In this document: piece by piece, positions 1 to 64,000 of the stretch | Numbering within the stretch: the first letter of the stretch is position 1 | Layout: every line of letters starts with the position of its first letter | DNA from: Deltaproteobacteria bacterium | GTDB taxonomy: Bacteria > Myxococcota > JACPTQ01 | Length of the DNA stretch: 64,000 nt | Direction of reading: 5' to 3' | Assembly: GCA_016192705.1 (NCBI GenBank) | Contig: JACPTQ010000014.1 | Coordinates: 15,503 to 79,502 of the forward strand | Notes under the pieces: model-generated | The model's database searches: none | The model's input: only the letters and a program-made list of their open reading frames with translations | Told to the model about the DNA's origin: nothing | Made by a program: the position numbers and the translations under genes

Positions 1-445
1 AAGCGGCACCGACCTCCTTGGCGACATCGCGATCTCGATTCCACGCGCACGACAGCAGGCGCGAGAGCGCGGGCACAGTCTTCTCGACGAGATGACGCAT
101 CTTTTGTGTCACGGGATTTTGCATCTCAAGGGGTACGACCACGCGACGCGAGCGGACCGTTTCGCGATGCAGCGTGAAGAGGCGCGGCTCCTCGCGGCCG
201 TTGGTTTGCCGCCCTTGCCCTGGCCGGGCGATCGACCTACGGCATCCCGAGACGCCGCAAATCCTCGCCGCCGTAATGCTCCGGCCGACGTTCGCGATCC
301 CGCTCGCCGTCGCCACCCGAAATCGCGCGAAGCGTGGCGCTCGCTTCCTTTGTCGCCGGCACCTGATATTTCGGGCGCACGTGATAAACACCCGACAAAA
401 CGCGCAAAAACGCCTTCGCGATCTCGTGCAGGTCGCGGAGCGTGA
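1..445 (+). CDS. ybeY: rRNA maturation endoribonuclease YbeY (5' partial; 3' end uncertain)
   Basis: Frame-2 translation from window start reads ..DLLGDIAISIPRARQQARERGHSLLDEMTHLLCHGILHLKGYDHATRADRFAMQREEARLLAAVGL, matching the conserved YbeY C-terminal zinc-binding region (HGxLHLxGYDH). The ORF runs to TGA at 443-445, about 70 codons past where YbeY proteins normally end. Confidence 0.6.
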   Translation, partial: SGTDLLGDIAISIPRARQQARERGHSLLDEMTHLLCHGILHLKGYDHATRADRFAMQREEARLLAAVGLPPLPWPGDRPTASRDAANPRRRNAPADVRDPARRRHPKSREAWRSLPLSPAPDISGARDKHPTKRAKTPSRSRAGRGA

Positions 446-2870
446 GGTCGCACTCGTCGAGCTGCCCGTCGGTAAATTTCATGTTGATAATTTTTTGCAC
501 GAGACCTTGCAGCCGTGCGGGCGTTGGATCGTCGATGGTGCGTGCTGCGGCCTCGATCGAATCGGCGAGCATGGCGATCCCCGTTTCGCGCGTTTGCGGT
601 TTCGGCCCAGGGTAGCGGTAATCGACTTCTTGGATGCGCTCGCCATCGCCCTTTGCGTCGGCTTGCTCCACGGCCTTGTTGAAAAAGTAGCTGATAAGCG
701 TCGTGCCGTGGTGCTGCTCGATGAAATCGACAATCGGCTCCGCGATGCCGTTCTCTCGCGCCATTTCGGCTCCGTCTTTGACGTGCGCCTTGATGATGAG
801 GCCGCTCATCGAGGGCGTCAGGCGATCGTGCGGATTTTCGCCACGCACCTGGTTTTCGGCGAAGTAGTGCGGGTTTTTGATTTTTCCGAGGTCGTGGTAG
901 TAGCACCCGACGCGACCAAGAAGTGAGCGCGCGCCAATCGCTTCGGCGGCAGCTTCGACGAGGTTGCCGACGACCATGCTGTGGTGATAGGTGCCGGGCG
1001 CTTCGATGATGAGCGTTTTGAGCAGCGGGTGGTTGAGGTTCGCGAGCTCGAGCAACTTGACGTCGGTTGTGTAGCCGAATCCGGCCTCGGCGAGCGGAAC
1101 GACGGCGGCCACGACAAACGACGCGAGAACGCCCGAGAGGAGCCCGGCTCCGAGGGATGCGAGCGCGCCCGCGTTCAAAATGCTTCCACCTTCTGGAAGG
1201 GCATCGGCCATGAGTTCGGGCGGGGCGGATGATGCGAGGAGCGAGAAGGCGACCGTGAGCCCCGCAGCGATGAGCCCCGTGACAAAGCCGGCTCGCAAAA
1301 GGGCCACGCGGTTTTTCGCCTGTGCGGCGAGTGCCGAGCCCGCGAGCGAACCGACGAACACATACGCTGAAAAGAAGAAATTGAATTGAAACAGGAGCCC
1401 AACCGCGAACGCAATGAGAACCGAAAAGACGAGCGCGAGACGGGCGGTCGTCAGAAGGCGAACGACCATGGCGCCCGCGGGCACCGGGATCATGTAGTAG
1501 AAGGCGACGAGCGGAACTTCGTGGTAGCGCTGCCAAAAGATGTCGGAGACGCCGAGCGCGAAGCGGGTTGCGGCGAGGACGAGGAGCACCATGGCGACGA
1601 GGAGCATGATGTCGCGTGGTTCAACGGCGGCGCGGAGAAATTGTGCGCGATGCGAGCCGACAACGGCGAGCACAAGGAGCGCGAGCAGGACGAAGTTGCC
1701 GAGGTGTGCGGCGAAGTCGGACGAGGCGATCTCCTCTTGGTGGAGCCGCTGCAAGAGGTCGACGTTTTCGGCGGTGACGGTTTCGCCGACGCGAAGGATG
1801 ATTTGGCCGCGCGTGACGCGGACGATGGGCGGCGTGCCGTCGATTTCGCGAAGGGCGCGGATTTGGCGGTCGCGCGTGAGGAGCTCTGAGAAGGTCAAGT
1901 TGGGCGTGATGAGGCCGTGCGCAATCGAAACGAGCGCCGCGCGGGCGGCTGGGTCGAGGTCGGTAAGGATTTTCGTTGCCTCGGATTGGATGCGCGAACG
2001 AACTTGAAGAGTGTCGACGACGGCGCCGAATGTGGCGGTGGCCTTATCGAGAGCCATCGCCGCGGCTCCGCCCTTTTGGACAAGAACATTTCGACTCTCG
2101 CGAAAGAGCCGCACGGGGTCATCGGGTATCAGGAACTTAAACGCAAACCCCACGAGGCGAATGAGCCGATTTTCTGTGTCGATTCCAAATCGCAACCGCA
2201 CGAGCGATTCGTATTCATCGTCTTCGAGCCGCAACGTTCTTTGGACGCCCGTTCGTGCTTCGGCGAGATCCTCCGCATACTTTGTCCGAAGGGCCCGCAC
2301 GGAAGGCACGTCCGCGAACGCGCCGTCGGGACCACCGACCGCACGGCGGGCTGCGTGCTCGACCAAATCGGCCTCGCGCTCTGGAACGGCCGCCGCGCGT
2401 GGTGGCGGTGGTGGGACGCTTCCGACCGCAACCTCAGTTTTGGGTCGCGCCCCGGCCGCCCGCGCCGCATTTTTCAGCCGCTCAATCTCAGCGTCGATTC
2501 GCCGCTTCCCCGCATCGAGGACGCGCCGCATTTTCGAAAACGCCTCACGGACGACCGCCTCGCGTCCTTGGCCGACGTCCGCGTCAAAGACGTAGACGAG
2601 CGCCGCGTTGCGTTCGGCCGCGCGTTTTCGTCGTTCGAGCGTCGCGACATCCTTCAAATGAACCGTGCGCGGGGCGACGACGGCTCGGCGTGCGGGTTTG
2701 CCGATTTCGGCGGGTCCGATTTCAACGCCTTCGATCGACGGGTTTCGCGTGGCCAGCAGCGTGGCGACAACCGTTGCGAGGAGGAGCCCGAACCACAGCC
2801 CAAGCCCCGTTGAAAGGTGGCGAGCGAGGCGGGAAATATAATGACGTAGTTTCCGACCGGTGGCGCTCAT
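237..2870 (-). CDS. 7TM receptor with intracellular HD hydrolase domain (7TMR-HD / PgpH-like HD phosphohydrolase)
   Basis: Long minus ORF with N-terminal TM segment, a block of hydrophobic helices, and an HD motif (HHSMVVGNL..YHDLGKIKNPHYF). Internal ATG at 2870-2868 overlaps the phoH stop (ATGA), consistent with the common phoH/7TM-HD arrangement. The ORF-track N-terminal 55 aa are Arg-rich and probably not translated. Confidence 0.8.
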   Translation of the reverse strand: MSATGRKLRHYISRLARHLSTGLGLWFGLLLATVVATLLATRNPSIEGVEIGPAEIGKPARRAVVAPRTVHLKDVATLERRKRAAERNAALVYVFDADVGQGREAVVREAFSKMRRVLDAGKRRIDAEIERLKNAARAAGARPKTEVAVGSVPPPPPRAAAVPEREADLVEHAARRAVGGPDGAFADVPSVRALRTKYAEDLAEARTGVQRTLRLEDDEYESLVRLRFGIDTENRLIRLVGFAFKFLIPDDPVRLFRESRNVLVQKGGAAAMALDKATATFGAVVDTLQVRSRIQSEATKILTDLDPAARAALVSIAHGLITPNLTFSELLTRDRQIRALREIDGTPPIVRVTRGQIILRVGETVTAENVDLLQRLHQEEIASSDFAAHLGNFVLLALLVLAVVGSHRAQFLRAAVEPRDIMLLVAMVLLVLAATRFALGVSDIFWQRYHEVPLVAFYYMIPVPAGAMVVRLLTTARLALVFSVLIAFAVGLLFQFNFFFSAYVFVGSLAGSALAAQAKNRVALLRAGFVTGLIAAGLTVAFSLLASSAPPELMADALPEGGSILNAGALASLGAGLLSGVLASFVVAAVVPLAEAGFGYTTDVKLLELANLNHPLLKTLIIEAPGTYHHSMVVGNLVEAAAEAIGARSLLGRVGCYYHDLGKIKNPHYFAENQVRGENPHDRLTPSMSGLIIKAHVKDGAEMARENGIAEPIVDFIEQHHGTTLISYFFNKAVEQADAKGDGERIQEVDYRYPGPKPQTRETGIAMLADSIEAAARTIDDPTPARLQGLVQKIINMKFTDGQLDECDLTLRDLHEIAKAFLRVLSGVYHVRPKYQVPATKEASATLRAISGGDGERDRERRPEHYGGEDLRRLGMP

Positions 2871-3877
2871 CTGTTTGTTCCTTTGCCGCCGCCGTTTCCC
2901 TCCGCCTGCTCGTACGCGTCGATCACGCGGGCCACAAGCGGATGGCGAACGACGTCGGAGCTGTCGAATTGGCAAATCGCGACGCCTTCGACCGCGCGCA
3001 GGATTTCGACGGCGTGGACGAGACCCGATTCGCATCCGTTCGGGAGGTCGATTTGCGTTGTGTCACCCGTGACGACGACCCTTGACGAGTGGCCGAGACG
3101 CGTCAAGAACATCTTCATCTGCGCGACCGATGTGTTTTGCGCTTCATCGAGGATGACGAATGCGTCGCTGAGCGTTCGGCCGCGCATGAAAGCGAGCGGT
3201 GCGATTTCGATCGTGCCGCGCTCGACGAGGCGCACGACGGCATCTGGCTCCATGAGGTCGTAGAGCGCGTCGTAAAGTGGACGGAGGTAGGGGTTTATTT
3301 TTTCAGCGAGGTCGCCCGGGAGGTAGCCGAGCTTTTCGCCCGCTTCGACCGCGGGGCGCGTGAGGATGAGGCGCTTCACGTCGCGTCGCGTGAGGGCGGC
3401 GACCGCCATGCCAACGGCGAGGTAAGTTTTTCCGGTGCCGGCCGGGCCAACGCCGAAAACGATGTCGTGTTCGCGAATCGCTTCGACGTACCGTTTTTGG
3501 CTGAGTCCGCGCGGGCTGACGACGCGATTGCCGGAGGCGACGACGACTTTGTCGAGAAAAATGTCTGAGAGAACCGCGGACCGGTCGGCGGAAAGTTCGG
3601 TGATCGCGCGATCGACGTCGGCCGGGAAGAGGGCGTAACCGCGTTGGACAAGTCCGTAAAGCTGCCGGAGCACCGCTTCGGCGGTTTCGAGCGCGGGCGC
3701 GGCGCCACCGAGAGTGACCTGATTTCCACGCACGTTCACGGCGACACCCAGCCTTGCTTCGATCGATTTGAGGTGGTCGCCCTGCTGGCCGAGGACGGCG
3801 CGCAAATGGCTGTTGTCGTCAAACGTGAGTCGCACGCGCGCGTCGGACCTGTCGCTTGAAGCCCCATCACGTCCCAT
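2867..3877 (-). CDS. phoH: PhoH-like ATPase (PhoH/YbeZ family)
   Basis: Walker A GVGPAGTGKTYLAV, Walker B-like FVILDEAQN, overall PhoH-like layout. Confidence 0.85.
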   Translation of the reverse strand: MGRDGASSDRSDARVRLTFDDNSHLRAVLGQQGDHLKSIEARLGVAVNVRGNQVTLGGAAPALETAEAVLRQLYGLVQRGYALFPADVDRAITELSADRSAVLSDIFLDKVVVASGNRVVSPRGLSQKRYVEAIREHDIVFGVGPAGTGKTYLAVGMAVAALTRRDVKRLILTRPAVEAGEKLGYLPGDLAEKINPYLRPLYDALYDLMEPDAVVRLVERGTIEIAPLAFMRGRTLSDAFVILDEAQNTSVAQMKMFLTRLGHSSRVVVTGDTTQIDLPNGCESGLVHAVEILRAVEGVAICQFDSSDVVRHPLVARVIDAYEQAEGNGGGKGTNR

Positions 3878-4026
3878 TCAGCGGCCTAAGTATAGGCTTG
3901 GGTCAGCCGCGAGTCACGAGGACGGGTGGGTGTCGTGCCTACATGGACGCGCGAAGCACTTGCGTTTTGAAGGTGACGTGCGCGACGGGGATTCGCTCGT
4001 GGGCGCGAAGGCGTGGTGCTGTAGAG

Positions 4027-6144
4027 TTACATCTCTGCTGATGCGGGAGTCGTGTGACCCTTCGCGCGTGCGAAGAGCGCTCGGCCGCCCGCGGCGATCG
4101 TGCGACGGAAAAGGACGAGAACGACGGCCGCGAGGAAACCCAAGACAGCGCTGAGAATCACGAGGGCGCCCGACGATACGAGGAGAACGCGCACCGCGCG
4201 GGGTGGGTCGCTCGCCATCATCTCACGTTGAAAGTGGGTCTGGCGATTTCCGTGGGGTAAGTCGATTTTTGCCGGAAGCCCTTGGTAAGACGCGCCGTCG
4301 GCGGCGGTTGTCGTGGTGACGTCGCCGGCGGCGATTTCGGTTTTGGTGCGCTCACCCGTGAGCTTGCCGGCCGATTTTTGCCAGACGTTGCCGGACGACG
4401 TGGAGGGTGCCATGTACTTTGCGTCGCGGCTTTTACAGCCGTCGCCAAACCCGAAGACTCCGACGTTGCCAACGACGAGCGCCGCGACGACGAGACCTGC
4501 GACCGTCGCGATTCGAAGATTGAGCGTCTTCAGCCCGCGAATCCAGCCGACGAGCCAGACGATTGAAACAAGCGCGTTCGCGGCGACGATCGCTTCGAGG
4601 CCGAGAGTTGACGTCGCGGCGAGCCCGACGACCAGCGAGATGAAAACGCGTCGCCGAAGCGCGAACCCAAGCGCCGCGAGGTCTCGCTCGGTCCAGATTA
4701 AGAGAAGGATGAAAAGGAGACTCGCGGCCATCGATGGAACCCAGACTTTCGTTTCGTTGTCGAACTCTTCGTAAAGCGGCGTCCAGCCTCTTGGGTAGCG
4801 CATTTCGACGCTGCCGCTTGTCGCGGGAACGGTCACCTGCGGGAGAAAAACCGTGCCCGATGCGAAGACGGCGTTGATGCCGAATTTTTGTCGATGCTGG
4901 GTGAGCAGGTCTTGGCGGCCTTGCGATATCGGAAGCCAGAGGTTGCCGTCTTTGTTTTTCGTCAAGAGGACGGGGGCCGACTGGATGCTCGCGTAGGTCG
5001 GCTCGGACTTCATGGGGAGCGTGATGTCGGGCGCGCCCTGGTTGTCGATTGAGAGGAGCGTCTCGCCGAGCGCGGTGCCGCCGGTTGTGAGGAAGAAGAT
5101 GTGCCGAATCGCGCTGACCGCGAAGCTCGTCGTGCGGAGAGCTTGGAGGCGTGTGATCTTCCAGGCGAGCGATTCGCCGGGCGCGAGGAGGAAGGCTTGT
5201 GCGCCGCGGAATTGCGACGAAAGGCCAACTTCGCTTTGCGCGACGCGTTTCGATGCGCCGGTGATTTCGGGGCGAAGCAGCGGGTGACTCTCGATGAGGG
5301 CGTACGAAATGCTTGCGGCGACGGGCGGCGCGAACGACGGCTTCACGAGCGTCCCTTGGATGACGATCGACGACTCGCCGGGCGGCAGGTCGAAGCGGTA
5401 TCGGCCTTTGTCGACGTCGTACGTTGCGCGTGCGTCGACTTGTTGCACGGTTTCGCCGCTTGCGAGCGTGACGTCGAACGGTTGGTGCGCGCGGTTTGGG
5501 TTTCGCACGTCGAGTTGATAGCGAAAGCGCGTCTCTTCGGGGTGGAGCGAGAGACGGTAACGCGCGGTGGCGCTCGGTTTTACCGTTTCGGTCGCGGTCC
5601 CCGTTTGGCGAACAACGGAGAAGGAGCGCTCGCCGCTCGATTCGTCGGTCGCAACGAATTCGCCGTCGGTGACCGCCGACTCAACCCATAAGACGGCGGT
5701 GCTCGCGGTCATTTGTACGCGGTCGCTCCCGCTCGTTGCGACGCGGCATCGTGCGGAGAAGCGCGACGCGAGCGGTGACACGTCGAAGCGGCCGCCGTCT
5801 GAGCGCGAGACGATGGCGTCGCCTTCGCACGCGTAGAGGCGAACGCCTTGGGAGCCCGTGAGGAGAACGGCGGTCGGGAGTTTACCGGTTGCGCGTCCCG
5901 AAAATTGAATCGCGAGATCCTTCGCGCGAAACGACCCTTGAAGGCGCATGAGGTCAATGACGGTGAGCGATGGGCGCTCGTCGCCTTTGCGGAGGCGGTC
6001 AAAGTCGGCGAGGTCGAGCGTCACTTTTCCGGCGGCTGAGGAAGTGGCTGCGGTTTCGGGCATTGGTGGTTTCGGAACCGCGGCGTTCGCGTTTGAGAAT
6101 GACAGCGAGATGAGCATGGCTATGAACAAAGTCGGAGATGTCAT
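4027..6144 (-). CDS. hypothetical secreted/membrane protein (signal peptide, C-terminal TM helices)
   Basis: Internal start MTSPTLFIAMLISLSFSNANAAVP is signal-peptide-like; C-terminal third has several hydrophobic helices. No family recognised. The upstream 123 codons of the track ORF look like run-in. Confidence 0.5.
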   Translation of the reverse strand: MTSPTLFIAMLISLSFSNANAAVPKPPMPETAATSSAAGKVTLDLADFDRLRKGDERPSLTVIDLMRLQGSFRAKDLAIQFSGRATGKLPTAVLLTGSQGVRLYACEGDAIVSRSDGGRFDVSPLASRFSARCRVATSGSDRVQMTASTAVLWVESAVTDGEFVATDESSGERSFSVVRQTGTATETVKPSATARYRLSLHPEETRFRYQLDVRNPNRAHQPFDVTLASGETVQQVDARATYDVDKGRYRFDLPPGESSIVIQGTLVKPSFAPPVAASISYALIESHPLLRPEITGASKRVAQSEVGLSSQFRGAQAFLLAPGESLAWKITRLQALRTTSFAVSAIRHIFFLTTGGTALGETLLSIDNQGAPDITLPMKSEPTYASIQSAPVLLTKNKDGNLWLPISQGRQDLLTQHRQKFGINAVFASGTVFLPQVTVPATSGSVEMRYPRGWTPLYEEFDNETKVWVPSMAASLLFILLLIWTERDLAALGFALRRRVFISLVVGLAATSTLGLEAIVAANALVSIVWLVGWIRGLKTLNLRIATVAGLVVAALVVGNVGVFGFGDGCKSRDAKYMAPSTSSGNVWQKSAGKLTGERTKTEIAAGDVTTTTAADGASYQGLPAKIDLPHGNRQTHFQREMMASDPPRAVRVLLVSSGALVILSAVLGFLAAVVLVLFRRTIAAGGRALFARAKGHTTPASAEM

Positions 6145-6211
6145 AAGGCCCCCTTTCGACCAAGCAACCGATGGGTGGGCTGAGTTTAGTCCCAGCGAGA
6201 GCGTCGCGCGA

Positions 6212-6892
6212 TTAGAAATGATACCGAAGCGCGAAGGCGGGTTGCCAGGAGAGGAGAGACGAACCGATTCTGTCTTTGAGGTCCTTGGAGAGCGGGATGA
6301 GAAGGCCGACGCCAAGCGGCGTGAACGACATGTCCACGCGGTCTTGGAGCGAGAAGCCGCAACCGAATGCGGCGCGGCCCGCAAACGAATGCATGGCTCC
6401 GAGCGGCCCGTCATACTCCCAGGACTTTGACGTGCCCCAGCCGATCTGGTAGCCGGCGCCGGCTTCCGCGAACACAAAGAACGAGGTGCGCGCGGGTCGA
6501 AGAGTGAATTCAACGGTTGGGATGATGTCGACGGTGTGCAAGTCGGTCGTCACGTCGGGTTTGGTCGTGCCGCATGTACCTCCATTGCCTGAGAGATCAG
6601 GAATGCAACTGTCTATTGAAGTGGAATTCGAGCGGACTTTAATTTGGGAGTAGTTCAAATCGAGGCGTACGGCGACGCCTGAGCGTGTCGGCAAAAGGGA
6701 GAATCCCGCGGAGAGGCTCGCGCCGAGGGACGGCGGGACGTCTGGAGTTCCATAGTTGACGCTGTCTCCCGGCGCCCAAACGGTGGTCGTCATTTTGGTG
6801 CCCAAGAAGGGTCCGCGTTCCGCGAATGATGTACGCGCGGCGGTCATCGACGCGATGAAGACGGCGAGCAGCAAGTATCTCGTTCGAACCAT
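6212..6892 (-). CDS. small outer-membrane beta-barrel-like protein
   Basis: Signal peptide (MVRTRYLLLAVFIASMTAARTSFA), alternating amphipathic strands, C-terminal ..ALRYHF ending in Phe as in many OM barrels. Confidence 0.45.
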   Translation of the reverse strand: MVRTRYLLLAVFIASMTAARTSFAERGPFLGTKMTTTVWAPGDSVNYGTPDVPPSLGASLSAGFSLLPTRSGVAVRLDLNYSQIKVRSNSTSIDSCIPDLSGNGGTCGTTKPDVTTDLHTVDIIPTVEFTLRPARTSFFVFAEAGAGYQIGWGTSKSWEYDGPLGAMHSFAGRAAFGCGFSLQDRVDMSFTPLGVGLLIPLSKDLKDRIGSSLLSWQPAFALRYHF

Positions 6893-7109
6893 GAGGCACC
6901 TCACTCGTTGCCAGTATGAGACCCTGTCGCATCAGTCGCAATACCCGCGCCAATTCCCCGATGCGGAGTCTGCGCGAAATGCTTTCGTTTCTGACGCGTT
7001 CGCGGCCGCGAGTGGGCGACGCGACATGTCGCGTGACGTCGCCGTGCGACACGAATGCGACGAAGGGGCTGCCTTGACGCAATCGGCGCCGCACGAAAGA
7101 GTCGCCTCG

Positions 7110-8840
7110 ATGTTGAAACGGGTGGATGCTCGAACCCTTCTGTTGTTGCTCGCGGGTGCCCTCGCGTGCGCGGCGACTCCGGTAGCGCGTCCGCCGGAAG
7201 TGCGCGTCGGAGCGGGCGGGCAACTTCTGGGTCGGCACGCGGTCGTTGCAGCCGACAATGTGGATGCGGCGCGGATTGGGGCGGAAATCCTTGCAGCGGG
7301 CGGAAATGTTGTGGACGCGGCGGTCGCGACGGCGTTCGCGCTTGGGGTTGCGCAGCCTGAGTCGAGCGGAATTGGCGGCGGCGGTTTTCTCGTTTACTTC
7401 CGCAGCGGCGCGAGCCGAGCCGACGTCGTCGATTTTCGCGAGGTGGCGCCCGCACGCGCGCATCGAGACATGTATATGCGAAACGGGAAAGCCGTCGCAG
7501 GCGCATCGGTCGATGGCCCGCTCGCGGTTGGTGTACCGGGCGAAGTTGCGGGGCTCGTTCGCGCACATGCGCGGTTCGGGAAACTGCCGTGGGACAGCGT
7601 TGTGTTGCCCGCAGCACAACTGGCGTCACGTGGGTTTCGCGTGAGCGCGTCGCTCGCCGCTGCGCTCGCGCGGTTTGCCGATCGCGAGTTTCAGTCGAAG
7701 TGGCCGGCGTTTCGTCGCGAGTTTTTTCGCGCCGATGGTTCCGCGTATCGGGCCGGCGATTTCATGCGTCGCGTCGATCTCGGGCGAACGCTTGAACGGA
7801 TCGCGAAGGGTGGGCGCGACGCGTTTTATCGCGGCGAAACCGCGCGCGACATTACTGGAGCCGCCGGTGTGACATCGGGCGGCATTCTAACCGACGCCGA
7901 TTTGATCGCGTACGAACCGAAAGAGCGCGAGGCGATTCGCGGAAGTTACCGCGGGCGCACGGTTTTCACGATGCCACCCCCGTCGTCGGGGGGCGTCGTG
8001 CTCCTTGAGGCGCTCGCCCTCCTTGAGGTGTTCGACTTACCGGCGCTGTTTAGAGCGAACGCGTACCACCACGTGGTCACGCAGGCGCTCATTTTTGGTT
8101 TCGCCGATCGCGCGAATTTGCTTGGCGACGCCGACAGCTCGGATGTTCCGTGGCGCCGGCTCCTCACGGCGGGACACCGCGACAAGCTGCGCGCGGCGTT
8201 TGACCCAACGCGCGCAACTCCGCACCCTGACTGGCCGCGCCCAACGATCAAGCCGCGCGACGACAGCGGCACGAGCCACCTCTCGGTCATGGACGCCGAA
8301 GGGAACGCGGTCGCCCTGACGACGACGATCAACACGACGTTTGGCTCGAAAGTGGTTGTGCCGGGAACCGGCATTTTACTCAACAACCAGATGGACGACT
8401 TTTCGATCCAGCCCGGTGTGCCGAACGCGTATGGTCTCGTCGGAGGCGAAGCGAATGCGGTCAAGGCGGGGCGACGGCCTCTCTCCAGCATGAGCCCGAC
8501 GATTGTCGTTGAGAATGGGCGTGCCGTGATGGCGCTCGGCGGCGCGGGCGGGCCGCGCATTATTTCGGCGACGCTGCAAACTTTATTGAACGCGATCGAT
8601 TTGCGATGGCCGGTCGCGCGCGCGGTTGCGGCGCCGCGGCTCCATCATCAGTGGGTGCCAGACCGCGTAGGATTTGAAGCGGGGGTTGGCGATGACGTCG
8701 TTCGCGCGCTTACATCCCGCGGCCATCGAGCCGAGCGCGAGGATTTCTTCGGCATCGTTCAGATTGCAGCGCGCCGCGCGGACGGGCGGCTCGAAGCGGT
8801 TAGCGATCCGCGCAAGGGCGGCGAGCCCGCGGGTTTCTAA
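7110..8840 (+). CDS. ggt: gamma-glutamyltranspeptidase
   Basis: Signal peptide MLKRVDARTLLLLLAGALACAA; conserved autoprocessing/catalytic Thr region (..DDSGTSHLSVMDAEGNAVALTTTIN) and GGT-like N-terminal region (PESSGIGGGGFLVY). Confidence 0.85.
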   Translation: MLKRVDARTLLLLLAGALACAATPVARPPEVRVGAGGQLLGRHAVVAADNVDAARIGAEILAAGGNVVDAAVATAFALGVAQPESSGIGGGGFLVYFRSGASRADVVDFREVAPARAHRDMYMRNGKAVAGASVDGPLAVGVPGEVAGLVRAHARFGKLPWDSVVLPAAQLASRGFRVSASLAAALARFADREFQSKWPAFRREFFRADGSAYRAGDFMRRVDLGRTLERIAKGGRDAFYRGETARDITGAAGVTSGGILTDADLIAYEPKEREAIRGSYRGRTVFTMPPPSSGGVVLLEALALLEVFDLPALFRANAYHHVVTQALIFGFADRANLLGDADSSDVPWRRLLTAGHRDKLRAAFDPTRATPHPDWPRPTIKPRDDSGTSHLSVMDAEGNAVALTTTINTTFGSKVVVPGTGILLNNQMDDFSIQPGVPNAYGLVGGEANAVKAGRRPLSSMSPTIVVENGRAVMALGGAGGPRIISATLQTLLNAIDLRWPVARAVAAPRLHHQWVPDRVGFEAGVGDDVVRALTSRGHRAEREDFFGIVQIAARRADGRLEAVSDPRKGGEPAGF

Positions 8841-8882
8841 GTCGACTTCTCGGGTTTGTTCGTTGTGGGCCGATGATGGAAC

Positions 8883-9977
8883 TCAGAGCCCCCGCGTCAT
8901 GATGAGATCGCGCAAGCTCGGCGTTTTCGCGTAGGGCGAGTCCAAACAGTCGATGAGGACCGGTTCGTTGGCGCTCACGGCTTTGACGAGGACATCGCCG
9001 CTCATGAGTTCGCGGCACGAAATCTGTCCCTTTTGAAGAGGAACCGCGAGGTAGACGTCGCGTTCCGTGAGGATGTGACCCACGGGAAGGTCGCGCGCGG
9101 CGTAGACCCCTCGAACAAGCGCGTCGAGGTACTTTGTCTCGCGATCCGTAGGAATTCGTTTTTGGTTGCCGGGCGGGCCACACATTTCCTTGACCTTCTT
9201 GAACGACCGGAACCAAACGTCGCACTGCTCAGGGTCGGTGCAGTAAGGCGAAAACGGCTTGTCCTCGGTCCGAATATCAATATGTCGCTCAAACGTTCGC
9301 GCACCCTTGGCGTACGCAATCACGATCGACGACGTCCAGTCCTTGTATTCATGCGTTGACAGGCCAATCGTGAGGTTCGGGTATCGGCCGCGCAGAAAAT
9401 CGATTTGGTTGAGCTCGAGCTCACTGTCTTCAGTCGGGTAAAGTGCGACGCAGTGGTTGAGCGCGAGCGGGATGTTCCGGTTCTCGCAGAACTTGACCAG
9501 ATCGTCGACGTCTTTGACGGACGACCCCCCGGTTGACGCGATGATGGGTTTCCGCGTCCGACCCATCTTTTCGATGAGGACCCAGTCGTTAATATCGGAG
9601 CTCGCGAGCTTCAGGATCTCAACCCCAATTTCGAGGCACGTATCGACCGATTCTTCGTCGAACGCCGTCGCCATCCGAATGCATCCGCTTCGGCGAATGG
9701 CCTCGGCCATCTCGGCGAGATGCTCCCTGGACATTCGCGTTTCCACCGTCTTTTTGATGTATCGAATGTCGTCTCGCCCGCGGAAGCTCTTGTGAACGAA
9801 CGAATCGACATCGCGGACTTGGAGTTTGATCGCCGCCCGAACGTTGTTGTATCGGACGACCTTGCTAAATTCCTGGATTATCCTGAGTCCGCGTTCGAGG
9901 CTTCCCCAGTGGTTATTGGCAAGCTCAAGTACGAAAAGCTCGTCGAAAACAGATTGGTTTACCATGGCGGACGGCAT
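8883..9977 (-). CDS. NeuB-family nonulosonic acid synthase (N-acetylneuraminate / pseudaminic / legionaminic acid synthase-like)
   Basis: N-terminal TIM-barrel motifs (FVLELANNHWGSLE.., TGGSS, ALNHCVALYPTEDSELELNQIDFL, GLSTHE, FERHIDI) and C-terminal SAF-like domain. Hand-sampled GC is about 53-57%, well below neighbours. Confidence 0.8.
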   Translation of the reverse strand: MPSAMVNQSVFDELFVLELANNHWGSLERGLRIIQEFSKVVRYNNVRAAIKLQVRDVDSFVHKSFRGRDDIRYIKKTVETRMSREHLAEMAEAIRRSGCIRMATAFDEESVDTCLEIGVEILKLASSDINDWVLIEKMGRTRKPIIASTGGSSVKDVDDLVKFCENRNIPLALNHCVALYPTEDSELELNQIDFLRGRYPNLTIGLSTHEYKDWTSSIVIAYAKGARTFERHIDIRTEDKPFSPYCTDPEQCDVWFRSFKKVKEMCGPPGNQKRIPTDRETKYLDALVRGVYAARDLPVGHILTERDVYLAVPLQKGQISCRELMSGDVLVKAVSANEPVLIDCLDSPYAKTPSLRDLIMTRGL

Positions 9978-10021
9978 TTTGAGTTGAGGGGTGGAGAATT
10001 GTCAAGTTGACGGTTTCTCCA

Positions 10022-13000
10022 CTAGTTCTCGGTGCCGGGGATTCTCGCGTTGAGCGGCGGCGCTTGGTCGGGGATGTTGTCGACGCGTATCATGCCGCGG
10101 TTGTAGCAGGTGACATAGAGTGAGCGCGCGCGACCCGCGAGCGTCGATTTGTCGAACGTCGCTGCGGCGGCGCGGCAGCCAAAGTCGCGGTCGTCGGCAA
10201 GGCGGCTCCATGTGACGCCATCGAACGTCGCGAAGACGCCGGTGTTGCCAACGGCGAAGCGCGTGCGTGGCTCGTCGGCGACGAAGACCATGTCGGTCAA
10301 GAGCGCCGAGAGTCCGCCCACGCCGTAATCGCGCTCGACCCAGGCTTCTGTCGCGCGCGACTCGGGGTTTCCATACGGGGCGCCGACGAGCGTTGCGAGG
10401 TTTTCGAGCGAAGCGACGCGCGTCCAGGTGCGGCCGCCGTTTTGCGTGATTTTGATCCCGGCGGGGCACGCCCCAGAGCCCGGGTCGTCGATGTAGACCA
10501 TCGCGCTGTTGTACGGGTTTACGAAAAAGCTTGAGACCGCGCACGCTCCGTTGGTGCCAGGGCTCGCCGTGTTAACGACCTTCAAGACGCTCGTCCAGCT
10601 GCCCATGTTCGCGATTCGAAGGAGGTCGCCGCTGCGCGTCCAAGCGTAGTTGACCGGATTCGCGTGCCCGCCGGCTGGTTGGACGATCGCGGTGTCGGCT
10701 GGAAGTCCGCTCGCGACGACACCCCACCGGTTGGTGTAAGGCGTGCTCGGGCAGGCCGCGGTGTTTCGATCGGCGTCGATCACTTGCGCGCGGAAAAGCG
10801 TGACGCCGTCGGGCGCCGGACGGCTGCCATTCGGCTCATAGTAATCGAGCATCACGAGATCCGCGGCAAGCGGGCAGCCGGAGACCGTGCCGGTCGTTGT
10901 GGGAATTTCGGCCGGTAGCGTCTGGATGACGTGGCGATTTCCCCAGCCCCAGATGGGGGGCGCCGACGTTGCGCCATCGGGCGCGGCGACGAACGGCACG
11001 CTGTAGAATCGAACGCCACCGCCGATGTCGCGCGAACCGAAGGCCGGTGTACAGCCGGGTGTGTTCGAGCCGACGCACCACTGGTAAGGAGCGGTCGGGT
11101 AACGGCCGTTCGTGGCGAAGATGCCGAAGCTCGACGATCCGCGGGGGTGATCGACTTGGACGACGCGATCCGCGGCGGCTGGGTGGGCGTCGGCCATGAA
11201 GCGGCCACAGTCGCCGCACGTTCCCGTTTCGCCGGTCCAGTTTGTTGCGGGGTCGGGGTTGGAGGAGCTGTCCCAACTTGTGGGCGGTGAGTCTGGGTTT
11301 ACGTAGAAGTAGTCGTTGTCCTGCGTGCCGGAGTAGTGCGCGGGGCGAGACGCGCCTGGGCGTGAAAGCGTCGCACCGCCCGTCATCCAAAGTGTCCCGA
11401 GACCGCGGCCGGATGCGGGTTTTGTCGCGAAAGGCGAGAGGTTGCAACCGGGTGTGAGGAGGCCGAAGAGCGTTTTCGGGCACGTGCGGATCGTTCCTGC
11501 GGGCGAGGCGTAAAGGCCGCCGTCGTTCGCGACGAACGCGCGGCCCGCGGTGTGGATGAGGCTCGCGTTTGCGCAGGCGGCGCGGCGCGATGCGGCGCAC
11601 CCGGGCTGGATGGCGAACGTTGCGGCGAAATCGTCCGATACGTAGACGTCGTGCGGATCGACGTGGATGAAGAGTGGCGCATCGCCTTCGGCCGGGTTTT
11701 GGCCGTCAAGGCGCGCCCAGCGGCCGAGTTGCGGCGCGGCCGGTGAGTCGATGGGGGGGAGGCCGTCATGAACGTGAACGGTCGTCGCGTCGGCGAAAAA
11801 GAGGTAAAAGCCGGTGCCGCTCGGCTTTCGCGTCGCGAGGATTGCGGGTCGTCCGGAAGGCGTCGCTTGTCCGAAGTAACTCGGCGGCGACGCGAGAGGC
11901 GATGACGCCCATCGAACGACGCGCGCGGCTGGGTCGAAGGACCCCATCCAAAGCCCGGCCTCGCCGCAGCCGAGATTCGCGGACGCGGCGGCTGGGCACT
12001 CGGCTGGCGCACCGCGGGGCGGGTTAACGGGGGCACCGCAGCGCGTCCCTTCAATTTGGCATGCGTCGAAGTACCGTGGGCCGCGCGAGGTGTTGGCGAG
12101 TGTGACGACTATCGTTCCGGGGGTTGTGGGGGGGGTGGCGAGGGCATGGGGGGCACCGGTCCAGCTGCAGCCGTACGCGCGATTGGGACCGAGGCCGAAG
12201 TTCGTCGTGAACGTCGCGCCGCTGTCGATCGAAACGGCGAATCCCGCGGCCCCGCACGCGTAAACGCGATTTCCCGTCGTCGTGCGTTCGGAAACGGCGA
12301 TGTAGTTGAGCGCGGGACGACCGCCGTTGGGGGCGCGCCCGACTTCCGTCCAGTTGCGTCCCCCATTGCGGCTGACGGCGAGCCCGCACGATCCCGCGGC
12401 GAACACGGTGTTCGGGTCGTCGGGTGCAAAGCGAACTTGGGTGACGACGGCGCCCTTACCGCAACTCGGCATGTACGTCGGCATCCACGTACGTCCCGCG
12501 TCGTTCGAAGTCCAGACGCCGCCTGCGTACGACTTGAGGAAGCCGCTGTTCTCAAAGTCGCCGGTCGCGAGGAGAACGGTCGAGCCGTCGGCTGGCGTTG
12601 GTGAAACGGCGATTTCGTTGATCTGCGAAACCCCAGGCGAGAAAAAGGGCGATGTGAGGGGGTGGCGGCACGCGACCTTCGTGTTCGCTTGGCACCAGTT
12701 CGCGCCGTAGTCGTCGGAGCGCCAGAGTCCTGTTCGAAGGCCGGTTGCGTAGAGGCGACGGCCGCTTGGCGAGCCGCTCATCGCGCGGACCGGGCCCGCG
12801 AGTGACTGTCGAGCGGGGTCGCGGGTGCGCGACGCGGGGCCGACGTCGGTGATGGTGATGCGTGGGCGCGGTGACGTCGGGGACGGCTCATGCTCGCGCG
12901 GAAGGGCGACGTGGGTTTGCGGCGTCGGGCGGAGTGCGTCGGTGCTCGCGCGCGTCTCGGGTGAGCCGTCACCACAGGCGACGACGGCGAGAAGAAGCGA

Positions 13001-13042
13001 AATCAGCTTGAGAGAAGCGGTTGTTGGTCGTCGTGATGGCAT
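10022..13042 (-). CDS. large BNR/Asp-box repeat lipoprotein (sialidase / glycosidase-like beta-propeller)
   Basis: Lipoprotein-type signal (MPSRRPTTASLKLISLLLAVVACGDG) and several Asp-box motifs S-x-D-x-G-x-T-W (WRSDDYGANW, TSNDAGRTW, SRNGGRNW, SIDSGATF, TQNGGRTW). Start chosen at the internal ATG preceding the signal peptide. Confidence 0.6.
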   Translation of the reverse strand: MPSRRPTTASLKLISLLLAVVACGDGSPETRASTDALRPTPQTHVALPREHEPSPTSPRPRITITDVGPASRTRDPARQSLAGPVRAMSGSPSGRRLYATGLRTGLWRSDDYGANWCQANTKVACRHPLTSPFFSPGVSQINEIAVSPTPADGSTVLLATGDFENSGFLKSYAGGVWTSNDAGRTWMPTYMPSCGKGAVVTQVRFAPDDPNTVFAAGSCGLAVSRNGGRNWTEVGRAPNGGRPALNYIAVSERTTTGNRVYACGAAGFAVSIDSGATFTTNFGLGPNRAYGCSWTGAPHALATPPTTPGTIVVTLANTSRGPRYFDACQIEGTRCGAPVNPPRGAPAECPAAASANLGCGEAGLWMGSFDPAARVVRWASSPLASPPSYFGQATPSGRPAILATRKPSGTGFYLFFADATTVHVHDGLPPIDSPAAPQLGRWARLDGQNPAEGDAPLFIHVDPHDVYVSDDFAATFAIQPGCAASRRAACANASLIHTAGRAFVANDGGLYASPAGTIRTCPKTLFGLLTPGCNLSPFATKPASGRGLGTLWMTGGATLSRPGASRPAHYSGTQDNDYFYVNPDSPPTSWDSSSNPDPATNWTGETGTCGDCGRFMADAHPAAADRVVQVDHPRGSSSFGIFATNGRYPTAPYQWCVGSNTPGCTPAFGSRDIGGGVRFYSVPFVAAPDGATSAPPIWGWGNRHVIQTLPAEIPTTTGTVSGCPLAADLVMLDYYEPNGSRPAPDGVTLFRAQVIDADRNTAACPSTPYTNRWGVVASGLPADTAIVQPAGGHANPVNYAWTRSGDLLRIANMGSWTSVLKVVNTASPGTNGACAVSSFFVNPYNSAMVYIDDPGSGACPAGIKITQNGGRTWTRVASLENLATLVGAPYGNPESRATEAWVERDYGVGGLSALLTDMVFVADEPRTRFAVGNTGVFATFDGVTWSRLADDRDFGCRAAAATFDKSTLAGRARSLYVTCYNRGMIRVDNIPDQAPPLNARIPGTEN

Positions 13043-13200
13043 TGGGCCTCCTTGCTGTGGAAAGCCGAAAAAGCAAACGCGGGACCGGCCAGAATCCCGC
13101 GTAACATCGCGCACGTGACGCGCGACGAAGTGCGATCGTTGATCGCGAATGGGGGAGAATTGATCGGGGTTGGGCGCCGTCGCGAATGCGCCCGTCGGCG

Positions 13201-14223
13201 TCAGGCGCCCACGACGAGCACGACTTTCCCGATGTTTCGCCGTTCTTGAATGTAGCGGTGCGCCAGGGAGGCCTCGCCCATCGGAAAGGTTCGGTCGACG
13301 CGTGGACTCAGCTTGCCGTCGCGCACCCACGCGAGAATCTGGTCGAGGTCACGCGCGAGCGAGTCGGGGTTTTTGATGGCGAAGTGATTCATGTTGATGC
13401 CGAGCACGGCGCGGTTTTGGTTCATGAGCGAAACTGGATGAAACCGGGGCATACCGAGGAGCGTTTTTAATGCGCTCCAGATGCTGCGCCGCTCGCCCGT
13501 GACCATCGACGACACGCCGTACATCACGAGGCGGCCGCCGTGTTTGAGAATGCGCGCGCCCTTTTTGAGCGACGAGCCGCCCTGCGAATCGAGAACGACG
13601 TCGACGCCGACGCCATTTGTGAGGCGCATGACTTCGGCCTCGAAATCTTGCGAGCGGTAATCAATAACGTGCGCAACCCCTTGTCCCACAAGGAAATCGC
13701 GCTTGGCCGCCGACGCCGTGCCGATCACCGTCGCGCCCGCGATTCGACAAAACTCGATCGCCGCAAGCCCGACGCCGCCAGCGGCCGCGTGCACAAGAAC
13801 CGTCTCTCCCGCCTTGACGGTCGTCGCACCGAACAGCCCGCGGTACGCCGTCAGGTAAACCACGGGAATTGACGCCGCTGTCGCATCGTCGCATCCGTCC
13901 GGAATGGCCCGCACCGCGCGTGCATCGGCAACGGCGAGCTCCGCGTAGCCCCCGAACATGACGGGCGCGACCACGCGAATCCCCGCGGGAAGCCCGTGCT
14001 CGGGGAGCGCGTTGACCAGCGTCCCCGCGACCTCGTACCCCAGAATCATCGGGCGTGGCGGCGCATCGGGGTAAAGCCCAAGCCGCGCGACGATGTCCGC
14101 GAAGTTGACGCCCGCGGCGCGGACGCGAATCAGCGCCTGGCCCGCTTTCGGCACGGGATCGGGCGCGTCGGCGACCTCGAGTCGCTCGGGCGGACCGAAC
14201 TTGCGAACGACCACAGCTTTCAT
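13201..14223 (-). CDS. NAD(P)H-dependent quinone oxidoreductase-like protein (MDR superfamily, Zn-independent)
   Basis: MKAVVV..GxxE..V.AAGVNFAD.. and Rossmann AAGGVGLAAIEF motifs; start ATG 14223 overlaps the stop of the upstream UbiA gene (ATGA). Confidence 0.8.
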   Translation of the reverse strand: MKAVVVRKFGPPERLEVADAPDPVPKAGQALIRVRAAGVNFADIVARLGLYPDAPPRPMILGYEVAGTLVNALPEHGLPAGIRVVAPVMFGGYAELAVADARAVRAIPDGCDDATAASIPVVYLTAYRGLFGATTVKAGETVLVHAAAGGVGLAAIEFCRIAGATVIGTASAAKRDFLVGQGVAHVIDYRSQDFEAEVMRLTNGVGVDVVLDSQGGSSLKKGARILKHGGRLVMYGVSSMVTGERRSIWSALKTLLGMPRFHPVSLMNQNRAVLGINMNHFAIKNPDSLARDLDQILAWVRDGKLSPRVDRTFPMGEASLAHRYIQERRNIGKVVLVVGA

Positions 14224-15179
14224 AAATAAATGATGATCGCCGTGGCACCGCCCCATGCGAGCGCCGACAAAACGATATGCGGGTCGGTCAAGACGACGCG
14301 CGTCGGGCTCCCACCTTTGCCGTGTCGGTGCACGAGATAGAGGTAGCGAAAAATCCCATACGCGACGATCGGCAGCGTAAAGACGAGGTTGGGGCCAAGG
14401 CGTTCGACCGTGTGGTGATCGAGCGTGTAGAGCGCATATGAAACGAGCGCGAGCGCGGCGGTGATTGCGGTGAGCTGGTCGAGGAGGCTGACGTCGTATT
14501 CGCCGAGGATTTGGCGAAAGCGAGCCGCCGTGCCGTTCCCCTCGGTGATTTCACCGCGACGTTTAGCGACTGCGAGGAAGAGCGCGAGGAAGATCGTGCA
14601 TGCGAGGAGCCACGACGACGCCGCGACGTCGATCGCGATGGCGCCCGCAAAGACGCGAATGACGAAGCCGAGCGAAACGATAAACACGTCGAGGATAACG
14701 ATCTCTTTGAGCTTGAGCGAATACGCGACATTGAGGACGAGATAAAACGTGACGGCGAGCCCCAGCGGGACCTTGAGCGCGAACGCGCCGCCGAGCGCGG
14801 CAACCGCGAGCAGAAGCGCAATCCAAAGCGCGACCGACGCCGGAACGAGCCCGCTCGCGATCGGGCGCGACGCCTTCTCGGGGTGCTCGCGATCGAAGTC
14901 GCGGTCGATGACGTCGTTCAAAAGGTAGACGGCGCTTGCGGCCGCGCAAAAAGCCGCGAAGGCGAGAGCCGCGGCGACGACGCGCCCCGAGTCGTTGACC
15001 TTCTGCGCGAAAAAGAGCGGCGCAAAGATGAACCCGTTTTTCACCCACTGGGCCGGCCGCATGGCTCGCGCAACGCCCCAGGCGACGCTCAAAACGTCGC
15101 CTCGCGCGCAATCGGGCGATAACGGTCCGCCTGCGGTTGCATCATTTGACTCACGTATGCGCGGAATGGGACTGGCCAT
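14220..15179 (-). CDS. UbiA-family prenyltransferase resembling decaprenyl-phosphate phosphoribosyltransferase
   Basis: Polytopic membrane protein with RPAQWVKNGFIFAPLFFA and the Asp-rich NDVIDRDFDREHPEK motif, as in DPPR-synthase-like UbiA enzymes. Start could be the internal ATG at 15062. Confidence 0.7.
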   Translation of the reverse strand: MASPIPRIRESNDATAGGPLSPDCARGDVLSVAWGVARAMRPAQWVKNGFIFAPLFFAQKVNDSGRVVAAALAFAAFCAAASAVYLLNDVIDRDFDREHPEKASRPIASGLVPASVALWIALLLAVAALGGAFALKVPLGLAVTFYLVLNVAYSLKLKEIVILDVFIVSLGFVIRVFAGAIAIDVAASSWLLACTIFLALFLAVAKRRGEITEGNGTAARFRQILGEYDVSLLDQLTAITAALALVSYALYTLDHHTVERLGPNLVFTLPIVAYGIFRYLYLVHRHGKGGSPTRVVLTDPHIVLSALAWGGATAIIIYL

Positions 15180-15187
15180 TTCAACTT

Positions 15188-16678
15188 TTACCCTTGGGGC
15201 AGCGTTCCCGCGTCGGCGTGTTCGCGAAGGCCGAACTCTTTCATTTTGTTTTGCAACCCTTTACGCGAGATTTTAAGCAGTTTCGCGGCCCTTGTCACGT
15301 TTCCTGCGGTCGACGTGAGCGCCCGCTGAATCAGGTCTTTTTCGATGCGGAGCGTCGTCTCCTTGACGATCGCCTTGAGCGAACCCGTTTGCGGCGCCGC
15401 GCTTGCCGGCGCCATCCCCGCGGCCAACGCCGTCGCCGTTTCCGCGGCAGCGCTCGCCTCGGCACGATTCACGCGCTCGCGAAGCGCCGTAGGCAAATCC
15501 GGTAAATCAAGCCGCTCGCTCTCCGCGAAAAGAAGCGCGCGTTCGAGCACGTTTTCAAGCTCGCGAATGTTCCCCGGCCACGAATACGCCATCAGCGCCG
15601 CCATGGCCGAATCGCTCACGTCGCGGACCGACTTCTTGAGGCGCCGGTTGTACTTCTCGATGAAGTGCTGCACGAGGAGCGGCACGTCGTCCCGGCGATC
15701 GCGAAGCGGCGCGAGCGCAACCGGCACGACGTGAATCCGATAGTAAAGGTCTTCGCGAAAACCGCCCGCGGCGATGTCCTTTTCGAGGTCGCGGTTCGTC
15801 GCCGCGATGAGCCGCACGTCGACTTTGATCGTGCGCACGCCGCCGACGCGTTCGAATTCGCCCTCCTGCAGCGCGCGAAGGAGCTTCACTTGCATTTCAA
15901 GCGGAATTTCGCCGACCTCGTCGAGAAAAAGCGTTCCGCCGTGCGCGAGTTCAAACCGCCCCGGCTTCGATGTGGTCGCCCCCGTGAACGCCCCTTTTTC
16001 GTACCCGAACAGCTCGCTCTCCATAAGCGTCTTTGGGATCGCGGCGCCGTTGATCGCGATAAACGGTTTGTCCTTGCGCGCACTCTCGGTGTGCAGCGCC
16101 TTCGCGATGAGCTCTTTGCCGGTGCCGCTTTCGCCCGTGATGAGCACCGTCGACGGCGTGTCGGCGACTTTGCGGATGATTTGAAAAACATCCTGCATCT
16201 CGCGCGATCGCCCAACGATATCGAACGCGCCCGTTGTCACCGGCGCCGCTTCGCCCCCCGACGTCAGTTCGCCCGCGATTGCCGGTTCCGCTTGGACCTC
16301 CTGCGCCGACAGCTCGGCCGTCGCAAGCGCCTTTTGAACGACCTGCACGATCTCCTCTTGCTCAAACGGTTTTGTGATGTAGTCGAACGCGCCGGTTTTG
16401 AGCGCCTCAACGGCGGTGTCGATGGTGCCGTGCGCCGTGATGACGATGACCGGCAACCCCGGCGATTCGGCGCGCGCGCGCTTAAGAACTTCCATTCCAC
16501 CGATCCCCGGCATTTTGAGGTCGGTGATGACCACCTGAAACTCGTGTTCGCGCATCAGCGAGAGCGCCTCGGCGCCGTCGGCCGCGGCCCAGACTTCGTA
16601 GCCTTGGCGTCGCAGAATAGCCGAGAGCACCTTTCGCAGATTGAGCTCGTCGTCAGCGATGAGAATTTGCGCGTCCAT
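15188..16678 (-). CDS. sigma-54-dependent response regulator (REC + AAA+ + Fis-type HTH; NtrC family)
   Basis: REC (ILIADDE..D), Walker A GESGTGKE, sigma-54 interaction GAFTGA motif, [16 protein letters not shown]-terminal HTH. Confidence 0.9.
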
Positions 16679-16704
16679 TTTTCGACCAGCGTCCTATCTT
16701 GTTT

Positions 16705-17667
16705 TCACTTGCCGGGCCGTGACCATAACACGACGCGATTTCTCCCGGCACGCTTCGCGACATAGAGCGCCTCGTCCGCGAGCTGCAACAAATCGATCGC
16801 CTCCTCCGCGGGGTGAAACGGGAACGCGGCGATTCCGACGCTGGCGGTGATGCGCACTTCAACCTCGCCATTTTTAAAGCTGTGCGCTTCGAGCTTCGCG
16901 CGCACGCGCTCGCCGGCTTCGAGGATCCAATCGGGCGCATTCGTTGAGCGAAGGGGCGCGCCTTGTGCGTCGATCGCGGGCATAACGATGACGAACTCTT
17001 CGCCGCCGTATCGCGCGATGATGTCGGTTTCGCGGATCGCAGCCTTAAAAAGGTCCGACGCTTCCTTGAGAACAAAGTCGCCGACGAGGTGACCGAACGA
17101 GTCGTTCACATTCTTGAATTCGTCGATGTCGATGAGCGACACAGCGAGCTGCGTCCCATAGCGGCGCGCGCGCAAGAACTCGTACGCCAGCCGCTCGAGC
17201 AGATGTCGGCGGTTGTAAAGGCCCGTGAGCGAATCGGTCACCGCGAGGTCGCGGAGGCGATTCGTCGTTTCTTGGAGGAGGTCGTGCTGCTCTTTGACCT
17301 GCAAGTGGTTTCGAATGCGCGCCTCGACTTCGGTGATGTCGAACGGCTTTTGGAGGTACCCGTCGGCGCCGCGCGAGAAACCGCGGATGCGATCTTCGGT
17401 GTCGGCGAGCGCGGTGACGAGCAAGATGGGGAGATAGCCGGCGTTTGGGTCGCCTTTTAAGAGGCGGCAAACTTCGAATCCGTTTTGGCCCGGCATCAAG
17501 ATGTCGAGGAGAATGAGGTCGGGGCGCTCGGAGCGCGCGACGCGAAGCGTTTCGTCGCCGGTACGCGCGGTGACGACTTGATAGCCGGCGAGCGTGAGGG
17601 CTTCACGCAAAACATCGAGAGCGGTTTCGTCGTCGTCTGCGACGAGGATTTTCGGCGGCTTGTTCAT
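16705..17667 (-). CDS. response regulator with GGDEF diguanylate cyclase domain
   Basis: N-terminal REC (KILVADDDE), C-terminal GGDEF domain with RYGGEEF active-site motif. Confidence 0.85.
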   Translation of the reverse strand: MNKPPKILVADDDETALDVLREALTLAGYQVVTARTGDETLRVARSERPDLILLDILMPGQNGFEVCRLLKGDPNAGYLPILLVTALADTEDRIRGFSRGADGYLQKPFDITEVEARIRNHLQVKEQHDLLQETTNRLRDLAVTDSLTGLYNRRHLLERLAYEFLRARRYGTQLAVSLIDIDEFKNVNDSFGHLVGDFVLKEASDLFKAAIRETDIIARYGGEEFVIVMPAIDAQGAPLRSTNAPDWILEAGERVRAKLEAHSFKNGEVEVRITASVGIAAFPFHPAEEAIDLLQLADEALYVAKRAGRNRVVLWSRPGK

Positions 17668-17771
17668 CGTGAGCGTTGAACCCCGGGCCGGATACTCCCA
17701 TTCTTAGAGGTGAATGACAACAGCATCGTTTGGGGCGGGTTCAGCGACAAACCCTGATTCCCGGATAACGG

Positions 17772-18304
17772 GCAAGATTTTCGTGGGGCGGGCGGGATTT
17801 GGGCTTGCTCCGGCTCGCGGAAGTCCTCGGGTCTGACATGAAATGTGAGTCTCCACAGAATGAATCAAACATCATGAGAACGGCAATCCCACGCCCCATC
17901 GGCACCTCATCCCCTGCGCAAAGGTGCGCTGCGGGCTGCGCGGCACTGCCGCGACACCAAGTTCGGTCGAGCACAACCTGCATTTGCAACTCCGAGCACG
18001 CAAAGGTCTCGGGTGTTCCGTCGCCCTCGCGATTCTGTTCGCGTCGGCAAGCCACAGGCTTGCCAACGATTGCTCACAGAATACGCGACCCGGAGCAAGC
18101 CCAATCGCCGCCCGCCCAACCAGAATCCAGCTGTTTCCCTGGAGCGGCGGTTCAAGGACTTGGGGGTCGATCGAACGCTGGCCGACACCCAACGGGTGAA
18201 ACCTTCGTACCGCCCTCAAACCTAAAGAATACGTCCCCGGAAAGCGGCACCTGCCGACGCTACGCGCGGAAGATGACTGGTCGCTTAACCGGGGATCGAG
18301 GCGA
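17772..18304. mobile_element. MITE-like interspersed repeat, copy A (non-coding, mosaic)
   Basis: About 145 bp shares near-identity with 21019-21163 and 44524-44670. Imperfect terminal inverted repeat (left ..TTCCCGGATAACGG.., right ..CTTAACCGGGGA). Flanked by a perfect 11-bp direct repeat TCAGCGACAAA at 17761-17771 and 18305-18315. No conserved reading frame among copies. Confidence 0.7.
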
Positions 18305-21001
18305 TCAGCGACAAAGGCTCGCCCAAGTGGTCGAGTTGCCCACACTCCAAACGACGACGACGTTGCCGAAGGGATCGATGGCCATGGACGGAAAGAGCGC
18401 GCTTCCCGCGTCAGGGTTCGGGATGTCAACGGTACCCGCGTCGTCCCATCGGCCGCTACCTTCGGTGTCGAGGATGTACGATGAAATGAGAATGCGCCCC
18501 AATCCAGCGATCGTCTCGCTCCAGAGGATCGTCGCGCGCCCCGTTGGGGAGGTTGCGAGGGAGAGCGACTGCGAGGAAATCCCGGATGCCGTGTGGATTG
18601 TCGTGCTCGGTCCCCATCCCGCATCGATGAATGACGCGGAGCCGACGACTGAATAGTTCGGCGAGAAGAAGTTCGCTATCCATGCCACATGGATGCTGCC
18701 GTTCGGGGTCGCAGCGGCCGCCGTGTCGTAGAGGAGTCCACCGTCGGTCGACGCGACGGGGCCGGCGTCGCCCCAACCCGCGTCGGGTTCGAATCGGTTG
18801 CTTTCCACAAGCTGGCCACCGACATCGCTAAAAAACACCGCGACATTCCCGTCAGGGTCGCCGGCTGCCGAGACGGCGCCCGCGGGCGCAGTATTCCCAT
18901 CGATCCACAGCTCGCCTTGCCATCCCTGGCCAGGAACGTAACGATTTGCCCATATCTGATCGCTTGGGCCCGAGCGCGACCCAATGACCATTGTGTTCCC
19001 GGCTGAATCAACGACCGGTTTTATCACGTTGAGATTGCTCACGGCGGCGTCGGTCAGCGTTACGGGCGCGCTCCATCCAGCGTCGGGGTCAAATCGCGCG
19101 GCGCGCGAAACCTTGGGCATCGCCTTTGCCCAAACCGCGGTCACGCGCCCCCAGCCGTCGACAACGACTTTGGGCGCCTGCCCGTTTTCGAGCGAATCGG
19201 AGATCATGACGGGCGATGCGGTTGTCCAGCCGCCGTCGGGCGCGATTCGGATCGACCACACTTCGTTGAGGGCTCCAAACAGGCGGACGATCGTTGCATA
19301 ACCCGCGGAGTCGATCGCGACGACGGGGTTTCGTTGCACCTCGCCGCTCGGCTCAAGAATCTCCGGCGTTCGCCACCCCGCGGGCCAGCCGTCCGACGCG
19401 ACGTACCGCGCGGTCACGATCTTGTGAGTCCCCCCGGGCTCCGTGAGCTCCCATGCGACGAGCGCGTCGCCGTTTGGTCCCGTTGCGACTTGTGGTGCCG
19501 ACGATACGCTCCCATCGAGCGCGCTCGGCAGCGCAACCGGCGTTTCGCATCGAAGGCTTGACGAGGGCGTCGCGCTAACCGCGGTGCAAAATGGGCCAAC
19601 CCCGGCGTCGTTCGCCGCGCGCACAGCATAGAAGTACGGCTGACCGTTCGTCAGGCCCGTGTCGTTATACAAAGTCGAGGCGGAGGCATCGAGCGATGTG
19701 AACGGTCCGCCGGCATCGACCGCCCGATGGACTTCGTACGATGTTGCACCGATTGTCGCGAGCCACGTGAGCGAGACGCGCGCGTCTGATGGCGTCGCGA
19801 CGAGACCCGCTGGCGCCGCAGGAACCGTGAGCCGCGATGCCTCGGCCGATGCTGGCCCTTCACCTGAGCTGTTTGACGCGCGAACGATGTAGGTGTTCGT
19901 GACGCCCGGTGAACCGTTTGGGTCTGAAAAAACTGGCAAAATCGTGGTCCCGGCGTCAACGAAGACGCCACCATCTGCGTCCCGTCGATAAATGGAATAC
20001 GATGTCGCGGAAACCGATGCGTCCCACGTAAGTCCAACCAACGGATTGCCTCCCGTCGTGACGAGGTCGGTCGGCGCTGGCGGCCGCGTGAGAGCAACGA
20101 CTTCATTTGAGAACAGCCCCTCGCCTCCATCGTTTACGGCCATCACAACATAGAAATAGGAAGATCCCGCGATTAGGCCGGTGTCTGTGAACGTCGGTGC
20201 GCTTGTCGCGCCACGCTGAGCGTAAGGCTCGCCCGACACGATATTTCGGTAGACGACGTAGCTTGTCGCGCTGACCGAGGCGTCCCAAGATAACGCGATC
20301 GATGTATCGCCGCCCGCGGCGATAATTCCGGACGGTGCGGCGGGCCGCGTGAGCACTTGCGCTTCCAACGAATTCGGTCCCGCGCCCGTCGCGTTTTGCG
20401 CGCGCACGACATAGTAGTACCAAGTCCCGGGAGCGAACGATGTGTCCGAAAAGACTGTCGTTGATGCGTCGCCGATGTCGACCGGAGCCGCTGGATAAAC
20501 GCCGCGCGCGACAACGTACGACGTCGCGGACCAAGCCGTCGTCCAATTGATGCTGACCGATGTCGGATTAGCGATGGCCGAAAAAACCGTGGGTGCCGCG
20601 GGGAGCGTGAGGGCACTTGCTTCGACGGAGTTGTCGCTCCGTCCCGCGGGCGAAAGTGCGGCGACGACGTAGTAGTAAGTTGTGCCAGCCGCGAGCCCAG
20701 AGTCGCTGTACTCGGTTTGTGTCGGCGCCGCGATCTGCGTGTAGGGTCCGCCCGCAGCGGTCGCGCGCATGACCGCGTACCCCGTCGCGCTCGAGACGGC
20801 GTTCCACACAAGTTCGACCATGTTGAGGCTTCCCATGGCCGCGAGCCAATTTGGACCCGGCCCCGTTGTTCCTCCATCGGTCGCAATCCCACTGTCCGCG
20901 CCGGTTTGCGAGCCTTCCTTAAAGGGCGAAGTCCGAATACACGACGTGCCGATGGCAGCCATGACGGCCACAACCACGACCGGTCGAACGCGGATCGTCA
21001 T
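18305..21001 (-). CDS. secreted protein with tandem fibronectin type III-like repeats
   Basis: Signal peptide (MTIRVRPVVVVAVMAAIGTSC), at least 5 repeats of about 90 aa with recurring SATSY.V.R / Y.Y.V.A motifs typical of FN3, then a Trp/Gly-rich C-terminal region. Confidence 0.55.
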   Translation of the reverse strand: MTIRVRPVVVVAVMAAIGTSCIRTSPFKEGSQTGADSGIATDGGTTGPGPNWLAAMGSLNMVELVWNAVSSATGYAVMRATAAGGPYTQIAAPTQTEYSDSGLAAGTTYYYVVAALSPAGRSDNSVEASALTLPAAPTVFSAIANPTSVSINWTTAWSATSYVVARGVYPAAPVDIGDASTTVFSDTSFAPGTWYYYVVRAQNATGAGPNSLEAQVLTRPAAPSGIIAAGGDTSIALSWDASVSATSYVVYRNIVSGEPYAQRGATSAPTFTDTGLIAGSSYFYVVMAVNDGGEGLFSNEVVALTRPPAPTDLVTTGGNPLVGLTWDASVSATSYSIYRRDADGGVFVDAGTTILPVFSDPNGSPGVTNTYIVRASNSSGEGPASAEASRLTVPAAPAGLVATPSDARVSLTWLATIGATSYEVHRAVDAGGPFTSLDASASTLYNDTGLTNGQPYFYAVRAANDAGVGPFCTAVSATPSSSLRCETPVALPSALDGSVSSAPQVATGPNGDALVAWELTEPGGTHKIVTARYVASDGWPAGWRTPEILEPSGEVQRNPVVAIDSAGYATIVRLFGALNEVWSIRIAPDGGWTTASPVMISDSLENGQAPKVVVDGWGRVTAVWAKAMPKVSRAARFDPDAGWSAPVTLTDAAVSNLNVIKPVVDSAGNTMVIGSRSGPSDQIWANRYVPGQGWQGELWIDGNTAPAGAVSAAGDPDGNVAVFFSDVGGQLVESNRFEPDAGWGDAGPVASTDGGLLYDTAAAATPNGSIHVAWIANFFSPNYSVVGSASFIDAGWGPSTTIHTASGISSQSLSLATSPTGRATILWSETIAGLGRILISSYILDTEGSGRWDDAGTVDIPNPDAGSALFPSMAIDPFGNVVVVWSVGNSTTWASLCR

Positions 21002-21018
21002 ATCAACATTATATATAG

Positions 21019-21373
21019 CCTGATTCCCGGTTAACGGCCGAGACCTGCGTGGGGCGGTCGGGTTTGGGCTCGCTCCGGCTCGCAAAAGTCCTCGGGTCTG
21101 ACATTAAATGTGAGTCTGCACGAAACGAATCAAACGTCACGAGAACGGCAATCCCACGCCCCATCGGCACCTCATCCCCTGCGGATGCGAGCCTTTGCGT
21201 GCCCAATCTCCGCCCGCCCAATTAGGACTCGGCCGTTTTCCTGGAACGGCGCTTACGATACTTGGGGGTCGATCGATCGTCAGCCGACACCGAGCGGGTG
21301 AACTCTTTGTACCGCCCCCAAGCCCAGACCCCGCCCGTCCCACGCAAATCTTGCCCGTTATCCGGGAATCAGG
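21019..21373. mobile_element. MITE-like interspersed repeat, copy B (two inverted copies of the left module)
   Basis: Left end 21019-21062 and right end 21330-21373 are about 40-bp near-perfect inverted repeats (CCTGATTCCCGGTTAACGGCC.. / ..GCCCGTTATCCGGGAATCAGG). Core shared with copies A and C. Lies between divergent FN3 and OM-barrel genes. Confidence 0.7.
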
Positions 21374-21450
21374 GCGTTTACGGACCCCCCGGCGATGCGG
21401 TATCGTCCGCGAGCAGATTTCGACGCAGGTTTGAGAGGAGGGTGCATTTG

Positions 21451-22914
21451 ATGCGGCACACGCGATGGGTCGGGCTCTCTGTTGTTGTCTTGGGTTTCGC
21501 GCAGAGCGCGGGCGCGAGCGACATGTACTACCAAGACTTTTTGTTTGGCGAACGCGCAACCGGGATGGGCGGCGCGTTTACCGGGCTCGCGAACGACCCG
21601 GCCGCAGCGTATTACAACCCGGCTGGCCTCGCCTTTGAGCTCGACCAATATTTGTCGGGGAGTCTCAACTTTTTCAATTTTGACAAAGTGACGATGAAAG
21701 ACGGGATGCGGCTCGGGACGGTTTCACAAACGCTCGAGTCGGCGCCCGTCGCGCCTTTCCCGTCGGCTGGGTTCATTCCCGCCGAGTGGCGCGGCAACTA
21801 CTTCGCGTTCACGACGGTTGTGCCGCACCTCACGCGACGCAGCTTTTCGGGGTCGCTCGAAAGCGGCGCTCAGAAGCTGAACACGTCGCTCTCGGAGGAA
21901 GACACGACCGTGTGGATTGGCGGGACCTACGCGCGACGACTTGGGAAAAAATTCGCGATGGGTGCGTCGATCCTATACGGGACCCGAACTTACTCGCGCG
22001 TGCGCGACGACACGGCGGTCACGACCAACACGAACGCGGCGACGTCGGGCACCGCGGAGATTGAAAGCCAACGCATCGAGACGTTTCGGACGGGGTTTGA
22101 CGTCAAGCAGCTCGTGATTCGGCTCGGCTTTTTGATCTTGCCGACGCCGCAGCTTCGCATCGGTCTCTTGCTCGGGATTCCGTCGATCACGATCAGCGGA
22201 AGCGGGTCGCGCTCGTGGCGGTCGGCGCTCATCAACATCGATAGTTCGCCCGTCGTGATTGGCCCGGGCGATACGCGCGCAACCGTGATTTCGGCGCAGT
22301 ACAAGACTTTTGAGAAAGGGCTCGACGCCGAGTCGAAACGGCCGTTCGAGGCGCGGCTTGGGATTTCGTATGCTTTTACGCCGCGACTGACGGTTGCGGC
22401 CGACGTCTCGATTCACTTGCCAACCGAGTATCTGCGGATGCCGAGCGCGACGATCCCGGGCTCGCCCGAAGATCCAAACGACCACGAGTTCGTCAATAAT
22501 GTGACGAGAAACTTTGTCCACAACTACAACCTTGGTTTCGAGTGGTACATCGGCGGTCGCGTCCCGCTTAGGCTTGGCGCGTTTACGAATTTTTCGTCGG
22601 CGCCGGAAATCCCCGCGAACCCGACGGAGGCGTATTTGTCGCAAATTCACTTGATGGGCTTTACGGGAAGCATCGGCTACACGGGCGAACGCGGGAGCAT
22701 CAACGTTGGGTTCATGTATGTCGCGGGGAACGGCTACGGGATTATTTATGACAACGCGGCGTTGCGTCGCGTCGAAATTGGGCAGCGGTCGATTCAGATT
22801 TTCGTGTCGGGCGGTATCAGCTTCTTGTCGGAGAATGTGAAGGGGCTCTTCATCAAGAGGCGAAAGCCGTCGCGTGATGAACAGATTAAAGAGGAGGTTC
22901 CATGGCGCGAGTAG
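21451..22914 (+). CDS. outer-membrane beta-barrel protein, FadL/OmpP1-like (putative hydrophobic-compound transporter)
   Basis: Signal peptide (MRHTRWVGLSVVVLGFAQSAGA) followed by LFGERATGMGGAFTGLANDPAAAYYNPAGLAF, resembling the FadL-family N-terminal signature; beta-strand-like periodicity. Confidence 0.5.
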   Translation: MRHTRWVGLSVVVLGFAQSAGASDMYYQDFLFGERATGMGGAFTGLANDPAAAYYNPAGLAFELDQYLSGSLNFFNFDKVTMKDGMRLGTVSQTLESAPVAPFPSAGFIPAEWRGNYFAFTTVVPHLTRRSFSGSLESGAQKLNTSLSEEDTTVWIGGTYARRLGKKFAMGASILYGTRTYSRVRDDTAVTTNTNAATSGTAEIESQRIETFRTGFDVKQLVIRLGFLILPTPQLRIGLLLGIPSITISGSGSRSWRSALINIDSSPVVIGPGDTRATVISAQYKTFEKGLDAESKRPFEARLGISYAFTPRLTVAADVSIHLPTEYLRMPSATIPGSPEDPNDHEFVNNVTRNFVHNYNLGFEWYIGGRVPLRLGAFTNFSSAPEIPANPTEAYLSQIHLMGFTGSIGYTGERGSINVGFMYVAGNGYGIIYDNAALRRVEIGQRSIQIFVSGGISFLSENVKGLFIKRRKPSRDEQIKEEVPWRE

Positions 22915-24692
22915 GCGCACTGTCGCTCGTCGTTATCGCCTGCTTCACGGCGCGCGCGGAGGCGGCCGTCGAAATCATGAAGGAAGCCGACGTTAAGCCC
23001 GGAATGAAGGGGTACGGGCTGTCGGTTTTTAAGGGCGGCGCGATCGAGCGGTTTGATGTCGAGGTGATAGGGACGCTCAAGAACGTCATGCCGAAGCACA
23101 GCATCATCTTGGTGCGATGCGCGGGGCAGGGGCTTGAGCGTACGGGGATCATCGCGGGAATGAGCGGGAGTCCCGTTTATATCGATGGGAAGCTCATCGG
23201 CGCAATCGCGTATGGGTGGGGGTTTTCGAAGGACCCTGTGGGCGGCGTGACGCCGATCGAGGCGATGCTTGAGGAGGGGCGGCGGCCGCTGCACGGCGAG
23301 TTGGCGAGGAGAGGGAATAAACGCAAAGACGCAAAGACGCAGAGCGAAGAGATTTCTGTCATTGCCCCTTCGCGCCTTGGCGACTTTGCGTTGAATCAGG
23401 CTGCCGTGGACGGCGCGATTCGGCCGCTTGCGACGCCCGTGGTGATGGCTGGCTTTGATCCGCGGGTTGTTGAGCGGCTGCGACCGGAGCTTGCGAATTT
23501 TGGGATGATGCCGGCGCAAGGCGCGGGCGGAGGGCCGATGGCAGCACCAGGAGGCGCGGCGCTCGATTTGACGCCAGGCGCGGCGATCGGTGTTCAGCTG
23601 ATGCGCGGCGACCTGAACATGACAGGCGTTGGGACGGTGACGCACCGCGATGGCAATCGCGTACTCGCGTTTGGGCACCCGATGTTCGGGCTCGGCGAGC
23701 AGTACATGCCGATCACGACCGCATGGGTTCACCACGTCTTTGCGGGGATGGCGCAGTCTTTCAAGATGGCGAGCCCCATCGATGTCGTCGGGTCGCTTAC
23801 GGGCGATCGGCAGCCGTGCATCGTCGGTGAGGTCGGGCGAAAGGTCGACACGATTCCGGTGACGGTCAACATCGCGCGCGCCGATGGAAGCTACAAGCGC
23901 ATTTACAAGGTCCAGGTGCTGAAGCACCGCCTCTTTTTTCCAGTTCTCGCACGGGCCGCGGTTGTGAGCGCCATGCTCGCCGCCGAGGGCGACCTTGCGG
24001 AAGCGACTTACTCGATGGGCGTCACCATCAAGATGAAGGGGCGCGAGCCGCTCAAACTCAAGACCGACATTTTTAGCCCGATTGGTCTCTTCGACCCGCG
24101 GGCGATGTTTTTTGGGACGGGCGTGCTCGCGGTCTCGGCGCTCCTCAATAACCCCTTCGCACCCGTGGAAATCGAGTCGGTCACGCACGACATTTCGATC
24201 GCATTTAAGCGCGATTTCGCGATGATTGAATCGGTCTATCTCGCCGAGTGGGAAGTTGTTGAGGGCGGGACGGTCGATCTGTACGTCGTGCTTCGGCCAA
24301 TTCGCGGCGAGCCGTTTACGATCAAAGTGCCGGCGCGAATCCCCGATGGGCTGGGCGGACGGGACGCCGTGATTGAAGTCGCCGCGGGGCGCGAAACGCG
24401 GCCCGATCAGGCGCCGCCGCATACGCTCGACGACTTCATCCGCAACATTCGCGAAGAGTACGACGCGCGGACAATCGTCGCGACGGTCGGGCGGAACGCA
24501 TGGGGTGTGAAGATGCGGGGCGCGAAGCTTGAGCATTTGCCGCGAACGTTTCTTGAGGTGCTGACGCCGACGCAGACGGTCGTGGGCGGTGGCATGGTGT
24601 ACAACGACGTTGAAGTCACAAAGAAATCGATCGGGCGGCTGGTTTCTGGGCGCGCGCATTTGCGGGTGCGCGTGGTTGAGAGAAAGGACTGA
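22902..24692 (+). CDS. SpoIVB-like serine peptidase (peptidase S55 family), secreted
   Basis: Signal peptide; motif GIIAGMSGSPVYIDGKLIGAIAYGW closely resembles the S55 (SpoIVB) catalytic Ser region. Overlaps upstream OM barrel gene by 13 nt and downstream gene by 1 nt (TGATG). Confidence 0.65.
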   Translation: MARVGALSLVVIACFTARAEAAVEIMKEADVKPGMKGYGLSVFKGGAIERFDVEVIGTLKNVMPKHSIILVRCAGQGLERTGIIAGMSGSPVYIDGKLIGAIAYGWGFSKDPVGGVTPIEAMLEEGRRPLHGELARRGNKRKDAKTQSEEISVIAPSRLGDFALNQAAVDGAIRPLATPVVMAGFDPRVVERLRPELANFGMMPAQGAGGGPMAAPGGAALDLTPGAAIGVQLMRGDLNMTGVGTVTHRDGNRVLAFGHPMFGLGEQYMPITTAWVHHVFAGMAQSFKMASPIDVVGSLTGDRQPCIVGEVGRKVDTIPVTVNIARADGSYKRIYKVQVLKHRLFFPVLARAAVVSAMLAAEGDLAEATYSMGVTIKMKGREPLKLKTDIFSPIGLFDPRAMFFGTGVLAVSALLNNPFAPVEIESVTHDISIAFKRDFAMIESVYLAEWEVVEGGTVDLYVVLRPIRGEPFTIKVPARIPDGLGGRDAVIEVAAGRETRPDQAPPHTLDDFIRNIREEYDARTIVATVGRNAWGVKMRGAKLEHLPRTFLEVLTPTQTVVGGGMVYNDVEVTKKSIGRLVSGRAHLRVRVVERKD

Positions 24693-26863
24693 TGGCGATG
24701 AAGATGCGAGTGGGACGATGGGCGCGCGGGTTGGCGGTTTGCGCGATGGCGCTCGGTTTTGAGGCGGGGTCGGCGCTGGCGGTTTCGACGACCGAGTGGA
24801 AACTTGAGACGGCTGAGGGTTTTCGCGCGGGCAAGCTGGAGGGCGTCGCTGTTTCGTCGCTCGGAGAGGCGACGGCTGGCTTTCGTCTCAAGGGGCAAAA
24901 GACGACCGAGCAGCTCGTCTGGTGTCTCGCGCGCGCGACCAAGGAACTTGTCTATTTTGGTACGGCGTCAAACGGGCTCATTTACAAATGGGAAGCGGGG
25001 CGGCTTGCGGTCGCGCATAAGACGGGGCAAACAGCGGTGACGGCGCTGGTCGCGGATGGAGCGGGCGGCGTTTTTGCGGGGACGATTCCAAACGGGAAGA
25101 TTTACAAGGTTGCTGCGGACGGGACGTTGACCGAGTTTGCGAAGCTCGCCGTGAAATACATTTGGGCGCTGGCGTTCGATGCGGCGTCGCGGACGCTGTA
25201 CGTTGGAACGGGGCCCAAGGGGACGGTTTACAAGGTCGATGAGAGCGGGCGCGCGTCGATTTTGGCTGACACGAAGACGGAACACGTCTTGGCGCTCGAG
25301 CTTGATGCGTCGGGGCAGATCTACGCGGGGACGGCGCGAAACGGGCTGCTTTTAAAGATTTCGAAAGCGGGGAAGATGGTGGTTGTCGCGGATATTGGCG
25401 GCGACGAGGTGCGTGCGATTGCGCTTCACGGCGGGGCGATTTTCGCGGCGACGAATGGCAGTCAGCGCCGTGGGATGGTGCCGCCGGGGTTGCCGGTGTT
25501 TGGCGGGTCGTTCATCGCGGCGCCCATCGTGGTTCAACCTGCGGGCGTGGTCGGACGACCGGTCGGGGTGCCCGTCCCAGCGGCCTTTCCGCGCGACCCA
25601 GGGCAGGGGACGCTCTATCGAATCGAAGCTGAAGGGCGCGTCGAGACGCTCCTTCAGTTGCCGCGCGGTTTTTTTACCGCGATCGAAGTCGACCCCGATG
25701 GGAATGTCTACGTCGCCGTTGGCGAAGATGGGCGCGTCTATCGGGTGACGCCCGACAAGATTGTTCACACGGTTTTTGATTTGAAGGAGAAGCAGGTGCT
25801 GGCATTGTCGGTCACGGGGGCGGAGCCCAAGCTCCTCGCGACCGGAAACGCCGGGGCGGTGTACCAAGTTTCGGGTGGGCGCGCCCGAAACCCGCGGTTC
25901 ACGTCGCCGGTGTACGACGCGAAGTTCGTATCGCGTTGGGGTGTCGTCGATTATCGCGCGAGTGGGAAAATTACCATTCGCACGCGCAGTGGAAATACGC
26001 CGAAACCCGACACGACGTGGTCGGACTGGTCGGACGGCGCGAGCGATGCGGCGAAAGTGACGAGCCCGCCTGCGCGTTATTTGCAGTTGCGCGCGGAGTG
26101 GTCGGATCACGACGCGGTGCTCAGGCAGATTCGCGTTTTTGTGCTGAACCAAAATCAGCGCGCGCGGCTCACGGAGGTAACGGTCGATGGGGTTGGAGCG
26201 GTTTCGCCGCCCATCGTCCAGCCGGTTGGAATGCCCACAGGATACCCATCGCCCATGGTGCATCGCGCGCCAATGATGCCGTTCCAACACGCGATGCCGG
26301 GCGCGGCGCTTCCGCGGCGCAATCCCACGAAGCGGCTCGCGTGGAAGGCCGAGAACCACGACGGCGATCCGCTGGTTTATTCGGTCTATGTGCGCGAGGA
26401 GGCGTCGCAGAACTGGATTCACCTGACGCGCAAGGGACCCATCCACGAAACTTATTTCAGTTGGGACACGGAGTCGTTCCCCGACGGCTGGTACCGCGTC
26501 AAAGTGGTCGCGAGCGACGAGCGCGCGAATCCACCGCACCTTGTCTTGACGCACGAGTGGGTGACGCATTCGGTGCTCGTCGATAACCGCGAGCCGGACA
26601 TCGTCGATCTTGTTGTTGAGGGCGACCTAACGGTCCGTGGAATGGCGCGCGACAATTTCAGCACCATCAAGCGGCTCGAATACTCCCTCGACGGAGGCGA
26701 TTGGGTGCTCGTTTTCCCGGAGGGAGACCTTCACGACGGGACCGCGGTTCGGTTTAGATTCCGGTTGCCGAAGCCAGCGATGGGTGCGCATACGCTCCAT
26801 GTTCGCGCGATTGACGCCGGGAACAACATTGGCGTTGCGAGCCGGATTTTCACGATCAAATAG
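24692..26863 (+). CDS. secreted beta-propeller repeat protein (NHL/SMP-30-like blades)
   Basis: Signal peptide (MAMKMRVGRWARGLAVCAMALGFEAGSALA), recurring G(T/K)(I/V)YKV / GNVYVA blade motifs. Start coupled to S55 peptidase stop. Confidence 0.55.
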   Translation: MAMKMRVGRWARGLAVCAMALGFEAGSALAVSTTEWKLETAEGFRAGKLEGVAVSSLGEATAGFRLKGQKTTEQLVWCLARATKELVYFGTASNGLIYKWEAGRLAVAHKTGQTAVTALVADGAGGVFAGTIPNGKIYKVAADGTLTEFAKLAVKYIWALAFDAASRTLYVGTGPKGTVYKVDESGRASILADTKTEHVLALELDASGQIYAGTARNGLLLKISKAGKMVVVADIGGDEVRAIALHGGAIFAATNGSQRRGMVPPGLPVFGGSFIAAPIVVQPAGVVGRPVGVPVPAAFPRDPGQGTLYRIEAEGRVETLLQLPRGFFTAIEVDPDGNVYVAVGEDGRVYRVTPDKIVHTVFDLKEKQVLALSVTGAEPKLLATGNAGAVYQVSGGRARNPRFTSPVYDAKFVSRWGVVDYRASGKITIRTRSGNTPKPDTTWSDWSDGASDAAKVTSPPARYLQLRAEWSDHDAVLRQIRVFVLNQNQRARLTEVTVDGVGAVSPPIVQPVGMPTGYPSPMVHRAPMMPFQHAMPGAALPRRNPTKRLAWKAENHDGDPLVYSVYVREEASQNWIHLTRKGPIHETYFSWDTESFPDGWYRVKVVASDERANPPHLVLTHEWVTHSVLVDNREPDIVDLVVEGDLTVRGMARDNFSTIKRLEYSLDGGDWVLVFPEGDLHDGTAVRFRFRLPKPAMGAHTLHVRAIDAGNNIGVASRIFTIK

Positions 26864-26865
26864 GC

Positions 26866-27774
26866 TCAGAACGACGCGGTTTCGGTGGCGATTCGCCGAT
26901 AAACGTCGGTGATGGCTCGTGTGAGCGGACCGGGCCGCCCGCTCGCAATCGTGTGGTCGTCGCACGACGCGACCGGCATTACTTCGCGAATGGAGCTCGT
27001 GATGAAGGCTTCATCGGCCTCGTAAAGGTCGTCGGCTTGAAGCGTGCGCTCACGCGCCAAAATTCCGCGTCGCTTGCAAATCGTCATCACGGTACGGCGC
27101 GTGATCCCTTCGAGGATTCCCGCGTCAAGAGGCGGTGTCGCGACTTCGCCGCGTCGCACGATAAAAAGGTTCGACGAACTCCCTTCGCACAGGGCGCCCT
27201 CAGCGTTTTTCATGACCGCCTCGTAAGCGCCAGCCGCAAGCGCCTCGCGGAGCGCTTGAATGCTCGACAAATAGTTCCCCGACTTCGCGCGCGGGTCGAC
27301 GCCGGCGCCGCTTCGCTGAACGGAAACGATGCGAAGCTTACAGCCGCGTTCGTACAGCTCCGCGGGTGGGCTTGAAAGTTCCTTGACGATGATGACGCGG
27401 TTGGGTGTCGTCGCGAGTGCCGGATCGAGGCCGATCGGACCGGCGCCGCGCGTGACAACGACGCGAACGTACGACTCGGCATTTCCCGATTCTTCGAGCG
27501 TTGCCTTAAGCGCTGTCGTGGCGTCGGCCGTTGTCCAGCCGAGTGACATTCCGAGTCGCCTCGCGGAGCTTTCAAGTCGTTCCCAATGCGCCGCCCACGC
27601 GAACGGCTTTCCGCCGTACGTGCGCATGACTTCGTAGACGCTGTCGCCGTACAGGAAACCGCGGTCAAACACCGGCACGACCGCCTGTTCAGCGCCGACA
27701 ATTTGTCCGTTCAGAAAGACGCGCGTTGCCAATGACGGGAAGCGCTTGCTAGTCGAGGGCAGACTTGAAAACAA
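26866..27774 (-). CDS. class IV PLP-dependent aminotransferase (branched-chain / D-amino-acid aminotransferase or aminodeoxychorismate lyase family)
   Basis: N-terminal ..VFLNGQIV..VPVFDRGFLYGDSVYEV.R and overall length of about 300 aa, typical of fold-type IV enzymes. Confidence 0.7.
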   Translation of the reverse strand: MFSSLPSTSKRFPSLATRVFLNGQIVGAEQAVVPVFDRGFLYGDSVYEVMRTYGGKPFAWAAHWERLESSARRLGMSLGWTTADATTALKATLEESGNAESYVRVVVTRGAGPIGLDPALATTPNRVIIVKELSSPPAELYERGCKLRIVSVQRSGAGVDPRAKSGNYLSSIQALREALAAGAYEAVMKNAEGALCEGSSSNLFIVRRGEVATPPLDAGILEGITRRTVMTICKRRGILARERTLQADDLYEADEAFITSSIREVMPVASCDDHTIASGRPGPLTRAITDVYRRIATETASF

Positions 27775-29110
27775 ACGGGAACGAAACGACCGACTGACAC
27801 GCCGCCTGTGGGAAGATCCAGCGCGTCACCTGGCCGCGAATGCACCCTTCAACGTTTGCATTCCGCATCGAGCTCGATTCAACCGACGAGCGCTGAACGC
27901 GTCCCTCGGGGCTTATCGTCCAGTTGATAACGATCTTGCCAGCGATTTTCGGGTCACGTTGCAGCTCTTTCTCGTAACAAAACTGAACGCCCGCTTTGTG
28001 CGCCATAACCACGCGCGAGATCTGACCCTTGTTCAAGCAGTTCGATTCATCCGCCTGCGGCGCCTCGGTCCTGAAAACGACGTTCGACTGCTTCTTGCTG
28101 CCGATGCGCGCGCGCACCCCGCGGCCGCCGCCCGTGTCGACGTTCGCCGTGCCCCACACGCGCCCCCAGCCCGTTCCGCCACCGCCCGTCCCGGTTCCCT
28201 TCGTGCTCCAGCCGCCCGACCCGTGCCCCATCACGAACTCGTTCCCAGTGCCGTTCATGGCCGCCGACAGCTGATTCCCAAACCCTTGCGTGTTCGAGTC
28301 GAAGACGTCTTTCAACGCCCCGCCGACCGCGTTCGAATTGAGCGACCCGAGCGCGCCGATCTTCGTGACGTTGATCTGGATCGGACGCTTGTCCTCGGGA
28401 ATTTTCGTCTTGATGTGTTTCGGCTTGTCCTTTTCGCCGGCCTTGCCTTCCTTGCCCATGTGGCGCTTGCCGACGTTTTCCTTTTTGACCGCCTCAGGCA
28501 TTTTCTCTTCCTTGGGCGGTGGCGGCGTCGCCTGCGTTGGGATGAACTGCATGATGCGCTGCTGAATCGCCGTCCCCGAATCGAGAATGTTCGGGTCCCA
28601 GAGCGTTCGCGCGAGGAACATCACAACCCCGAACACGACCGCGCAAATCGTCAAGATGACGACAAGCTGCGTGTCGGTCACGAGGCCGGTCTTTTTCAGC
28701 TTGTCGACCTTTGGCGTCGACTGAAAGAAGAACCCGACGTCGCCGAGCGTCACCAGGCCCCAGTCTTTGGGTCCAAGCGCAATTTCCCAACCGCCGTTGC
28801 TGCGCCCGCCGTCGCCCGATTTCTTCAAATACTCCTTGAGCGGAACGCTCTCTTCGCCGACGGTGAGTTTTCCACCCATTTCGTCGGCGACATGCAGCGT
28901 GTAACTTCCGCCGCTCGTCGGCTTAAGGAGATTCCACGAGGCGGGCATCGACTGGGTCGGCACGGTAAACGTGTTCTTCACGTCCTCGCCGATCGTCACC
29001 ACAGCGGAATCGTGCTTAAACGTTCGTTCGTCGACGACGTTTCCGTGCCAAAGCATCGCGACGCGGAGGTCGGTGGGCACGTTCGATTTCACTTGTTCCG
29101 GGCTCGCCAT
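27749..29110 (-). CDS. membrane protein with Lys/Pro-rich linker and AgmX/PglI-type (TonB-C-like) Cys-containing C-terminal domain
   Basis: Single TM helix (LVVILTICAVVFGVVMFLA), Lys/Pro/Glu-rich then Gly-rich linker, C-terminal ..VQFCYEKEL..GKIVINWTISPEGRV..VEGCIRGQVTRWIFPQ.. with two conserved Cys; a similar C-terminal module occurs in the 39775-41103 protein. Confidence 0.5.
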   Translation of the reverse strand: MASPEQVKSNVPTDLRVAMLWHGNVVDERTFKHDSAVVTIGEDVKNTFTVPTQSMPASWNLLKPTSGGSYTLHVADEMGGKLTVGEESVPLKEYLKKSGDGGRSNGGWEIALGPKDWGLVTLGDVGFFFQSTPKVDKLKKTGLVTDTQLVVILTICAVVFGVVMFLARTLWDPNILDSGTAIQQRIMQFIPTQATPPPPKEEKMPEAVKKENVGKRHMGKEGKAGEKDKPKHIKTKIPEDKRPIQINVTKIGALGSLNSNAVGGALKDVFDSNTQGFGNQLSAAMNGTGNEFVMGHGSGGWSTKGTGTGGGGTGWGRVWGTANVDTGGGRGVRARIGSKKQSNVVFRTEAPQADESNCLNKGQISRVVMAHKAGVQFCYEKELQRDPKIAGKIVINWTISPEGRVQRSSVESSSMRNANVEGCIRGQVTRWIFPQAACQSVVSFPFVFKSALD

Positions 29111-29250
29111 GGCTCATTCACCTCATCACCGAAGTGGCACCTTGCTGGGTCCCCAAAAAGCAGACAAGGCACCAGTCCAAAATAATTGTATACCACATCT
29201 AAGGACGTGGGAGAACAGCAAAAGATCTGCGGGCGGAGGTCGTTTTAGCC

Positions 29251-29940
29251 GTGGAAATTATTAGGGGTTTTGTCAACACCATTCTTTTCTTGAGCCTCAC
29301 CGCGATTTGGGCAACCGTTGCGTTCGTTTCGTTGCCGTTTGCGCCCGGCGGCCACGGGCTCCTCTTCTGCTCGTTTTTGTGGGGACGAACGGCGTTGCCG
29401 CTCTGCGGGGTGCGTGTCGAGCTCCGCGGCGCCGAGAATTTGCCATCGGGCTCGATGATTCTGATGCCAAACCACGCGTCGAACATCGACGTGCCGTGCC
29501 TCATGTCGGTCATTCGCAACATCCGATTCGTGACGAAGCACACGATTAAATGGATTCCTGTTTTTGGATGGGGGCTCTGGCTTGCGGGGTTTGTGTTCGT
29601 TAACCGCAAAAATCGCGCGAGCGCGATCAAGAGCCTCGCGGTTGCGGCAAAGCGGATTCGGCGTCATGGGCACACGACCGTGATTTTTCCCGAGGGGACG
29701 CGAAGCCGAGATGGACGGCTCGGCGCGTTTAAGAAGGGGGGCTTTGTGCTCGCGATGGAGGCGAAGGTGCCCGTCGTTCCCGTGCGGGTACGCGGAACGC
29801 GCGGCGTTCTTCCGAAGGGGAGCGCGCTCATTCGGCCGGGGCGCGTGACGATTGATGTGGGTGAGCCGGTCGACGTTGCGATGTGCGAAACGAAGGAAGA
29901 GCTGATGGACCGCGTGCGTGCGGCTCTAGAGGGTTGCTGA
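29251..29940 (+). CDS. plsC: 1-acyl-sn-glycerol-3-phosphate acyltransferase
   Basis: Acyltransferase motifs NHxSxxD (MPNHASNIDVP) and FPEGTRS. Confidence 0.8.
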   Translation: MEIIRGFVNTILFLSLTAIWATVAFVSLPFAPGGHGLLFCSFLWGRTALPLCGVRVELRGAENLPSGSMILMPNHASNIDVPCLMSVIRNIRFVTKHTIKWIPVFGWGLWLAGFVFVNRKNRASAIKSLAVAAKRIRRHGHTTVIFPEGTRSRDGRLGAFKKGGFVLAMEAKVPVVPVRVRGTRGVLPKGSALIRPGRVTIDVGEPVDVAMCETKEELMDRVRAALEGC

Positions 29941-30081
29941 AAAACGCCCATCTGCGGCGTTGGCGCGTCGCCGCTCGCTTCCGCGTATATCTGAATACAG
30001 CGTCAGCTCGCGGCTTTTCGCGCCTGCCTTGCATCTGGACGTTTTTGAGCAACCTCCCCAAACCACATTCCCCGCACCCTG

Positions 30082-30621
30082 TTACGGCGCCAAGTGGATC
30101 GTGACGCGAGAGCCAACGCGGATGCGGTTTTCGTCTGCGAAGCCGCCGTTCACTTCGATGACGTAGCGCGAGGGGCGGCCAACGCCACGCGAGGTTTCGT
30201 CGTGCGGTGTCGCGCGTTTGACAATACCGACGACGCGGTGTGCGCTGTCGACAAAAATCATGTCAAGCGGAATGAAGGTGTTTTTCATCCAAAACGTGTG
30301 CTGGTCCTCGCGGTCGAACAGAAACAGCATTCCATGGTGCGCTTCGAGAGATTTTTTGTGCATGAGGCCGCGGGCGCGCGCGGCGTCATCGGCGGCGACA
30401 TCAACTGTAACAACGAGATCGCTGTCGCCTTCGCGATGAAACGTGACGGAGGGCGCGGGTGCCGGCTCGGGTGCTTTTGAACCTTGCGGTTCCCGCGGAG
30501 CCAGCGATGTCCTTGAAGTCTGCGCGTCCGAGACGCCGTTTGTCGAACGACAGGCGGGCAGAAATTGAACATGCACCACAGAGACACAGAGAACCACAGA
30601 GCGCGGAAACACAGAGGGCAT
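30082..30621 (-). CDS. DUF192 (COG1430) family secreted protein
   Basis: Signal/lipoprotein-like N-terminus; core ..FWMKNTFIPLDMIFVD..G.V characteristic of DUF192. Confidence 0.55.
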   Translation of the reverse strand: MPSVFPRSVVLCVSVVHVQFLPACRSTNGVSDAQTSRTSLAPREPQGSKAPEPAPAPSVTFHREGDSDLVVTVDVAADDAARARGLMHKKSLEAHHGMLFLFDREDQHTFWMKNTFIPLDMIFVDSAHRVVGIVKRATPHDETSRGVGRPSRYVIEVNGGFADENRIRVGSRVTIHLAP

Positions 30622-30671
30622 GGGGGCACACTAGCGTTGCGCCGGGCGCGCGATCAAACGAGAATGTCGGG

Positions 30672-31529
30672 ATGAAGGAATTTGACGAAGTGCTTGAAGT
30701 GATGCGGCGATTGCTCGCGCCGGATGGGTGCCCGTGGGATCGCGAGCAGACGCTCACGACGCTGCGGACGTACGTGCTTGAGGAAACGTACGAGGTGCTT
30801 GAGGCGATCGATAAGGGCGATGCGGCGCACCACTGCGAAGAGTTGGGCGATCTGCTCTTTCAAGTCGTGTTTCAGGCGGCGCTCTGCGAGCGCGATGGGG
30901 CGTTCGGGATGGCGGATGTTTGTCGGGCGATTGTCGAGAAGTTGGTGCGGCGGCATCCGCACGTGTTTGGCGACGTCAAGGTGAAGGATGCGGACGAGGC
31001 GTATCGGAATTGGGAGAAGTTGAAGGCGAAGGAGAGGGAGGAGAAGAAAAAGGCGGGTAAGAAAAAAGAAGCGGTTGCGGGTGCGGGTGCGGGTGCGGGC
31101 GCGGGCGCGGATGCGGGCGCGGGCGGGCACCCGAGTGCGCTGGACGGCGTGCCGAAGGATTTGCCGGCTCTCCTTAGGGCGCTTCGTGTGCAGGAAAAGG
31201 CGGGGCGTGTGGGGTTCGACTGGAATCACGAGGACGACGTCATCGCAAAAGTCGCGGAAGAGGCGCGCGAATTGGTTGTCGAGCTCGCGCGCGGGAACGC
31301 GCCGCGTGCCGAGGAGGAGCTTGGCGACATGCTCTTTTCGATCGTGAATGTCGCGCGGCGCAAAGGCCTCAACCCCGAAGACGCGCTTCGGGGCGCGGTC
31401 GGGCGTTTCTCGACGCGGTTTCGGTACATCGAGGCGGCACTCGCCCGTCGTGGCGAACGGTGCGAGGACAAAACGCTCGCTGAGCTCGACGCGATGTGGG
31501 ACGAAGCGAAGCGCGCGGGGAAGCGATGA
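30672..31529 (+). CDS. mazG: nucleoside triphosphate pyrophosphohydrolase MazG (tandem MazG domains with low-complexity linker)
   Basis: N-terminal ..LLAPDGCPWDREQT..L..Y..EE.YEV and second MazG-like EExGDxLF segment; internal Lys/Glu and (Ala-Gly)n linker. Confidence 0.8.
   Translation: MKEFDEVLEVMRRLLAPDGCPWDREQTLTTLRTYVLEETYEVLEAIDKGDAAHHCEELGDLLFQVVFQAALCERDGAFGMADVCRAIVEKLVRRHPHVFGDVKVKDADEAYRNWEKLKAKEREEKKKAGKKKEAVAGAGAGAGAGADAGAGGHPSALDGVPKDLPALLRALRVQEKAGRVGFDWNHEDDVIAKVAEEARELVVELARGNAPRAEEELGDMLFSIVNVARRKGLNPEDALRGAVGRFSTRFRYIEAALARRGERCEDKTLAELDAMWDEAKRAGKR
31077..31124 (+). repeat. hexanucleotide tandem repeat (GCGGGY)x8 inside mazG, encoding an (Ala-Gly)n linker
   Basis: Eight consecutive GCGGGT/GCGGGC/GCGGAT units read directly from the sequence. 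Confidence 0.9.
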
Positions 31530-31548
31530 TGCGTGAAGGCCAAGTCCG

Positions 31549-32517
31549 TTGAGGCCAACCGAACGTCGGTTGCTGATAACGGGGGCAAATGGCTTTGTTG
31601 GTCGGCATCTTTGTGCCGAGAGCATCAAGCGGGGATGGCAAGTCCGGGCCGCTTTGCGTTCGGCGGCTTCGGTTTGTTCGGGCGCCGAATCGGTCGTTGT
31701 TGGTCAAATTGATGAGCAAACCGACTGGACCAACGCACTTCGCGACGTGGATACGATTATCCACCTTGCCGCACGGGTGCATGTCATGCGCGACGACGCC
31801 GATGATCCGCTTCGCGAGTACCGCCGGTTCAATACGCGCGCCACGGAGCGATTGGCACGTTGCGCGGCCGCGGCGGCCGTGAAGCGGCTTGTGTTCGTGA
31901 GCACAATCAAAGTGAACGGCGAGGAGACGCTCGGTGGGCACCGGTACAAGGAGAGCGATGCGCCCGCTCCGCAGGATTCGTATGGAGTCTCGAAGTGGGA
32001 AGCGGAGGAGGCGATTCGCCGCGTCGCCGAGAAAACGAAACTGCAGGCCGTCATTGTGCGGTCGCCTCTGGCGTACGGCGCAGGCGTGAAGGGTAATTTC
32101 AAACAGATGCTCAACGTGCTGGCGAGAGGGATTCCGCTGCCCTTCGCGTCTGTGCGCAATTTGCGCAGTTTCGTCTCGGTCGGAAATCTGGTCGACGCGC
32201 TCGTTGCTTGTGCGTCACATCCCGCGGCGGCCGGGCAAACCTATCTCTTGAGCGATGGCGATGACATTTCAACCCCCGAGCTCCTTCGTCAGTTGGGCGC
32301 CGCGCTGGGGCATCCGGCTCGCCTGCTTCCCTGCCCTCCCGCTTTGTTGAGGCTCGTGGGTCGTTTGACCGGCCGGTCAGATCAGGTCGAACGCCTGCTC
32401 GGGTCGCTGCAGATCGACAGCGATAAGATCCGCCGCGAACTTCAATGGGCGCCGCCCGTCAACTTGCAAGACGGATTGCGGCAAACGGCGGAGTGGTATC
32501 AAAGGACGGATCCGTGA
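31549..32517 (+). CDS. NAD-dependent sugar epimerase/dehydratase (extended SDR)
   Basis: TGANGFVG Rossmann motif, YxxxK (YGVSKWEAE); TTG start in the ORF track, exact start uncertain. Confidence 0.75.
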   Translation: MRPTERRLLITGANGFVGRHLCAESIKRGWQVRAALRSAASVCSGAESVVVGQIDEQTDWTNALRDVDTIIHLAARVHVMRDDADDPLREYRRFNTRATERLARCAAAAAVKRLVFVSTIKVNGEETLGGHRYKESDAPAPQDSYGVSKWEAEEAIRRVAEKTKLQAVIVRSPLAYGAGVKGNFKQMLNVLARGIPLPFASVRNLRSFVSVGNLVDALVACASHPAAAGQTYLLSDGDDISTPELLRQLGAALGHPARLLPCPPALLRLVGRLTGRSDQVERLLGSLQIDSDKIRRELQWAPPVNLQDGLRQTAEWYQRTDP

Positions 32518-32528
32518 TCCCCTACGCA

Positions 32529-33491
32529 CCCATGGTCGCCGTCGTGGTCACTTTGCTCTTCACCACCGTTATTTTACGCACGGGGTTGGGCAAGAAGGTC
32601 CAAGATGTTCCGAACGCGCGCTCGCTGCATGTCGCCCCCATTCCGCGCATCGGTGGTCTCGGCATCATGGCTGGCCTGTTGTGCGGTTGGGCTTTGATGA
32701 TAACGTCGCTGTCGTGGTGGGTCGTGGTGCCCCTCATCGGGTTGTTCGGTGTTTCGCTGCTCGATGATATGCGCGGGTTGCCAGTCTACGCGCGTTTGCT
32801 CGCGCACCTTGGCGCCGCGGCGATTCTCGTCGGTGGCTCCTTTCTCTTCACCTCCAAAGACGTTGTCATGGCGGTGGCGACGTTTTTGTTTTCGGTGTGG
32901 ATGACGAATCTTTTTAATTTCATGGATGGCTCAGATGGATTGGCCGGCGGAATGGCGCTCTGTGGCTTCGGGCTGTATGGAACGGCCGCTCTGATGAGGC
33001 AGAACGATGCGTTTGCGATGCTGAATTTCACCATCGGCGCGGCGGCCCTCGGGTTTCTGTTCAAGAACTTTCATCCTGCGAAAGTCTTTATGGGCGATGC
33101 GGGCTCGATTCCGCTCGGGTTCCTTGCGGCGGCCATGGGGTTGTGGGGATGGCAAGAGGCGGTTTGGAGCGCCTGGTTCCCGCTGCTCATCTTCTCACCG
33201 TTCATCGTCGATGCCAGTGTGACGTTGCTTAAGCGGGGCGTGCGTGGGGTGAAGATCACGGAGGCGCATCGTGAACATTATTATCAACGTCTGATTCAGA
33301 TGGGCTGGGGACATCGTAACGTTGCGCTGGTCGAGTATGCCGTGATGCTGGGCGTTGGGGTGTCGGCGCTCGCCGCCTTGAATCAAGAGTTTCCGTTGGT
33401 CGTATTGGCCGTGTGGAGCGGCGTTTATGCTCTGCTCATGTTGTCGATTGATGTCGCGTGGAGACGGTTTGAACGGGAGCGGAATGCTTAA
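32529..33491 (+). CDS. polyprenyl-phosphate N-acetylhexosamine-1-phosphate transferase (WecA/WbpL/MraY family)
   Basis: Polytopic membrane protein with NLFNFMDGSDGLAGG and VFMGDAGS motifs. Confidence 0.8.
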   Translation, partial: PMVAVVVTLLFTTVILRTGLGKKVQDVPNARSLHVAPIPRIGGLGIMAGLLCGWALMITSLSWWVVVPLIGLFGVSLLDDMRGLPVYARLLAHLGAAAILVGGSFLFTSKDVVMAVATFLFSVWMTNLFNFMDGSDGLAGGMALCGFGLYGTAALMRQNDAFAMLNFTIGAAALGFLFKNFHPAKVFMGDAGSIPLGFLAAAMGLWGWQEAVWSAWFPLLIFSPFIVDASVTLLKRGVRGVKITEAHREHYYQRLIQMGWGHRNVALVEYAVMLGVGVSALAALNQEFPLVVLAVWSGVYALLMLSIDVAWRRFERERNA

Positions 33492-35340
33492 TTTGAACCG
33501 CTTTACGGTGCTGGCGGTGCTGCACGATTTTCTAGCGGCTGGTGCGGCGTGGGCGGGCGCTTACTTGTTGCGCTTCAATTTTGATCTGCAGTCGCCCTAC
33601 GACAGTGAAATGTTAAATACCGTCCTATGGGTGGCGCCGCTGCAGTCGGTCGTTTTTGTGAGCATGGGCCTTTATCGTGGCATCTGGCGGTACGCAAGCA
33701 TGGCCGACCTGCGACGCATCTTCGTGGCGGTCATGCTGGCTTCCACGTTGATTCCGCTCGTGCTCTTGATGTTTCGCGTCGAAGCCGTTGCGCCGCGGTC
33801 CGTGCTCATCATCGACCCGATCCTCCTTTTGTTGGGAATGGGCGGCGACCGGCTGCTTTACCGACTTTGGAAAGAACGGGCGTTGCTGAGCGACACCAAG
33901 CGGAAGGGAGCGCCGGTCCTGGTTCTTGGCGCTGGACAGTCGGGCGTGGGGTTGTCGAAGGATCTTGCGTTGAGCAGCGAGTGGCATCAGGTCGGGTTCC
34001 TTGATGATGACGACGACAAGCAGGGGCGGATATTGAACGGCATCAAGGTTCTGGGGAAACTGGAGAGTCTTTCATATTGGGCGAAGCGTTTTCGGATTGC
34101 GCAAGTCATCATTGCGATGCCGTCGGCCAACCCCGCGGAACGGAAGCGGGCCATCGATCTCGCGAACACAAGCGGTGTCAAGGCGCTGACTGTGCCGACG
34201 TTCGAAGACCTTTTGAGTGGGCGTGTCTCTGTTTCGAAATTGCGGGCTGTGGAATTGGACGACCTGCTCGGACGAGATCCGGTGAGACTGAACGATGTCG
34301 GGTTGAACGAGCTCTTGACCGACAAGGTCGTGCTGGTCACCGGCGCGGGGGGGTCGATTGGGTCTGAGCTGTGTCGCCAGATCTTGCGGTTTAAGCCCAA
34401 GGAACTCGTGCTGTTTGAAGCCAATGAATTCGCGCTTTACAACATCGAACAGGAGTTTGAGCAGGCTCCTTCGCAATCGGAGCGAACCTATTTGATCGGT
34501 GATGTGCGCGACGAGGTGCGACTTGAGCAGTTGTTCGACGAACATCGACCCAGCGCCGTTTTCCATGCGGCGGCGTACAAACATGTTCCGCTTATGGAGC
34601 GCCACAACGCTTGGCAGGCGGTGCGGAACAATGTGTGGGGCACCTGGCGCGTCGCGAACTGCGCGAAAAGGCACGGCGTCGAGAAGTTTGTGCTCGTGTC
34701 CACGGACAAGGCGGTCAATCCCACGAACGTGATGGGAGCGACAAAGCGAATGGCTGAGATGGTTTGCCAGGGGTTGCAGGAGGAGGGCGGGACGCGGTTC
34801 GTCCTCGTGCGCTTCGGCAATGTGCTTGGCAGCAACGGCAGCGTGATTCCAAAATTTCGCTCCCAGATTGCGAGAGGTGGGCCGGTCACCGTGACGCATC
34901 CCGAAATCACGCGTTTCTTCATGTCGATTCCTGAAGCCGCGCAATTGGTCATGCAAGCCGGTTACATGGGCCGGGGCGGCGAAATATTCGTGCTCGATAT
35001 GGGTGAGCCGGTCAAGATCGTCGATCTCGCGCGCGATCTGATCCGCCTTTCCGGACTGGGCGAGGACGACATCAAGATCGAATTTGTCGGTTTGCGGCCC
35101 GGTGAGAAGCTGTACGAGGAGCTGCTCGCCGACAATGAGCACACGCTCCCGACGCCCCATCCCAAGCTGCGCGTCGCCGAGTCCGGTCAAGTCCAGGTTG
35201 AGTGGATGGCCGAGGTATCGAAATGGCTGGAGCACGAAGTCGAGCGGAGCGACGAAGAAGTTCGGGCGGTGCTGAGCAAATGGATTCCAGAGGCGCGGCT
35301 TGCGATCTATAATCCGAGGCACCATGACAAAGGGAATTGA
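33484..35340 (+). CDS. membrane-anchored UDP-sugar 4,6-dehydratase (PglF/CapD/WbpM family)
   Basis: N-terminal TM helices, two Rossmann-like segments (VLVLGAGQSG.., VLVTGAGGSIGSEL), YxxxK (AAAYKHVPL), C-terminal CapD-like region. ATG 33484 overlaps upstream stop by 8 nt. Confidence 0.8.
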   Translation: MLNLNRFTVLAVLHDFLAAGAAWAGAYLLRFNFDLQSPYDSEMLNTVLWVAPLQSVVFVSMGLYRGIWRYASMADLRRIFVAVMLASTLIPLVLLMFRVEAVAPRSVLIIDPILLLLGMGGDRLLYRLWKERALLSDTKRKGAPVLVLGAGQSGVGLSKDLALSSEWHQVGFLDDDDDKQGRILNGIKVLGKLESLSYWAKRFRIAQVIIAMPSANPAERKRAIDLANTSGVKALTVPTFEDLLSGRVSVSKLRAVELDDLLGRDPVRLNDVGLNELLTDKVVLVTGAGGSIGSELCRQILRFKPKELVLFEANEFALYNIEQEFEQAPSQSERTYLIGDVRDEVRLEQLFDEHRPSAVFHAAAYKHVPLMERHNAWQAVRNNVWGTWRVANCAKRHGVEKFVLVSTDKAVNPTNVMGATKRMAEMVCQGLQEEGGTRFVLVRFGNVLGSNGSVIPKFRSQIARGGPVTVTHPEITRFFMSIPEAAQLVMQAGYMGRGGEIFVLDMGEPVKIVDLARDLIRLSGLGEDDIKIEFVGLRPGEKLYEELLADNEHTLPTPHPKLRVAESGQVQVEWMAEVSKWLEHEVERSDEEVRAVLSKWIPEARLAIYNPRHHDKGN

Positions 35341-35519
35341 ACGTTGGAAGAGTCAGGCGACGTGGCAGGGGATGCAGGCGCTGGGTGCGGGGCTTGGGAG
35401 CGCGGCGTTGTTCGCGTGGGTGCACTGGATACCGGGTGTCGGCGCGGGCGTTTTCGCGGGGTATCTCGCGTACCGCTGGTTCATGTTTCGTGCGCGCCAC
35501 GGCCTTCGGTTTTAGCGTC

Positions 35520-35927
35520 ATGCGAAGCACCTGCTTGCTCGTCGCCGTCGCCGCGGCGGTGGCGTCGTGTAAATCTGGGGATGGGGGCGTGCGGGTTTCA
35601 CGCGAGGGGGTTGGGTATGCGCTGTCGCTGAGTCACGCGAAGACCGCGCCCAACCAATCGGCAGCGGCGAATCTGCGCGTTGTGGGACGCCAAGGCTTCA
35701 AGATAAACGTCCCGTATCCACATACGGTCGTGGAGTTTTCGACATCGGGCGGGGTTGACGTTCGGCCAACGTTTGACGCCCGCTGTGCCGTTTCAGGCGC
35801 GCGCGGGCGCGGGGACGGTGGGGGTGAGCGTTAAGTTCAGCGTGTGCAACGACACCGAGTGCCTCACCCCGACCGAGACGTTCGAGTGGAGGCCGCTCGA
35901 AAGTGAAACCCGAGCTCGCTGAGAAGA
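35520..35927 (+). pseudogene. DsbD-N (alpha-domain)-like lipoprotein with apparent frameshift
   Basis: Frame-3 ORF begins with lipoprotein-like signal MRSTCLLVAVAAAVASC. The C-terminal conserved block ..AGAGTVGVSVKFSVCNDTECLTPTETF.. (C-x5-C-x-(P/T)P, like DsbD alpha) is in frame 1 and ends at the TGA overlapping uvrC. The frames must be joined by an indel near 35735-35790. Confidence 0.4.
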
Positions 35928-37891
35928 TCGACCGGCTGCCCGAGTCGCCGGGCGTTTACCTCATGCGGGCGACGTCGGGCGACGTCGTTTACGTTGGGAA
36001 GGCGGTCCATCTTCGGGCGCGCGTGCGGTCGTATTTTCACCGGTCGGGCGACACGCGGGCGTTTGTGCCGATGCTCGGAGAGCTGCTTGGCGACATCGAA
36101 ACGATCGTCACGCGAACTGAGAAGGAGGCTCTGCTTCTCGAGCGGACGCTGATTGCGCGGCATCGCCCGCGATTCAATATTATTTTTCGCGACGACAAAT
36201 CGTATTTGTCGCTCAGGGTCGACAGCGCGCACGCATGGCCCCGCGTCGAGGCGGTGCGATCGCGAAACGTCGTCTTGCGTGCGGAGGGGGACGCGGCGAG
36301 GCACTTTGGGCCGTATCATTCGGCGACGTCGATTCGCGAAACGCTGAGCTTGTTGAATCGGCACTTTCAGTTGCGCACCTGTTCGGATTATGAACTCGCG
36401 CATCGCAAGCGGCCGTGCATTCAATACGACATCAAGCGGTGCCCCGCGCCGTGCGTGCTGCCGGTTGACGGAGGCGAGTATCGGGCGCGCGTCGAAGAAA
36501 CGATTCTCTTTTTGAGCGGGCGCGGGCGAGAGCTGCTTGACCAGCTTCTGGCGCGAATGAAGGACGCGTCGGAAGCGCTCGAGTTCGAACGGGCGGCGCA
36601 GATTCGCGACCAGATATCGGCCGTGGAGCGGTCTCTCGAGCGTCAGGCGGCGATCCTTGAGGCGCGCGTCGACACCGATGTCTTCGCGCTCCATCGCGAG
36701 GGGGACGTGGGCGAGGGCGCCGTATTGTTTGTGCGCGCGGGGCAGCTTGTTGGCGCGAAGGCGTGGCCGCTCAAGGCGGTGGTGTTGCCCGACGACGAGG
36801 TGCTCGCGGGTCTGGTCGCCGCGCACTACAGCGCGACGCGCGATTTCCCGGAGGAGGTGTGGCTTCCGCGGGCGCTGTCGCCGGATGCGGTTGGGATTGA
36901 GGCGCTTGGTGAATGGTTGTCGGAGCGGAGTGGACGGCGCGTGCGCGTTATTGCGTGGGAGCGGGGCGAGCGACGGCGCGTGCTTGAGCTTGCGCTTGAG
37001 AATGCGCGGACAGCGTTCGCCGTGAGAATGTCGAAGACGGAGCGAAACCGCGAGGTGCTCGAGCGTGTAAGCGAGAAGCTGCACTTGCTGCGGCGGCCCG
37101 AGCGGATTGAGTGTTACGACATTTCGAATCTTCAGGGGACCGACATCGTTGGCGCGCGCGTTGTGTTTGTGCGCGGCGAGCCGTCGAGGGCCGATTATCG
37201 GCGGTACAAGGTACGCGGCGTCGCGGGGCAGGACGACTTTGCGGCGATGCGCGAGGTGCTAAGGAGAAGATTTGGGGAAAAGAGAAGAGAAACCACAGAG
37301 ACGCTGAGTTCACGGAGGTCGGAGGAGAAGAAAAAGAAGAATAGGACGGGAGCGGTTGCGGACAGCGCAAGCGGACTTCGGGATGCGGATGCTGGAGCCG
37401 GGTTGGAACCGTTGCCGGACCTTGTTGTGCTCGACGGTGGGCCGGGGCAACTCGGCGCGGGTGCGGCTGTGCTGAAAGATTTGGGCGTTACAGTGCCGAT
37501 CGTCGGGCTCGCGAAGGCGCGCGTAAAATCACGCGGCGCGACGAACGAACCCGAACAAACGGTCGAGCGCGTGTTTCTCGTGGGGCGGAAAAACCCGGTT
37601 GTCCTTCCGCCGGCGTCGCGCGAGCTGCAACTCCTCATGCGGATTCGGGACGAAACGCACCGGTTCGTGATCACGTTTCATCGGCATCGACGCGGGAAGG
37701 CCGCACGAACGTCGCGGCTCGAGGAGATTCCGGGCGTCGGTCGCGCCCGCGCGCGCGCCATCTTGCGCCACTTCGGGAGCTTGAAGCGGACGGAAGGTGC
37801 GACGATTGAAGAGTTTGCGCGGGTTCCCGGGATTTCGAAGCGTCTGGCGGCGCAGATTTCGCAGGCGCTTCGGCGCGGGGTAACTCAGTAA
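35903..37891 (+). CDS. uvrC: excinuclease ABC subunit C
   Basis: N-terminal GIY-YIG (PESPGVYLMRATSGDVVYVGKA), UvrBC-interaction and C-terminal HhH regions; GTG start. Contains a Lys/Arg-rich low-complexity insertion. Confidence 0.9.
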   Translation: MKPELAEKIDRLPESPGVYLMRATSGDVVYVGKAVHLRARVRSYFHRSGDTRAFVPMLGELLGDIETIVTRTEKEALLLERTLIARHRPRFNIIFRDDKSYLSLRVDSAHAWPRVEAVRSRNVVLRAEGDAARHFGPYHSATSIRETLSLLNRHFQLRTCSDYELAHRKRPCIQYDIKRCPAPCVLPVDGGEYRARVEETILFLSGRGRELLDQLLARMKDASEALEFERAAQIRDQISAVERSLERQAAILEARVDTDVFALHREGDVGEGAVLFVRAGQLVGAKAWPLKAVVLPDDEVLAGLVAAHYSATRDFPEEVWLPRALSPDAVGIEALGEWLSERSGRRVRVIAWERGERRRVLELALENARTAFAVRMSKTERNREVLERVSEKLHLLRRPERIECYDISNLQGTDIVGARVVFVRGEPSRADYRRYKVRGVAGQDDFAAMREVLRRRFGEKRRETTETLSSRRSEEKKKKNRTGAVADSASGLRDADAGAGLEPLPDLVVLDGGPGQLGAGAAVLKDLGVTVPIVGLAKARVKSRGATNEPEQTVERVFLVGRKNPVVLPPASRELQLLMRIRDETHRFVITFHRHRRGKAARTSRLEEIPGVGRARARAILRHFGSLKRTEGATIEEFARVPGISKRLAAQISQALRRGVTQ

Positions 37892-38493
37892 ACGAATTCG
37901 CTTGCAACGAAGGCGGCTCGCGCGCGGACGGCCGAGAGAAAGCGGCGCACCGCGGGGAATGGCGCGAAGTCGAAGCCGCCCGCGTCGAGTGCCGCGAGAA
38001 CGGCGCCGTAACAACAATCGACGAGGGTGAACGCGTTGCCGAGCATCCACGCGTGCGCGGTGAGGTTCGTGTTGATGATGTCGATCGGGCGCACGAGATC
38101 GGCGCGCGCTTTTTCGATCGCGGCGTCGTCGACGTTGCGCCCCGCGCGGCGAAGGACCGTTTCCGAAAACCAAACGGTGCCGATCCGTTCGGCGAGTGTG
38201 CTCGTTTCGTAAAAAAGCCAACGCGCGGCGTTTCCGCGTCCTTGTGCGTCTTGCGGCCAGAGGCGGGACTCGCGTTCACCGAGGTACGTCAAAATGGCGT
38301 TCGACTCCCAGAGCAGGAAGCCATCGTCGTCGAGAAGCGGCACTTTTCCGTTCGGGTTCAGCGCGCGAAAAGGCGGCTCGCGCTGTTCGCGTTTGAAAAG
38401 GTCGACTTCGATGCGCTCGTAGGGGATGCCGAGCTCCTCGAGCGCGAGGCGGCACTTCTGCGGATTAAACGACCAGTACCAATAGAGCTTCAT
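37885..38493 (-). CDS. glutathione S-transferase
   Basis: N-terminal thioredoxin-like MKLYWYWSFNPQKCRLALEELGIPYE and ESNAILTYL motif. Confidence 0.75.
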   Translation of the reverse strand: MKLYWYWSFNPQKCRLALEELGIPYERIEVDLFKREQREPPFRALNPNGKVPLLDDDGFLLWESNAILTYLGERESRLWPQDAQGRGNAARWLFYETSTLAERIGTVWFSETVLRRAGRNVDDAAIEKARADLVRPIDIINTNLTAHAWMLGNAFTLVDCCYGAVLAALDAGGFDFAPFPAVRRFLSAVRARAAFVASEFVY

Positions 38494-38605
38494 AGAATCA
38501 CGCGCGATGTCATTCGCTGTCGCTAACACGGCCGCGCGCGCGGTTCAACGTGACGACTTGGGTTGCCGTTTCGTCGGGGGCCGAGTTGGTGTAAAGAGGT
38601 GATTC

Positions 38606-39091
38606 ATGAGTGACAACATGAGTGCGTTTTGGGTGTTTGCAACCGAGATCGGAAACGTTGGGATCGCGTGGAGCGACGTGGGGGTGACGCGCGTTGAGAT
38701 CGCGACGACAGAGCGTACGACCGGCGCGGCACCAGCGTGGGTGAGGGGCGTTGCGGAAAAAATCCGCGGGCATTTTGCGGGACACGCGCAGGAGTTTAGC
38801 GAAGTGCCGCTCGATTGGAGCGCGGTGACGCCGTTTCGGCGGCGCGTTTACGAGGCGGCGCGGGCGATTCCGAGTGGCGCGACCGCGACGTACGGCGATG
38901 TTGCGCGCACGATCGGCGCGTCGGGTGCGGCACGCGCGGTTGGGCAGGCGCTCGGGAGGAATCCGTTCGGGATCATCGTGCCGTGTCATCGCGTGGTTGC
39001 AGCCGGCGGCAAGATGGGGGGGTTCTCGGCGCCGCGTGGCATTGAGCTCAAACGAAAGATGCTGGGCATTGAGGCGGCTTTCGAATGCTGA
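38606..39091 (+). CDS. ogt: methylated-DNA--protein-cysteine methyltransferase
   Basis: Active-site IVPCHRVV motif and HTH-like region. Confidence 0.85.
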   Translation: MSDNMSAFWVFATEIGNVGIAWSDVGVTRVEIATTERTTGAAPAWVRGVAEKIRGHFAGHAQEFSEVPLDWSAVTPFRRRVYEAARAIPSGATATYGDVARTIGASGAARAVGQALGRNPFGIIVPCHRVVAAGGKMGGFSAPRGIELKRKMLGIEAAFEC

Positions 39092-39699
39092 ACGGTCACG
39101 CGGGTGCGGTGCGTGCGCTCGCAAAGGCCGACCGCGATTTGGCGCGGCTTATGAAACGCGTCGGGCGGTGTCGGCTCGAAGTTGCGGAGATGCAGAGCCC
39201 GTTCGAGGCGCTCGCGGAAGCGATCGTGTACCAGCAGCTGACCGGGAAGGCGGCGGCAACGATTTTCGGCCGCGTGAAGGCGGTTGCGGGCGGAAAGCGT
39301 CTCAGGCCAGACGCGGTGCTCGCCGCGACCGATGAAGCGCTTCGCGGTGCGGGTTTATCGCGTGCGAAACTCGCGGCGCTCCGCGATTTGGCCGACAAAA
39401 CAAAAACAGGCGTTGTCCCTTCGTTCGCCGCGCTGAAACGCTTGGGCGACGACGCGATCGTTGAGCGCCTCACCTCGATTCGCGGTGTCGGCCGCTGGAC
39501 CGTCGAGATGCTCCTCATCTTTCGCTTGGGTCGCCCCGATGTATTGCCCACGGCCGATTACGGCATCCGCAAAGGATTTGCGCGCACGTTCGGCCTTTCG
39601 GATTTGCCGGCGCCGCGCGATGTCGCCGCCCGCGGTGAGCGCTGGCGCCCGCACCGCACCGTCGCCTGCTGGTATCTTTGGCGCTCGTTGGAGCTTTGA
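39085..39699 (+). CDS. alkA: DNA-3-methyladenine glycosylase II (HhH-GPD family, AlkA-like)
   Basis: HhH-GPD layout (..LTSIRGVGRWTVEMLLIF..); ATG overlaps ogt stop (ATGCTGA), so ogt-alkA are coupled. Confidence 0.7.
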   Translation: MLNGHAGAVRALAKADRDLARLMKRVGRCRLEVAEMQSPFEALAEAIVYQQLTGKAAATIFGRVKAVAGGKRLRPDAVLAATDEALRGAGLSRAKLAALRDLADKTKTGVVPSFAALKRLGDDAIVERLTSIRGVGRWTVEMLLIFRLGRPDVLPTADYGIRKGFARTFGLSDLPAPRDVAARGERWRPHRTVACWYLWRSLEL

Positions 39700-39774
39700 C
39701 ACCCCGGGCCGACTTGACGCGCCCGCGCATCCCCGCGAGACTTCCCGCGATCGACGCGTGCACGGAGGGACGTC

Positions 39775-41103
39775 ATGCGAAACAAAACCTTTCTGTTGAG
39801 TTCGCTGTTTTTAGCTGTAGCTGTGTCGGCGTCCGCGCTTGCGGGACCACCGGCCACTCACCGTTCGCGCGACATCGTTCGGCTTTACGGCGGTGAGGCG
39901 CACAAGGTTCCCAAGGGAAACATCGTCGCGGTGCTCGCGAACACGGTTTTTATTTTGGGCGAAAAACTCGCGATTCAAAAAGTCTTTCGATTCGATCCCG
40001 TCCACGTCGCGTCGGCCGGTGCGCCCGATCATGTCGAGGTCGTCGATCTCGATGCCGATGGCGAAGCGGAAATTCTTATTACCGGGAAACCCACGTACGT
40101 CGTGGATATGAAGGGTGAGCCGAAATTTCATGTCGCGGATCGCTGCGATGAAGTTTACGTTTACAAACACACCGTCGAGGCGAAGTCGCTCGTCTTGTGC
40201 TCGGCTGGGAATCGCGTTCAAGTTTGGCGTTGGGATGGCCAGAGATTGTGGGAGATGTCGTTTGCGAAAAAATCGCAGGTGCCGACGCGGTTCTCGTTCA
40301 AGGATTTCGATGGCGACGAGCAACCGGACGTTGAGTTCGAGCTCTTGCGCGCGAGGAAGGCGGTTTACCGCGTGGCGGGCGCGGCCGGGCGTTCGATTGG
40401 CGAGTATTCGGAGCGCGAGGCGCCGTTCGAGGATTTGGGTGCGCGGCGCGCTAAGCAGATCCAGAGCGAGCTCGCGTCGAAGCTCGATGTCGATTTCGGC
40501 GGCGACGGGAAAATTTGGAAGGTCGTGCTGGACGGCGGGACGCTTCGGTTGTTCGACCATGAAGAGGGCGTGCGCGGGAGCTTCAAGGTGCCGGGCGGCA
40601 AGGTGAGTGGAATGGTTTTGGCCGATATGGGCGGTGGCGGAAAGAAGAACTTGGTGGTTGCGCACGGGGCGTCCGTTACGTTGCTGGACGACGCGATGCA
40701 GGTCGTTGCGGCGGCGACGATCGATCCGAAGTCGATCGCGCGGTCGACGCACGTCAAGCTTGAGGCGGTGCATTTTCAGGGGTTTGCGGAGATGGGCGCT
40801 GTGCAAAAATATTTTCTCGACCATTTGGACGATCTCAAGTCGTGCTACAACGCGCGGCTCAAGAAGGACGGTGTTGCGCGACAGGGGAAGTTTATGGTCG
40901 AGGGCGCGACGCGTAAGGACGGCTCGGTTTCAAAGGTCGAGAAGGTGTTTAACGCGCTGGGGTACGGCGATGTTGAGAGCTGTCTTCTCGGGCGATTGAA
41001 GCGGTGGCGATTGCCGGAGCCGAAAGAGGGAACCGAGGGGAGTTTTTCGGCGACGATTTTCTTTTCGTGGCGCGACGAGGCGCGGGGCATGGCGAAGAAA
41101 TAG
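39775..41103 (+). CDS. secreted protein with AgmX/PglI-type Cys-containing C-terminal domain
   Basis: Signal peptide (MRNKTFLLSSLFLAVAVSASALA), SD GGAGG 8 nt upstream; C-terminal ..KSCYNARL..GKFMVEG..VESCLLGRLKRWRLPEP.. parallels the C-terminus of the 27749-29110 protein. Confidence 0.5.
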   Translation: MRNKTFLLSSLFLAVAVSASALAGPPATHRSRDIVRLYGGEAHKVPKGNIVAVLANTVFILGEKLAIQKVFRFDPVHVASAGAPDHVEVVDLDADGEAEILITGKPTYVVDMKGEPKFHVADRCDEVYVYKHTVEAKSLVLCSAGNRVQVWRWDGQRLWEMSFAKKSQVPTRFSFKDFDGDEQPDVEFELLRARKAVYRVAGAAGRSIGEYSEREAPFEDLGARRAKQIQSELASKLDVDFGGDGKIWKVVLDGGTLRLFDHEEGVRGSFKVPGGKVSGMVLADMGGGGKKNLVVAHGASVTLLDDAMQVVAAATIDPKSIARSTHVKLEAVHFQGFAEMGAVQKYFLDHLDDLKSCYNARLKKDGVARQGKFMVEGATRKDGSVSKVEKVFNALGYGDVESCLLGRLKRWRLPEPKEGTEGSFSATIFFSWRDEARGMAKK

Positions 41104-41116
41104 GTTCGGGCGCGAT

Positions 41117-41930
41117 TCAGTTCTTACACGGCTGGTCGCCGTGCGCGCCTGAAAGCGTTTGTTTTGTGTAAAGCTCGAAGTTGAAGCGGTCCGAATGTTC
41201 GGGCGTGTGGCACGGAGCGCATTTTTCCTTGGTGACTTTACACGCGATGCGCCCCGCGGCTTTTGGATTTGCCGCGTGAAGCGAGCCAGTCCCGTGGCAC
41301 GCTTCGCACTGAACATTGGTGAGCCCGGTGGTCGCGCCAATTTTCGATCCGAGCGGGGCCATATACGCCGTCACGTGGCAGCTCACGCAGTCGCCGTCGT
41401 GCTCCTTGCCGAGGGTGGTCAGGGTTTTCCACGCGCGCGCGTGCGCGGTTGTGAGCCACTGCGCGTGTTCGTCCGGGTGGCAACCGGCGCAAGTCGCGCC
41501 GTTCACGACGACCGCTTGTCCGCGTTTGGGCTCGGGCAGCTTCACGGAGGCAAAGTGCGCGACATTGATTTCGCCGACGCGGCGGTTGTACGCGGCGAGC
41601 TTTGCCGCCATGGCGTCGTTTCGAGGCCCGGTGCGCTCAAGCGGGACGAGCTCGTACGTGAAACCGTGGGCGTCGGGCGGCGGTTTTCGCGCCAACGCGG
41701 CGACGCGCCGTTCGGCCTCAAGCGCGCGCAAGCGTCCCTCGAATTCGACGAGCTTCTCTTGAAGCGCAACGGCATCGGCGGTTCGACCTTCGCGACGCGC
41801 GGCCCGCATCTTGTCGCGCGCGTTGACGACTTTTTTTTCGACGAGCGCGATGTCTGCGGGATCGGGCGGCGATAAATCGACGAAGCGTGTCGCGCCCGGT
41901 GTCTCGGTCAGCGTCAGGAGGCCGACGTGT
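41117..41930 (-). CDS. tetraheme c-type cytochrome segment (probably C-terminal part of a frameshifted larger gene)
   Basis: Four CxxCH heme-binding motifs (CAGCH, CVSCH, CEACH, CAPCH). No signal peptide in this frame; upstream track extension is Arg-rich junk. Confidence 0.5.
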
Positions 41931-41931
41931 T

Positions 41932-42615
41932 TCAGATCTTGTCCCGCTTGTAGACGCGTGCTTCTGGTGACGCGGCGTGCCCAGCCACCACGAAATCCGC
42001 GCCCGCATCTGTTCTCGCGAGGGCGCGAGCATCGGCCGCCGAGCCGTGAAAGAGACGAAGGGTCGCGGGCCCGATGCGCACGGTCGCATCGCGCGCGAAG
42101 GGACGCGAAAGTTTCAGCGCGTCGACAAGGAAAGCCTCGCCCGCCGCGAGATCGCTTTCGCCCACAACCCACTGCTTGATGCCGAGCGTCGACAGCGTGT
42201 CGAAAAGCGTCGCCGCTTTGAGCTTTGTTTGCGCCGCATTCAGCGAGGAAAGCTTCGCGCCGCTAAAAAGGGCGTCTCCAGCGCTGACGATTTCAACCGC
42301 AGCGAAACTCTCGCGAATCCGCTCGACCAGTGCCCCCAGGTAATCGACGCCGCCAAGCGGCTTCGATTGACAGCCACACGGCTCTAAGTAACCGCGAACG
42401 GATGTGAGCACGAGAACGGCGATGCGATCCGTTTTGAGGGGGAAGGCGCGGAGTGAAGCCCCTGCATCAGCGGGTCTGGTGTGCGCTGCCGGGTCGCTCA
42501 CATGCGTTAGGGGGATCGGCGCGTTCGGCTTGGATTTGCAACCGGCCACGATCACGAGCAATTGCACGACAACGTTGACGACAACGCGAGAAACGCGGAT
42601 GGAGGTTGCGAGCAC
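41932..42615 (-). CDS. lipoprotein with degenerate metallophosphatase-like domain (probably N-terminal part of the cytochrome gene)
   Basis: Lipoprotein signal (LLVIVAGCKS), weak GD/GH motifs. ORF stops at 41932 where the cytochrome frame becomes protein-like, offset by 1 nt. Confidence 0.35.
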   Translation of the reverse strand: MLATSIRVSRVVVNVVVQLLVIVAGCKSKPNAPIPLTHVSDPAAHTRPADAGASLRAFPLKTDRIAVLVLTSVRGYLEPCGCQSKPLGGVDYLGALVERIRESFAAVEIVSAGDALFSGAKLSSLNAAQTKLKAATLFDTLSTLGIKQWVVGESDLAAGEAFLVDALKLSRPFARDATVRIGPATLRLFHGSAADARALARTDAGADFVVAGHAASPEARVYKRDKI

Positions 42616-42619
42616 GCGG

Positions 42620-44419
42620 CTAGGCGTACATCTGGTCGAGGAGCGTCTGGTATTTTTCGGTCGTGAACTTCCGCTTCACTTTGAGCGTCGGCGTCAATTC
42701 GCCCGTGTCTTGCGCGAGATCGTGATCGAGGATCACAAACTTCTTGATCGATTCATACGACGCGAGCTCACGGTTTTTTTCCTCAATGACACCCTGAAGG
42801 AGCGCCCGAACCTCCGGCCGTTGCGAAAGCTCGGCGAAGCTCCCCGCCGAAATCCCTTGGTGCGCTGCCCACGCTTTCACATTCTCCTCGTTCAACGTGA
42901 TCAGCGCTGTGAGGTAATTTCGTTTGTCGCCGTGGACCATCACTTGGCTCACAAAGCGGCTCGTTTTCAGCGCGTTCTCGATGTTTTGCGGCGCGACGTT
43001 CTTCCCACCGGCCGTGACAATCAAATCCTTCTTGCGATCGGTGATCGTCAAGATCCCACTCTTATCGATGACGCCGATGTCGCCCGTGTGGAACCAACCA
43101 TCCGGCGTCAGGCACGCGCGCGTGTCGTCCGGCTTTTTATAGTATTCGCGCATGATGTTCGGCCCGCGCAAAAGCACCTCGCCGTCCTCCGCGATCTTGC
43201 AGTCGACGCCCGGGAGCGCCGGCCCGACCGACCCGAAGCGATACATGTCGAGTCGATTGACGTGCGACGCGGCCGTCGTTTCGGTGAGCCCAAACCCTTC
43301 GAGGATGAGGAGCCCAGCCGCATGAAAGAACTCGGCGATCTCGCGCGACAATGGGGCGCCGCCCGACACGAAGAATTTGAGGTTGCCGCCGAATCGCGCC
43401 TGCAGCTTTGAGAAGACGAGCTTCGTCGCAATCTTGTATTTGAAGGCGAGCCACCCCGTCGGCAGATCGCCGCGCTGCTTCATCACCGAAACCTCGCGCC
43501 CGACCTTAACGGCCCAATCGAAAATCTTCTTTTTGAGGCCACCCGCGGTTTCCACGTCGCCTTTGACTTTGCCGTACACCTTCTCGTAAATGCGCGGCAC
43601 CGACGCCAAGAACGTCGGCCGAATCTCGCCGACGTTGTCGATCAACTTTTCAATCGACTCGGCGAACGCGATCATCGAGCCCGTTTGAATCGACGCGAAC
43701 ACCAAGATCTTCGCGAAGATGTGTGCGAGCGGCAAAAACAACACTTGCTCGTCGTCTTCGCCGAGCGTCAGCGCTTGGTTAACCGCGTCACACTCGAACA
43801 CGAAATTCGCGTGCGTCAAGACGACGCCCTTCGGCGGGCCCGTTGTTCCTGATGTGTAAACGAACGTGATCGGATCGCCGGGCTTAATCGCCGACGTGCG
43901 CGCTTCAAACTCCGCGCTGTGCGCAACGCCATACTCCGCGCCGCGATTCAGAAAGTCGGCGTAGCCCACGACCCACGCCGCATCGACGCCGTTCCCGACG
44001 GTTCCCGAGACCAAGATGACCTTCTCAACCGACTTGAGGTTGCCGCGAATCTTTTGGAGCTTCGCCAGCTGCGCCGCATCTTCCGCGACGACGTACCGCG
44101 ACTCCGAATCGTTCAAAATATATTCACACTGATCCGGTGTGTTCGACTGGTAAATCGGCACCGTGATGCCGCCCGCGCCGATAATGCCGAAATCCGATTC
44201 GACCCACTCCGCGCGCGAGTTCGACAGAATCGCAACGCGATCGCCCGCCTTCATGCCGGTCGCCATGAGCGCGAGCGAAAAGTTCTTTGACGTTTGCGCC
44301 CACTGATTCCACGTTACGGCGCGCCACTGCCCGTCGACCTTTTTCTTGAGCGCAATTCGATCGCCACTTGTCGCGACGCGGCTCTTGAACACCTCGAACA
44401 TATTTCGTGCGGTTGCCAT
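42620..44419 (-). CDS. long-chain-fatty-acid--CoA ligase (AMP-binding superfamily)
   Basis: AMP-binding signature YTSGTTGPPKGVVLTHANF and C-terminal adenylate-forming domain. Confidence 0.85.
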   Translation of the reverse strand: MATARNMFEVFKSRVATSGDRIALKKKVDGQWRAVTWNQWAQTSKNFSLALMATGMKAGDRVAILSNSRAEWVESDFGIIGAGGITVPIYQSNTPDQCEYILNDSESRYVVAEDAAQLAKLQKIRGNLKSVEKVILVSGTVGNGVDAAWVVGYADFLNRGAEYGVAHSAEFEARTSAIKPGDPITFVYTSGTTGPPKGVVLTHANFVFECDAVNQALTLGEDDEQVLFLPLAHIFAKILVFASIQTGSMIAFAESIEKLIDNVGEIRPTFLASVPRIYEKVYGKVKGDVETAGGLKKKIFDWAVKVGREVSVMKQRGDLPTGWLAFKYKIATKLVFSKLQARFGGNLKFFVSGGAPLSREIAEFFHAAGLLILEGFGLTETTAASHVNRLDMYRFGSVGPALPGVDCKIAEDGEVLLRGPNIMREYYKKPDDTRACLTPDGWFHTGDIGVIDKSGILTITDRKKDLIVTAGGKNVAPQNIENALKTSRFVSQVMVHGDKRNYLTALITLNEENVKAWAAHQGISAGSFAELSQRPEVRALLQGVIEEKNRELASYESIKKFVILDHDLAQDTGELTPTLKVKRKFTTEKYQTLLDQMYA

Positions 44420-44523
44420 TGGAAAACCTCCTTGGCCAGAAACGTCGCGGATTATTGCGGTCGCCCGCGTTGGGTGTCAAGGAGTCCAACATGCGTCAGG
44501 TCGGGGACGAGGCGCCTTGCGTT

Positions 44524-45252
44524 GCCTGATTCCCGGTTAACGGCCAAGACCAGCGTGGGGCGGTCGGGGTTGGGCTCGCTCCGGCTCGCGAAAGTCCTCG
44601 GGTCTGACATGAAATGTGAGTCTGCACGAAATGAATCAAACATCATGAGAACGGCAATCCCACGCCCCATCGGAACCTCATCCCCTGCGGACGCGACCCG
44701 GAGCAAGCCCAATCCCCGCCCGCCCAACCAGAAACTGCCCGTTTCCCTGGAACGTCGGCTAGGAGACTTGGGGGTCGATCGATCGTCAGCAGACACCCAG
44801 CGGGTGAACTCTTCTAACCGCCCTCAAGCCCAGAAAACACGTCTCCGAAAAACGGTCCGCCCGGATTTGCGTAGGGTCGGCAGGGGCGCAGCGTAGGCGC
44901 GCCTATTCCGCGAGCAGTCTGTCGGCAAGCCAGCGGCTATTTCCGCTGCCTTCTGCGGATGCTCCAGTGCGAGCGGAATGGCAAGGGCGACGGAACACCC
45001 GAGATCTTTGTGTGCTCGGAGTTGCAAATGCCGGTTGTGCTCGACCGAACTTGGTGTCGCGGCAGTGCCGCGCAGCCCGCAGCCCGACCTTCGCGCAGGG
45101 TCAGAGGTGTCATGTATGCACGGATTTCCATTTATTCCCATGTTTTCATTTGAGCGACTTGCGAACGGATTGAGGGCCAGACCCGAGGACGTCGGCGCGC
45201 CGAAGCGGGCTCCTGTCGACCCTCGCGCTCACGAGCAAACGAACTGCTTAAC
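44524..45252. mobile_element. MITE-like interspersed repeat, copy C (mosaic)
   Basis: Left 145 bp near-identical to copies A and B. Contains in inverted orientation an ~85-bp module present in copy A (17940-18030). Flanked by a perfect 22-bp direct repeat CGGGGACGAGGCGCCTTGCGTT at 44502-44523 and 45253-45274. Confidence 0.7.
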
Positions 45253-45355
45253 CGGGGACGAGGCGCCTTGCGTTTATGGTGCCGACGGGCCAGACTTCGA
45301 ACTCCGTTCACCGAGCGGGCGAACGGGACCGGCCGGTGGTGATGGAGGTGGCGCA

Positions 45356-45802
45356 ATGACTCTGGATCTCGCAACGGTTCAATCGATGATGGAAGGTGGT
45401 CTCCCCTACGTGAAGAAGCTTGGCGTCAAGCTGGAGGAGGGCGGTGGGAATCGAGCGTTTCTGCGGCTTCCGTGGGACCCAACGAATACGAACCACGTCG
45501 GTACGCTTCACGCGGGGGCGCTCTTCACGTTTGCCGAAACAGCGGGCGGCGCCGGGATCCTTTTCTCGTTCGACCTTTCGAAGGTTCGCCTTCTCGCGAA
45601 GCAAGCGACGATCGAATACAAGCGCCTCGTCACCGGCGATGTGACAAGCGAAGTCGTTGTACCGCCTGCGGATGTCGCGCGCGTCATGGCTGAAGTCGAT
45701 GCGGGTGGGCGTGCGACGTACGATTTACGCGTCACGCTGAAGGACGATTCCGGCGAAGCCGCGGCGCTCGTCTCGATCACGTACCACTTCAAAAAACTTT
45801 AG
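45356..45802 (+). CDS. hotdog-fold acyl-CoA thioesterase (PaaI/YiiD-like)
   Basis: About 148 aa with ..NHVGTLHAGALFTFAETAGG.. hotdog core; strong SD GGAGG 7 nt upstream of ATG 45356. Confidence 0.6.
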   Translation: MTLDLATVQSMMEGGLPYVKKLGVKLEEGGGNRAFLRLPWDPTNTNHVGTLHAGALFTFAETAGGAGILFSFDLSKVRLLAKQATIEYKRLVTGDVTSEVVVPPADVARVMAEVDAGGRATYDLRVTLKDDSGEAAALVSITYHFKKL

Positions 45803-47343
45803 ACCTGCTGCACGACGGGAATGTTGGCAACACCGGTCGGGTGTGTGACCGACGCGGGTTCCGCCTTGGCGCGAGCGAGCGACGAGACTTTTTCAACAAG
45901 CGGCGAAAAGTCGCGTTCCTTTCGAACGTATCCGTCGACGTTGAGCCCAGCAACGATTCTCGACGCCTCGTAGGCCGGTCGCCCGGAGTGAATTACGATG
46001 GGGACCGTGGCGGTTGCCGGCGCGCGACGAAGCGCCTTCACGACGCCCACCGATGTCGCGCCGTTTACGAGCAGGTCGAGGACGATCGCAACGGGGTCAA
46101 CTTCGCGCGCGAGATCGATTGCGCGTTCGCACGTCTCGGCCGCAAAGACCGCGAAACCGGCGGCCATGAACGCTTCGCGCGCCATGCGCAAAATGAGCCG
46201 ATCGTCGTCGAGGATGACAACGCGTGGCCGATCGGCGAACTCGCGGATGAGCGCCCGAATTTTTGAACGCCCCGCGGGACCGTCGGATAGGGCGATGCCG
46301 ATTCCGTACGTCGCGTCGTTTGAACCCAGCGGATAACGTTGAACCCACGCTACCTCGCCGCCCACGCGAATCGGAGCGAGAAGGCTCGGGACCGCGAGCT
46401 TCACGGTGATCGGCGACCCCACCGGAATTCGCCGCGCCGAGTGAACAAGGATTTCGGACGATGAAAGGCGCGCGACGACATCGGTCAGGTCGTCGTCGTC
46501 GGCGAGCGAGGCCTCGATTTCGGTTGGGAGCGATTCGGCCGATCGGCCCCGCATCGAGAGGAAGCGGCGCGTGAGGTTGGTGATCTCTTCAAAGGTGAAC
46601 GGTTTTTGGAGGTATCCGTCGGCACCGAGAGCGCGGCAGATTTCGAAGGCGTCGCCTTCACGATGGGTCGCTGTTGCCACGACCGGTATTGTGCGAATCC
46701 CGTCGCGCGCTTTGAGGAATTGGCAGAATTTCGCGCCGACTTCGGCCCTGTCTTGAAGGTCGATGACGACGAGCGCAATTCGGTGGGCGAGCAAAAGTTC
46801 CTTGCCGTCACCGACCGAATCCGCGGTGACGACATCGAATCCGCCGCCTGAGAGGCCACGGGCGAGCGAAGATGCGGCGTGCACATCGGAGTGGAGTACG
46901 AGAATTCGGTGTGGCGCGGCGTTTTGCGGTCGAAGCCGCGCGGCGGGCAGCGCTTCGGTCTCCACCTCGATGGGGCGCTCGCAAGCCCGTCGGATCTCCT
47001 CGATCGTTTCGTTCATCTCGACGAGGCGCGCGCGATCCCACGGCTTTTCGAGAAAAAAATGGGCGATCGTGTCTCCTTCGTTCTCAGGTGTGGCGTGCGC
47101 CGACGTGAGAACGCGAACGACTCCCGGATACCGGTTGCGGACCATCGCGAGAAACTCCGAACCGCTCATTCCCGTCATGCGTTGATCGGAAATCACAGCG
47201 TCTGGAACCGTCTCTTCGAGCGCGTCGAGGGCGGCCTCGGCCGAATCGAAGAGGTGGCACTCGTGATCGCTGCAACGCGTTAGCTCGCGGCGTAGCGCGC
47301 TCAAGATTGACGGCTCATCGTCAACAAGAAAAAGGACTCGCAT
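45799..47343 (-). CDS. multi-domain response regulator (REC - REC-like - PilZ-like - REC)
   Basis: N-terminal REC (VLFLVDDEPS..D), a second receiver-like segment, a central segment resembling PilZ, and a C-terminal REC (VVILDDD..). Confidence 0.65.
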   Translation of the reverse strand: MRVLFLVDDEPSILSALRRELTRCSDHECHLFDSAEAALDALEETVPDAVISDQRMTGMSGSEFLAMVRNRYPGVVRVLTSAHATPENEGDTIAHFFLEKPWDRARLVEMNETIEEIRRACERPIEVETEALPAARLRPQNAAPHRILVLHSDVHAASSLARGLSGGGFDVVTADSVGDGKELLLAHRIALVVIDLQDRAEVGAKFCQFLKARDGIRTIPVVATATHREGDAFEICRALGADGYLQKPFTFEEITNLTRRFLSMRGRSAESLPTEIEASLADDDDLTDVVARLSSSEILVHSARRIPVGSPITVKLAVPSLLAPIRVGGEVAWVQRYPLGSNDATYGIGIALSDGPAGRSKIRALIREFADRPRVVILDDDRLILRMAREAFMAAGFAVFAAETCERAIDLAREVDPVAIVLDLLVNGATSVGVVKALRRAPATATVPIVIHSGRPAYEASRIVAGLNVDGYVRKERDFSPLVEKVSSLARAKAEPASVTHPTGVANIPVVQQV

Positions 47344-47565
47344 CCGACGACCTCCAAATTCTAATTCTGCCTACGTTATCCCACACCGTATTTTCGGCGC
47401 CGCGTGGCGCGCTGCCTTGTTAGAAAAGCAAATCGTGGGCCGAGGCGCGGACCCAAGTCGCGCGGGAAAAATCGCAGTGATAACCAGCCGGCGTGCCCGA
47501 TCTCTCGGCACGACAGCGGATCGAGAGCTTAGAATTCCAATCGTTCGATCATTTTTCTTCAGAAG

Positions 47566-48486
47566 TCAGGAGCGCGGGTGCAGGCGATCGATGACGGATT
47601 TGAGGCGCTTGCGATCAACATGGGTGTAAATCTGCGTGGTCGCGATGCTTTGATGGCCGAGGAGAAGTTGCACGGAACGGAGGTCGGCGCCGCGTTCGAG
47701 GAGGTGCGTCGCGAAGGAGTGGCGGAGCGTGTGCGGAGAAAACGTCGCGACGATTCCGGCGTCGCGGGCGCGTCGGCGAAGCAATTTCCAAAAACCCTGG
47801 CGCGTCATCGCGCGTCCGCGCGGCGAGAGGAAAAGCGCGCTCTCGGTCGCGCGTCGGACGAATCGTGGTCGCGAGAGCTTAAGGTAGGCGCGAAGGGCGT
47901 CGAGCGCGATTTCGCCGACGGGCACGACGCGTTCCTTGCCGCCTTTCCCGCGGCAGCGCACGATGCCGCGCGTTTCGTCGACGCTGTTCATGGTGAGCGA
48001 CACGAGTTCGCTGACGCGGAGCCCGGTCGCGTAAAGGAGTTCGAGCATCGCGCGGTCGCGCAACGTCGCGCGGGTTTCCTTGGGCGGCGGCGCGAGGAGG
48101 CGTTCGACGTCATCGAGCGAAAGTGCATGCGGCAAGCGGCGCCCGGCTGGTGGAACCGCGACTTCGCGCGCGGGATCGTCGGTTGCGCCGAGCTCGTCGT
48201 GCGCATAGCGGTGAAGTGTGCGAACAGCCGAGAGGGCCCGCGCAATTGAGCGAAGGCCAAGCCCCCGGTGAGTGAGCGATGACACGAACCGGCGAACGTC
48301 GTCTTCAGTGGCCGCGGTCAGCGATGTTCGTCCCGACTTGTCGAGCGTCGCGCGATACGCGTCGAGGTCTGCGGCGTACGCGGTTACGGTGCGCGGCGAC
48401 AAGTTGCGTTCGAGTCGAAGGTGATCGAGGAATGCCGCGAGCTCGTCGATAAGCGCCACGTGAGCGACGATAGCCGGCCCAGGTGT
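47566..48486 (-). CDS. tyrosine recombinase, XerC/XerD family
   Basis: C-terminal catalytic region ..HTLRHSFATHLLERGADLRSVQLLLGHQSIATTQIYTHV.. with R..HxxR..Y residues; N-terminal core-binding domain begins near ..ALIDELAAFLDHLRLERNLSPRT. Upstream 75 track codons probably not translated. Confidence 0.8.
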   Translation of the reverse strand, partial: TPGPAIVAHVALIDELAAFLDHLRLERNLSPRTVTAYAADLDAYRATLDKSGRTSLTAATEDDVRRFVSSLTHRGLGLRSIARALSAVRTLHRYAHDELGATDDPAREVAVPPAGRRLPHALSLDDVERLLAPPPKETRATLRDRAMLELLYATGLRVSELVSLTMNSVDETRGIVRCRGKGGKERVVPVGEIALDALRAYLKLSRPRFVRRATESALFLSPRGRAMTRQGFWKLLRRRARDAGIVATFSPHTLRHSFATHLLERGADLRSVQLLLGHQSIATTQIYTHVDRKRLKSVIDRLHPRS

Positions 48487-48520
48487 TGATCGCAAAGAAG
48501 TTGCGCTGCCATGCGCGATG

Positions 48521-49378
48521 TTACATCTCGACGGTTTCGCGGATTGGACGTCCGGGAGCTTCGTTGCGAGTTTCAGGTCGTCCGCAAGGTTCAGCGTGAC
48601 CTGGTTGAAGGGGATGGTCAGTCCGTTCTCGTTGCAGATCCGGACGAGCGCCGTATGGACGTCCCGCAGGAGGTCCTCGCGTATCCCGGCGCACCGTCCG
48701 TCCGCGTCCAAAACGATTTCCAGGTCCAGGGAACTGCTGGCGGCCTTCGGCGCTCTCGAACACGACGAGCCATCGCCAAATCGGAGCGGGGTAAGGGTAG
48801 GCGCCGATGCGGAGGCGCGATTCAGTGGGCAACCCGTCGAGTGCGAGTTTCAGCGCGCGTCGCCGAAAGTGGGCTTTCGCGAGCCAGTACGCGACGACAA
48901 CGGCCCACGTGATCCCCGAAAGGACCACGCGTTCAGCTGGGAATTCGAGCGACAACACGATCCCCGCGAGGAAGAGGAACGGGAGAAAGGGGTCCATGAA
49001 GGCGACCAAATCCCACGAGACAAAGCGGCGAGACCAGCCGCGAAAGACTTGGGCGCCGTGGGAGTTTGTAATGTCGAGCAGGCTGTGGAGGAGGACGCCG
49101 GCGAGACCCGTGAGAAAGAGCGGCAAAAAACGGCTGTCGGGATAAATCGCCGTGAGCGTGGCCGCGACGGCAGCGGCCGTGAGCGGCATCCCGAAAACGG
49201 AGTGCGTAAAGGTTCGGTGGGCGCGGAGCGCGGCGGCGCCGCCTTTGGCTTTTGAGAAGAGATCGAGGTCAGAGAACGTCGCTGACAGGATGATGTTGAT
49301 TGTGGCGTGGGGGTCGGCCGTGTCGAGACCGAGGAACGACAGGCTTGCGCCGGCGAGAGCGTGGCTGACGGTATCCAC
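48521..49378 (-). CDS. membrane-bound metal-dependent hydrolase (DUF457 / YdjM-like)
   Basis: MDTVSHALAGASLSF..TFTHSVFGMPL..LHSLLDITNSHGAQVF pattern of His/Asp ligands in a small polytopic membrane protein; the last ~70 codons are low-complexity run-on. Confidence 0.55.
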   Translation of the reverse strand: MDTVSHALAGASLSFLGLDTADPHATINIILSATFSDLDLFSKAKGGAAALRAHRTFTHSVFGMPLTAAAVAATLTAIYPDSRFLPLFLTGLAGVLLHSLLDITNSHGAQVFRGWSRRFVSWDLVAFMDPFLPFLFLAGIVLSLEFPAERVVLSGITWAVVVAYWLAKAHFRRRALKLALDGLPTESRLRIGAYPYPAPIWRWLVVFESAEGRQQFPGPGNRFGRGRTVRRDTRGPPAGRPYGARPDLQRERTDHPLQPGHAEPCGRPETRNEAPGRPIRETVEM

Positions 49379-49475
49379 GCGCCTGGGTTACACGCGGGGG
49401 GCGATTTAGTCAAGCGAGTCGGAATCGGGGCGCATAGATTTATTGGGGAAACTGGTCGAAAGTGGTGGGTTGGGG

Positions 49476-49490
49476 TGTGACGGTGTCACA
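49476..49490. promoter_or_regulatory. perfect palindrome TGTGAC-GGT-GTCACA in divergent intergenic region (candidate operator)
   Basis: 6-bp arms that are exact reverse complements, 3-bp spacer, in a locally AT-richer intergenic segment; a TTGACA hexamer follows at 49499-49504. Confidence 0.3.
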
Positions 49491-49565
49491 AAATGTAGTT
49501 GACAGGTGGCCTATGTAGGCGGAGAATAAGGAGATATACGGAGTAGCGTTGAGAGCTTTGTATGG

Positions 49566-49907
49566 ATGAAAAAGGTGTCGGGGGATAGCGTGATTAATCG
49601 GTTTTTTGACCAGGTTCGGCAGAGCTGGGCCGATGCGGGTGAGTTCGCCCAATCGGTTAAGGAGCGTATTTGGAGTGGGCCGGAGGCGAGGCGCGTTCGT
49701 GCCCTCGCGATTCCGGCCGCGCCGAGCGCGACGCTTGTCGACAAGGCCAAGGCGTCGGTTGCGCTGACGCTCATCGGTGTTTTTGCTGGAATCGCGATTG
49801 CGTCGCTGTCGACCCTCGTGACGTCGCTGATTTTTATTTACTTGTTGGTTACGCGTGTCCTCGGGATTCGCATCGACCTCGACCCTGAGGCGATGCCCAA
49901 GTTCTGA
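49566..49907 (+). CDS. small hypothetical membrane protein (single C-terminal TM helix)
   Basis: 113-codon ORF with hydrophobic C-terminal segment ALTLIGVFAGIAIASLSTLVTSLIFIYLLV; no obvious SD. Confidence 0.35.
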   Translation: MKKVSGDSVINRFFDQVRQSWADAGEFAQSVKERIWSGPEARRVRALAIPAAPSATLVDKAKASVALTLIGVFAGIAIASLSTLVTSLIFIYLLVTRVLGIRIDLDPEAMPKF

Positions 49908-49920
49908 GACGGAGGCTAGG

Positions 49921-52900
49921 ATGAAAAAAGTTTTTGCCGCGGTGGGTTTCGTTGTCTGTGCGGTCTTCTTGGGTGCGTGCGAAGACGCGGCGCAAGTGGG
50001 TGGCCCCGCTGTGCGGCCATGCACGCAGGACCCCGATTGCCCGTCGGGGCAGGTGTGTGGTGCAGCGCGGCGATGCGAGCCGGTGGCGCGCGTGGTTGAC
50101 GCGGGGCCGGGCGCGGATGCGGATGCAGGGGCGGTTGCGGATACGGATGCCGGGGCGGTTGCGGATACGGATGCGGGTGCGGAGGCGGATGCGGGGGTGG
50201 TTGTGGACGCGGGTCCCGTCGGCGGCGCGTTCGGCACGTCGTGCACGCTCGACAGCGATTGCGAATCAGGGCTCTGCGTTGGGGAGCAACCGGAACCGGG
50301 CGTGTGTACGCAGTTTTGCGGCGATTGTCCGCTTGGGTGGACGTGTCGCGGGATTACGACACGCGGCGGCTCGCAGACCGCGTTTGTCTGCACGCCAATG
50401 GCACAAACGGTTTGTCGCGTCTGTTCGACCGATGGTGACTGCGGCTCGGGGACGCGTTGCCGCGACGTGCTTGGGGAGAAACGATGTTTGCAAGCGTGTG
50501 ATGCGGTGAGCTGCACGGGCGCGGCGTATACGTGCGTTGAATCGGCGTCACCGACGAATCCAGCGGCGACCGAGAAAAACTGCGCGCCGACGTCGGGGTC
50601 GTGCGTGCCGTGCACCGATAAAGATGGCGATGGGTATGGTGTCGGAACGGCGTGTCTGGGAGTCGATTGCAACGACAACGACCCGAACATCCATCCCGCG
50701 GCGGTCGAGGTCTGCGACGGAATCGACAACAACTGCAACAGCCAGACGGACGAGGGTTTCGACTTGCAGAGCGACCCGGCGAACTGCGGGGTGTGCGGTA
50801 CAACGTGCGACACGGGGCGTGGGCAGGCGTGTTGCGCGGGGGCGTGCGTCGCGCTTGGTTCGGCGATCGCGAATTGCGGCGCGTGCGGGGTTTCGTGTGT
50901 GGGCGTCGGCGCGGCGTGTTGCGGGGGCGGTTGCACGACGACGGTGTCGAACGCGGCGAACTGCGGGGCGTGTGGGCGCGCGTGTGACGTGGTTGCGGGC
51001 GAGATTTGCTGCGGGAGCGGGTGCGTCAATCGGCTGAACGACGACCAGAATTGCGGCGCGTGCGGAAACGTTTGCGGCGCGAACGAGAAGTGTTGTGGCG
51101 GAACGTGCACCGACGTTAAGGCGAACGCGGCGGCGTGCGGCGCGTGCGGTGTGACGTGCGATACGACCGCGGGCGAAGCGTGTTGTGACGGCGCGTGTAA
51201 GAACACGAAGACGGAGCACGATTTCTGCGGTTCGTGCACGACGGCGTGTGGCACGAGCGATTCGTGTTGCGCGGGGAGTTGTGCCGATCCGCAATCGGAT
51301 GAGGCCAACTGCGGTGGCTGTGGTGTGAAGTGCCCAGCGGGTGGGCTTTGTTGCGGTGCGGGGTGCGTCGATCCGTCGACGGACGTTGCGAATTGCGGGG
51401 CGTGCGGTGCGGCGTGTGCGTCGGGGAGTTTGTGCTGCCCGACGGGTGGCGCGGCGCCCGCAGGAACGTGTCGCGATCCGCAGAACGATGTCAACAACTG
51501 CGGTGGGTGCGGAAACGTCTGCGCGGCCGGCCAGACGTGCTGCGGGGGCGGTTGCAAGGACCTCCTCGCTGATGCGAACAACTGTGGGACGTGCGGAAAT
51601 GCGTGCGCGACGGGGCAAACCTGTTGTGGTGGCGCGTGCGTCGATCCGAACCTCGATGCCCCGAACGCGTCGGCGCCTTTTGATGACGCGAATTGCGACG
51701 GCGTCGATGGTGTCGCGGCGAAGTCAATTTTCGTCGATGCGCTGACGTCGTGCTCGCTGAACCTTGGCACGAAGGCGTGCCCAATGAAGACGATTCAAAT
51801 GGCGATCAACGTTGCCGCCGCATCGCTTGTGACCGCGACGCCCAAGGCGAGTGTCCTCGTTTCAGCGGCGACGTACAACGAGTCGCTTACGCTCAAGCGC
51901 GGTGTGAGCGTTTACGGTGGTTACAGCGCGACGCAGAATTGGGCGCGGAGCGCGAGCAACGTCGTCACAATCAACGGTGGGACGACCGCCGTTCGGACCG
52001 ATTCGGCGCAGACATTTAATGTTGCGACGGTGTTCGATCGCTTCACGATTCTTTCGGCCTCGAACACATCGCCGGGTGGCGCGTCGATCGGCGTGCTCGT
52101 GAAGAACGCGACGAGTGCGCTGGTTTTGCGAAACTTGACGGTGCAGGCCGGGAACGGTGGAAACGGGACCGACCAATCGTCGACGCGCGCGGCGACGGGC
52201 GATTCGGGCGGTGACGGGAACACGGGCGGCAACGGCGCGGAGGATTGCTCGCAGTCGGGTGCGGGACGCGGCGGCACGGGTGGATGGAGTTCGTGCGGAC
52301 GGTCGGGCGGGCGTGGTGGCTATGCGGCGTGCGGCTGGGCGATTGGCGAGACGGGGCCGAGCGGGACGGGGTCGTACCCGGGTTATGGCGGAAGTGGTGG
52401 TGCGGGCGGGAATCCGACGGGGTGGCCGAGCTGCAGCTCGACGACGTACGGCGCGGGCGGGAACGCGGGATCGAATGGGCGCGACGGGAGCGATGGGGTT
52501 GCGGGGAGCGGAACCGGCGTCGTGAATTCGAGCGGCGATTGGGTGGCGTCGAATGGAACGCCGGCGACATCGGGCACGTCGGGCGGCGGCGGTGGTGGCG
52601 GCGGTGGCGGTGGCGGTGGGGCGTCGACGCATTCGTGCGACTTCTGGTGTTCGCTCGGAATCTGCGATGACAACTTGGGCGGCGGTGGCGGTGGTGGTGG
52701 AGCGGGAGGCTGTTCCGGGAACGCGGGCGCGAGTGGCGGCGGCGGTGGCGGCTCGTTCGCGATTTATTTGTGGAACGCGTCGCCCACGGTGCAGTCGGTC
52801 GTCGGGCGCGCCGGGACCGGTGGCAAGGGCGGGCGCGGGCAGTCGGGCGGTTGGGGCGGATGGGGTGGCATCGGGCGGAGCGGGGGCTCGAAGGCGCCAG

Positions 52901-53142
52901 ACGACGACGGCGGCGGCGGTGGAAAGGGCGGAAACGGCGGTAGCGGTGGCAATGGCGGTTATGGCGCGGGCGGTGGCGGTGGGCCGTCGTACGGGCTCTT
53001 CCGCGCGAACGCGGCGTCGGCGCCGACGTTGTCCGGGAACAGTTGGGTCAAGGGGATCGCTGGAGCCGGAGGCTATGGGCCGGCGTCGAACAGTGGCGCG
53101 ACCGGCGTCGCGTCGAGCTGTAACGCCGGAACCTGCAATTAG
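49921..53142 (+). CDS. giant cysteine-rich repeat lipoprotein (MopE-like metal-binding motif, at least 10 tandem NCGxCG..CC.G.C repeats, Gly-rich C-terminus)
   Basis: SD GGAGG 5 nt upstream; lipoprotein signal [20 protein letters not shown]; motif [41 protein letters not shown]; about ten ~30-aa repeats; C-terminal region of poly-Gly runs. Confidence 0.65.
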
Positions 53143-53599
53143 GGCGGTCGTTCAGCGCGTCGCGCGGGCTTCGGTTTGCGTCGTCGAGGGCGGAAACGAT
53201 TGCGTGGTCGCCTCGATTGGGAACGGGTTTCTCGTGTTTCTTGGGGTTGCGCCCGACGACACACCCGACGATGTAAGCTGGCTCGCGGAAAAGATTGCGA
53301 CGTTGCGGGTCTTCGAAGATTCCGCCGGCAAGATGAATCGGTCGCTCGTCGACGTTGGCGGAAGCGCGCTGGTCGTTTCGCAGTTCACGCTTTTCGCCGA
53401 TTGTTCGCGTGGGCGTCGCCCGTTTTTTGGGGCGGCCGCAGCGCCGGTAGTCGCTGAACCGATGGTCGACGCGTTCGCCAAGGCCATCGGCGCATTTGTT
53501 CCCGGTGTGTCGACGGGGCGCTTCGGTGCGCAGATGGCGGTCGAGCTCGTCAACGATGGCCCGGTCACGATTTCGCTCGATTCGCGGCTCCGGATTTGA
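53138..53599 (+). CDS. dtd: D-aminoacyl-tRNA deacylase
   Basis: ..[59 protein letters not shown].. matches Dtd throughout. The conserved N-terminus aligns to codons starting at ATT 53138-53140, overlapping the upstream stop TAG. Confidence 0.8.
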
Positions 53600-53649
53600 C
53601 TTTGAGCAACGTGCTCGCCATCCTCTAAGAGGAGGGTGGAGACTCGGGA

Positions 53650-54831
53650 GTGATCCGAATTCGACCAGTTTTTTTTCTTTTTTTGGGGTGCACGTCGGTC
53701 ACTGCGTCGATGGGGCCGATGGGTCCGAGCGGAGACGCGGGATCCGTTGGAGCGCAGGGGGTTCCCGGTCCTTCGGGTGATGCTGGGCCGATGGGATTGA
53801 CAGGAATTGCCGGCCCGCCCGGTGACGCGGGACCGGCAGGGCCGCCGGGTCCTTCGGGAGACGCTGGGCCGCAAGGGCCTCCAGGCCCGTCTGGTGACGC
53901 CGGAGCGGACGGGAATTCTCGAATCTACGGGAGTGGTGTCGCGGGGGCGGTTGTTATTTCTGGAGATACGCTTTGGAGCGCATTTCCCCCGCCGAGCACG
54001 CAGTTCACGGATTTTACGGTGAATACTGGCGTTGAGCTTACCGTGACGAGCGGAACTGTGATTCGGTGTACGGGGACCTTCACGAACAACGGAACGATTT
54101 TTGTGTATTACGGCGTCTCCGGTGGCAATCGGCTACTGCAGGATAGCGACGCCGGCGCTCTTCCGCGCGTTCAATCGCCGCACCCCGGGTTCTCGTTGGC
54201 GCCAGCCGGATTTGGCCATTTCGGAAGCTCAGCCACACGTCAATACGGCGGGTCCGGTGGCAGTCCCATTTACCTGTTCGCCGCGCGAAACCTGACGCGG
54301 CCTGGTCCTTGGGGAGGTGGCGGCGGCGGGGGCGCCTATGCAGCGGGAGGTAATGGTGGCGGATCGCTTCTGGTTCTCGCGCGGACGGCCGTTGTAATTG
54401 GAGGATCGGGGATTATCAATGCGGATGGCGCGGGTCCGGTATGGGGCGGCGGCGGTGGCGGCGGTGGGATTGTGGTTCTTGCATCGGGCGGCTCCATCAC
54501 GAATTCGGGGGTGATCAGCGCGAAGGGCGGCGAAGGTGGATACAGCATTTCGCTTACCGCGGCAGGAGGCGGCGGCGGAGGAGGAATCGTTCACCTGATT
54601 GCGCCGAGTATTACACAGGGTACCGTCGTGGTTGCGGGTGGTGACGCCGGGAGCGGGGCGGAAGCTGTTACGGGCAATCCGCGTTACGCCGGTGGTGGCG
54701 GTGGAGCGTGCGGTGGTAGCGGCGGGACCGGAGGGACCGTATATGAAAGCGGTACCGAGTCAGTGGGCCAGTACGCGGGGACCAGCGGCTATTCCTTGAC
54801 CACATTGGAGGATCCGGCGTTTCATTTTTAG
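53650..54831 (+). CDS. collagen-like triple-helix repeat lipoprotein with Gly-rich beta-helix-like C-terminal domain
   Basis: GTG start; signal/lipobox-like [14 protein letters not shown]; about 22 uninterrupted G-X-Y triplets ([41 protein letters not shown]); then Gly-run-rich domain. Middle part is about 50-52% GC by hand count. Confidence 0.6.
53669..53684 (+). repeat. homopolymeric tract T8-C-T7 within signal-peptide codons of the collagen-like gene
   Basis: Read directly: TTTTTTTTCTTTTTTT encoding VFFLFL. Confidence 0.9.
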
Positions 54832-54923
54832 TGAAGTTGTTTCGTTCGCGCGCACCACGCGCTTTCGCCGCTTGAATTCGCGGGGCGGCTCATCGATGAT
54901 GCCGAGCCAAGAGGGCTTTGGCG

Positions 54924-56402
54924 ATGTCGAAACGAGTTGTGCAGATCGGCGTTCAGGAAGTTGCGGCGCGGGTTCGCGAGGCGCGCGAGGCAGAGCGCGA
55001 GTGGGCGCGGCGTGCGGCGTCGGAGCGTGCGGGCGTCATGCGCGGCGTTCGTGCGGCGTTTTTGGATGCGGCCGAGGCGATTGTCGATGCGACGGCGCGT
55101 GAGACGGGGAAGCCGCGCGCGGAGGCGTGGCTCGGCGATTTTATTCCAAACGTCGATTTGTTCGGCTATTGGATTAAGGAAGCGCCGCGACTTCAGCGCC
55201 CCGAGCGGGTGTGGCTAAACCCGATCAACTTTCCGCGCAAGCGCGCGACAATTGAGCTGGTCCCGCGCGGTGTCGTCGCTCTCATCACGCCGTGGAACTA
55301 TCCGGTGTCGATCCCGCTTCGCACGATCGTTCCGGCACTGCTCGCGGGGAATGCGGTCGTCTGGAAGCCGTCCGAAGTCGCGCCCGAAGTGGCTGGGCTC
55401 GTCGCAGACACTTTCGAGAAAGGTGGACTGCCGCGCGGATTGCTCACGACCGTGATGGGCGAAGGCGATGTCGGCGATGCCGTGGTGCGCGCTGAAGTTG
55501 ATCATGTGGTCTTCACGGGTGGTCTTGCGACCGGGCGCCTCGTCGTACGCGCTGCGGCGGAGCGGATGACGTCGTGTTCGCTTGAGCTCGGTGGAAAAGA
55601 TGCGGCGATTGTTTTGGACGATGCGAACCTCGACCGTGCGATTCCCGGGGTCGCGTGGGGCGCATTCACGAACGCGGGGCAAAACTGCGCGGGAATTGAG
55701 CGCGTTTTTGTGACGCGTGAGGTTTCGAAGAAATTCATCGACGGTCTCGTTGCGTACACGGCGACGTTGAAGTCGGGAAGCGACGTCGGGGCGCTGACGA
55801 CGGACAGGCAGTTCGAGATCGTCAAGGCGCATGTCGCCGATGCCGTTGAACGTGGCGGGAAGGTGCGGGTGGGCGGGAAGCCCGGCAGGGGAAAGCGCGA
55901 GTTCGAGCCGACGGTGCTTACCGATGTTGCGCGCGACGCGAAGGTTTTTACGGATGAGACGTTTGGACCGGTGGTGCCCGTTGAAGTCGTTGAGACCGCG
56001 GACGAGGCGGTTCGGCGCGCAAACGAGGCGGGTTACGGATTGACGGCGAGCCTTTGGACGGCGGATGAGGCGGGTGCGGTGAAGCGCGCACGGGTGCTGG
56101 AGTGTGGCGTCGTCAGCGTTAACAACCACGCGTTCACGGGCGCGGTGCCGTCACTGCCGTGGACGGGCGTCAAGGGATCGGGGCACGGGATCACAAATTC
56201 GAAGTATGCGTTTTTCGAATTGACGCGGCCGAAGACGCTTCTTGTCGATCGGCTCGGTGCGGCGCGAGAGCCGTGGTGGTTCCCTTACGGTTCGCGGGCG
56301 GAGGCGCTTGGGAAGGCGATGGTGGAAGTCATGCGCCACGGGCCGTCGCGCGTGCCGGGGCTCCTCGGTGCGTTTGCGTCGCGGTGGAAGGAGACGGAGT
56401 GA
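54924..56402 (+). CDS. NAD(P)-dependent aldehyde dehydrogenase
   Basis: ALDH motifs ..ELGGKDA.. (catalytic Glu region) and ..FTNAGQNCAGIER.. (catalytic Cys region). Confidence 0.85.
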   Translation: MSKRVVQIGVQEVAARVREAREAEREWARRAASERAGVMRGVRAAFLDAAEAIVDATARETGKPRAEAWLGDFIPNVDLFGYWIKEAPRLQRPERVWLNPINFPRKRATIELVPRGVVALITPWNYPVSIPLRTIVPALLAGNAVVWKPSEVAPEVAGLVADTFEKGGLPRGLLTTVMGEGDVGDAVVRAEVDHVVFTGGLATGRLVVRAAAERMTSCSLELGGKDAAIVLDDANLDRAIPGVAWGAFTNAGQNCAGIERVFVTREVSKKFIDGLVAYTATLKSGSDVGALTTDRQFEIVKAHVADAVERGGKVRVGGKPGRGKREFEPTVLTDVARDAKVFTDETFGPVVPVEVVETADEAVRRANEAGYGLTASLWTADEAGAVKRARVLECGVVSVNNHAFTGAVPSLPWTGVKGSGHGITNSKYAFFELTRPKTLLVDRLGAAREPWWFPYGSRAEALGKAMVEVMRHGPSRVPGLLGAFASRWKETE

Positions 56403-57739
56403 ACGGCGCGCCCGCGCAACTCTTTGACGAAACGCTCGAACTTCTCCGCACCCTGATTCGAATCGACACGACGAACCCGCCCGGCAACGAACTCCCGGCG
56501 GCAGAGCTTCTCGCCGATTATTTTCGGCGGGCGGGACTCGAACCCGTTTTGCTCGAATCTGCGCCCGGACGCGGAAATCTCGTCGTGCGCGTCCGCGGCG
56601 ACGGAACGCTACCACCCCTTCTGTTGACGGGGCATCTCGACGTCGTTCCAGCCGAGGCGGACGCATGGACGCATCCACCCTTCTCTGGCGACGTCGCGGA
56701 TGGGTGCGTTTGGGGGCGCGGCGCGGTCGACATGAAGCAGATGGTCGCGCTTTCGGCAGCCGTCGTTGCGGCGATGGCGCGTGAAGGGCGGAAACTCACG
56801 CGGGATTTGGTTTTTGCGGCCGTCGCGGACGAGGAAGAAGGGTGCACGTTCGGTTCGAAGTTTCTGGTTGACGAGCATAAGGACCTCGTCGCCGCGGAGT
56901 ACGCGCTCGGCGAAGTGGGTGGTTTCACGGTTGCGATGAACGGGCGAACGATTGTGCCGGTGCAGGTCGCGCAGAAAGGGATCGTGTGGCTGCGAGCGCG
57001 GGCCGAGGGTGACCCCGGGCACGGGTCGATGCCGACGCGCGCCAATGCGACGGTTCGGCTTGCGCGGGCGATGGCGCGGCTTGGCGAGTCGCGGCTGCCG
57101 CAGCACAACACCGAAGTGATGGAGCGCTTTATTCACGCGGTTGCCGACACCCAGCCTGCGCTCAAGGGGTTTATCTTGCGCCGGCTGCTGAGCCCCACGT
57201 TTTCGGATTTCATTTTGACGCGTCTCTTCCCCGACCCGGATCTTGCGCGCCCGTTTTATGCGCTCCTCTCAAACACGGCGACGCCGACGGTTCTGCGCGC
57301 GGGCTCAAAGACGAACGTGATTCCGAGTGTCGCGGAAGGCGAGATCGACGGGCGCACGTTGCCCGGTCAGTCGGCTGACGATCTTGTGCGCGAGGTCTTT
57401 GAGGTTACAGGAACGGCCATCGACCTCGAACCGATGCGCGTATTGCCGCCCCTTGAGACCGATGTCGACACACCGCTTTTCGTGGCGATTCGCGCCGCGG
57501 TGAATCGGCACTTGCCCGACGCGACGGTCGTTCCGTCGCTGACGCCAGGCTTCACCGACGCGGTGAACTTCGCGCGGCTGGGGACGAAATATTACGGCTT
57601 TGTGCCGACGGTTTTCCCCGAGTCGATGAAGTTCAGTCGCCTCTTTCATGGACACGACGAACGCGTTCCCATCGATGGGTTGCGCGTGGGGCTCGATGTC
57701 CTTTACGACCTCGTGACGACTTTTTGTTGCGCCGTGTGA
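56399..57739 (+). CDS. M20 family metallopeptidase (ArgE/DapE/CPG2-like)
   Basis: GTG start overlapping ALDH stop (GTGA); motifs ..LTGHLDVVPA.., ..GRGAVDMKQ.., ..ADEEEG... Confidence 0.8.
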   Translation: MNGAPAQLFDETLELLRTLIRIDTTNPPGNELPAAELLADYFRRAGLEPVLLESAPGRGNLVVRVRGDGTLPPLLLTGHLDVVPAEADAWTHPPFSGDVADGCVWGRGAVDMKQMVALSAAVVAAMAREGRKLTRDLVFAAVADEEEGCTFGSKFLVDEHKDLVAAEYALGEVGGFTVAMNGRTIVPVQVAQKGIVWLRARAEGDPGHGSMPTRANATVRLARAMARLGESRLPQHNTEVMERFIHAVADTQPALKGFILRRLLSPTFSDFILTRLFPDPDLARPFYALLSNTATPTVLRAGSKTNVIPSVAEGEIDGRTLPGQSADDLVREVFEVTGTAIDLEPMRVLPPLETDVDTPLFVAIRAAVNRHLPDATVVPSLTPGFTDAVNFARLGTKYYGFVPTVFPESMKFSRLFHGHDERVPIDGLRVGLDVLYDLVTTFCCAV

Positions 57740-58059
57740 GCAGGTTTCGGTCGCCGCGCACCCAGGTAATGCCCCAGGAGAAACCAGTCGCGCGCCGACA
57801 TCGCCGTGAACCGAACGCCGACGCCGTCGTTTGGTCCCGCGCGGACCACTTTGCCGATGGCGCGAATGACAACGTTTGATTTTGGAATTTCAAATTCAAG
57901 CCCCATGACATCGGGCAGTGACGACGGCTCGAGAATCGGCTCGAGAAAAACGCCGGACGCGGACAAGTCGGTCGCGCGCGACAGAAAAACGCCGCTCGTT
58001 GTGCGCTTGTTGACGAAGAGGCTTGTCTCGTGCCGGAGGAAACGACGCCGATTCTTCAT
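57703..58059 (-). CDS. PilZ domain protein
   Basis: N-terminal RRRFLRHE.. (RxxxR-like) and ..DLSASGVFL.. (D.S.GG-like) c-di-GMP-binding motifs, about 118 aa. Confidence 0.5.
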   Translation of the reverse strand: MKNRRRFLRHETSLFVNKRTTSGVFLSRATDLSASGVFLEPILEPSSLPDVMGLEFEIPKSNVVIRAIGKVVRAGPNDGVGVRFTAMSARDWFLLGHYLGARRPKPAHTAQQKVVTRS

Positions 58060-58128
58060 GGCGCGAACCTAGCACGTTGGTTCGATTTGGCCAAAAAACT
58101 GGGTCGGGTGGTGATGGTTCGTGCGGAA

Positions 58129-59151
58129 TTAGCTCGACACCGACAGAACCCAATCGGGCACGGACCGTGGGGTTGAGATGGCCGGAAGTCGACCCGCGAA
58201 GGTCTGCCAGAAAAGAATGGGGCCCGCGTTGCGAGACGCGTTGGAAGCGCGCGTAAGGAACGCCGCGAACGCTTTGGCCGTGTAAGTCGTTTCGAGCGCG
58301 AGGCCTTGGGCTTGCGCGGTCGCAACGGCTTCGTGCGCGGCTTCTGTCGGATGGGCGTATCCGGCGCCAAGTTGCGTGTCGTCGAGGCGAAGGAGTTTCG
58401 CCGCCTGCGCCACGTATCGCGCATCGCGGATCGACTGCGCGGTTCCACGGATAACGTGCAATGCGCGCGCAATGAGTGCAAGCGTTGCCGGGCGCGACGA
58501 GACAGGGAGCGGCACGACGCGAACGCCAACGACCGTGATGTCCAGGTCTTTGAGCGCGAAACCGAGAGCGAGACCGGCCGCCGTTCCTGAAGAACCGAAT
58601 GGGACAAAGACGGCTTGTGGTTTTGGACAATCGCCGCGGTGGATTTGGTCCGCGAACTCGAACGCGGCTTCGACGAAGCCGACCGTTCCGATGGGTGACG
58701 ATCCGCCACCTGGTATCCACGCGACGCGCGGCGAGAGCGACATGCGAAGGACCGCAGCCGCATCCGCGAGGAGAGACCTCGATGTCGGCGGCAGGCGGCG
58801 CACATCCGCAAGCGATGCGGTCGCGCGAAGCGTTTCGCAATCTTTCGGCGACATCGGCTGCGGGAAGAGGAGAGCATGCGGCTCGAATCCGGCGGCGCGC
58901 GCGTACCAAGCCGTAGCGAACGCGTGATGCGATCCGTAAGCGCCGAGCGTCCAAATGGATTCGTGACCGCGCGACTTGGCCGCGGCGAGCAAAAATTCGA
59001 GCTTCCGAACTTTGTTGCCGCCGTATGACGTGCTTGATTCGTCGTCGCGCTTAACCCAGACTTCGCGTCCCGCCTCTTCCGACAAACCAGTTAGCCGATG
59101 GACGCGAGTCGGAAGCGTCGCGAGCGAAAGCCTCGGAACGTCGGTTGTCAT
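58129..59151 (-). CDS. PLP-dependent ACC deaminase / D-cysteine desulfhydrase family protein
   Basis: ..VKRDDESSTSYGGNKVRKLEFLL.. with PLP-lysine context typical of this fold-type II family. Confidence 0.8.
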   Translation of the reverse strand: MTTDVPRLSLATLPTRVHRLTGLSEEAGREVWVKRDDESSTSYGGNKVRKLEFLLAAAKSRGHESIWTLGAYGSHHAFATAWYARAAGFEPHALLFPQPMSPKDCETLRATASLADVRRLPPTSRSLLADAAAVLRMSLSPRVAWIPGGGSSPIGTVGFVEAAFEFADQIHRGDCPKPQAVFVPFGSSGTAAGLALGFALKDLDITVVGVRVVPLPVSSRPATLALIARALHVIRGTAQSIRDARYVAQAAKLLRLDDTQLGAGYAHPTEAAHEAVATAQAQGLALETTYTAKAFAAFLTRASNASRNAGPILFWQTFAGRLPAISTPRSVPDWVLSVSS

Positions 59152-59158
59152 CGGCGCT

Positions 59159-60412
59159 TCAAAAGGTCACCTCGCGACCGCCCTTCCAAACGCGAACCGC
59201 GTGCGAAACACCGAAATGATAAAAGAGCTCCGCGACGCTGCGGACGCCCCACAAAACGAAATCCGCTTCCTTACCGGCTTCGAGGCTTCCGACGCGCGTC
59301 TCAAGCCCGACGGCGTTTGCCGCGGCGTGGGTGATTGCATACAGCGCTTCGCTCGGCGACATCCCGTAGCGCATACAGGCGAGGCTCCCCATGAGCAGTA
59401 GGTTCTCAGTCATCGACGTGCCCGGATTTAAATCGGTTGCAACCGCGACCTTCACGCCCGCCGCAAGGAGTTTTCGCGCGGGTGCGACGAGGTGATCGCC
59501 CGGGCCGAGGGCGGCACCTGGGAGAAGAACGGCGACGACGCGTGCCTTGGCGAGGGCGTCGATTCCCTCGGGCGAAATCCGTTCGAGGTGGTCGGCTGAC
59601 GTGGCGCCAACCTCAGCCGCGAGCTCTGCGGCATGTGTGCACGACAATTGGTCGGCATGCATTTTCGGTTTTAAGCCGGATCGCGCCGCGGCCGCGAACA
59701 CCGTGCGCGCCTCGTCGACCGAAAACGCGCCGTCATCCACGAAGACGTCGCAAAACGCTGCGAGGCCATCGAACGCAATCTCCGGAATCATCTCCTTTAC
59801 AATCTTCTCGATATACGCGGCCCGGTCGTGTCGATACTCGCGCGGAAAAACGTGCGCACCGAGAAAAGTTGGCACGACATCGACGGGCTGGCCGGACGTC
59901 GCGCGCTTCAGGACGCGCAGCGCCCGCAGCTCGTTTTCTGTATCGAGACCGTAACCCGACTTTGCCTCAACCGTCGTGATGCCAAACGACAACGCCCGTG
60001 CGAGGCGTCCGCGCACCAGGCGCTCAAGCTCGTCATCGCTGGCCGCGCGCGTCGCAATGACGGTGCGAAGGATTCCACCGCCGTTTTGAGCGATATCGAG
60101 GTATTTTTCGCCCGCGATGCGCCGTTCAAATTCGTCCGCGCGATTTCCGGCAAATACGGGGTGCGTGTGCGAATCGACGAGACCCGGCGTCACCAAGTAC
60201 CCAGCCGCGTCGATCTGAGCGACGTCGGCCCAGCTGCGGCGCACGTCAGATGCGGGCAACACCTCGACGACGCGTCCGTCCCGAACGAGCATCGTCGCGC
60301 GACGTATCTCAGCGGACAATCCCGGTGTTGCGCGGGGAGTAACACACGGCGCGACAACGGCGTTCGTGATGACGAGGTCAGGGGGACGAAATGGATCCAA
60401 GTTCGATTGCAT
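59159..60412 (-). CDS. hutI: imidazolonepropionase
   Basis: ..GLVDSHTHPVFAGNRADEFERRIAGEKYLDIAQNGGGILRTV.ATRAAS.. matches the HutI amidohydrolase signature. Confidence 0.8.
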   Translation of the reverse strand: MQSNLDPFRPPDLVITNAVVAPCVTPRATPGLSAEIRRATMLVRDGRVVEVLPASDVRRSWADVAQIDAAGYLVTPGLVDSHTHPVFAGNRADEFERRIAGEKYLDIAQNGGGILRTVIATRAASDDELERLVRGRLARALSFGITTVEAKSGYGLDTENELRALRVLKRATSGQPVDVVPTFLGAHVFPREYRHDRAAYIEKIVKEMIPEIAFDGLAAFCDVFVDDGAFSVDEARTVFAAAARSGLKPKMHADQLSCTHAAELAAEVGATSADHLERISPEGIDALAKARVVAVLLPGAALGPGDHLVAPARKLLAAGVKVAVATDLNPGTSMTENLLLMGSLACMRYGMSPSEALYAITHAAANAVGLETRVGSLEAGKEADFVLWGVRSVAELFYHFGVSHAVRVWKGGREVTF

Positions 60413-61307
60413 GCCAACGAAAACGACTCTCGAGGATCGTTTTCCAATACGCTACCTTATGTCCCCCCTGCCAGTAAACGCCGGGCGGCGAGGTGGCCGG
60501 TCCGTCGAGAATTACGTCGTGCGCGAGCCCCGCAGCTATCCAGCGCGCCGACACTTCGCGCGTCGAAGGTCCCGAGTCGAGGGGCTTTCCACGCGGGTCT
60601 TTCGCGTCGCTCGTTTGGATGCGAAGTTTTAACGAGCCTGCGTCGACGCGTGCTTTGATTGCGGCGAGCTCGGCGTCGCTGTAACGGTTTTGCATCTGTA
60701 GTTTCTTGTTGGCGAAACCAACGCCGGGACCATAAAAGGCTGCGCTCATGCACGCCGCCGCGCGAAACACGGTTGGATTCGACAGCGCGTACTGAATCGC
60801 GTTGTAGCCTCCGAGCGAAATCCCGTCGATCGCCATTCGCTCCGGCTGTTCGCCCACGTTACCCATGACGCGCTTCCACACGAGCGACGGGAATTCCTTC
60901 GTCACGAACTTGTGCCACTTGGCGAATTTTCCGGTCGTGCCCGTCACGTAATAGACGCGGCTTGACTCGGGCTCGGACGGCATCACTTGATCGGGCGATG
61001 CAAACACGAACTTATTCACTGCGCTGTCGCCAAACAGTTTGTCGAGCGTCGGGTAAACGCCCAGGTTCTTGAAGAGGCCGTTTACGTAGGGTTCGCCGGT
61101 TTGAAGGAAGACAAGGACCGGGAGTCGCTGTCCCTTTTCAAATCCCTTCGGCAAGTAAACGCTGTACGTGCGCCGTCCGAGCGATGGGAACGTCGACGTG
61201 CAGCGAAAGGTCGTGCCGATCGTCGGCGGTGACGTGACGATCTTGCAATCGGACGGGGGCGCGTACCCCAAAAGTGTCGACAGCAAGGTCGTAGCGACCA
61301 TCGTCAT
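60378..61307 (-). CDS. alpha/beta-hydrolase esterase (putative esterase family)
   Basis: Nucleophile elbow GISLGG, length about 300 aa; ATGA overlap with upstream HEAT gene stop. Confidence 0.6.
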   Translation of the reverse strand: MTMVATTLLSTLLGYAPPSDCKIVTSPPTIGTTFRCTSTFPSLGRRTYSVYLPKGFEKGQRLPVLVFLQTGEPYVNGLFKNLGVYPTLDKLFGDSAVNKFVFASPDQVMPSEPESSRVYYVTGTTGKFAKWHKFVTKEFPSLVWKRVMGNVGEQPERMAIDGISLGGYNAIQYALSNPTVFRAAACMSAAFYGPGVGFANKKLQMQNRYSDAELAAIKARVDAGSLKLRIQTSDAKDPRGKPLDSGPSTREVSARWIAAGLAHDVILDGPATSPPGVYWQGGHKVAYWKTILESRFRWHAIELGSISSP

Positions 61308-62545
61308 TTAGCAGCTCCTAAGAGTGCCCCGGCGGCGCGAAGCGAAACGCGGAAATCTGCGGACTGCATGGCTGTGCGAATATCCGCGACGCGCAGGAGT
61401 TCGCCCACAGCGCACAATCGGACAGCGGGCTCGACATCCGAAAGACCAGCAATGTGTCGGGCTGCATCGTAAAGCCCGCCGTACATTGTGCCTTCCCATT
61501 TCCGTATTTCCTCGCATTTTCTATTCAGATAGTCGAATCGCCCGCTGTACCGCATCGCCTCGCACCGATCCGCAGCCGCCGCCGAATCGGCCTTCGCTTC
61601 TAAATCAGCGCCGTAAGCAACTCGTGCGGCCGCACGACGCACCCACCACGACCTGTCCTTTTCAAGCGCCCGAACCTGTCGCTCCGCCGCGTCGCAATGC
61701 GGTGCCGTCAATGCGGGCGCTTTCAAGAACGCGCCAAGGGCTCGCGCCGCGCGCCATCGTACTTGCGCGAACTTGTGCTTCGCCGCCTTTTCGAGGAGCG
61801 CGAGCTTTTTCGCCGGTGCGATGTTGAACGCCGCGATGGCATCGACTGCGTTCGTCGAGACGTTGCCGTCGCCGCGGTAACGAAGGGCGCGCTCGAGGAT
61901 CGGAACGCGCACGCCATCTGAAACGTGCTCGAGCATGAGCGGCGCCCAGCGCACAGCCCACCCCTCGGTCTTTTCGACGCCCGGCCGTTTTGGCCCCACG
62001 GTTTTGTCGGAGAGCGCCCCGCGAATGATTCGCAGCGCTTCGCCGCGCACCGCCGGCGCCTCAGCCATCGCGCGCATGGCGGCCCAGTACCGCGCCTCTT
62101 TGTGCGATCCGCGCATGATCGCCTTCAATGCTTTTTCGTGAACGCACTTCTCTTTAAGCGCCGTCCAATCGGTTTTCGACGAACACTGAACACCCGTGTC
62201 CGGCGTCGCAGGGTGCATCTTGTGTGTGCGGTACTCGGCGAGCGACAAGTCGTCATCGTACGTCGCGATCGGCCGCAAATCCGCGCAGCCACCGGGCTTC
62301 CCGGCGCCGATCTCTTCGAGCTTATCGACGACGGCGAGCCTCACGTTGAACTTTTCGTCGGCTGCCGCAATCCTTAAGAGCGGCTCAACATCGGCGCATG
62401 GGCCTTTCGGCAGCGCGCGAACGGCGGTGAGGCGAACGCGCACGTCGGGCGAGCGCAACGCCTCCTCGAGCTTTTTTTTCGCTTCGGCGCGCGCGTCATC
62501 TTTTTGTCCGAGAGACGCGATGGCAACAAGAACAGCGAACATCAT
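61304..62545 (-). CDS. HEAT/ARM-like repeat protein, secreted
   Basis: Signal peptide (MMFAVLVAIASLG), repeated ..VR..A..AL.. helices; ATGA overlap with upstream gene. Confidence 0.45.
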   Translation of the reverse strand: MMFAVLVAIASLGQKDDARAEAKKKLEEALRSPDVRVRLTAVRALPKGPCADVEPLLRIAAADEKFNVRLAVVDKLEEIGAGKPGGCADLRPIATYDDDLSLAEYRTHKMHPATPDTGVQCSSKTDWTALKEKCVHEKALKAIMRGSHKEARYWAAMRAMAEAPAVRGEALRIIRGALSDKTVGPKRPGVEKTEGWAVRWAPLMLEHVSDGVRVPILERALRYRGDGNVSTNAVDAIAAFNIAPAKKLALLEKAAKHKFAQVRWRAARALGAFLKAPALTAPHCDAAERQVRALEKDRSWWVRRAAARVAYGADLEAKADSAAAADRCEAMRYSGRFDYLNRKCEEIRKWEGTMYGGLYDAARHIAGLSDVEPAVRLCAVGELLRVADIRTAMQSADFRVSLRAAGALLGAAK

Positions 62546-63753
62546 GGCGCCACATCGAACGCGTAAAAGAACCCGTCGCGGCTCCCCACGTAAATCGCTC
62601 CGTCGACAATGACCGCGGTCGAAATCACATAGTTCCCCGTTTGAAATCGCCCAATCCCTTTGCCGGTCGCGGCGTCGACGCGATGAATCACTCCCGCCCA
62701 ATCGCCGACGACAACCTGCCCATCGACGACCACCGGTGACGCCCAAATCCCCGCGTCGGCCTTGTACTTCCAAAGGACGCGCCCGTCATCCGGATCGAAT
62801 GCATAAAGATGCCCGTCATCGCTCCCGACAATCACTTTGCCGTCGGCGATCGCCGCGCTCGACCAAACGCCGCCGTGCGTTTTTCGTTTCCAAATCAGCT
62901 CGCCGGTTTCCGCGTCGATCGCATAGACCCACGAATTCTCACTTCCCAAGTAAAGACGCCCGTTCCAGTACGCCGCTGTCGTGTCGGTGTCGTCGCCCGT
63001 TTCGAACGTCCAAATCAACGTCCCATTCCGTCGATCGAGCGCATACAAATGCCCATCGTAATTCGCAACGTACAATCGATGCCCAACGATCGTCGGCGAC
63101 GATTCAACATCGGCGGTTGTCTGATACTTCCATTGCACTTTTCCCGTCTTTGGGTCGGCCGCGTAAATGCCGCCGTTCTCGCTCGCGAAGTAGAGCACGC
63201 CATCAAAAACGATCGGCGCCACATCGATGTCGCGCCCCGGCGTTGGAATGCTCCATCGCTTTTTCCCCGTGCGCCGGTCATAGGCATCCATGCGATGCGA
63301 TCGCGACCCGACGAAAATCGTTTCGCTCCAAACGCCCATCGAACACTTGATCGACCGCCCCACGCGCGTCTCCCAGCGCTTCTTTCCATCTTTCGTTCGC
63401 AGCGCATAAAGCCACCCGTCGACCGACCCCACGTAAACCATGTCGCCGACGACCGTCGCTTGCCCCGACCACCCCGTTCCCGTCCAAACGAGCGGCTTTC
63501 CGCCCGCCTTAATCCGTTCATCGATGAGCTCGCGCGTTTTGAACTTCCACCGCACCTTCATCTTGCCGCGCCCGAGTTTTCCGCGCCCGTAGTAAGCCCG
63601 CCGCGCGTCGCCGCGAAACATTTGGATCGTTTCTTTCGAAAACGAATAGCCAGCCTTCGACGCCTCGTCGAACGTTTCGGGGAACGGCTCATCCGCGCGC
63701 GCTGTTTCAAGCGCGCCAAGCAAAAGCGCCGTGAAGAGAAGAGCGGATTTCAT
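62542..63753 (-). CDS. PQQ-like beta-propeller repeat protein (BamB-like)
   Basis: Signal peptide (MKSALLFTALLLGALETARA); repeated ..DG.LYA.D..TGK..W.. blades. Confidence 0.6.
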   Translation of the reverse strand: MKSALLFTALLLGALETARADEPFPETFDEASKAGYSFSKETIQMFRGDARRAYYGRGKLGRGKMKVRWKFKTRELIDERIKAGGKPLVWTGTGWSGQATVVGDMVYVGSVDGWLYALRTKDGKKRWETRVGRSIKCSMGVWSETIFVGSRSHRMDAYDRRTGKKRWSIPTPGRDIDVAPIVFDGVLYFASENGGIYAADPKTGKVQWKYQTTADVESSPTIVGHRLYVANYDGHLYALDRRNGTLIWTFETGDDTDTTAAYWNGRLYLGSENSWVYAIDAETGELIWKRKTHGGVWSSAAIADGKVIVGSDDGHLYAFDPDDGRVLWKYKADAGIWASPVVVDGQVVVGDWAGVIHRVDAATGKGIGRFQTGNYVISTAVIVDGAIYVGSRDGFFYAFDVAP

Positions 63754-63769
63754 GCGGGTCAAAGTGATG

Positions 63770-64000
63770 TCAATCGTTCGAAGGGGCGGGCGCCGGCGGC
63801 GCATCGGGCTGTTTTGGCGCGCACTGCTGCATCACCTTCGGAATCTCCGTCTGAATGAACGTCCGCATCTGTTCGCCGACCTCTTTCATCGCGATCGGCA
63901 TCTTCTTCATCATCGCGCGCCCGAGCTTGCTCGTGTAGAACTTGTGCATCGCGTTGATTTCATCGCCCGTCAAAATTCGCGCGAGCACCTCGACCGACTT
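63770..64000 (-). CDS. DUF2059-like protein (5' partial; continues beyond window end)
   Basis: ..LTGDEINAMHKFYTSKLGRAMMKKMPIAMKEV.. resembles the DUF2059 motif; reading frame is open to the window edge. Confidence 0.35.
   Translation of the reverse strand, partial: KSVEVLARILTGDEINAMHKFYTSKLGRAMMKKMPIAMKEVGEQMRTFIQTEIPKVMQQCAPKQPDAPPAPAPSND

Follow-up and report, generated by a model that had tools for sequence, protein, structure and literature searches.

A candidate polyprenyl-phosphate phosphoribosyltransferase operon, an exported propeller protein and a NeuB-family gene, probably juxtaposed in a deltaproteobacterial genome

Four minus-strand genes lie in series at positions 8883-15179 of a 64-kb stretch of DNA from a deltaproteobacterium (64,000 nucleotides, here called the window), encoding a UbiA-superfamily protein, an MDR oxidoreductase, an Asp-box lipoprotein and a NeuB-like protein (Table 1). 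A sequence-only reading of this DNA had suggested that they serve a single surface glycan or glycolipid pathway, which raises the question of whether they form one system or several. The layout that it described was borne out: the coordinates, the ATGA overlap of the UbiA and MDR genes and the 44-bp gap between the Asp-box and NeuB-like genes were confirmed in the sequence, profile HMM annotation of each protein agreed with the family-level names, and the genes directly upstream encode REC-GGDEF and NtrC-type (sigma-54) regulators according to Pfam. On the main question we think it rather probable that the region comprises three juxtaposed units and not one pathway, namely an operon of the regulator, UbiA and MDR genes, an exported propeller protein whose family is lineage-restricted, and a NeuB-like gene standing alone.

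Table 1. Features of the cluster and its flanks (window coordinates)
Feature	Position	Strand	Evidence
REC-GGDEF response regulator	16705..17667	-	Pfam Response_reg + GGDEF, E 9e-43
NtrC-type sigma-54 enhancer-binding response regulator	15188..16678	-	Pfam Sigma54_activat E 3e-74, Response_reg, HTH_8
UbiA-superfamily candidate polyprenyl-phosphate 5-phosphoribosyltransferase (DPPRS/PPPRS-like), 319 aa	14220..15179	-	NF008977, PDB 8J8J
Non-zinc MDR oxidoreductase, quinone-oxidoreductase/VAT-1 type, 340 aa	13201..14223	-	Pfam ADH_N + ADH_zinc_N
Terminator-like hairpin	13077..13102	-	10-bp stem then T-run (scan)
Asp-box lipoprotein, 1006 aa	10022..13042	-	lipobox + five Asp boxes
Sigma-70-like promoter match TTGACA-18-CAAAAT	9976..10005	-	consensus match only
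NeuB-family PEP-condensing (ulosonate synthase-like) gene, 3G8R subfamily, 364 aa	8883..9977	-	Pfam NeuB + SAF
Gamma-glutamyltranspeptidase (GGT), convergent	6756..8840	+	Pfam G_glu_transpept E 3e-164

The co-direction of the four genes is, by itself, no more than chance, and spacing indicates coupling only for the REC-GGDEF, NtrC, UbiA and MDR genes. The two regulator genes are 26 bp apart, the NtrC and UbiA genes 8 bp apart, and the spacing of the UbiA and MDR genes is -4 bp, the overlap being read directly as ...ATT TAT TTA TGA / ATG AAA GCT. The NCBI call of the UbiA protein (290 aa) starts about 29 codons downstream, near position 15092, and would widen the NtrC-UbiA gap to ~95 bp. Judged by gene spacing alone, the four genes are a probable operon. 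Its first product, in which the GGEEF active site and the RxxD I-site are intact in the translation, is a probable diguanylate cyclase. The second has all the features of NtrC-type regulators, that is, a REC domain, an AAA+ domain with GAFTGA, and a C-terminal Fis-type HTH (HTH_8); no cognate sigma-54 promoter was found above chance. Downstream, the cluster is bounded by the GGT gene.

The MDR and Asp-box genes are separated by a 158-bp intergenic region, and the terminator-like hairpin in it, 35 nt before the Asp-box start codon, is a possible transcriptional boundary. The predicted fold of the whole region contains the hairpin stem and is not exceptional (z = -1.1). For comparison one close relative was recovered, split over two short contigs, L021 and L025. 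The former retains the end of the NtrC gene (the C-terminal 37 aa) and the UbiA and MDR genes (86% and 89% amino acid identity, respectively), with identical spacing and overlap. The 150-bp spacer that follows the MDR gene ends in AGGAGG-N5-ATG, as at the start of the Asp-box gene in the window, which has an AAGGAGG ribosome-binding site, and hence the MDR/Asp-box adjacency is probably conserved in the relative. This spacer forms a different hairpin without a T-run; since the terminator-like hairpin is thus not conserved, read-through from the MDR gene into the Asp-box and NeuB-like genes may occur. In L025 the Asp-box gene directly adjoins the convergent GGT gene (75% identical to that of the window), whose end is 9 bp from the Asp-box stop codon, with no NeuB gene in between. 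The indel could be a deletion in the relative rather than an insertion here. Lack of co-occurrence in related genomes had been named by the sequence-only reading as an observation that would refute it, and the NeuB-like gene is indeed absent from the corresponding position in the nearest relative that was recovered.

The same comparison bears on a narrower grouping, in which the UbiA, MDR and Asp-box genes would form one unit, pairing a lipid-linked pentose donor with an exported propeller protein for binding or processing of the modified glycan, and the NeuB-like gene would be an unrelated passenger. The three genes point the same way, the relative has no terminator-like hairpin at this place, and the end of the L021 spacer makes their continued adjacency probable; but synteny is expected from descent alone, since the relative is close (~80% nucleotide identity), and the terminator-like hairpin does interrupt the 158-bp gap in the window. 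Further, a distant homolog of the Asp-box gene (locus L026) is accompanied by neither UbiA nor MDR genes, and an MDR, NeuB-like or Asp-box neighbor was found in none of the 80 loci with homologous UbiA genes. Such a three-gene unit seems to us unlikely.

In the first of the three units that we favor, the UbiA protein is probably a polyprenyl-phosphate phosphoribosyltransferase, that is, a glycolipid-donor enzyme, because it retains residues with which M. tuberculosis Rv3806c binds PRPP and Mg. It scores above the cutoffs of both NCBIfam NF008977, "decaprenyl-phosphate phosphoribosyltransferase" (268 bits, cutoff 234), and NF008978 (236 bits, cutoff 207), and is a full-length homolog of Rv3806c (PDB 8J8J, E 1e-39), with seven hydrophobic segments in a crude scan. 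The Rv3806c residues R22, K28, Y70, N73, D74, D77, D81, K87, R90, Y138 and K143 are all identical, and among the PRPP/Mg residues checked the two proteins differ only at Q135N, Y157F and K208Q. The roles of these residues have been described: K28 and Y70 form the 5'-phosphate site, R22, K87, R90 and K143 the pyrophosphate K/R cluster, and conservation of the phosphoribose sites does not extend to ordinary UbiA prenyltransferases (PMC10994848). The equivalents of the PRPP-specific ligands, Y138 included, are R41, K47, Y85, K102, R105, K158 and Y153. The Mg2+/ribose motif N-D-x-x-D-x-x-x-D of cytoplasmic loop 1 corresponds to N88, D89, D92 and D96, invariant in 17 homologs; in Rv3806c it is N73, D74, D77 and D81, and in C. 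youngae ORF15 N247, D248, D251 and D255. The proposed role in making a glycolipid donor very probably holds for this enzyme, while its extension to a joint four-gene pathway is not supported.

One could instead take the UbiA protein for an ordinary aromatic or quinone prenyltransferase whose prenylated product is reduced by the MDR protein, in a lipoquinone or secondary-metabolite module unrelated to glycans. The MDR protein does belong to the QOR/PIG3/VAT-1 group, and JGI labels relatives of the UbiA protein "4-hydroxybenzoate polyprenyltransferase". Yet the NCBIfam models for UbiA, MenA, heme-O and chlorophyll synthase give 16-53 bits against cutoffs above 180, whereas the DPPRS model passes its own cutoff, which makes this reading very unlikely.

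Phosphoribosyltransferases of this kind have been described in a three-component model (PPPRS, flippase and GT-C), with or without an auxiliary epimerase (PMC11127046). Known systems are ORF12-15 of Citrobacter youngae O1/O2, pilin arabinosylation in P. aeruginosa, and mycobacterial Rv3806c/Rv3807c/DprE1/DprE2/Emb-Aft (PMC11127046, PMC10994848). The present locus shares with them a UbiA protein homologous to Rv3806c, with the NDxxDxxxD motif and the ligands of the PRPP 5'-phosphate and pyrophosphate. It differs in that the UbiA gene follows c-di-GMP and sigma-54 regulators instead of lying in a polysaccharide locus, and in that its partner is a VAT-1-like MDR gene, a combination absent from the 80 UbiA loci. 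Our partner scan covered roughly 45 larger ORFs of the window and detected neither a phosphatase (PRP/HAD or PAP2) nor a flippase (MATE or SMR), nor any GT-C, DprE1/DprE2 or SDR epimerase; a linked set of phosphoribose phosphatase, flippase and GT-C is thus missing from the scanned ORFs. The absence of the usual partners (a CMP-transferase and DprE1/DprE2-type proteins) had been noted from the sequence, and is upheld by the same scan. With 64 kb of the genome visible, such partners could sit elsewhere, and the phosphatase, flippase and GT-C transferase using the donor would have to be encoded outside the window.

The slot downstream of UbiA homologs is occupied by DUF362 in 11 of 27 loci, and by FAD_binding_4 and SDR genes (DprE1/E2-like), beside HAD-UbiA fusion and GT-C genes, in the acidobacterial locus L003. 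In this latter locus the phosphatase and GT-C of the three-component systems, though not a flippase, were readily detected. An oxidoreductase gene directly downstream of UbiA is common to the window and L003, with the MDR gene standing where L003 has the DprE1/DprE2-like genes.

The MDR protein has GroES-like and Rossmann domains, GYE in place of GHE, so that the catalytic-zinc ligand His is lost, and the NADPH motif AAAGGVG (AxxGxxG), the features of quinone-oxidoreductase/VAT-1 proteins. Its best PDB match is human VAT-1 (full length, E 5e-60). The missing zinc ligand and the NADPH motif are shared with the VAT-1/zeta-crystallin/PIG3 branch, but the score against the PIG3 subfamily (235 bits) is below the cutoff of 297. 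Enzymes of the QOR/VAT-1 type are typically reductases of C=C bonds or quinones rather than of sugar ketones, and we know of no bacterial VAT-1-like enzyme acting as a partner of a PPPRS. The lack of an MDR gene in the 80 UbiA loci, and the other occupants of the downstream slot, suggest that the MDR protein may be a lineage-specific partner of the UbiA protein.

Under the three-unit reading, the UbiA enzyme would transfer ribose-5-phosphate from PRPP to polyprenyl phosphate, as its conserved catalytic residues imply, giving a lipid-linked pentofuranose donor for extracytoplasmic glycosylation. Judging by gene position only, the translationally coupled, NAD(P)H-dependent MDR protein would most likely act on this lipid-linked product, as an auxiliary oxidoreductase in the slot that DprE1/DprE2, an SDR epimerase or DUF362 fills in other lineages, or else on the prenyl chain. 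A transcript shared with the genes for a diguanylate cyclase and a sigma-54 activator would place envelope glycan modification under signal-dependent control. A more specific version, which we offer as speculation and consider doubtful, is that polyprenyl-phosphoribose is the substrate of the MDR protein, which would be an auxiliary oxidoreductase of a new type that takes the place of the unrelated DprE1/DprE2, SDR epimerase ORF13 or DUF362 of other lineages, yielding a different lipid-linked pentofuranose or deoxy-pentose, or a reduced lipid carrier, and switched on by the dedicated c-di-GMP/sigma-54 pair.

The second unit is the Asp-box protein, identical to the NCBI hypothetical protein HYY84_03235. 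Its signal peptide ends in ...LLLAVVAC (lipobox), and it contains five Asp-box motifs and 25 cysteines. A word-indexed search found only five homologs, and an exhaustive one found 51 cluster representatives (E<=1e-30). Structure prediction, proposed earlier as a way to find a sialidase-type site, gave instead a GH74-like tandem propeller (AF2 model, pLDDT 75.8, pTM 0.81). The top 21 PDB matches of the model in Foldseek are all GH74 (E about 2e-20, target-normalised TM 0.52-0.59), and there are no sialidases in the top 50. The profile of the family agrees, since among PDB sequences it matches GH74 (C. thermocellum Xgh74A) with E 9e-20 and sialidases with 1e-6 or worse; Pfam Sortilin-Vps10 matches 25 of the 27 family members. 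The predicted fold has the tandem seven-bladed beta-propellers forming a cleft that define the GH74 architecture, a two-propeller arrangement with Asp boxes shared by GH74 xyloglucanases and Sortilin/Vps10. Compared with GH74 enzymes, the protein has 12-15% identity, is ~250 residues longer, Cys-rich and lipidated, and is found outside any carbohydrate-utilisation context. The N-terminal catalytic Asp of GH74 (TDIGG) aligns to a non-acidic position of the family, in a weak profile alignment (domain E 0.78) that is the only one covering the motif.

GH33 bacterial sialidases have the same Asp-box repeats (S-x-D-x-G-x-T-W), but are single six-bladed propellers with an N-terminal (F)RIP motif, a catalytic Arg triad and Tyr/Glu, in contrast to the predicted double propeller here. 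A GH33 sialidase was ruled out: the protein lacks a FRIP motif, the sole approximation being a chance ARIP at residue 1000, it is predicted to be a double propeller, and sialidases match the profile over one or two blades only, at E 1e-6 or worse. The description as a BNR/Asp-box lipoprotein of about 1000 aa was accurate, and its sialidase-like character has to be replaced by a GH74-like one by both fold and profile. We predict that the protein is a GH74/sortilin-like tandem beta-propeller of a lineage-restricted family, and that this exported lipoprotein probably serves in the envelope to bind or cleave glycans.

The third unit is the NeuB-like gene. A promoter-like match (10 of 12 consensus positions) fills the gap before it, in a region where three sigma-70-like sites were found against 1.3 expected, and there is no Shine-Dalgarno sequence at either candidate ATG. 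GC3 of the gene (0.72) is similar to that of its neighbors and the host. The protein has the NeuB TIM barrel and C-terminal SAF domain (Pfam, 121 and 23 bits) in common with the NeuB/PseI/LegI synthases (e.g., N. meningitidis NeuB, PDB 1XUZ) and with the structural-genomics protein 3G8R ("probable SpsE"). Its GLSTHE and FERHID correspond to GLSDH and ERH in the N. meningitidis enzyme, K and Q of the VKHQT motif are conserved, and the alignment matches the two metal-binding His as well as the Lys, Gln, Ser and Thr positions that bind PEP. On the other hand, it is far below the cutoffs of the NeuB (TIGR03569, 108.6 bits vs 399.65) and PseI (TIGR03586, 107.1 vs 340.25) equivalogs, is much closer to 3G8R (E 2e-68) than to N. 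meningitidis NeuB (E 6e-19), and lacks the linkage of such synthases to a CMP-NulO synthetase and hexosamine enzymes; neither a CMP-NulO synthetase nor a 2-epimerase was found in the window.

Homologs in this highly conserved subfamily, 65-71% identical across phyla, have other neighbors. Of 14 loci, 12 have a TPP enzyme (acetolactate-synthase/YerE-like) within ~2 kb of the gene, for the most part directly upstream, and the cassette further contains GT2 (11/14) and DegT-like (12/14) genes, SDR, an NDP-sugar (NDP-hexose) module and methyltransferases, of which none reaches a named NCBIfam equivalog. The NDP-sugar enzymes, TPP enzyme, DegT-like protein and GT2 of this cassette were not found in the window; conversely, UbiA, MDR and Asp-box proteins are not among the immediate neighbors of the homologs elsewhere. 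Assignment to the NeuB family stands (Pfam NeuB and SAF), and equivalence to the characterised Neu5Ac or Pse synthases is not supported by the scores. We propose that the gene encodes a lone, intact PEP-aldol-condensing enzyme with its own promoter-like site, whose usual partners are missing from the window.

That all four genes serve one surface pathway, with a lipid-linked pentose from the UbiA enzyme, a nonulosonic or ulosonic acid from the NeuB homolog and trimming or remodeling of the product by the Asp-box protein, is highly improbable: the genes do lie close together on one strand, each of the four families has possible links to glycans, and NeuB-like cassettes lie within 10 kb of PPPRS/DprE/GT-C modules in eight of 14 acidobacterial polysaccharide loci, but the closest relative has no NeuB-like gene at the syntenic site, the conserved partners of this gene are different ones, absent here, the 80 UbiA loci lack all three neighbors, the Asp-box protein is not sialidase-like, and the cluster has no glycosyltransferase, CMP-transferase or flippase. 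In the large polysaccharide loci of Acidobacteriaceae, the NeuB-like cassette and the canonical PPPRS/DprE/GT-C set are separate modules.

The regulators, the UbiA-family enzyme, the MDR oxidoreductase, the Asp-box lipoprotein and the NeuB-family protein are all encoded on the minus strand in the order listed in the table below, and each of the family assignments was confirmed by Pfam and NCBIfam. The ATGA overlap of the UbiA and MDR genes and the 44-bp gap between the Asp-box and NeuB-like genes were read directly in the sequence. The sequence-only reading had suggested one surface glycan or glycolipid pathway for the last four genes; this is not supported, and the picture of three separate units, which fits better, is the best supported one. 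The first would be an operon of the regulators, a polyprenyl-phosphate phosphoribosyltransferase (PPPRS) and the MDR protein, probably making and perhaps modifying a lipid-linked pentofuranose donor, with the downstream machinery encoded elsewhere. The second would be a lineage-restricted, exported lipoprotein with a GH74-like propeller, and the third a lone copy of a widely conserved NeuB-family enzyme, apart from its usual cassette.

Genes, sites and comparison loci considered in the analysis (entries with an L number lie outside the window)
Feature	Coordinates	Strand	Remark
REC-GGDEF regulator	16705-17667	minus	first gene in order of transcription
NtrC-type sigma-54 activator	15188-16678	minus	second
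UbiA	14220-15179	minus	third
MDR oxidoreductase	13201-14223	minus	fourth
1006-aa Asp-box lipoprotein	10022-13042	minus	fifth
NeuB-family gene	8883-9977	minus	last
Gamma-glutamyltranspeptidase (GGT)	6756-8840	plus	convergent; closes the block
Sigma-54-like site	18050-18065	minus
Terminator-like hairpin	13102-13077
Asp-box segment absent from relative	12376-11929		compared with L025:457-484
828-aa protein	4027-6513	minus
Syntenic 865-aa ORF	L025:4931-7528
Glycan-related genes	31549-35340	plus
Triple-receiver protein	45799-47343	minus
Tyrosine recombinase	47566-48711	minus
Stig1-like repeat protein	49855-53142	plus
NeuB-like cassette	L019:4078-12233		example
NeuB-like cassette	L017:2670-13396		example
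Arabinofuranose-donor module	L003:12337-20022		adjoins NeuB-like cassette
UbiA-homolog/DUF362 pairing	L027:8893-9999		example

The spacers along the REC-GGDEF, NtrC, UbiA and MDR genes are 26, 8 and -4 bp, and the next one, between the MDR and Asp-box genes, is 158 bp long and holds a terminator-like hairpin found by a sequence scan. This hairpin was rejected as a conserved terminator or attenuator, since it is not kept in the close relative and the folding z-score of the region is -1.1. The 44-bp gap preceding the NeuB-like gene contains no Shine-Dalgarno sequence and is filled by a promoter-like match, TTGACA-18-CAAAAT. A search with the sigma-54 promoter consensus yielded 17 matches versus 20.6 expected, none of them 5' of the UbiA, Asp-box or NeuB-like genes. 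One -24/-12 match with two mismatches and the correct GG-N10-GC spacing, TGGCAAGCCTGTGGCT, precedes the start of the REC-GGDEF gene by approximately 380 bp and is indistinguishable from chance window-wide.

Conservation of the block was judged from one close relative, represented by two short contigs of a JGI metagenome (3300045072). The first contig (L021, 2.2 kb) contains the 3' end of the NtrC gene (37 codons), the 8-bp gap, UbiA (86% amino acid identity) and MDR (89%), the latter two with the identical 4-bp overlap, and ends about 150 bp past MDR with AGGAGG-N5-ATG, resembling the start of the Asp-box gene in the window. The second (L025, 7.5 kb) carries the Asp-box homolog (80% identity), followed after 9 bp by the convergent GGT homolog (75%), and no NeuB-like gene was found between them. 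Given this gene content, the regulator-UbiA-MDR unit is conserved in the relative, its adjacency to the Asp-box gene is probably conserved as well, and the NeuB-like gene represents an indel between the Asp-box and GGT genes. A recent horizontal gain of the NeuB-like gene was rejected on composition, as its GC3 of 0.72 falls inside the 0.71-0.78 range of its neighbours; because of this match the gene may have been either inserted here or lost in the relative. Thus a synteny check is needed before co-directional genes of glycan-related families are read as one pathway.

The UbiA protein is above the cutoff of the NCBIfam model NF008977 (decaprenyl-phosphate phosphoribosyltransferase, DPPRS) and far below the cutoffs of other UbiA-family models, and it aligns end to end with the Mycobacterium tuberculosis enzyme Rv3806c (PDB 8J8J, E 1e-39). 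In Rv3806c, the ligands of Mg2+ and of the ribose, 5'-phosphate and pyrophosphate moieties of PRPP have been defined by structure (PMC10994848). Eleven of these residues (R22, K28, Y70, N73, D74, D77, D81, K87, R90, Y138, and K143) are identical in UbiA, and three Rv3806c residues are changed (Q135 to N, Y157 to F, and K208 to Q). An aromatic-prenyltransferase function is disfavoured, since the phosphoribose sites are not kept in ordinary UbiA prenyltransferases (PMC10994848). Among described systems, the nearest is three-component pentofuranose glycosylation, in which a PPPRS that may carry a phosphatase domain is combined with a flippase, a GT-C glycosyltransferase and, optionally, epimerases (PMC11127046). 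No flippase, GT-C, phosphatase or epimerase partner was found among the scanned ORFs of the window, whereas such partners are readily detected where present, as all but a flippase are in an acidobacterial locus (L003). The 828-aa protein was considered as a hidden GT-C and rejected: its hydrophobic segments, about six, are confined to the C-terminus, Pfam gave no hit, and the convergent GGT gene separates it from the block. A tblastn comparison at E<=1e-5 did not match it to the syntenic ORF of similar size (865 aa) in the relative. A literature search returned nothing tying DPPR synthase to myxobacteria.

The MDR protein is a non-zinc member of its family with an NADPH motif; among solved structures it is closest to VAT-1 (E 5e-60), and it scores below the PIG3 subfamily cutoff. 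No MDR, NeuB-like or Asp-box homolog was observed in the flanks of 80 metagenomic loci with UbiA homologs of 41-50% identity. Among the 27 scanned same-strand neighbours downstream of UbiA homologs, DUF362 proteins, about 360 aa long, are the most common (11/27), and radical-SAM proteins account for three; acidobacterial homologs (~52% identity) occur in the order STAS-UbiA-hypothetical protein-four GT4 genes. The UbiA-MDR pair is therefore lineage-specific, with other neighbours occupying the downstream slot elsewhere. DUF362 belongs to the same Pfam clan as the LarA racemase/epimerase family (PMC11770544) and might serve as another kind of epimerase acting on polyprenyl-P-ribose. Redox or epimerase-type genes directly following PPPRS recur as several non-homologous types, namely DprE1/E2-like, DUF362, and, in the window, MDR; based on this recurrence, we hypothesize that the MDR protein may modify the lipid-linked pentose or its carrier. 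The pairing is a modest variant on a known system. If functional, it would add a new type of auxiliary enzyme to the lipid-linked pentofuranose system, whose donors have only begun to be noticed outside mycobacteria, and, for an uncultured deltaproteobacterial lineage, would connect that system with signalling through c-di-GMP and sigma-54.

The Asp-box protein, previously taken to be sialidase-like, carries a signal peptide of the lipoprotein type together with 25 cysteines and five clear Asp boxes, and contains no FRIP motif. A word-indexed search produced only five relatives, and an exhaustive one, at E<=1e-30, retrieved 51 cluster representatives with identities of about 35-44% and lengths of 850-1300 aa; 25 of the 27 aligned family members match Pfam Sortilin-Vps10. 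The AlphaFold2 model built from the 27-sequence alignment (mean pLDDT 75.8, pTM 0.81) retrieved GH74 xyloglucanases as all of its top 21 Foldseek matches in PDB (E ~2e-20, target-normalised TM 0.52-0.59), with no sialidase among the top 50. The family profile also matches GH74 in PDB sequences (E 9e-20), and sialidases over one or two blades only, at E 1e-6 or worse; the single sequence has no match there. Structure prediction and family profile thus point to a GH74-like propeller rather than a sialidase. One weak profile alignment over the GH74 N-terminal motif hints that the catalytic Asp pair may be absent. Residues ~217-371 (~155 residues) are missing from the 80%-identical homolog. This may reflect gain or loss of propeller blades, or an assembly artefact, as the 5' end of the second contig does not match the window.

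The NeuB-like protein consists of NeuB and SAF domains, and its metal-binding His pair and PEP-binding residues align with those of Neisseria meningitidis NeuB. It scores only 108 bits with the NCBIfam NeuB equivalog model (cutoff 400) and 107 bits with that for PseI (cutoff 340), and the nearest solved structure is the uncharacterised 3G8R (E 2e-68; N. meningitidis NeuB, E 6e-19). Exact-sequence look-ups of this protein and of its NCBI version returned no record. Homologs with 65-71% identity were found in Terriglobales, Microcystis, Actinomycetota, Syntrophobacteraceae, Rhodocyclaceae and Alphaproteobacteria, and the subfamily, which spans at least five phyla including Acidobacteriota, Cyanobacteria, Actinomycetota and Proteobacteria, is strikingly conserved.

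The NeuB-like genes of this subfamily belong to a recurring cassette, and a three-domain TPP enzyme resembling acetolactate synthase is encoded within ~2 kb of them, mostly directly upstream, at 12 of 14 loci. DegT-like proteins (12/14) and GT2 (11/14) are similarly frequent; SDR, NDP-hexose nucleotidyltransferase, 4,6-dehydratase, and C- and O-methyltransferases are recurrent, and a HAD phosphatase is sometimes translationally coupled to the NeuB-like gene. No cassette member reaches an NCBIfam equivalog cutoff, the cassette has no NCBIfam name, and literature keyword searches found no account of it and nothing tying NeuB to ALS/YerE-type cassettes. With its NDP-hexose, DegT-like, TPP-enzyme and SDR genes, the cassette in part resembles yersiniose-type branched-sugar biosynthesis, and it may encode an as yet uncharacterised pathway to a branched or higher-carbon sugar. 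No TPP enzyme, HAD, SDR, DegT-like, NTP-transferase, 4,6-dehydratase, methyltransferase, GT2 or GtrA partner of the cassette was detected in the window by tblastn. The closest relative of the NeuB-like gene (L016, 79% identity) is accompanied by the TPP enzyme, GT2 and methyltransferases, with no UbiA or Asp-box gene beside it. In acidobacterial polysaccharide loci, a complete canonical arabinofuranose-donor module directly adjoins the cassette. In the Acidobacteriaceae locus L003 its genes, all within 10 kb of the cassette, encode two GT-C proteins of the PMT_2 type, a fusion of HAD and UbiA (PRP-PPPRS) resembling C. youngae ORF15, FAD_binding_4 (DprE1-like), and SDR (DprE2-like). We consider the NeuB-like/TPP cassette, outside the window, to be the most interesting and more general lead.

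Genes adjacent to the block encode, among others, a 7TM-HD receptor, PhoH, the 828-aa membrane protein, GGT and an Fn3 protein; a Pfam scan of these neighbours found no glycan-related genes adjoining it. An SDR epimerase/dehydratase, a WecA-like Glycos_transf_4 protein of the polyprenyl-phosphate sugar-phosphate transferase kind and a PglF/CapD-like Polysacc_synt_2 dehydratase, followed by UvrC, are encoded 16 kb away and are predicted to form a separate small glycan-initiating module. The tyrosine recombinase (Phage_integrase with a SAM-like N-terminal domain), a candidate marker of a mobile element or a candidate XerC/D-like protein, lies next to the gene for the triple-receiver protein, which is 514 aa long. 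Finally, an unusually GC-rich region (0.66-0.68) encodes a protein of 1095 aa that contains six Cys-rich repeats of the Stig1 type (Pfam Stig1, E 8.5e-39).

Follow-up and report, generated by a model that had tools for sequence, protein, structure and literature searches.

The low GC content of the NeuB-like gene is a by-product of the sequence of the protein that it encodes, an intact member of a highly conserved, functionally uncharacterised '3G8R-like' subfamily of NeuB-like proteins, and the gene itself probably entered long ago as a single-gene insertion whose composition has since equilibrated. The account as a whole, of a conserved NeuB-like enzyme whose amino acids set its GC content and which entered its present site long ago as a single gene, from either a foreign source or elsewhere in the same genome, seems to us likely to be right. 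The GC outlier is real but ordinary; what is new is a member of a known superfamily that falls in an uncharacterised subfamily. Throughout, the window refers to the whole 64-kb stretch of DNA that was analysed.

The open reading frame extends upstream to an ATG at position 9977 (8883..9977 on the minus strand, 364 amino acids). The deposited protein (P0001), which is 100% identical to the NeuB-like protein and 360 residues long, starts at the second ATG, M5, in agreement with the N-termini of the homologues in an alignment of 23 sequences (alignment A1), and this start is used in Table 1. The gene is flanked upstream by a gene for a Sortilin/BNR-Asp-box-like putative lipoprotein (the BNR gene) and downstream by a gene for a gamma-glutamyltransferase (GGT). 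The BNR protein is 100% identical to the deposited P0121, of 1006 residues, and 81% identical to P0122; it gives matches to Sortilin-Vps10 and BNR_6, both of which lie under the Pfam cutoffs. Its reading frame has a first start at 13330 that overlaps a quinone-oxidoreductase gene, the deposited start being at about 13042, and the N-terminus of the protein bears a lipobox-like VVAC motif. The GGT is assigned through PF01019 (E 3e-164) and TIGR00066 (468 bits, cutoff 357.85), and the deposited protein (P0125) has 576 residues. A role for the BNR protein as a sialidase is not demonstrated, its matches being of the Sortilin/Asp-box type and below the cutoffs. On the same grounds, and also since BNR homologues are found elsewhere without a NeuB-like neighbour, a functional 'sialic acid' pairing of the NeuB-like and BNR proteins was rejected.

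Table 1. Positions in the window of the NeuB-like gene, its surroundings and the other features discussed.
Feature	Position	Strand	Details
Gamma-glutamyltransferase (GGT), downstream flank	7110..8840	+	Convergent with the NeuB-like gene
Spacer between the convergent stops of the NeuB-like gene and GGT	8841..8882		42 nt
NeuB-like CDS	8883..9965	−	360 aa; TIM-barrel NeuB domain and C-terminal SAF domain
Spacer from the NeuB-like start to the BNR stop	9966..10021	−	56 nt
Sigma-70-like site	10005..9976		TTGACA-18-CAAAAT
Hairpin	9991..10022	−
Sortilin/BNR-Asp-box-like putative lipoprotein (BNR), upstream flank	10022..13042	−	1006 aa as deposited
UbiA/decaprenyl-phosphate phosphoribosyltransferase-like gene	14220..15179	−	4.2 kb from the NeuB-like gene
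fn3-domain protein	18305..21085	−	926 aa
Polysaccharide genes	31549..35340	+	SDR epimerase, GT4 WecA-like transferase, PglF/CapD-like dehydratase
Tyrosine recombinase	47566..48711	−	N-terminal SAM-like domain (XerC/D or phage-integrase type)
Protein with STIG1-like repeats	49855..53142	+	1095 aa
Collagen-triple-helix-repeat ORF (PF01391)	53650..54831	+	Frame call uncertain; overlapped by an alternative ORF, 53152..53874 (−)

The NeuB-like protein scores above the Pfam cutoffs for both of its domains, NeuB (PF03102, 121.4 bits, E 5.6e-35, cutoff 22.1) and SAF (PF08666, 22.9 bits, E 1.2e-4, cutoff 21). From what is known of the family, the enzyme would be a metal-dependent TIM barrel that forms a 3-deoxy-2-ulosonic acid by condensing phosphoenolpyruvate (PEP) and either an aldehyde or an aldose, and the C-terminal SAF domain would complete the active site. 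His205 and His228 align with the two metal-binding histidines of NeuB from N. meningitidis (4ipi/1xuu), which we take to be His215 and His236 in the numbering of 1XUZ, and neither varies in alignment A1. The window copy keeps all 130 invariant columns of this alignment. At the 151 columns of an 89-sequence alignment that are at least 95% conserved it deviates at four, P101A, A135G, F160C and S174A, where the median for the aligned sequences is 1 and the maximum 8; these substitutions could indicate a slightly relaxed or altered function. Over its full length the protein is 64–79% identical to more than 100 members of the subfamily from more than 12 phyla, the taxa including Acidobacteriota, Rhodocyclaceae, Microcystis, Myxococcota, Planctomycetota, Chloroflexia, Gemmatimonadales, Elusimicrobia, Patescibacteria, Syntrophomonas and Actinomycetota.

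The closest solved relative is PDB 3G8R (E 2.2e-68, 234 bits, residues 7–322), a structural-genomics entry named 'probable spore coat polysaccharide biosynthesis protein E'. The two proteins share the NeuB TIM barrel with a C-terminal SAF-type domain and, in the alignment, the motifs ELANNH, KLQ, SSD, HCV.YP, STHE and FE(R/K)H. In the same alignment 3G8R is clearly more distant than the members at 64–79% identity, and it gives a fold rather than a function; in the literature found it is cited only as a modelling template, with no published function. Our literature search likewise returned no description of the subfamily or its gene cassette and no characterised member. NeuB/SiaC of N. meningitidis (1XUU/1XUZ; E 7e-19 to 1xuu) has the same PF03102 and SAF domains and, as above, the two Mn-binding histidines, and homology to it suggests a chemistry in which PEP and an aldose would yield a 3-deoxy-2-ulosonic acid. 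In contrast to NeuB itself, the window protein scores only 108.6 bits with the NeuB equivalog model TIGR03569, far under the cutoff of 399.65, and the partners of its relatives are a ThDP enzyme and a GT2 of the polyprenyl-phosphate type and not NeuA or NeuC. No NeuA (CMP-sugar synthetase) or NeuC (UDP-GlcNAc 2-epimerase) domain was found among the 40 ORFs of the window that were scanned, which are those of roughly 150 residues or more. PseI (PDB 8H2C, E 8e-17) is alike in fold and superfamily, but the score with its equivalog model TIGR03586 is 107.1 bits, below the cutoff of 340.25, and Pse pathway genes are absent nearby.

Composition was compared over 36 curated genes of at least 200 residues in the window, obtained with an iterated codon model and Pfam-guided curation. 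The NeuB-like gene has the lowest GC content of these, about 56.6% (56.6–56.7%), where the others have 62.5 ± 2.4% (z = −2.4). As about 0.3 genes would be expected below this z among 36, it is a mild outlier and not an extreme one. The lowest of the 64 1-kb bins is 9001–10000, with a GC content of 55.7%, and just 0.3% of gene-sized sliding windows are equally low, every one of them overlapping the gene; the borders of the dip match those of the gene. The earlier note, which had called this NeuB-family gene a low-GC outlier, was therefore right about the direction, although its three hand-counted values were each 3.5–5 points off: it gave about 53% for the gene, about 62% for the BNR gene, which has 67.0–67.3%, and 65–70% for the window, which has 62.6%.

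The deficit lies wholly at codon positions 1 and 2. GC1 is 58.5% and GC2 39.3%, and GC3, at 72.2%, ranks 16th of the 36 genes, the mean for the window being 72.7 ± 3.9%. When the amino-acid sequence of each gene was recoded with synonymous usage pooled from the remaining 35, the predicted GC content of the NeuB-like gene was 56.1%, compared with the observed 56.7%, and for the whole set of genes 72% of the variance in GC between genes is accounted for by amino-acid content alone. The GC content is low because the conserved protein uses few GC-rich amino acids: Gly, Ala, Arg and Pro together make up 23.9% of its residues, the lowest value of the 36 (mean 34.8 ± 4.7%) and close to the family mean of 23.6%, and Phe, Tyr, Met, Ile, Asn and Lys make up 25.0%, among the highest of the 36, versus 18.4%. 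The per-codon synonymous log-likelihood is as expected (z = +0.19), and the RSCU distance ranks 21st of 36, or 12th of 20 among length-matched genes. The atypical GC3 or synonymous usage of a recently transferred gene is absent. Since the synonymous sites are typical of the host in both GC3 and codon preference, the composition carries no signal of foreign origin, and the case for transfer that had been built on composition fails by the measure proposed with it, namely whether GC3 and codon usage leave the range of the neighbouring genes.

The same pattern is seen across the subfamily. Over 82 family loci, GC1 and GC2 of the gene barely track the GC content of the host (slopes 0.46 and 0.16) and GC3 follows it (slope 1.98). 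The window copy sits on the family line, with a GC1 of 0.586 versus 0.587 predicted and a GC2 of 0.389 versus 0.376. As a control that separates a constrained family from a cassette that is foreign everywhere, the 39 loci with a host GC content of at least 58% were considered on their own. In these the subfamily gene is 3.7 points under the rest of its locus (lower in 90% of the loci) and 5.1 points under the adjacent ThDP-enzyme partner (lower in 100%). The gap to the partner comes wholly from positions 1 and 2 (−8.0 points, p = 3e-22), the difference in GC3 being +0.9 and not significant. Low GC is thus characteristic of the family, the same deficit at these positions being present in 39 loci from high-GC hosts. 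Compared with its flanks the window copy is 6.2 points lower, a deficit that exceeds the family average by about 1 SD. The subfamily, poor in Gly, Ala, Arg and Pro and rich in Phe, Tyr, Met, Ile, Asn and Lys, is too constrained to drift GC-rich at positions 1 and 2. Composition neither supports nor opposes transfer here; all that it excludes is that the gene came recently from a donor of different codon usage. More generally, a dip of 6 points in GC over the length of one gene, in a genome of high GC, can come entirely from a constrained, GC-poor amino-acid sequence, and controls by codon position and across the family tell such constrained composition from foreign origin.

Evidence of another kind comes from the site itself. 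The only related contig found, L169, is a metagenome contig of 7.5 kb with 65% GC that was reached through the BNR neighbour. It carries orthologues of the BNR gene (81% identical in amino acids, 78% in nucleotides) and of GGT (75% and 74%) in the same convergent arrangement; the BNR gene of the window is native, and it is syntenic with L169. In L169 the stop codons of the two genes lie 9 nt apart with no NeuB-like gene, whereas 1181 nt separate them in the window. The extra sequence consists of the 56-nt spacer, the NeuB-like ORF, the 42-nt spacer and seven additional C-terminal GGT codons, which sit at the boundary of the indel. The NeuB-like gene is thus a clean single-gene insertion or deletion between BNR and GGT. 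At four-fold synonymous sites the BNR and GGT genes of the window and their L169 orthologues are only 51–54% identical, and so the lineages parted long enough ago for the codons of an inserted gene to have reached full equilibrium. Scanning metagenomes with the BNR protein gave no match, and with GGT neither a metagenome scan nor a protein search gave a non-self relative closer than 47–52%. The second-best BNR match (P0123) is 33% identical and not syntenic, and was rejected as an outgroup for the junction. In a separate difference between the two contigs, an internal segment of about 155 residues of the BNR protein (about 11930–12394) is missing from its 81%-identical orthologue (L169 76–2367).

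A search for direct or inverted repeats flanking the NeuB-like site gave only short matches at chance level; the 7-nt CCGAGAA occurs on both sides of the gene, with a chance probability that we estimate at about 0.15. Neither mobile-element genes nor insertion scars were found at the site, the window is devoid of tRNA genes, inspection of the 42-nt downstream spacer by eye showed nothing like an integron attC site, and no homology to the nearest homologues (L001–L003) extends past the ends of the ORF. The only recombinase seen in the window is a tyrosine recombinase 38 kb from the gene.

A recent horizontal acquisition from a lower-GC donor, of which the low GC would be the signature, is consistent with the position of the gene as the most GC-poor in the window, with its absence from the syntenic site in L169 and with a family that is spread over many phyla, which are mixed at depth in a neighbour-joining (NJ) tree. 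In this tree the family-level clades fit taxonomy and the deep nodes are unsupported, and no donor was drawn from it. Such an acquisition is nevertheless very improbable, given that GC3, RSCU and the synonymous log-likelihood are all host-typical, that the deficit affects positions 1 and 2 alone and is the one that the family shows in high-GC hosts, and that the site is without a mobile-element gene, tRNA or repeat. The nearest homologue also argues against it: the tree pairs the window copy with L001, which is just 79% identical and comes from a genome of 70% GC, its gene having a GC3 of 0.97 and its ThDP partner being present. In having the lowest GC of its region and a presence that differs from a related genome, the gene does resemble atypical acquired genes of the Lawrence–Ochman type. 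In contrast to these, it is atypical only at non-synonymous positions, in a way intrinsic to the family, its synonymous sites are native, and its borders have no integrase, tRNA or repeat.

An artefact of assembly or binning, in which the gene was stitched into the contig from another organism, might be suspected from the source, a metagenome-assembled genome, and from a GC dip that coincides with the borders of the gene. The dip is explained by amino-acid content, however, codon usage and GC3 match the contig, and a chimeric join would not fit an intact ORF and its short spacers so exactly into the gap between two intact convergent genes, which together make an artefact extremely improbable.

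The genomic context of the related genes bears on the direction of the event. The NeuB-like gene is adjoined by that of an ALS-like ThDP enzyme (about 604 residues) in 82 of the 88 related loci, mostly less than 100 bp upstream, and with the split copy in L057 the number of loci with an adjacent ThDP enzyme rises to 83. Four of the five loci without the partner are contigs of less than 3.5 kb, and the sole other long locus with a detached NeuB-like gene is L012, from Myxococcales. A PgfS/ArnC-like GT2 is present in 65 of the 88 loci, an SDR epimerase/dehydratase in 50, a methyltransferase in 39 and a HAD phosphatase in 26. The window copy lacks the adjacent ThDP enzyme and GT2 of its subfamily; no homologue of the ThDP enzyme, the HAD phosphatase or the GT2 was found anywhere in the 64 kb (tblastn at E ≤ 1e-10 and Pfam scans). 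Its position is derived for the subfamily.

Presence of the gene differs from the one syntenic comparator, L169, which on its own is compatible with either direction. Were the gene ancestral at the site and cleanly deleted in the L169 lineage, with no insertion in the lineage of the window since the two split, its native codon usage would fit a long residence and the lack of insertion scars would follow. Such a deletion would have had to remove one gene and both spacers exactly and to leave the convergent genes intact with 9 nt between them, and no NeuB-like gene neighbours the BNR homologues elsewhere. The position would also still call for an earlier insertion, being atypical for a family in which nearly all loci have the ThDP partner. 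For these reasons we regard the deletion as unlikely. Since the gene is without its usual cassette, it must have been inserted here at some point, and this would be so even with a later loss in L169. We thus favour an old single-gene insertion as the event that most likely put the NeuB-like gene between the convergent BNR and GGT genes, and which would have detached it from its usual cassette of ThDP enzyme and glycosyltransferase. The two lines of evidence diverge, in that composition is uninformative and synteny and cassette context point to an old single-gene insertion or deletion. Of the horizontal acquisition proposed in the earlier note, the argument from GC is lost, the deficit being predicted by the amino acids, and an insertion among native genes is supported independently by the L169 junction and the missing cassette.

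The 56-nt spacer upstream of the gene, which is wholly absent from L169, contains a sigma-70-like site that matches at 10 of 12 positions (one found versus 0.3 expected) and would start transcription at the annotated ATG. Its −35 hexamer is overlapped by a hairpin (minimum free energy −19 kcal/mol, z −3.35, equalled by 2 of 200 shuffles) that begins with the final base of the BNR stop codon. The 42-nt spacer has no significant structure (z −1.26), and no terminator-like site was found in either spacer. Judged from these sequence features, independent and possibly leaderless expression of the NeuB-like gene is conceivable, and the inserted gene may have carried its own promoter-like spacer. It had been suggested that the gene is embedded in a native operon; it does stand among native genes, but an operon is not borne out, given the hairpin and promoter-like site in the 56-nt gap and the BNR homologues that lack a NeuB-like neighbour.

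The cassette in the related loci is the only part of these findings with some potential for new biochemistry. It was found in Acidobacteriota, Rhodocyclaceae, Microcystis, Planctomycetota, Myxococcota and others, and its ThDP enzyme falls under every NCBIfam cutoff. A candidate route would run from condensation with PEP through dephosphorylation to a ThDP-dependent decarboxylation or carboligation. Tentatively, the NeuB-like protein, the ThDP enzyme and the PgfS/ArnC-like polyprenyl-phosphate glycosyltransferase might together make an undescribed lipid-carrier sugar derived from an ulosonic acid, with the solitary window copy a detached enzyme recruited to a different role, a reading that we hold to be possible rather than probable. 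The NeuB-like gene in this way flags a widespread, uncharacterised ThDP-enzyme/NeuB-like/GT2 cassette that may merit biochemical study, the window itself holding only a detached copy.

Several further observations were made on the cassettes. Across the related loci (L001–L088) they consist of the ThDP enzyme, the NeuB-like gene and the GT2, sometimes with HAD, GtrA, FkbM or class-I methyltransferase, or SDR genes, and they span more than 12 phyla, including complete genomes of Microcystis aeruginosa (L005 and L006). In L002 the cassette is extended by an FGGY kinase and a sugar-phosphate cyclase related to AroB. The window has a UbiA/decaprenyl-phosphate phosphoribosyltransferase-like gene in the vicinity of the NeuB-like gene (Table 1), and homologues of it (32–39% identity) lie 4–9 kb from the NeuB-like gene in 18 Terriglobales loci, for example L019, L024, L027, L028 and L030. 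These 18 loci form one clade, and the proximity of UbiA may be a coincidence.

Elsewhere in the window, the polysaccharide genes have a lower GC content, about 58%, and their codon usage deviates (z −3.7 to −4.4); by the measure of GC3 and codon usage set out in the earlier note, their composition makes a stronger case for transfer than that of the NeuB-like gene. The strongest synonymous-codon outlier is the collagen-triple-helix-repeat ORF, with a GC3 of 0.59 (z −6.5), and the fn3-domain protein also shows deviant synonymous usage (z −5.0). STIG1-like domains are unusual in a bacterium. The 1095-residue protein contains seven such cysteine-rich repeats (PF04885, 8.5e-39), and its gene has a very high GC2 of 0.67.

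What the first reader, a model, noticed from the sequence alone, without database searches (positions are those of the whole stretch)
17761..18315. Family of mosaic MITE-like repeats with inverted termini and perfect flanking direct repeats (three copies in 64 kb)
Three non-coding elements (17772-18304, 21019-21373, 44524-45252) share a near-identical ~145-bp left module beginning CCTGATTCCCGG(A/T)TAACGG. Copy B is two inverted left modules (about 40-bp near-perfect inverted ends). Copies A and C have a different right end (..CTTAACCGGGGA) and share an ~85-bp internal module in opposite orientations. Copy A is flanked by a perfect 11-bp direct repeat TCAGCGACAAA that includes the stop codon of the FN3 gene. 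No copy has a conserved reading frame, and one lacks the ATG present in the others. This points to a non-autonomous mobile element or structured RNA family; three copies in one window suggests many genome-wide. All three sit in promoter-proximal or intergenic positions.
Basis: seen in the sequence. Interest (0 to 1): 0.7.

Follow-up and report, generated by a model that had tools for sequence, protein, structure and literature searches.

The report
Mosaic MITE-like repeat family
Three short non-coding repeats with inverted ends, two of them flanked by duplicated target DNA, are most likely copies of a small parasitic "jumping" element private to one uncultured bacterium: real, not in any library searched here, but an ordinary kind of thing.

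Summary
Three non-coding elements (A 17752-18302, B 21018-21374, C 44524-45264) share a 166-bp left module (89-95% identical) and a 165-bp second module (71-82%). A and C also share a ~165-bp module in opposite orientations.

All three end in inverted copies of a ~20-67-nt terminal motif. It has two types: CCTGATTCCCGGWTAACGG and CCTCG(A)TCCCCGGTTAAGC.

A is flanked by a perfect 11-bp direct repeat. B has none.

No reading frame is conserved and no Rfam family matches. Nothing matched in the genome, metagenome, viral, plasmid or phage collections, or among 5.8 billion predicted proteins.

The host is an NCBI MAG ("Deltaproteobacteria bacterium", HYY84). Its nearest relative shares only ~60% protein identity, so no empty-site test was possible.

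Indirect evidence points to more copies. Independent k=31 assemblies of up to four sequencing runs all break 27-36 nt inside four of the element ends. The window's own copies share no 30-mer there.

Best reading: a lineage-specific, modular, non-autonomous inverted-repeat transposon (MITE-like). Its transposase was not seen. Its target duplications are unusually long and of variable length. The kind is ordinary; the family is new.

The parts
17752..18302 (+). Element A (551 bp): L - X - R1 - inverted type-2 terminus
17741..17751 (.). Left copy of A's direct repeat TCAGCGACAAA (12/13 identical if extended to 17739-17751, GTTCAGCGACAAA)
   Evidence: simulation, P(>=11) about 0.002
18305..18315 (.). 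Right copy of A's direct repeat; contains the stop codon of the FN3 gene (18305-21001, minus strand)
17753..17918 (+). L module of A. The first ~67 nt are the terminal motif T, type 1
17919..18083 (+). X module of A. Its 3' part is a 67-nt palindrome at 18027-18088
   Evidence: (I1, 115 nt at 94%)
18084..18247 (+). R1 module of A: an internal inverted copy of T (T') followed by the core2 hairpin
   Evidence: (D2, I6)
18248..18302 (-). Type-2 terminal motif of A (..GCTTAACCGGGGATCGAGGC), inverted
   Evidence: 20/31 against A's left end; 22/31 against C's right end
21018..21374 (+). Element B (357 bp): L (21019-21183) - R1 (21185-21318) - inverted type-1 T (21319-21374). No flanking direct repeat
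   Evidence: I5; longest common string 5
21319..21374 (-). Right terminus of B. It is 93% identical (52/56) to A's left terminus, closer than to B's own left terminus (45/57)
   Evidence: (I2)
44524..45264 (+). Element C (741 bp): L - R1 - linker - inverted X' - inverted diverged L' (type-2 terminus)
44502..44523 (.). Left copy of C's perfect 22-bp direct repeat CGGGGACGAGGCGCCTTGCGTT
45253..45274 (.). Right copy of C's 22-bp direct repeat. Its first 12 nt are also the last 12 nt of the type-2 inverted repeat
44525..44689 (+). L module of C
44691..44855 (+). R1 module of C
44928..45094 (-). X' module of C, inverted relative to A, with a 23-nt insertion
   Evidence: (I1)
45095..45263 (-). L' of C: a diverged L (61-62% identical) whose outer end is the type-2 terminus

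Best explanation
These are copies of a lineage-specific family of small, non-coding, modular transposable elements with terminal inverted repeats (MITE-like).

Shown: each copy is bounded by inverted copies of a terminal motif T. The invariant outer ~19 nt is (C/G)CCTGATTCCCGGWTAACGG. A second subtype reads CCTCG(A)TCCCCGGTTAAGC. Both copies that pair a type-1 left end with a type-2 right end (A and C) are flanked by direct repeats of the target.

Inferred: a transposase encoded elsewhere in the genome (none lies in the window) binds the T termini and inserts the element through staggered target cuts. This leaves duplications of about 10-13 bp (A) and 10-22 bp (C).

Inferred: B has type-1 termini at both ends, its right terminus is nearly identical to A's left terminus, and it has no duplication. 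It is therefore a rearranged or recombinant derivative, not a primary insertion. The mosaic of modules (L, X, R1, L') reflects internal deletion, inversion and recombination between at least two subfamilies.

The insertions are tolerated because they sit in intergenic DNA: downstream of the FN3 stop codon, and in two divergent promoter regions.
For: - The repeat family is real and far beyond chance.
- Terminal inverted repeats are present in all three copies: 56 nt in B, ~30 nt in A and C, and up to ~170 nt of L against L' in C.
- Direct repeats abut the ends: 11 bp in A (P about 0.002) and 22 bp in C.
- Removing an element plus one repeat copy restores compact intergenic spacers of 73 nt (A) and 185 nt (C), read from the sequence.
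- No coding potential, and no hit when a six-frame translation was searched against 5.8 billion proteins.
- No known RNA family.
- The four type-1 ends are identical over 19 nt, while positions 20-45 of T vary. That is what is expected of a protein-binding terminus.
- Evidence for further copies: Logan k=31 contigs from up to four independent runs stop at the same base inside four element ends. These are 17779 (3 runs), 21345 (3 runs), 44551 (1 run) and 45228 (4 runs). Their other ends differ between runs. Within the window, the first shared 30-mers start only at 17821 and 44592.
Against: - No transposase and no full-length parent element were seen.
- No empty site was found: every sample that carries the flanking genes breaks inside the element.
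- Only three copies are directly observed.
- B lacks a duplication.
- The two duplications differ in length. C's overlaps its own right inverted repeat by 12-13 nt, which a simple staggered-cut model does not predict.
- Exact-pattern scans of GTDB representative genomes, JGI metagenomes and IMG/VR found nothing, so spread beyond this organism is unshown.
Confidence: 0.6

Rival explanations
1. Immobile relics. The repeats are decayed remnants of old insertion-sequence ends or segmental duplications, shuffled by homologous recombination or template switching between palindromic sequences. They would no longer be mobilised by anything, and the flanking repeats would come from the original events or from microhomology-mediated insertion.
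For: - The copies differ by 5-29% depending on the module.
- The architecture is mosaic with inverted modules.
- B has no duplication.
- The duplication lengths are inconsistent.
- No transposase lies in the window.
- The junctions of B-right and C-left share GCGTT and border genes that are neighbours in relatives. This hints at recombination between copies.
Against: - The 22/22 and 11/11 perfect flanking repeats argue for insertions much younger than the divergence between copies.
- The outer 19 nt of four ends are perfectly conserved.
- The assembly breaks imply further near-identical termini elsewhere.
Confidence: 0.17
2. A family of structured non-coding RNAs or cis-regulatory leaders, encoded upstream of genes and duplicated with their regulatory regions.
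For: - The predicted folds are strong (z -5.8 and -6.6).
- A few compensatory changes occur in the long stem: 6 of 99 pairs.
- A 27-nt invariant block lies in L.
- All copies sit upstream of genes.
Against: - No Rfam hit, even at permissive E-values.
- Both strands fold equally, as any DNA inverted repeat does.
- Wobble mismatches show no clear strand bias (9 against 4).
- No conserved promoter or terminator.
- Modules X and L occur in both orientations relative to the neighbouring genes.
- An RNA gene does not explain the flanking direct repeats.
Confidence: 0.08
3. Invertible promoter segments (invertons): short DNA segments between inverted repeats that a site-specific recombinase flips to switch the neighbouring surface-protein genes on and off.
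For: - B is 357 bp between 56-nt inverted repeats. It lies in the divergent promoter region of an FN3 surface protein and a PorV/FadL-like outer-membrane protein.
- A tyrosine recombinase gene lies 2.3 kb from C.
- Assembly graphs break inside the inverted repeats.
Against: - The recombinase scores as housekeeping XerD, above the equivalog cut-off.
- The break positions do not coincide with the 29 nt that A-left and B-right share exactly.
- Inversion does not explain the direct repeats flanking A and C.
- A sits downstream of a stop codon.
Confidence: 0.06

Closest known systems
Bacterial MITEs and mosaic intergenic repeats (Correia/NEMIS elements of Neisseria, ERIC, and the BOX and RUP elements of Streptococcus pneumoniae); comparison from my own knowledge, not tested by sequence
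   Same: Small (0.35-0.75 kb), non-coding and intergenic. They have terminal inverted repeats and flanking target duplications, and fold into long hairpins. They are built of modules that are combined differently in different copies, as boxA/B/C are.
   Different: No sequence similarity to anything in Rfam, plasmids or phages. The duplications are 10-22 bp and of variable length, instead of the 2-9 bp of fixed length usual for MITEs. Each element carries three copies of a ~60-nt terminal motif: two at the ends and one internal and inverted.
IS1634 family (IS1634, IS1549), which gives long direct repeats of variable length
   Same: IS1549 and IS1634 give direct repeats of 8-514 bp depending on the copy, with no mechanistic model, and the family's ends follow C-----YT (PMC2266710). 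Here the flanking repeats are 11-13 bp and 22 bp, and the ends CCCTGATT of A-left and B-right fit that weak consensus.
   Different: No transposase is available to test membership. The 3-base end consensus is too weak to count as evidence. The family's typical duplication is 5-6 bp.
IS4 subgroup of the IS4 family
   Same: Target duplications of 10-13 bp (PMC2266710). These match the 13-bp (A) and 10-bp (C) duplications obtained if the element ends are placed by inverted-repeat symmetry.
   Different: The end consensus -AATR--------WTW is not seen. No transposase was found.
IS1202 group
   Same: Unusually long duplications of 16-28 bp, and an extra internal transposase-binding site next to the inverted repeat (PMC10132070). 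This compares with C's 22-bp repeat and the internal T' copy.
   Different: Ends of that family are 5'-TGT...ACA-3'. Here they are (C/G)CCTGATT, so that defining feature is not met.

Membership tests
MITE (non-autonomous inverted-repeat transposon) | Small size and no coding capacity | tested here: met
   Sizes are 357-741 bp. No frame is conserved, a frameshifting indel is present, and substitutions show no codon-phase bias. A six-frame search found no protein homologue.
MITE (non-autonomous inverted-repeat transposon) | Terminal inverted repeats | tested here: met
   B 45/57; A 20/31; C 20/34 plus the L/L' similarity over ~170 nt; four type-1 ends identical over 19 nt.
MITE (non-autonomous inverted-repeat transposon) | Target-site duplication of a characteristic length at every copy | tested here: inconclusive
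   A has 11 bp (12/13 if extended). C has 22 bp (or 10 bp plus 12 nt of its own end). B has none. Duplications are present and significant in 2 of 3 copies, but their length is not constant.
MITE (non-autonomous inverted-repeat transposon) | Many dispersed copies in the genome | tested here: inconclusive
   Three copies in 64 kb. Further copies are inferred only from identical contig break points in up to 4 Logan assemblies, at places where the window's copies share no 30-mer. The rest of the MAG could not be read.
MITE (non-autonomous inverted-repeat transposon) | A cognate autonomous element with matching ends that encodes a transposase | not testable with these tools
   The window has no transposase gene among the genes scanned, which were the element-flanking genes and those between B and C. 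The only recombinase found is XerD. The host genome is absent from the scannable collections.
MITE (non-autonomous inverted-repeat transposon) | Empty sites in relatives or strains | tested here: inconclusive
   All Logan samples carrying the flanking genes break inside the elements. The nearest relatives share about 60% protein identity and are not syntenic at these sites.
REP / BIME / REPIN (mobilised by RAYT) | Short (20-40 nt) palindromic units, no target duplication, an associated RAYT (IS200-like) gene | tested here: not met
   The units are 165 nt or longer. Direct repeats flank A and C. No RAYT gene appeared among the window genes scanned.
IS1202 group derivative | Ends 5'-TGT...ACA-3' (PMC10132070) | tested here: not met
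   The ends are (C/G)CCTGATT... and ...AATCAGG(G/C).
Any Rfam RNA family | Covariance-model score at or above the gathering threshold | tested here: not met
   There were 0 hits at gathering threshold. Only a 27-bit chance hairpin hit (MIR1437, gathering threshold 168) appeared at E<=1.
Inverton (invertible promoter) | Both orientations present in a population, plus a dedicated invertase | not testable with these tools
The nearby recombinase is XerD.

The most novel reading that the evidence does not exclude
The family may be moved by an uncharacterised transposition mechanism. That mechanism would make long target duplications of variable length (5?, 11-13 and 22 bp). It would also preferentially insert next to sequences resembling its own right end: C's left flank carries the last 12 nt of C's right inverted repeat at the same spacing. 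This would be akin to, but distinct from, the unexplained variable duplications of IS1634/IS1549 or the long ones of the IS1202 group. The copies may also have mediated the rearrangement that separated the acyl-CoA ligase from the S55-peptidase operon.
Probability: 0.12. Interest if true: 0.5.

Novelty: new member of a known kind. Interest (0 to 1): 0.3.

Why it matters
In practice, the repeats explain why short-read assemblies of this organism fragment at these loci. They also mark non-coding DNA that should not be annotated as genes. In biological terms, they add a MITE-like family from a deeply branching, uncultured deltaproteobacterial/Myxococcota-like lineage. Two copies sit in divergent promoter regions and one separates an FN3 surface-protein gene from a diguanylate-cyclase response regulator, so they may affect expression. 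The only feature of wider interest is the long, variable flanking duplication that partly copies the element's own end. If it proves general across many copies, it would point to an unusual transposase.

Tried and rejected
- Exact-pattern scans for more copies. A 21-mer from the core against GTDB representative genomes gave one chance hit, L001, with no flanking similarity. The same 21-mer and a 22-base terminal pattern against JGI metagenomes gave 0 hits. The terminus against IMG/VR gave 0 hits.
- Concatenated six-frame translation of C against 5.8 billion proteins, hoping for spurious ORF calls on other copies: 0 hits.
- blastn of C against plasmids and phages: no match.
- Full-text search for the terminus sequence and for the run accessions: nothing.
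- Reaching the rest of the 121-kb NCBI contig through the look-up of encoding contigs: only short Logan contigs were returned. One (L017) runs 289 nt past the window and ends in unrelated sequence.
- Homologue search with the FN3 protein, to get Logan contigs reaching A-right and B-left: no near-identical fragment exists.
- Empty-site test by synteny: the relatives are too distant.
- A composite transposon A-FN3-B, suggested by the 93%-identical outer inverted repeats: rejected, because no duplication flanks 17752-21374.
- Inversion polymorphism between A-left and B-right as the cause of the assembly breaks: the break positions are off by one base in opposite directions.
- Target motif CCGGGGACGAGGCG elsewhere in the window: seven matches at up to 2 mismatches. 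Two are C's own repeat copies and the other five are near the chance expectation of 2.5.
- A Xer/dif-type or integron attC reading: the recombinase is housekeeping XerD, and by my own reading of the ends there is no dif- or attC-like consensus.
Full report
OBSERVATION

Reading the three regions and a whole-window repeat search confirm a repeat family found only at three places. Profile searches with each module find nothing else in the 64 kb.

The 19-nt terminus CCTGATTCCCGGWTAACGG occurs four times without mismatch, against 0.04 expected by chance. An internal 25-mer occurs three times, against 0 expected.

ANATOMY

A terminal motif T of about 67 nt opens the left module L (166 bp), which is 89-95% identical between copies.

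A second module, R1 (165 bp, 71-82% identical), begins with an internal inverted and diverged copy of T (T'). A conserved hairpin, core2, follows it.

The three elements are built as follows:
- A (17752-18302) is L - X - R1 - inverted type-2 terminus.
- B (21018-21374) is L - R1 - inverted type-1 T.
- C (44524-45264) is L - R1 - a 72-nt linker - inverted X' - inverted L'.

L' is a diverged L (61-62% identical). Its outer end is the type-2 terminus CCTCG(A)TCCCCGGTTAAGC, which A's right end also carries.

X is 94% identical over 115 nt between A and C, but in opposite orientation (I1).

So every element is bounded by inverted T-type termini, and two subfamilies of terminus exist. The corrections are: A starts at 17752/3; L is 166 bp rather than 145 bp; the shared internal module is 115-165 nt rather than 85 nt; and B is not two inverted L modules.

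FLANKING REPEATS

A is flanked by the perfect 11-bp repeat TCAGCGACAAA at 17741-51 and 18305-15. If the ends are placed by inverted-repeat symmetry, this becomes 12/13 over G[T/A]TCAGCGACAAA.

C is flanked by a perfect 22-bp repeat at 44502-23 and 45253-74. B has none.

I drew 20,000 random position pairs in the window at the same spacings. P(longest common string >=11) came to about 0.002. The only 22-nt matches were 2 draws, which I infer landed on C itself.

Deleting an element plus one repeat copy restores short intergenic spacers: 73 nt between the FN3 stop codon and the diguanylate-cyclase start, and 185 nt between the divergent acyl-CoA ligase and thioesterase genes.

NOT CODING, NOT A KNOWN RNA

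No frame is open in all copies, and a 1-nt indel shifts A's frame. Variable sites are spread 23/15/24 over codon phases (p=0.31).

Rfam gives nothing at gathering thresholds and only a chance hairpin hit at E<=1.

Both strands of B fold far better than shuffles (z -5.8 and -6.6). Any inverted repeat would do the same.

In the 52-pair T/T' stem, mismatches are 9 GT against 4 AC, so there is no clear strand asymmetry. Six of 99 predicted pairs show double changes among the three copies, which is too few to weigh.

CONTEXT

The neighbours are ordinary chromosomal genes:
- a sigma-54 activator;
- a response-regulator diguanylate cyclase (16705-17667, minus strand);
- an FN3-domain protein (18305-21001, minus strand);
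- a PorV/FadL-like protein, an S55 peptidase and a beta-propeller protein (21451-26863, plus strand);
- an acyl-CoA ligase (42620-44419, minus strand);
- a YiiD-type thioesterase (45356-45802, plus strand).

No transposase turned up among the genes scanned. The tyrosine recombinase at 47566-48711 scores as housekeeping XerD, above the equivalog cut-off.

SOURCE AND SPREAD

The flanking proteins are identical to MBI3071116-MBI3071160. These belong to an NCBI MAG named 'Deltaproteobacteria bacterium' (locus tags HYY84_...) and sit on a 121-kb contig. The next-best ligase homologue is only 60% identical, and some further hits carry Polyangia or Myxococcales names. No close relative is therefore available.

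Exact-pattern scans of GTDB representatives, JGI metagenomes and IMG/VR found nothing. The same holds for blastn against plasmids and phages and for a six-frame protein search. The family is so far private to this organism.

INDIRECT EVIDENCE FOR MORE COPIES

The same organism is present in Logan assemblies (k=31) of runs SRR12113385, -390, -422, -426 and -428. The element-flanking genes were found in four of these (all but -385).

Contigs carrying the flanking genes end at exactly the same base in every run that has them:
- 17779, which is 27 nt into A's left end (3 runs);
- 21345, which is 29-30 nt into B's right end (3 runs);
- 44551, which is 27 nt into C's left end (1 run);
- 45228, which is 36 nt inside C's right end (4 runs).

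Their other ends differ from run to run.

Within the window, the copies share no 30-mer at those places. The first shared 30-mers start at 17821 and 44592. The graph branching must therefore come from further near-identical termini outside the window. This is an inference from assembly behaviour, not a count.

No sample shows an empty site.

MECHANISM

The best-supported reading (confidence 0.6) is a non-autonomous inverted-repeat transposon family, mobilised in trans.

Shown: the inverted termini, the flanking duplications, the lack of coding capacity and the intergenic location.

Inferred: a transposase binds the conserved ~19-nt termini and inserts by staggered cuts.

Both duplication-bearing copies pair a type-1 left end with a type-2 right end. 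I take this to be the functional IRL/IRR combination.

B pairs two type-1 ends and has no duplication. Its right T is 93% identical to A's left T but only 79% identical to its own left T. I infer that B is a recombinant or rearranged derivative.

UNEXPLAINED FEATURES

First, C's 22-bp repeat overlaps its right inverted repeat. The 12 nt CGGGGACGAGGC are the end of the element, since A's right end carries the same motif. Yet they also sit in C's left flank, 10 nt before the left end. This could be a tandem-copy remnant, insertion targeted next to an end-like sequence, or a truly 22-bp staggered cut in a preferred target. None of these can be chosen with two cases.

Second, B's right flank (G|GCGTTTACGG) matches the end of C's repeat plus its right flank (GCGTT|TATGG) at 9 of 10 positions. 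The C-left and B-right junctions look like the two sides of one type-1/type-1 insertion with a 5-bp repeat GCGTT.

In two of three relatives, the ligase is divergently adjacent to the S55-peptidase/beta-propeller pair. These are orthologues at 40-41% identity over their full length. In the window, those genes are 18 kb apart. The ligase side is bordered by C's left end, and the S55 side (through the PorV-like gene) by B's right end.

This hints that recombination between copies split an ancestral intergenic region, which would explain B's missing duplication. The evidence is thin: the matches are short, the divergence is deep, and a flank alignment was not significant.

COMPARISON WITH KNOWN SYSTEMS

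The elements work like bacterial MITEs and mosaic intergenic repeats (Correia, ERIC, BOX, RUP; from my own knowledge). They share no sequence with any library searched.

Long or variable duplications have precedents:
- IS1549 and IS1634 give 8-514 bp, with the family end consensus C-----YT (PMC2266710).
- The IS4 subgroup gives 10-13 bp (same paper).
- The IS1202 group gives 16-28 bp, but its TGT...ACA ends are not met here (PMC10132070).

Family membership cannot be assigned without the transposase.

VERDICT

This is a real, lineage-specific MITE-like mosaic repeat family: a new member of a known kind. Interest is modest (0.3). It would rise only if the long, variable and partly self-copying duplications prove general across many copies.

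Noticed in passing
window 22902-26863 and 42620-44419; loci L022 and the JGI 3300047160 contig: In two of three relatives, the acyl-CoA ligase is divergently adjacent to the S55-peptidase/beta-propeller gene pair (orthologues at 40-41% identity). In the window these genes are 18 kb apart, and each side is bordered by a type-1 element terminus (C-left and B-right) sharing GCGTT at the junction. This may be an element-associated rearrangement.
   Followed up: partly
window 21002-21045 (minus strand): A perfect TATAAT lies 6 nt upstream of the FN3 gene's ATG, and there is no Shine-Dalgarno sequence. This suggests a leaderless mRNA. The element terminus 15-16 nt further upstream offers only a weak -35-like TTAACC. 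The promoter scan did not flag this site.
   Followed up: no
window 48554 onward; L003 (SRR12113422): One Logan contig matches the window exactly from 45228 to 48553. It then diverges completely inside the 5' part of the xerD gene (47566-48711, minus strand). This is either a structural variant or an assembly join in that sample. In addition, the 381-aa XerD ORF is not in the protein collection as such.
   Followed up: partly
window 50922-51512 and 52582-52989, 54442-54486: Four copies of a 54-nt repeat encode a Cys-rich motif (..NCGxCG..). There are also long GGC/GGT glycine-rich repeats inside large ORFs (about 49855-53142 and downstream). Such repeats are typical of myxobacterial-type secreted repeat proteins.
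   Followed up: no
window 18027-18088 (X module of A); 44928-45000 in C: The 3' part of module X is a 67-nt imperfect palindrome with a GGCAAGCC...GGCTTGCC stem. The copy in C carries a 23-nt insertion inside it.
   Followed up: no
L017 1-289 (beyond window position 64000): The Logan contig that runs 289 nt past the right end of the window stops in AACCACAGAGACACAGAGGAATGGAG. This is unrelated to the element and may be another repeat or a coverage break.
   Followed up: no
window 44451-44480 (minus strand): A near-consensus sigma-70 promoter (TTGACA-18-AATAAT, 11/12) lies in the flank between element C and the acyl-CoA ligase start. That gene therefore does not depend on the element for a promoter.
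   Followed up: no

Follow-up and report, generated by a model that had tools for sequence, protein, structure and literature searches.

Locus and gene layout

The locus lies in a 64-kb window (the whole stretch of DNA that was analyzed) from a MAG labelled Deltaproteobacteria bacterium. Three plus-strand ORFs for secreted proteins, here called g1, g2 and g3, were confirmed, each with a Shine-Dalgarno site and a signal peptide. The main features are as follows:

21018..21374, no strand assigned: repeat copy B, occupying the divergent intergenic stretch ahead of g1 (context only)
21451..22914, plus strand: g1, ATG start, 487 aa, assigned to the FadL/TodX family of outer-membrane barrel proteins
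22902..24692, plus strand: g2, 596 aa, predicted secreted S55-related serine peptidase with an apparently permuted barrel order
24692..26863, plus strand: g3, secreted partner protein, 723 aa (721 aa from the ATG at 24698)

As the first-pass annotation had it, the genes overlap and each begins with a signal peptide. The g1/g2 overlap measures 13 nt, while that of g2 and g3 depends on the g3 start: an ATG at 24692 gives a 1-nt overlap (TGATG), and the database version of 721 aa starts at the ATG at 24698, with a better Shine-Dalgarno spacing and a 5-nt gap after g2. The Shine-Dalgarno sequences are GAGAGGAGGG for g1, AAGAGGAGG for g2 and GAGAAAGGA for g3. A longer g1 ORF with a TTG start at 21262 was judged unlikely. 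Given the overlapping or abutting genes and their Shine-Dalgarno sites, coupled translation of g2 and g3 is proposed. A scan for σ70 promoters and terminators found nothing above chance.

All three N-termini, read from the sequences, show one or more basic residues, then a hydrophobic stretch and then an AxA-type site, with putative cleavage at AGA|SD in g1, AEA|AV in g2 and ALA|VS in g3. An alternative reading of g2 as a lipoprotein (VIAC, aa 11–14) was rejected, there being no conserved Cys among its homologues. The NCBI records at the locus, MBI3071127.1 and MBI3071128.1 (locus tags HYY84_03265 and HYY84_03270), are both annotated as "hypothetical protein".

With the repeat at 21018–21374 and g1 beginning at 21451, the operon does lie directly downstream of copy B, as had been observed earlier. 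The repeat carries terminal inverted repeats and has related copies at 17752–18247 and 44524–44855, making three in the window, and no Rfam family matched copy B or any other part of the window. A σ54-like motif in the repeat (CTGGAACGGCGCTTAC) was dropped, as it is off consensus at the −12 element and differs among the copies. Copy B is treated here as context of the protease module.

The probable FadL-type barrel protein g1

By itself, g1 scores 19.5 bits against Pfam Toluene_X (PF03349), under the cut-off of 29.7. Its family profile matches the P. aeruginosa FadL homologue 3dwo with an E-value of 3.4e-8 (residues 46–409), aligning about 360 residues, and aligns also to TodX and CymD; Toluene_X is matched at E ≤ 0.01 by 21 of 30 g1 relatives (best 1.1e-9). 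On these profile matches, the earlier description of g1 as a FadL-like outer-membrane barrel holds, and the protein appears to belong to the FadL/TodX family. It differs from the known members in falling below the Pfam cut-off and in having a charged C-terminal tail that extends about 30 residues past the last predicted strand. PorV/PorQ (NCBIfam NF033709), with the T9SS reading that this would bring, was rejected for g1 at 42.2 bits against 90, the match covering only a 33-residue N-terminal motif (residues 35–67).

The serine half of g2 and its S55 membership

In Bacillus, SpoIVB (MEROPS S55, Pfam PF05580) serves as the sigma-K checkpoint protease of sporulation. Against the Pfam S55 profile g2 scores 42.7 bits (cut-off 25), at profile positions 105–201 of 210 only, and the match is limited to the first ~110 mature residues, which correspond to the C-terminal, serine-bearing barrel of SpoIVB. 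The regions of g2, all on the plus strand, are as follows:

22971..23291, plus strand: aa 24–130, serine barrel and terminal helix, counterpart of the SpoIVB C-terminal barrel
23292..23582, plus strand: aa 131–227, insert between the two barrels (from AF2 pLDDT, DSSP and conservation)
23583..23849, plus strand: aa 228–316, second six-stranded barrel, putative equivalent of the S55 N-terminal (histidine) barrel
23850..24689, plus strand: aa 317–596, C-terminal beta-rich domains, conserved family-wide, AF2 pLDDT mostly >90

The GMSGSP motif (aa 86–91, nt 23157–23174) is invariant in 86 of 86 g2 relatives and aligns to the catalytic-serine motif of the SpoIVB structure 9lnf, where the predicted catalytic Ser88 (codon 23163–23165) falls at position 378. 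The assignment of g2 to S55 made in the first-pass annotation stands as far as the family is concerned, both by Pfam and by GMSGSP. The SpoIVB-type architecture does not: only the serine half is matched, it is N-terminal, and Pfam and NCBIfam scans found no PDZ domain, whereas canonical full-length S55 homologues carry PF17820, PF13180 or PF00595. The S55 order is His…Ser, and upstream of the serine half g2 has only its signal peptide; there is therefore no canonical histidine barrel in that position. The SpoIVB equivalog TIGR02860 (NCBIfam) gave 40.2 bits, short of its cut-off of 305.25. On mutagenesis data, SpoIVB Asp363 was taken to be the acid of the triad, a view that the crystal structure disputes (PMC12502668). 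In the g2 family this position is occupied by G, H or D, the D occurring in 9 of 86 sequences, and g2 itself has Gly75.

An S55-related protein in a Gram-negative-type envelope operon is indeed present, but this is not new as such: public databases already list S55-type hits from Gram-negative phyla, and genomics papers mention them (PMC8841776). Literature searches turned up no functional work on S55 proteins from outside the Firmicutes, nor any on chymotrypsin-fold proteases with a permuted order.

A second barrel and the question of permutation

The AF2 model of g2 (pLDDT 82.9, pTM 0.81) contains, by DSSP, two predicted six-stranded barrels, one of which aligns to many PA proteases; Foldseek against the PDB returned no match with E <1e-3. 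Between the barrels lies an insert that combines a disordered stretch (aa 139–171) with a small beta-alpha-beta unit, in which P179 and G184 are nearly invariant; aa 317–596 matched nothing in Pfam or NCBIfam. In the second barrel, modelled at aa 228–311, H259 follows strand 3, 171 residues past Ser88, and D302 precedes strand 6. The pairs G236-D237 and G258-H259, as well as S286 and D302, are each present in 86 of 86 family members, and K288 in 85 of 86, across more than 10 phyla at an overall sequence identity of about 30–40% (codons: D237, nt 23610–23612; H259, nt 23676–23678; D302, nt 23805–23807).

This pattern bears on whether g2 is an enzyme at all. A half-protease remnant or a pseudoprotease binding module, with a downstream barrel unrelated to the protease fold, would fit the significant S55 match of g2 over only half of the profile; non-catalytic chymotrypsin-fold domains do exist, and the S1C domain of RsgI9 is among the structural matches of g2. 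Pseudoproteases usually lose their active-site residues. In g2 relatives from more than 10 phyla, GMSGSP, Gly-His259 and two Asp residues are kept without exception, as would be expected of an active site that works. A non-enzymatic g2 is thus considered highly unlikely.

With the second barrel artificially placed ahead of the serine half, g2-family sequences matched Pfam S55 as a single stretch (profile positions 12–202) in five of six cases, whereas sequences in the native order matched at positions 114–202 only; the gain upon re-ordering was 1.3–4.4 bits. A re-ordered g2 profile aligned to residues 119–319 of 9lnf pairs FGHP with LGHV, the latter containing His236. With hhalign, the histidine half matched a 73-sequence profile of the canonical N-barrel at E 0.0056 (0.013 in the earlier comparison), scoring above all 30 column shuffles, over only 23–24 columns around GxGT…GH and with a probability of 3–6%. 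Global mode against the same profile gave nothing, and a single SpoIVB sequence gave a different, insignificant alignment. The profile-profile score did not rise upon re-ordering (119.8 against 119.7), and none of three isolated histidine halves matched in a Pfam scan (one reached E 0.043). Because the S55 match of the histidine half is weak, the permutation is not proven by sequence alone. Taking model and alignments together, g2 is apparently a circularly permuted S55 protease, with the serine barrel ahead of the histidine barrel.

The probable propeller partner g3

The regions of g3 are likewise on the plus strand:

24788..25882, plus strand: aa 33–397, predicted beta-propeller of ~7 blades (AF2, Pfam SGL, Foldseek)
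25889..26206, plus strand: aa 400–505, beta-sandwich; the motif that the family conserves best, TRSGNT..PD.TWSDWS...ARYLQ.RA, lies here
26327..26857, plus strand: aa 546–722, two Ig-like domains in the AF2 model, with weak Big_7 and OmpL47-type matches

The description of g3 as a secreted beta-propeller was borne out: besides its signal peptide, it scores 34.5 bits against Pfam SGL (PF08450; cut-off 26.3), and AF2 models about seven blades of four strands each, at pLDDT ~95, with propellers as the Foldseek matches. The propeller is interrupted by a disordered Pro/Val/Gly-rich insert at aa 260–299, and a disordered linker at aa 508–535 precedes the Ig-like domains. The best Foldseek matches, at E about 1e-12, are BT4663 and BT4673, periplasmic sensor domains of Bacteroides hybrid two-component systems, which likewise combine Reg_prop-type blades with Ig-like domains behind them. 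These have two propellers where g3 has one, g3 lacks a transmembrane or kinase part, and the low TM-scores (0.2–0.3) limit the resemblance to one of domain types.

The disordered segments raise the possibility that g3 is a substrate or cargo of g2, cut at two conserved, Pro/Val/Gly-rich loops (aa 260–299 and 508–535) so as, for example, to release or activate the Ig-like or sandwich domains. Both segments are long in the g3 model, and the family consensus keeps variable stretches at the same places. SpoIVB itself works by site-specific cleavage, both of partner proteins and of itself (PMC12502668). Fusions of g2 with g3 (see below) are, however, compatible with a complex as well as with processing in cis, and a substrate role for g3 seems quite unlikely.

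Conservation of gene order

Neighboring genes were analyzed by tblastn anchoring, which replaced a naive longest-ORF clustering that had been corrupted by antisense ORFs in high-GC DNA; in the naive clustering, no third gene recurred beyond about 12 loci. Of 77 informative loci, drawn from more than 10 phyla, 62 have a g3 homologue directly downstream of the g2 homologue. The carriers include Myxococcota, Planctomycetota, Acidobacteriota and Verrucomicrobiota, and one homologue (L074) comes from a cultured bacterium, Sorangium sp. So ce513. The two genes also adjoin in the nearest relatives, and in two further MAGs from different phyla (L064 and L079) a single ORF encodes both as a fusion. A Pyrinomonadaceae clade and locus L003 have g2 with no adjacent g3. 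Fusions seen in MAGs may be assembly or frameshift artefacts.

The position of g1 is quite different. Out to about 6 kb from g2, no g1 homologue was found in any of 82 loci across phyla, and five relatives whose g2 is ~40% identical (L083–L085, L090 and one more) likewise had none near g2. The order g1-g2-g3 recurs only in one close relative, with an 88% identical g2, an 81% identical g3 and an upstream fragment 62% identical to the g1 C-terminus. The conserved unit is g2 plus g3, and g1 joined it in one lineage only. Of the trio that had been proposed as an uncharacterized proteolytic module, the g2–g3 pair remains, and g1 falls outside. Neither of the two outcomes that the first-pass annotation named as refuting it has come about, since GMSGSP does align to S55 and the gene order does recur in other genomes.

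All three genes could conceivably form one outer-membrane-anchored machine, with the FadL-like barrel either as the docking site of the protease-propeller complex or as the route by which products of that complex are exported or imported. The 13-nt overlap of g1 with g2, the strong Shine-Dalgarno site of g2 and the repeated gene order in the 88% relative would fit this. In that relative, however, the genes are 57 nt apart and do not overlap, and the nearest relatives of g1 stand alone, with LPS-biosynthesis and MacB-type genes as neighbors. Considering these stand-alone relatives and the absence of g1 near g2 elsewhere, any role of g1 is lineage-specific at most, and a single three-part machine is doubtful.

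A proposed two-component proteolytic module

The reading that we favor, and hold to be somewhat probable, makes g2 and g3 the two components of a secreted proteolytic module, periplasmic or at the surface, that occurs in many diderm phyla and has a permuted active site. While the gene structure, family memberships, residue invariance, gene order and fusions are observed, we infer the permuted active site, the catalytic activity, the g2–g3 complex and its location. As envisaged, g2 would be a serine endopeptidase from the S55 (SpoIVB) branch of the chymotrypsin-fold proteases, with Ser88 of GMSGSP in the first barrel and His259 in the second. For the acid there would be two candidates: Asp302, positioned topologically like Asp102 of chymotrypsin, and Asp237, which corresponds to a conserved residue of SpoIVB, Asp213. 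Some 280 residues of extra beta domains would lie behind the histidine barrel. Made by coupled translation from the g2 transcript, g3 would bind the protease and take on the role that PDZ has in SpoIVB or adaptors have in other envelope proteases, namely to recruit substrates, to gate access or to serve as an anchor. The FadL-type barrel gene would have been placed ahead of the pair in the present lineage, a hint that here the module works at the outer membrane. A sporulation-signalling role such as pro-sigma-K processing is unlikely for g2, because the carriers belong to non-Firmicute phyla; the family evidence gives no support to such a link.

If this is true, thousands of proteins now annotated as "SpoIVB peptidase S55 domain-containing" or "hypothetical" would make up a distinct family (more than 7,300 clusters at 90% identity, as a lower bound) with a rearranged architecture and a fixed partner. 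The family occurs in ecologically important soil and water phyla, among them Myxococcota, Acidobacteriota, Planctomycetota (with the anammox bacteria), Verrucomicrobiota and Gemmatimonadota. It would also represent a natural permutation of barrel order in the chymotrypsin fold and a new envelope protease-adaptor pair. Moreover, the comparison bears on the residues that complete the SpoIVB active site: if g2 is permuted, the third catalytic residue, which the crystal structure of SpoIVB did not settle, would be indicated by the invariant Asp237 and near-invariant Lys288, shared with SpoIVB as Asp213 and Lys273. The boldest form of the proposal joins a natural circular permutation of a clan PA protease (Ser…His…Asp, not His…Asp…Ser), an obligate propeller/Ig pair, an unrecognized envelope system in more than 10 diderm phyla, and D237/K288 as indicators of the true third catalytic residue; we put it forward tentatively, at somewhat less than even chances.

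Comparison with known systems

Among periplasmic proteases, HtrA, DegP and DegS (S1C PDZ-proteases) show no significant sequence match to g2, which differs in having no PDZ, another barrel order and a partner that is a separate protein. A parallel in concept may be found in Prc-NlpI, CtpA-LbcA, tricorn and prolyl oligopeptidase, where a separate repeat-protein partner or a beta-propeller sets the specificity or access of a serine protease. Their proteases have the S41 and S9 folds, and their adaptors are TPR lipoproteins or propellers fused in cis. These protease folds differ from that of g2; the likeness to g2–g3 is one of analogy, and homology is not claimed.

The serine barrel of g2, with its GMSG(S/A)P motif and the helix that follows, is clearly homologous to that of SpoIVB, and the other barrel shares (R)(G)D, GxGT, G-H, a conserved Lys and a Gly in the same order. 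Unlike SpoIVB, g2 has no PDZ, places the serine barrel first, carries ~280 extra C-terminal residues and does not conserve the equivalents of Asp363 and Thr393; furthermore, it occurs with an obligate-looking propeller partner gene, in non-sporulating diderm phyla.

Gene structure of the locus

Three consecutive plus-strand genes make up the locus, with a purine-rich Shine-Dalgarno sequence upstream of every start:

21451..22914, + strand: g1, ORF of 487 aa, FadL/TodX-type barrel
22902..24692, + strand: g2, ORF of 596 aa, S55-related peptidase
24692..26863, + strand: g3, ORF of 723 aa, propeller protein

By ORF coordinates, there is a 13-nt overlap between g1 and g2 and, provided that g3 starts at ATG 24692, a 1-nt overlap (TGATG) between g2 and g3. 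This start is ambiguous (24692-24700), as ATG 24698 has the better Shine-Dalgarno spacing; the public version of g3 (721 aa) begins there, leaving a 5-nt gap after g2. Each product has a predicted N-terminal signal sequence (basic, hydrophobic and AxA-type). The ORFs, Shine-Dalgarno sites and signal sequences, read from the DNA, confirm the overlapping plus-strand genes for secreted proteins described in the first-pass annotation, whose family labels were broadly right. The database entries, HYY84_03265 and HYY84_03270, are both “hypothetical protein” from a MAG labelled “Deltaproteobacteria bacterium”, and the genes flanking the module in the window have unrelated housekeeping or regulatory functions.

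Copy B (21018-21374) of a repeat about 320-350 nt long takes up the region ahead of g1. This ~320-nt element occurs three times in the window (17752-18247, 21018-21374 and 44524-44855; between-block identity 81-91%). Copy B has the terminal inverted repeats CCTGATTCCCGGTTAACGGCC ... GCCCGTTATCCGGGAATCAGGG, copy A contains a ~165-nt insert corresponding to 44969-45083 in inverted orientation, and copies B and C both lie in divergent intergenic regions. The element, which matched no Rfam family, could be MITE-like or could serve as shared regulatory DNA. Divergent from g1 is a 926-aa protein (18305-21085, minus strand) with several fibronectin type III repeats, a long C-terminal region without a family match and, given a translation start near 21001, a lipoprotein-like signal sequence (…AIGTSC).

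A probably rearranged S55 peptidase

The g2 protein scores 42.7 bits against Pfam S55 (cut-off 25), with a match confined to profile positions 105-201 of 210 and lying at residues 18-115, right behind the signal peptide. This region aligns with the last ~110 residues of the SpoIVB crystal structure 9lnf, and GMSGSP, whose alignment had been proposed as a check, falls on the catalytic-serine motif. Profile-profile comparison of this serine half (the first barrel) with 73 canonical SpoIVB proteins gave a probability of 99.4% (E 3.6e-21). No PDZ domain was found in g2, and the SpoIVB equivalog model was failed (40 vs 305 bits); of the original label “SpoIVB-type S55 peptidase”, the S55 part stands and the SpoIVB-type part does not.

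More than 7,300 full-length relatives occur among the matches listed, and the family alignment contains a second strongly conserved block, PGxAIGVxLxRGDxxxxGxGTVTxxxGxxVLAFGHPMFGxGE. Across 86 sequences, whose loci represent more than ten phyla, GMSGSP, G236-D237, T245, G258-H259, G265, S286, G297 and D302 are invariant, and K288 is kept in 85. In the AF2 model (pLDDT 82.9, pTM 0.81), residues 36-126 form a six-stranded barrel plus helix, followed by a disordered stretch with a small beta-alpha-beta insert and, at residues 228-311, a second six-stranded barrel. There, His259 lies after strand 3 and Asp302 before strand 6, positions that we equate with those of His57 and Asp102 in the chymotrypsin fold. 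The C-terminal ~280 residues form confident beta-rich domains that matched no family. Because the Ser, His and Asp positions are strictly conserved, g2 is predicted to be an active enzyme.

When residues 220-316 were placed ahead of residues 24-130 in six family members, five matched Pfam S55 in one stretch (profile positions 12-202), with gains of 1.3 to 4.4 bits; in native order the same pieces matched positions 114-202 only. A re-ordered 15-sequence profile aligned with 9lnf chain residues 119-319 (53 bits, E 2.7e-13), pairing the family's FGHP with LGH(236)V. The overall hhalign score did not rise upon re-ordering. The isolated histidine half (the second barrel) matched the canonical N-barrel profile weakly and around GxGT...GH only (E 0.0056, probability 6%), a score exceeding those of 30/30 column-shuffled controls. 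On balance, g2 is most economically read as having a circularly permuted S55 core, and this reading is quite probably correct.

Two SpoIVB residues have been put forward as the third member of its catalytic site: Asp363 and, on the basis of the crystal structure, Thr393 (PMC12502668). Neither equivalent is conserved in the g2 family, where the columns read G/H/D and A/S, respectively, whereas those of Asp213 and Lys273 are kept. The former columns correspond to g2 residues 75 (23124-23126) and 103 (23208-23210); the latter, by comparison with the 73 canonical SpoIVB proteins, to D237 (23610-23612; 86/86) and K288 (23763-23765; 85/86). Lys288 aligns with the Lys of SpoIVB's conserved PGEK motif. 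The Ser286-x-Lys288 pair of the second barrel (SFK, 23757-23765), invariant apart from one sequence at Lys288, resembles Ser/Lys dyads.

Conservation of gene order

Gene order was compared at 82 g2 loci on contigs of one genome per species, covering Myxococcota, Planctomycetota (with Scalindua and Kuenenia), Acidobacteriota, Verrucomicrobiota, Gemmatimonadota, Armatimonadota, Eisenbacteria and Spirochaetia, and including the cultured Sorangium sp. So ce513. A g3 homologue begins within 700 nt downstream of g2 at 62 of the 77 loci whose downstream sequence extends to 1.5 kb or more (median distance 57 nt, measured from the g2 stop codon to where the g3 alignment begins). At two more, g2 and g3 form one uninterrupted ORF: L064 (5977-10629, 1,550 aa, a Fimbriimonadaceae MAG) and L079 (16-4050, about 1,300 aa, a Candidatus Hebobacteria MAG). 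Such “Rosetta-stone” fusions hint at physical association. The rest of the loci, where g2 stands without an adjacent g3, comprise a Pyrinomonadaceae-centred acidobacterial clade and L003. The g2-only loci of Pyrinomonadaceae type are L071, L048, L057, L059, L066, L068, L073, L075, L076 and L081, and at L071 and related loci only small ORFs lie behind g2.

No g1 homologue occurs within about 6 kb of g2 at any of the 82 loci, and no other recurrent neighbour was found. The nearest g2 relatives, at about 40% identity, have the g2-g3 pair without g1 alongside. The full order does recur in one close relative (g2 88% identical, 2.3-kb contig), where the g1 C-terminus lies upstream (62% identity) across a 57-nt gap without overlap and g3 lies downstream (81%). 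The proposed conservation thus holds widely for g2-g3 and for the trio in that relative; the trio as a module was not borne out, the conserved unit being g2 plus g3.

The partner proteins

The propeller label for g3 was borne out by Pfam SGL (34.5 bits, cut-off 26.3), with weak Reg_prop, Big_7 and OmpL47-type matches, and by an AF2 model (pLDDT 86.7). The model contains a propeller of about seven blades (residues 33-397, disordered insert 260-299), a beta-sandwich (400-505) bearing the motif that is best conserved in the family, a disordered linker and two Ig-like domains. The best Foldseek matches were periplasmic sensor domains of Bacteroides hybrid two-component proteins (E about 1e-12, low TM-scores), followed by generic propellers.

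Alone, g1 scores 19.5 bits against Pfam Toluene_X (FadL/TodX), under the 29.7 cut-off, and has no more than an N-terminal motif of 33 residues in common with PorV/PorQ models. By exhaustive HMMER searching, 1,579 related representative clusters were recovered. g1 is assigned by sequence to the FadL/TodX family of outer-membrane barrels because a profile of 30 of them matches the P. aeruginosa FadL homologue 3dwo (E 3.4e-8, residues 46-409), CymD and TodX, and 21 of the 30 match Toluene_X. Its nearest relatives are stand-alone genes adjoining LPS-biosynthesis and MacB-type genes; one shares a sample with a g2-g3 pair, on a different contig. The barrel is a recent addition restricted to one lineage, and in this organism it may bring the g2-g3 module to the outer membrane.

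Significance

The conserved unit is a putative secreted, S55-derived serine peptidase with a propeller/sandwich/Ig protein. Adjacency, coupled translation and fusions argue that the two function jointly: g3 could be a subunit that recruits substrate, gates or anchors, or else could itself be processed by the g2 protease. S55 matches are widespread in Acidobacteria (PMC8841776), and no functional study of these proteins was found in the literature searched. No evidence gathered connects the module with signalling of the sporulation type. The finding adds a previously undescribed architecture to a known protease family, together with a conserved partner and a mechanism that we infer. SpoIVB and g2 have the serine barrel with its GMSG(S/A)P motif in common; in SpoIVB it is C-terminal, whereas in g2 it comes right after the signal peptide.
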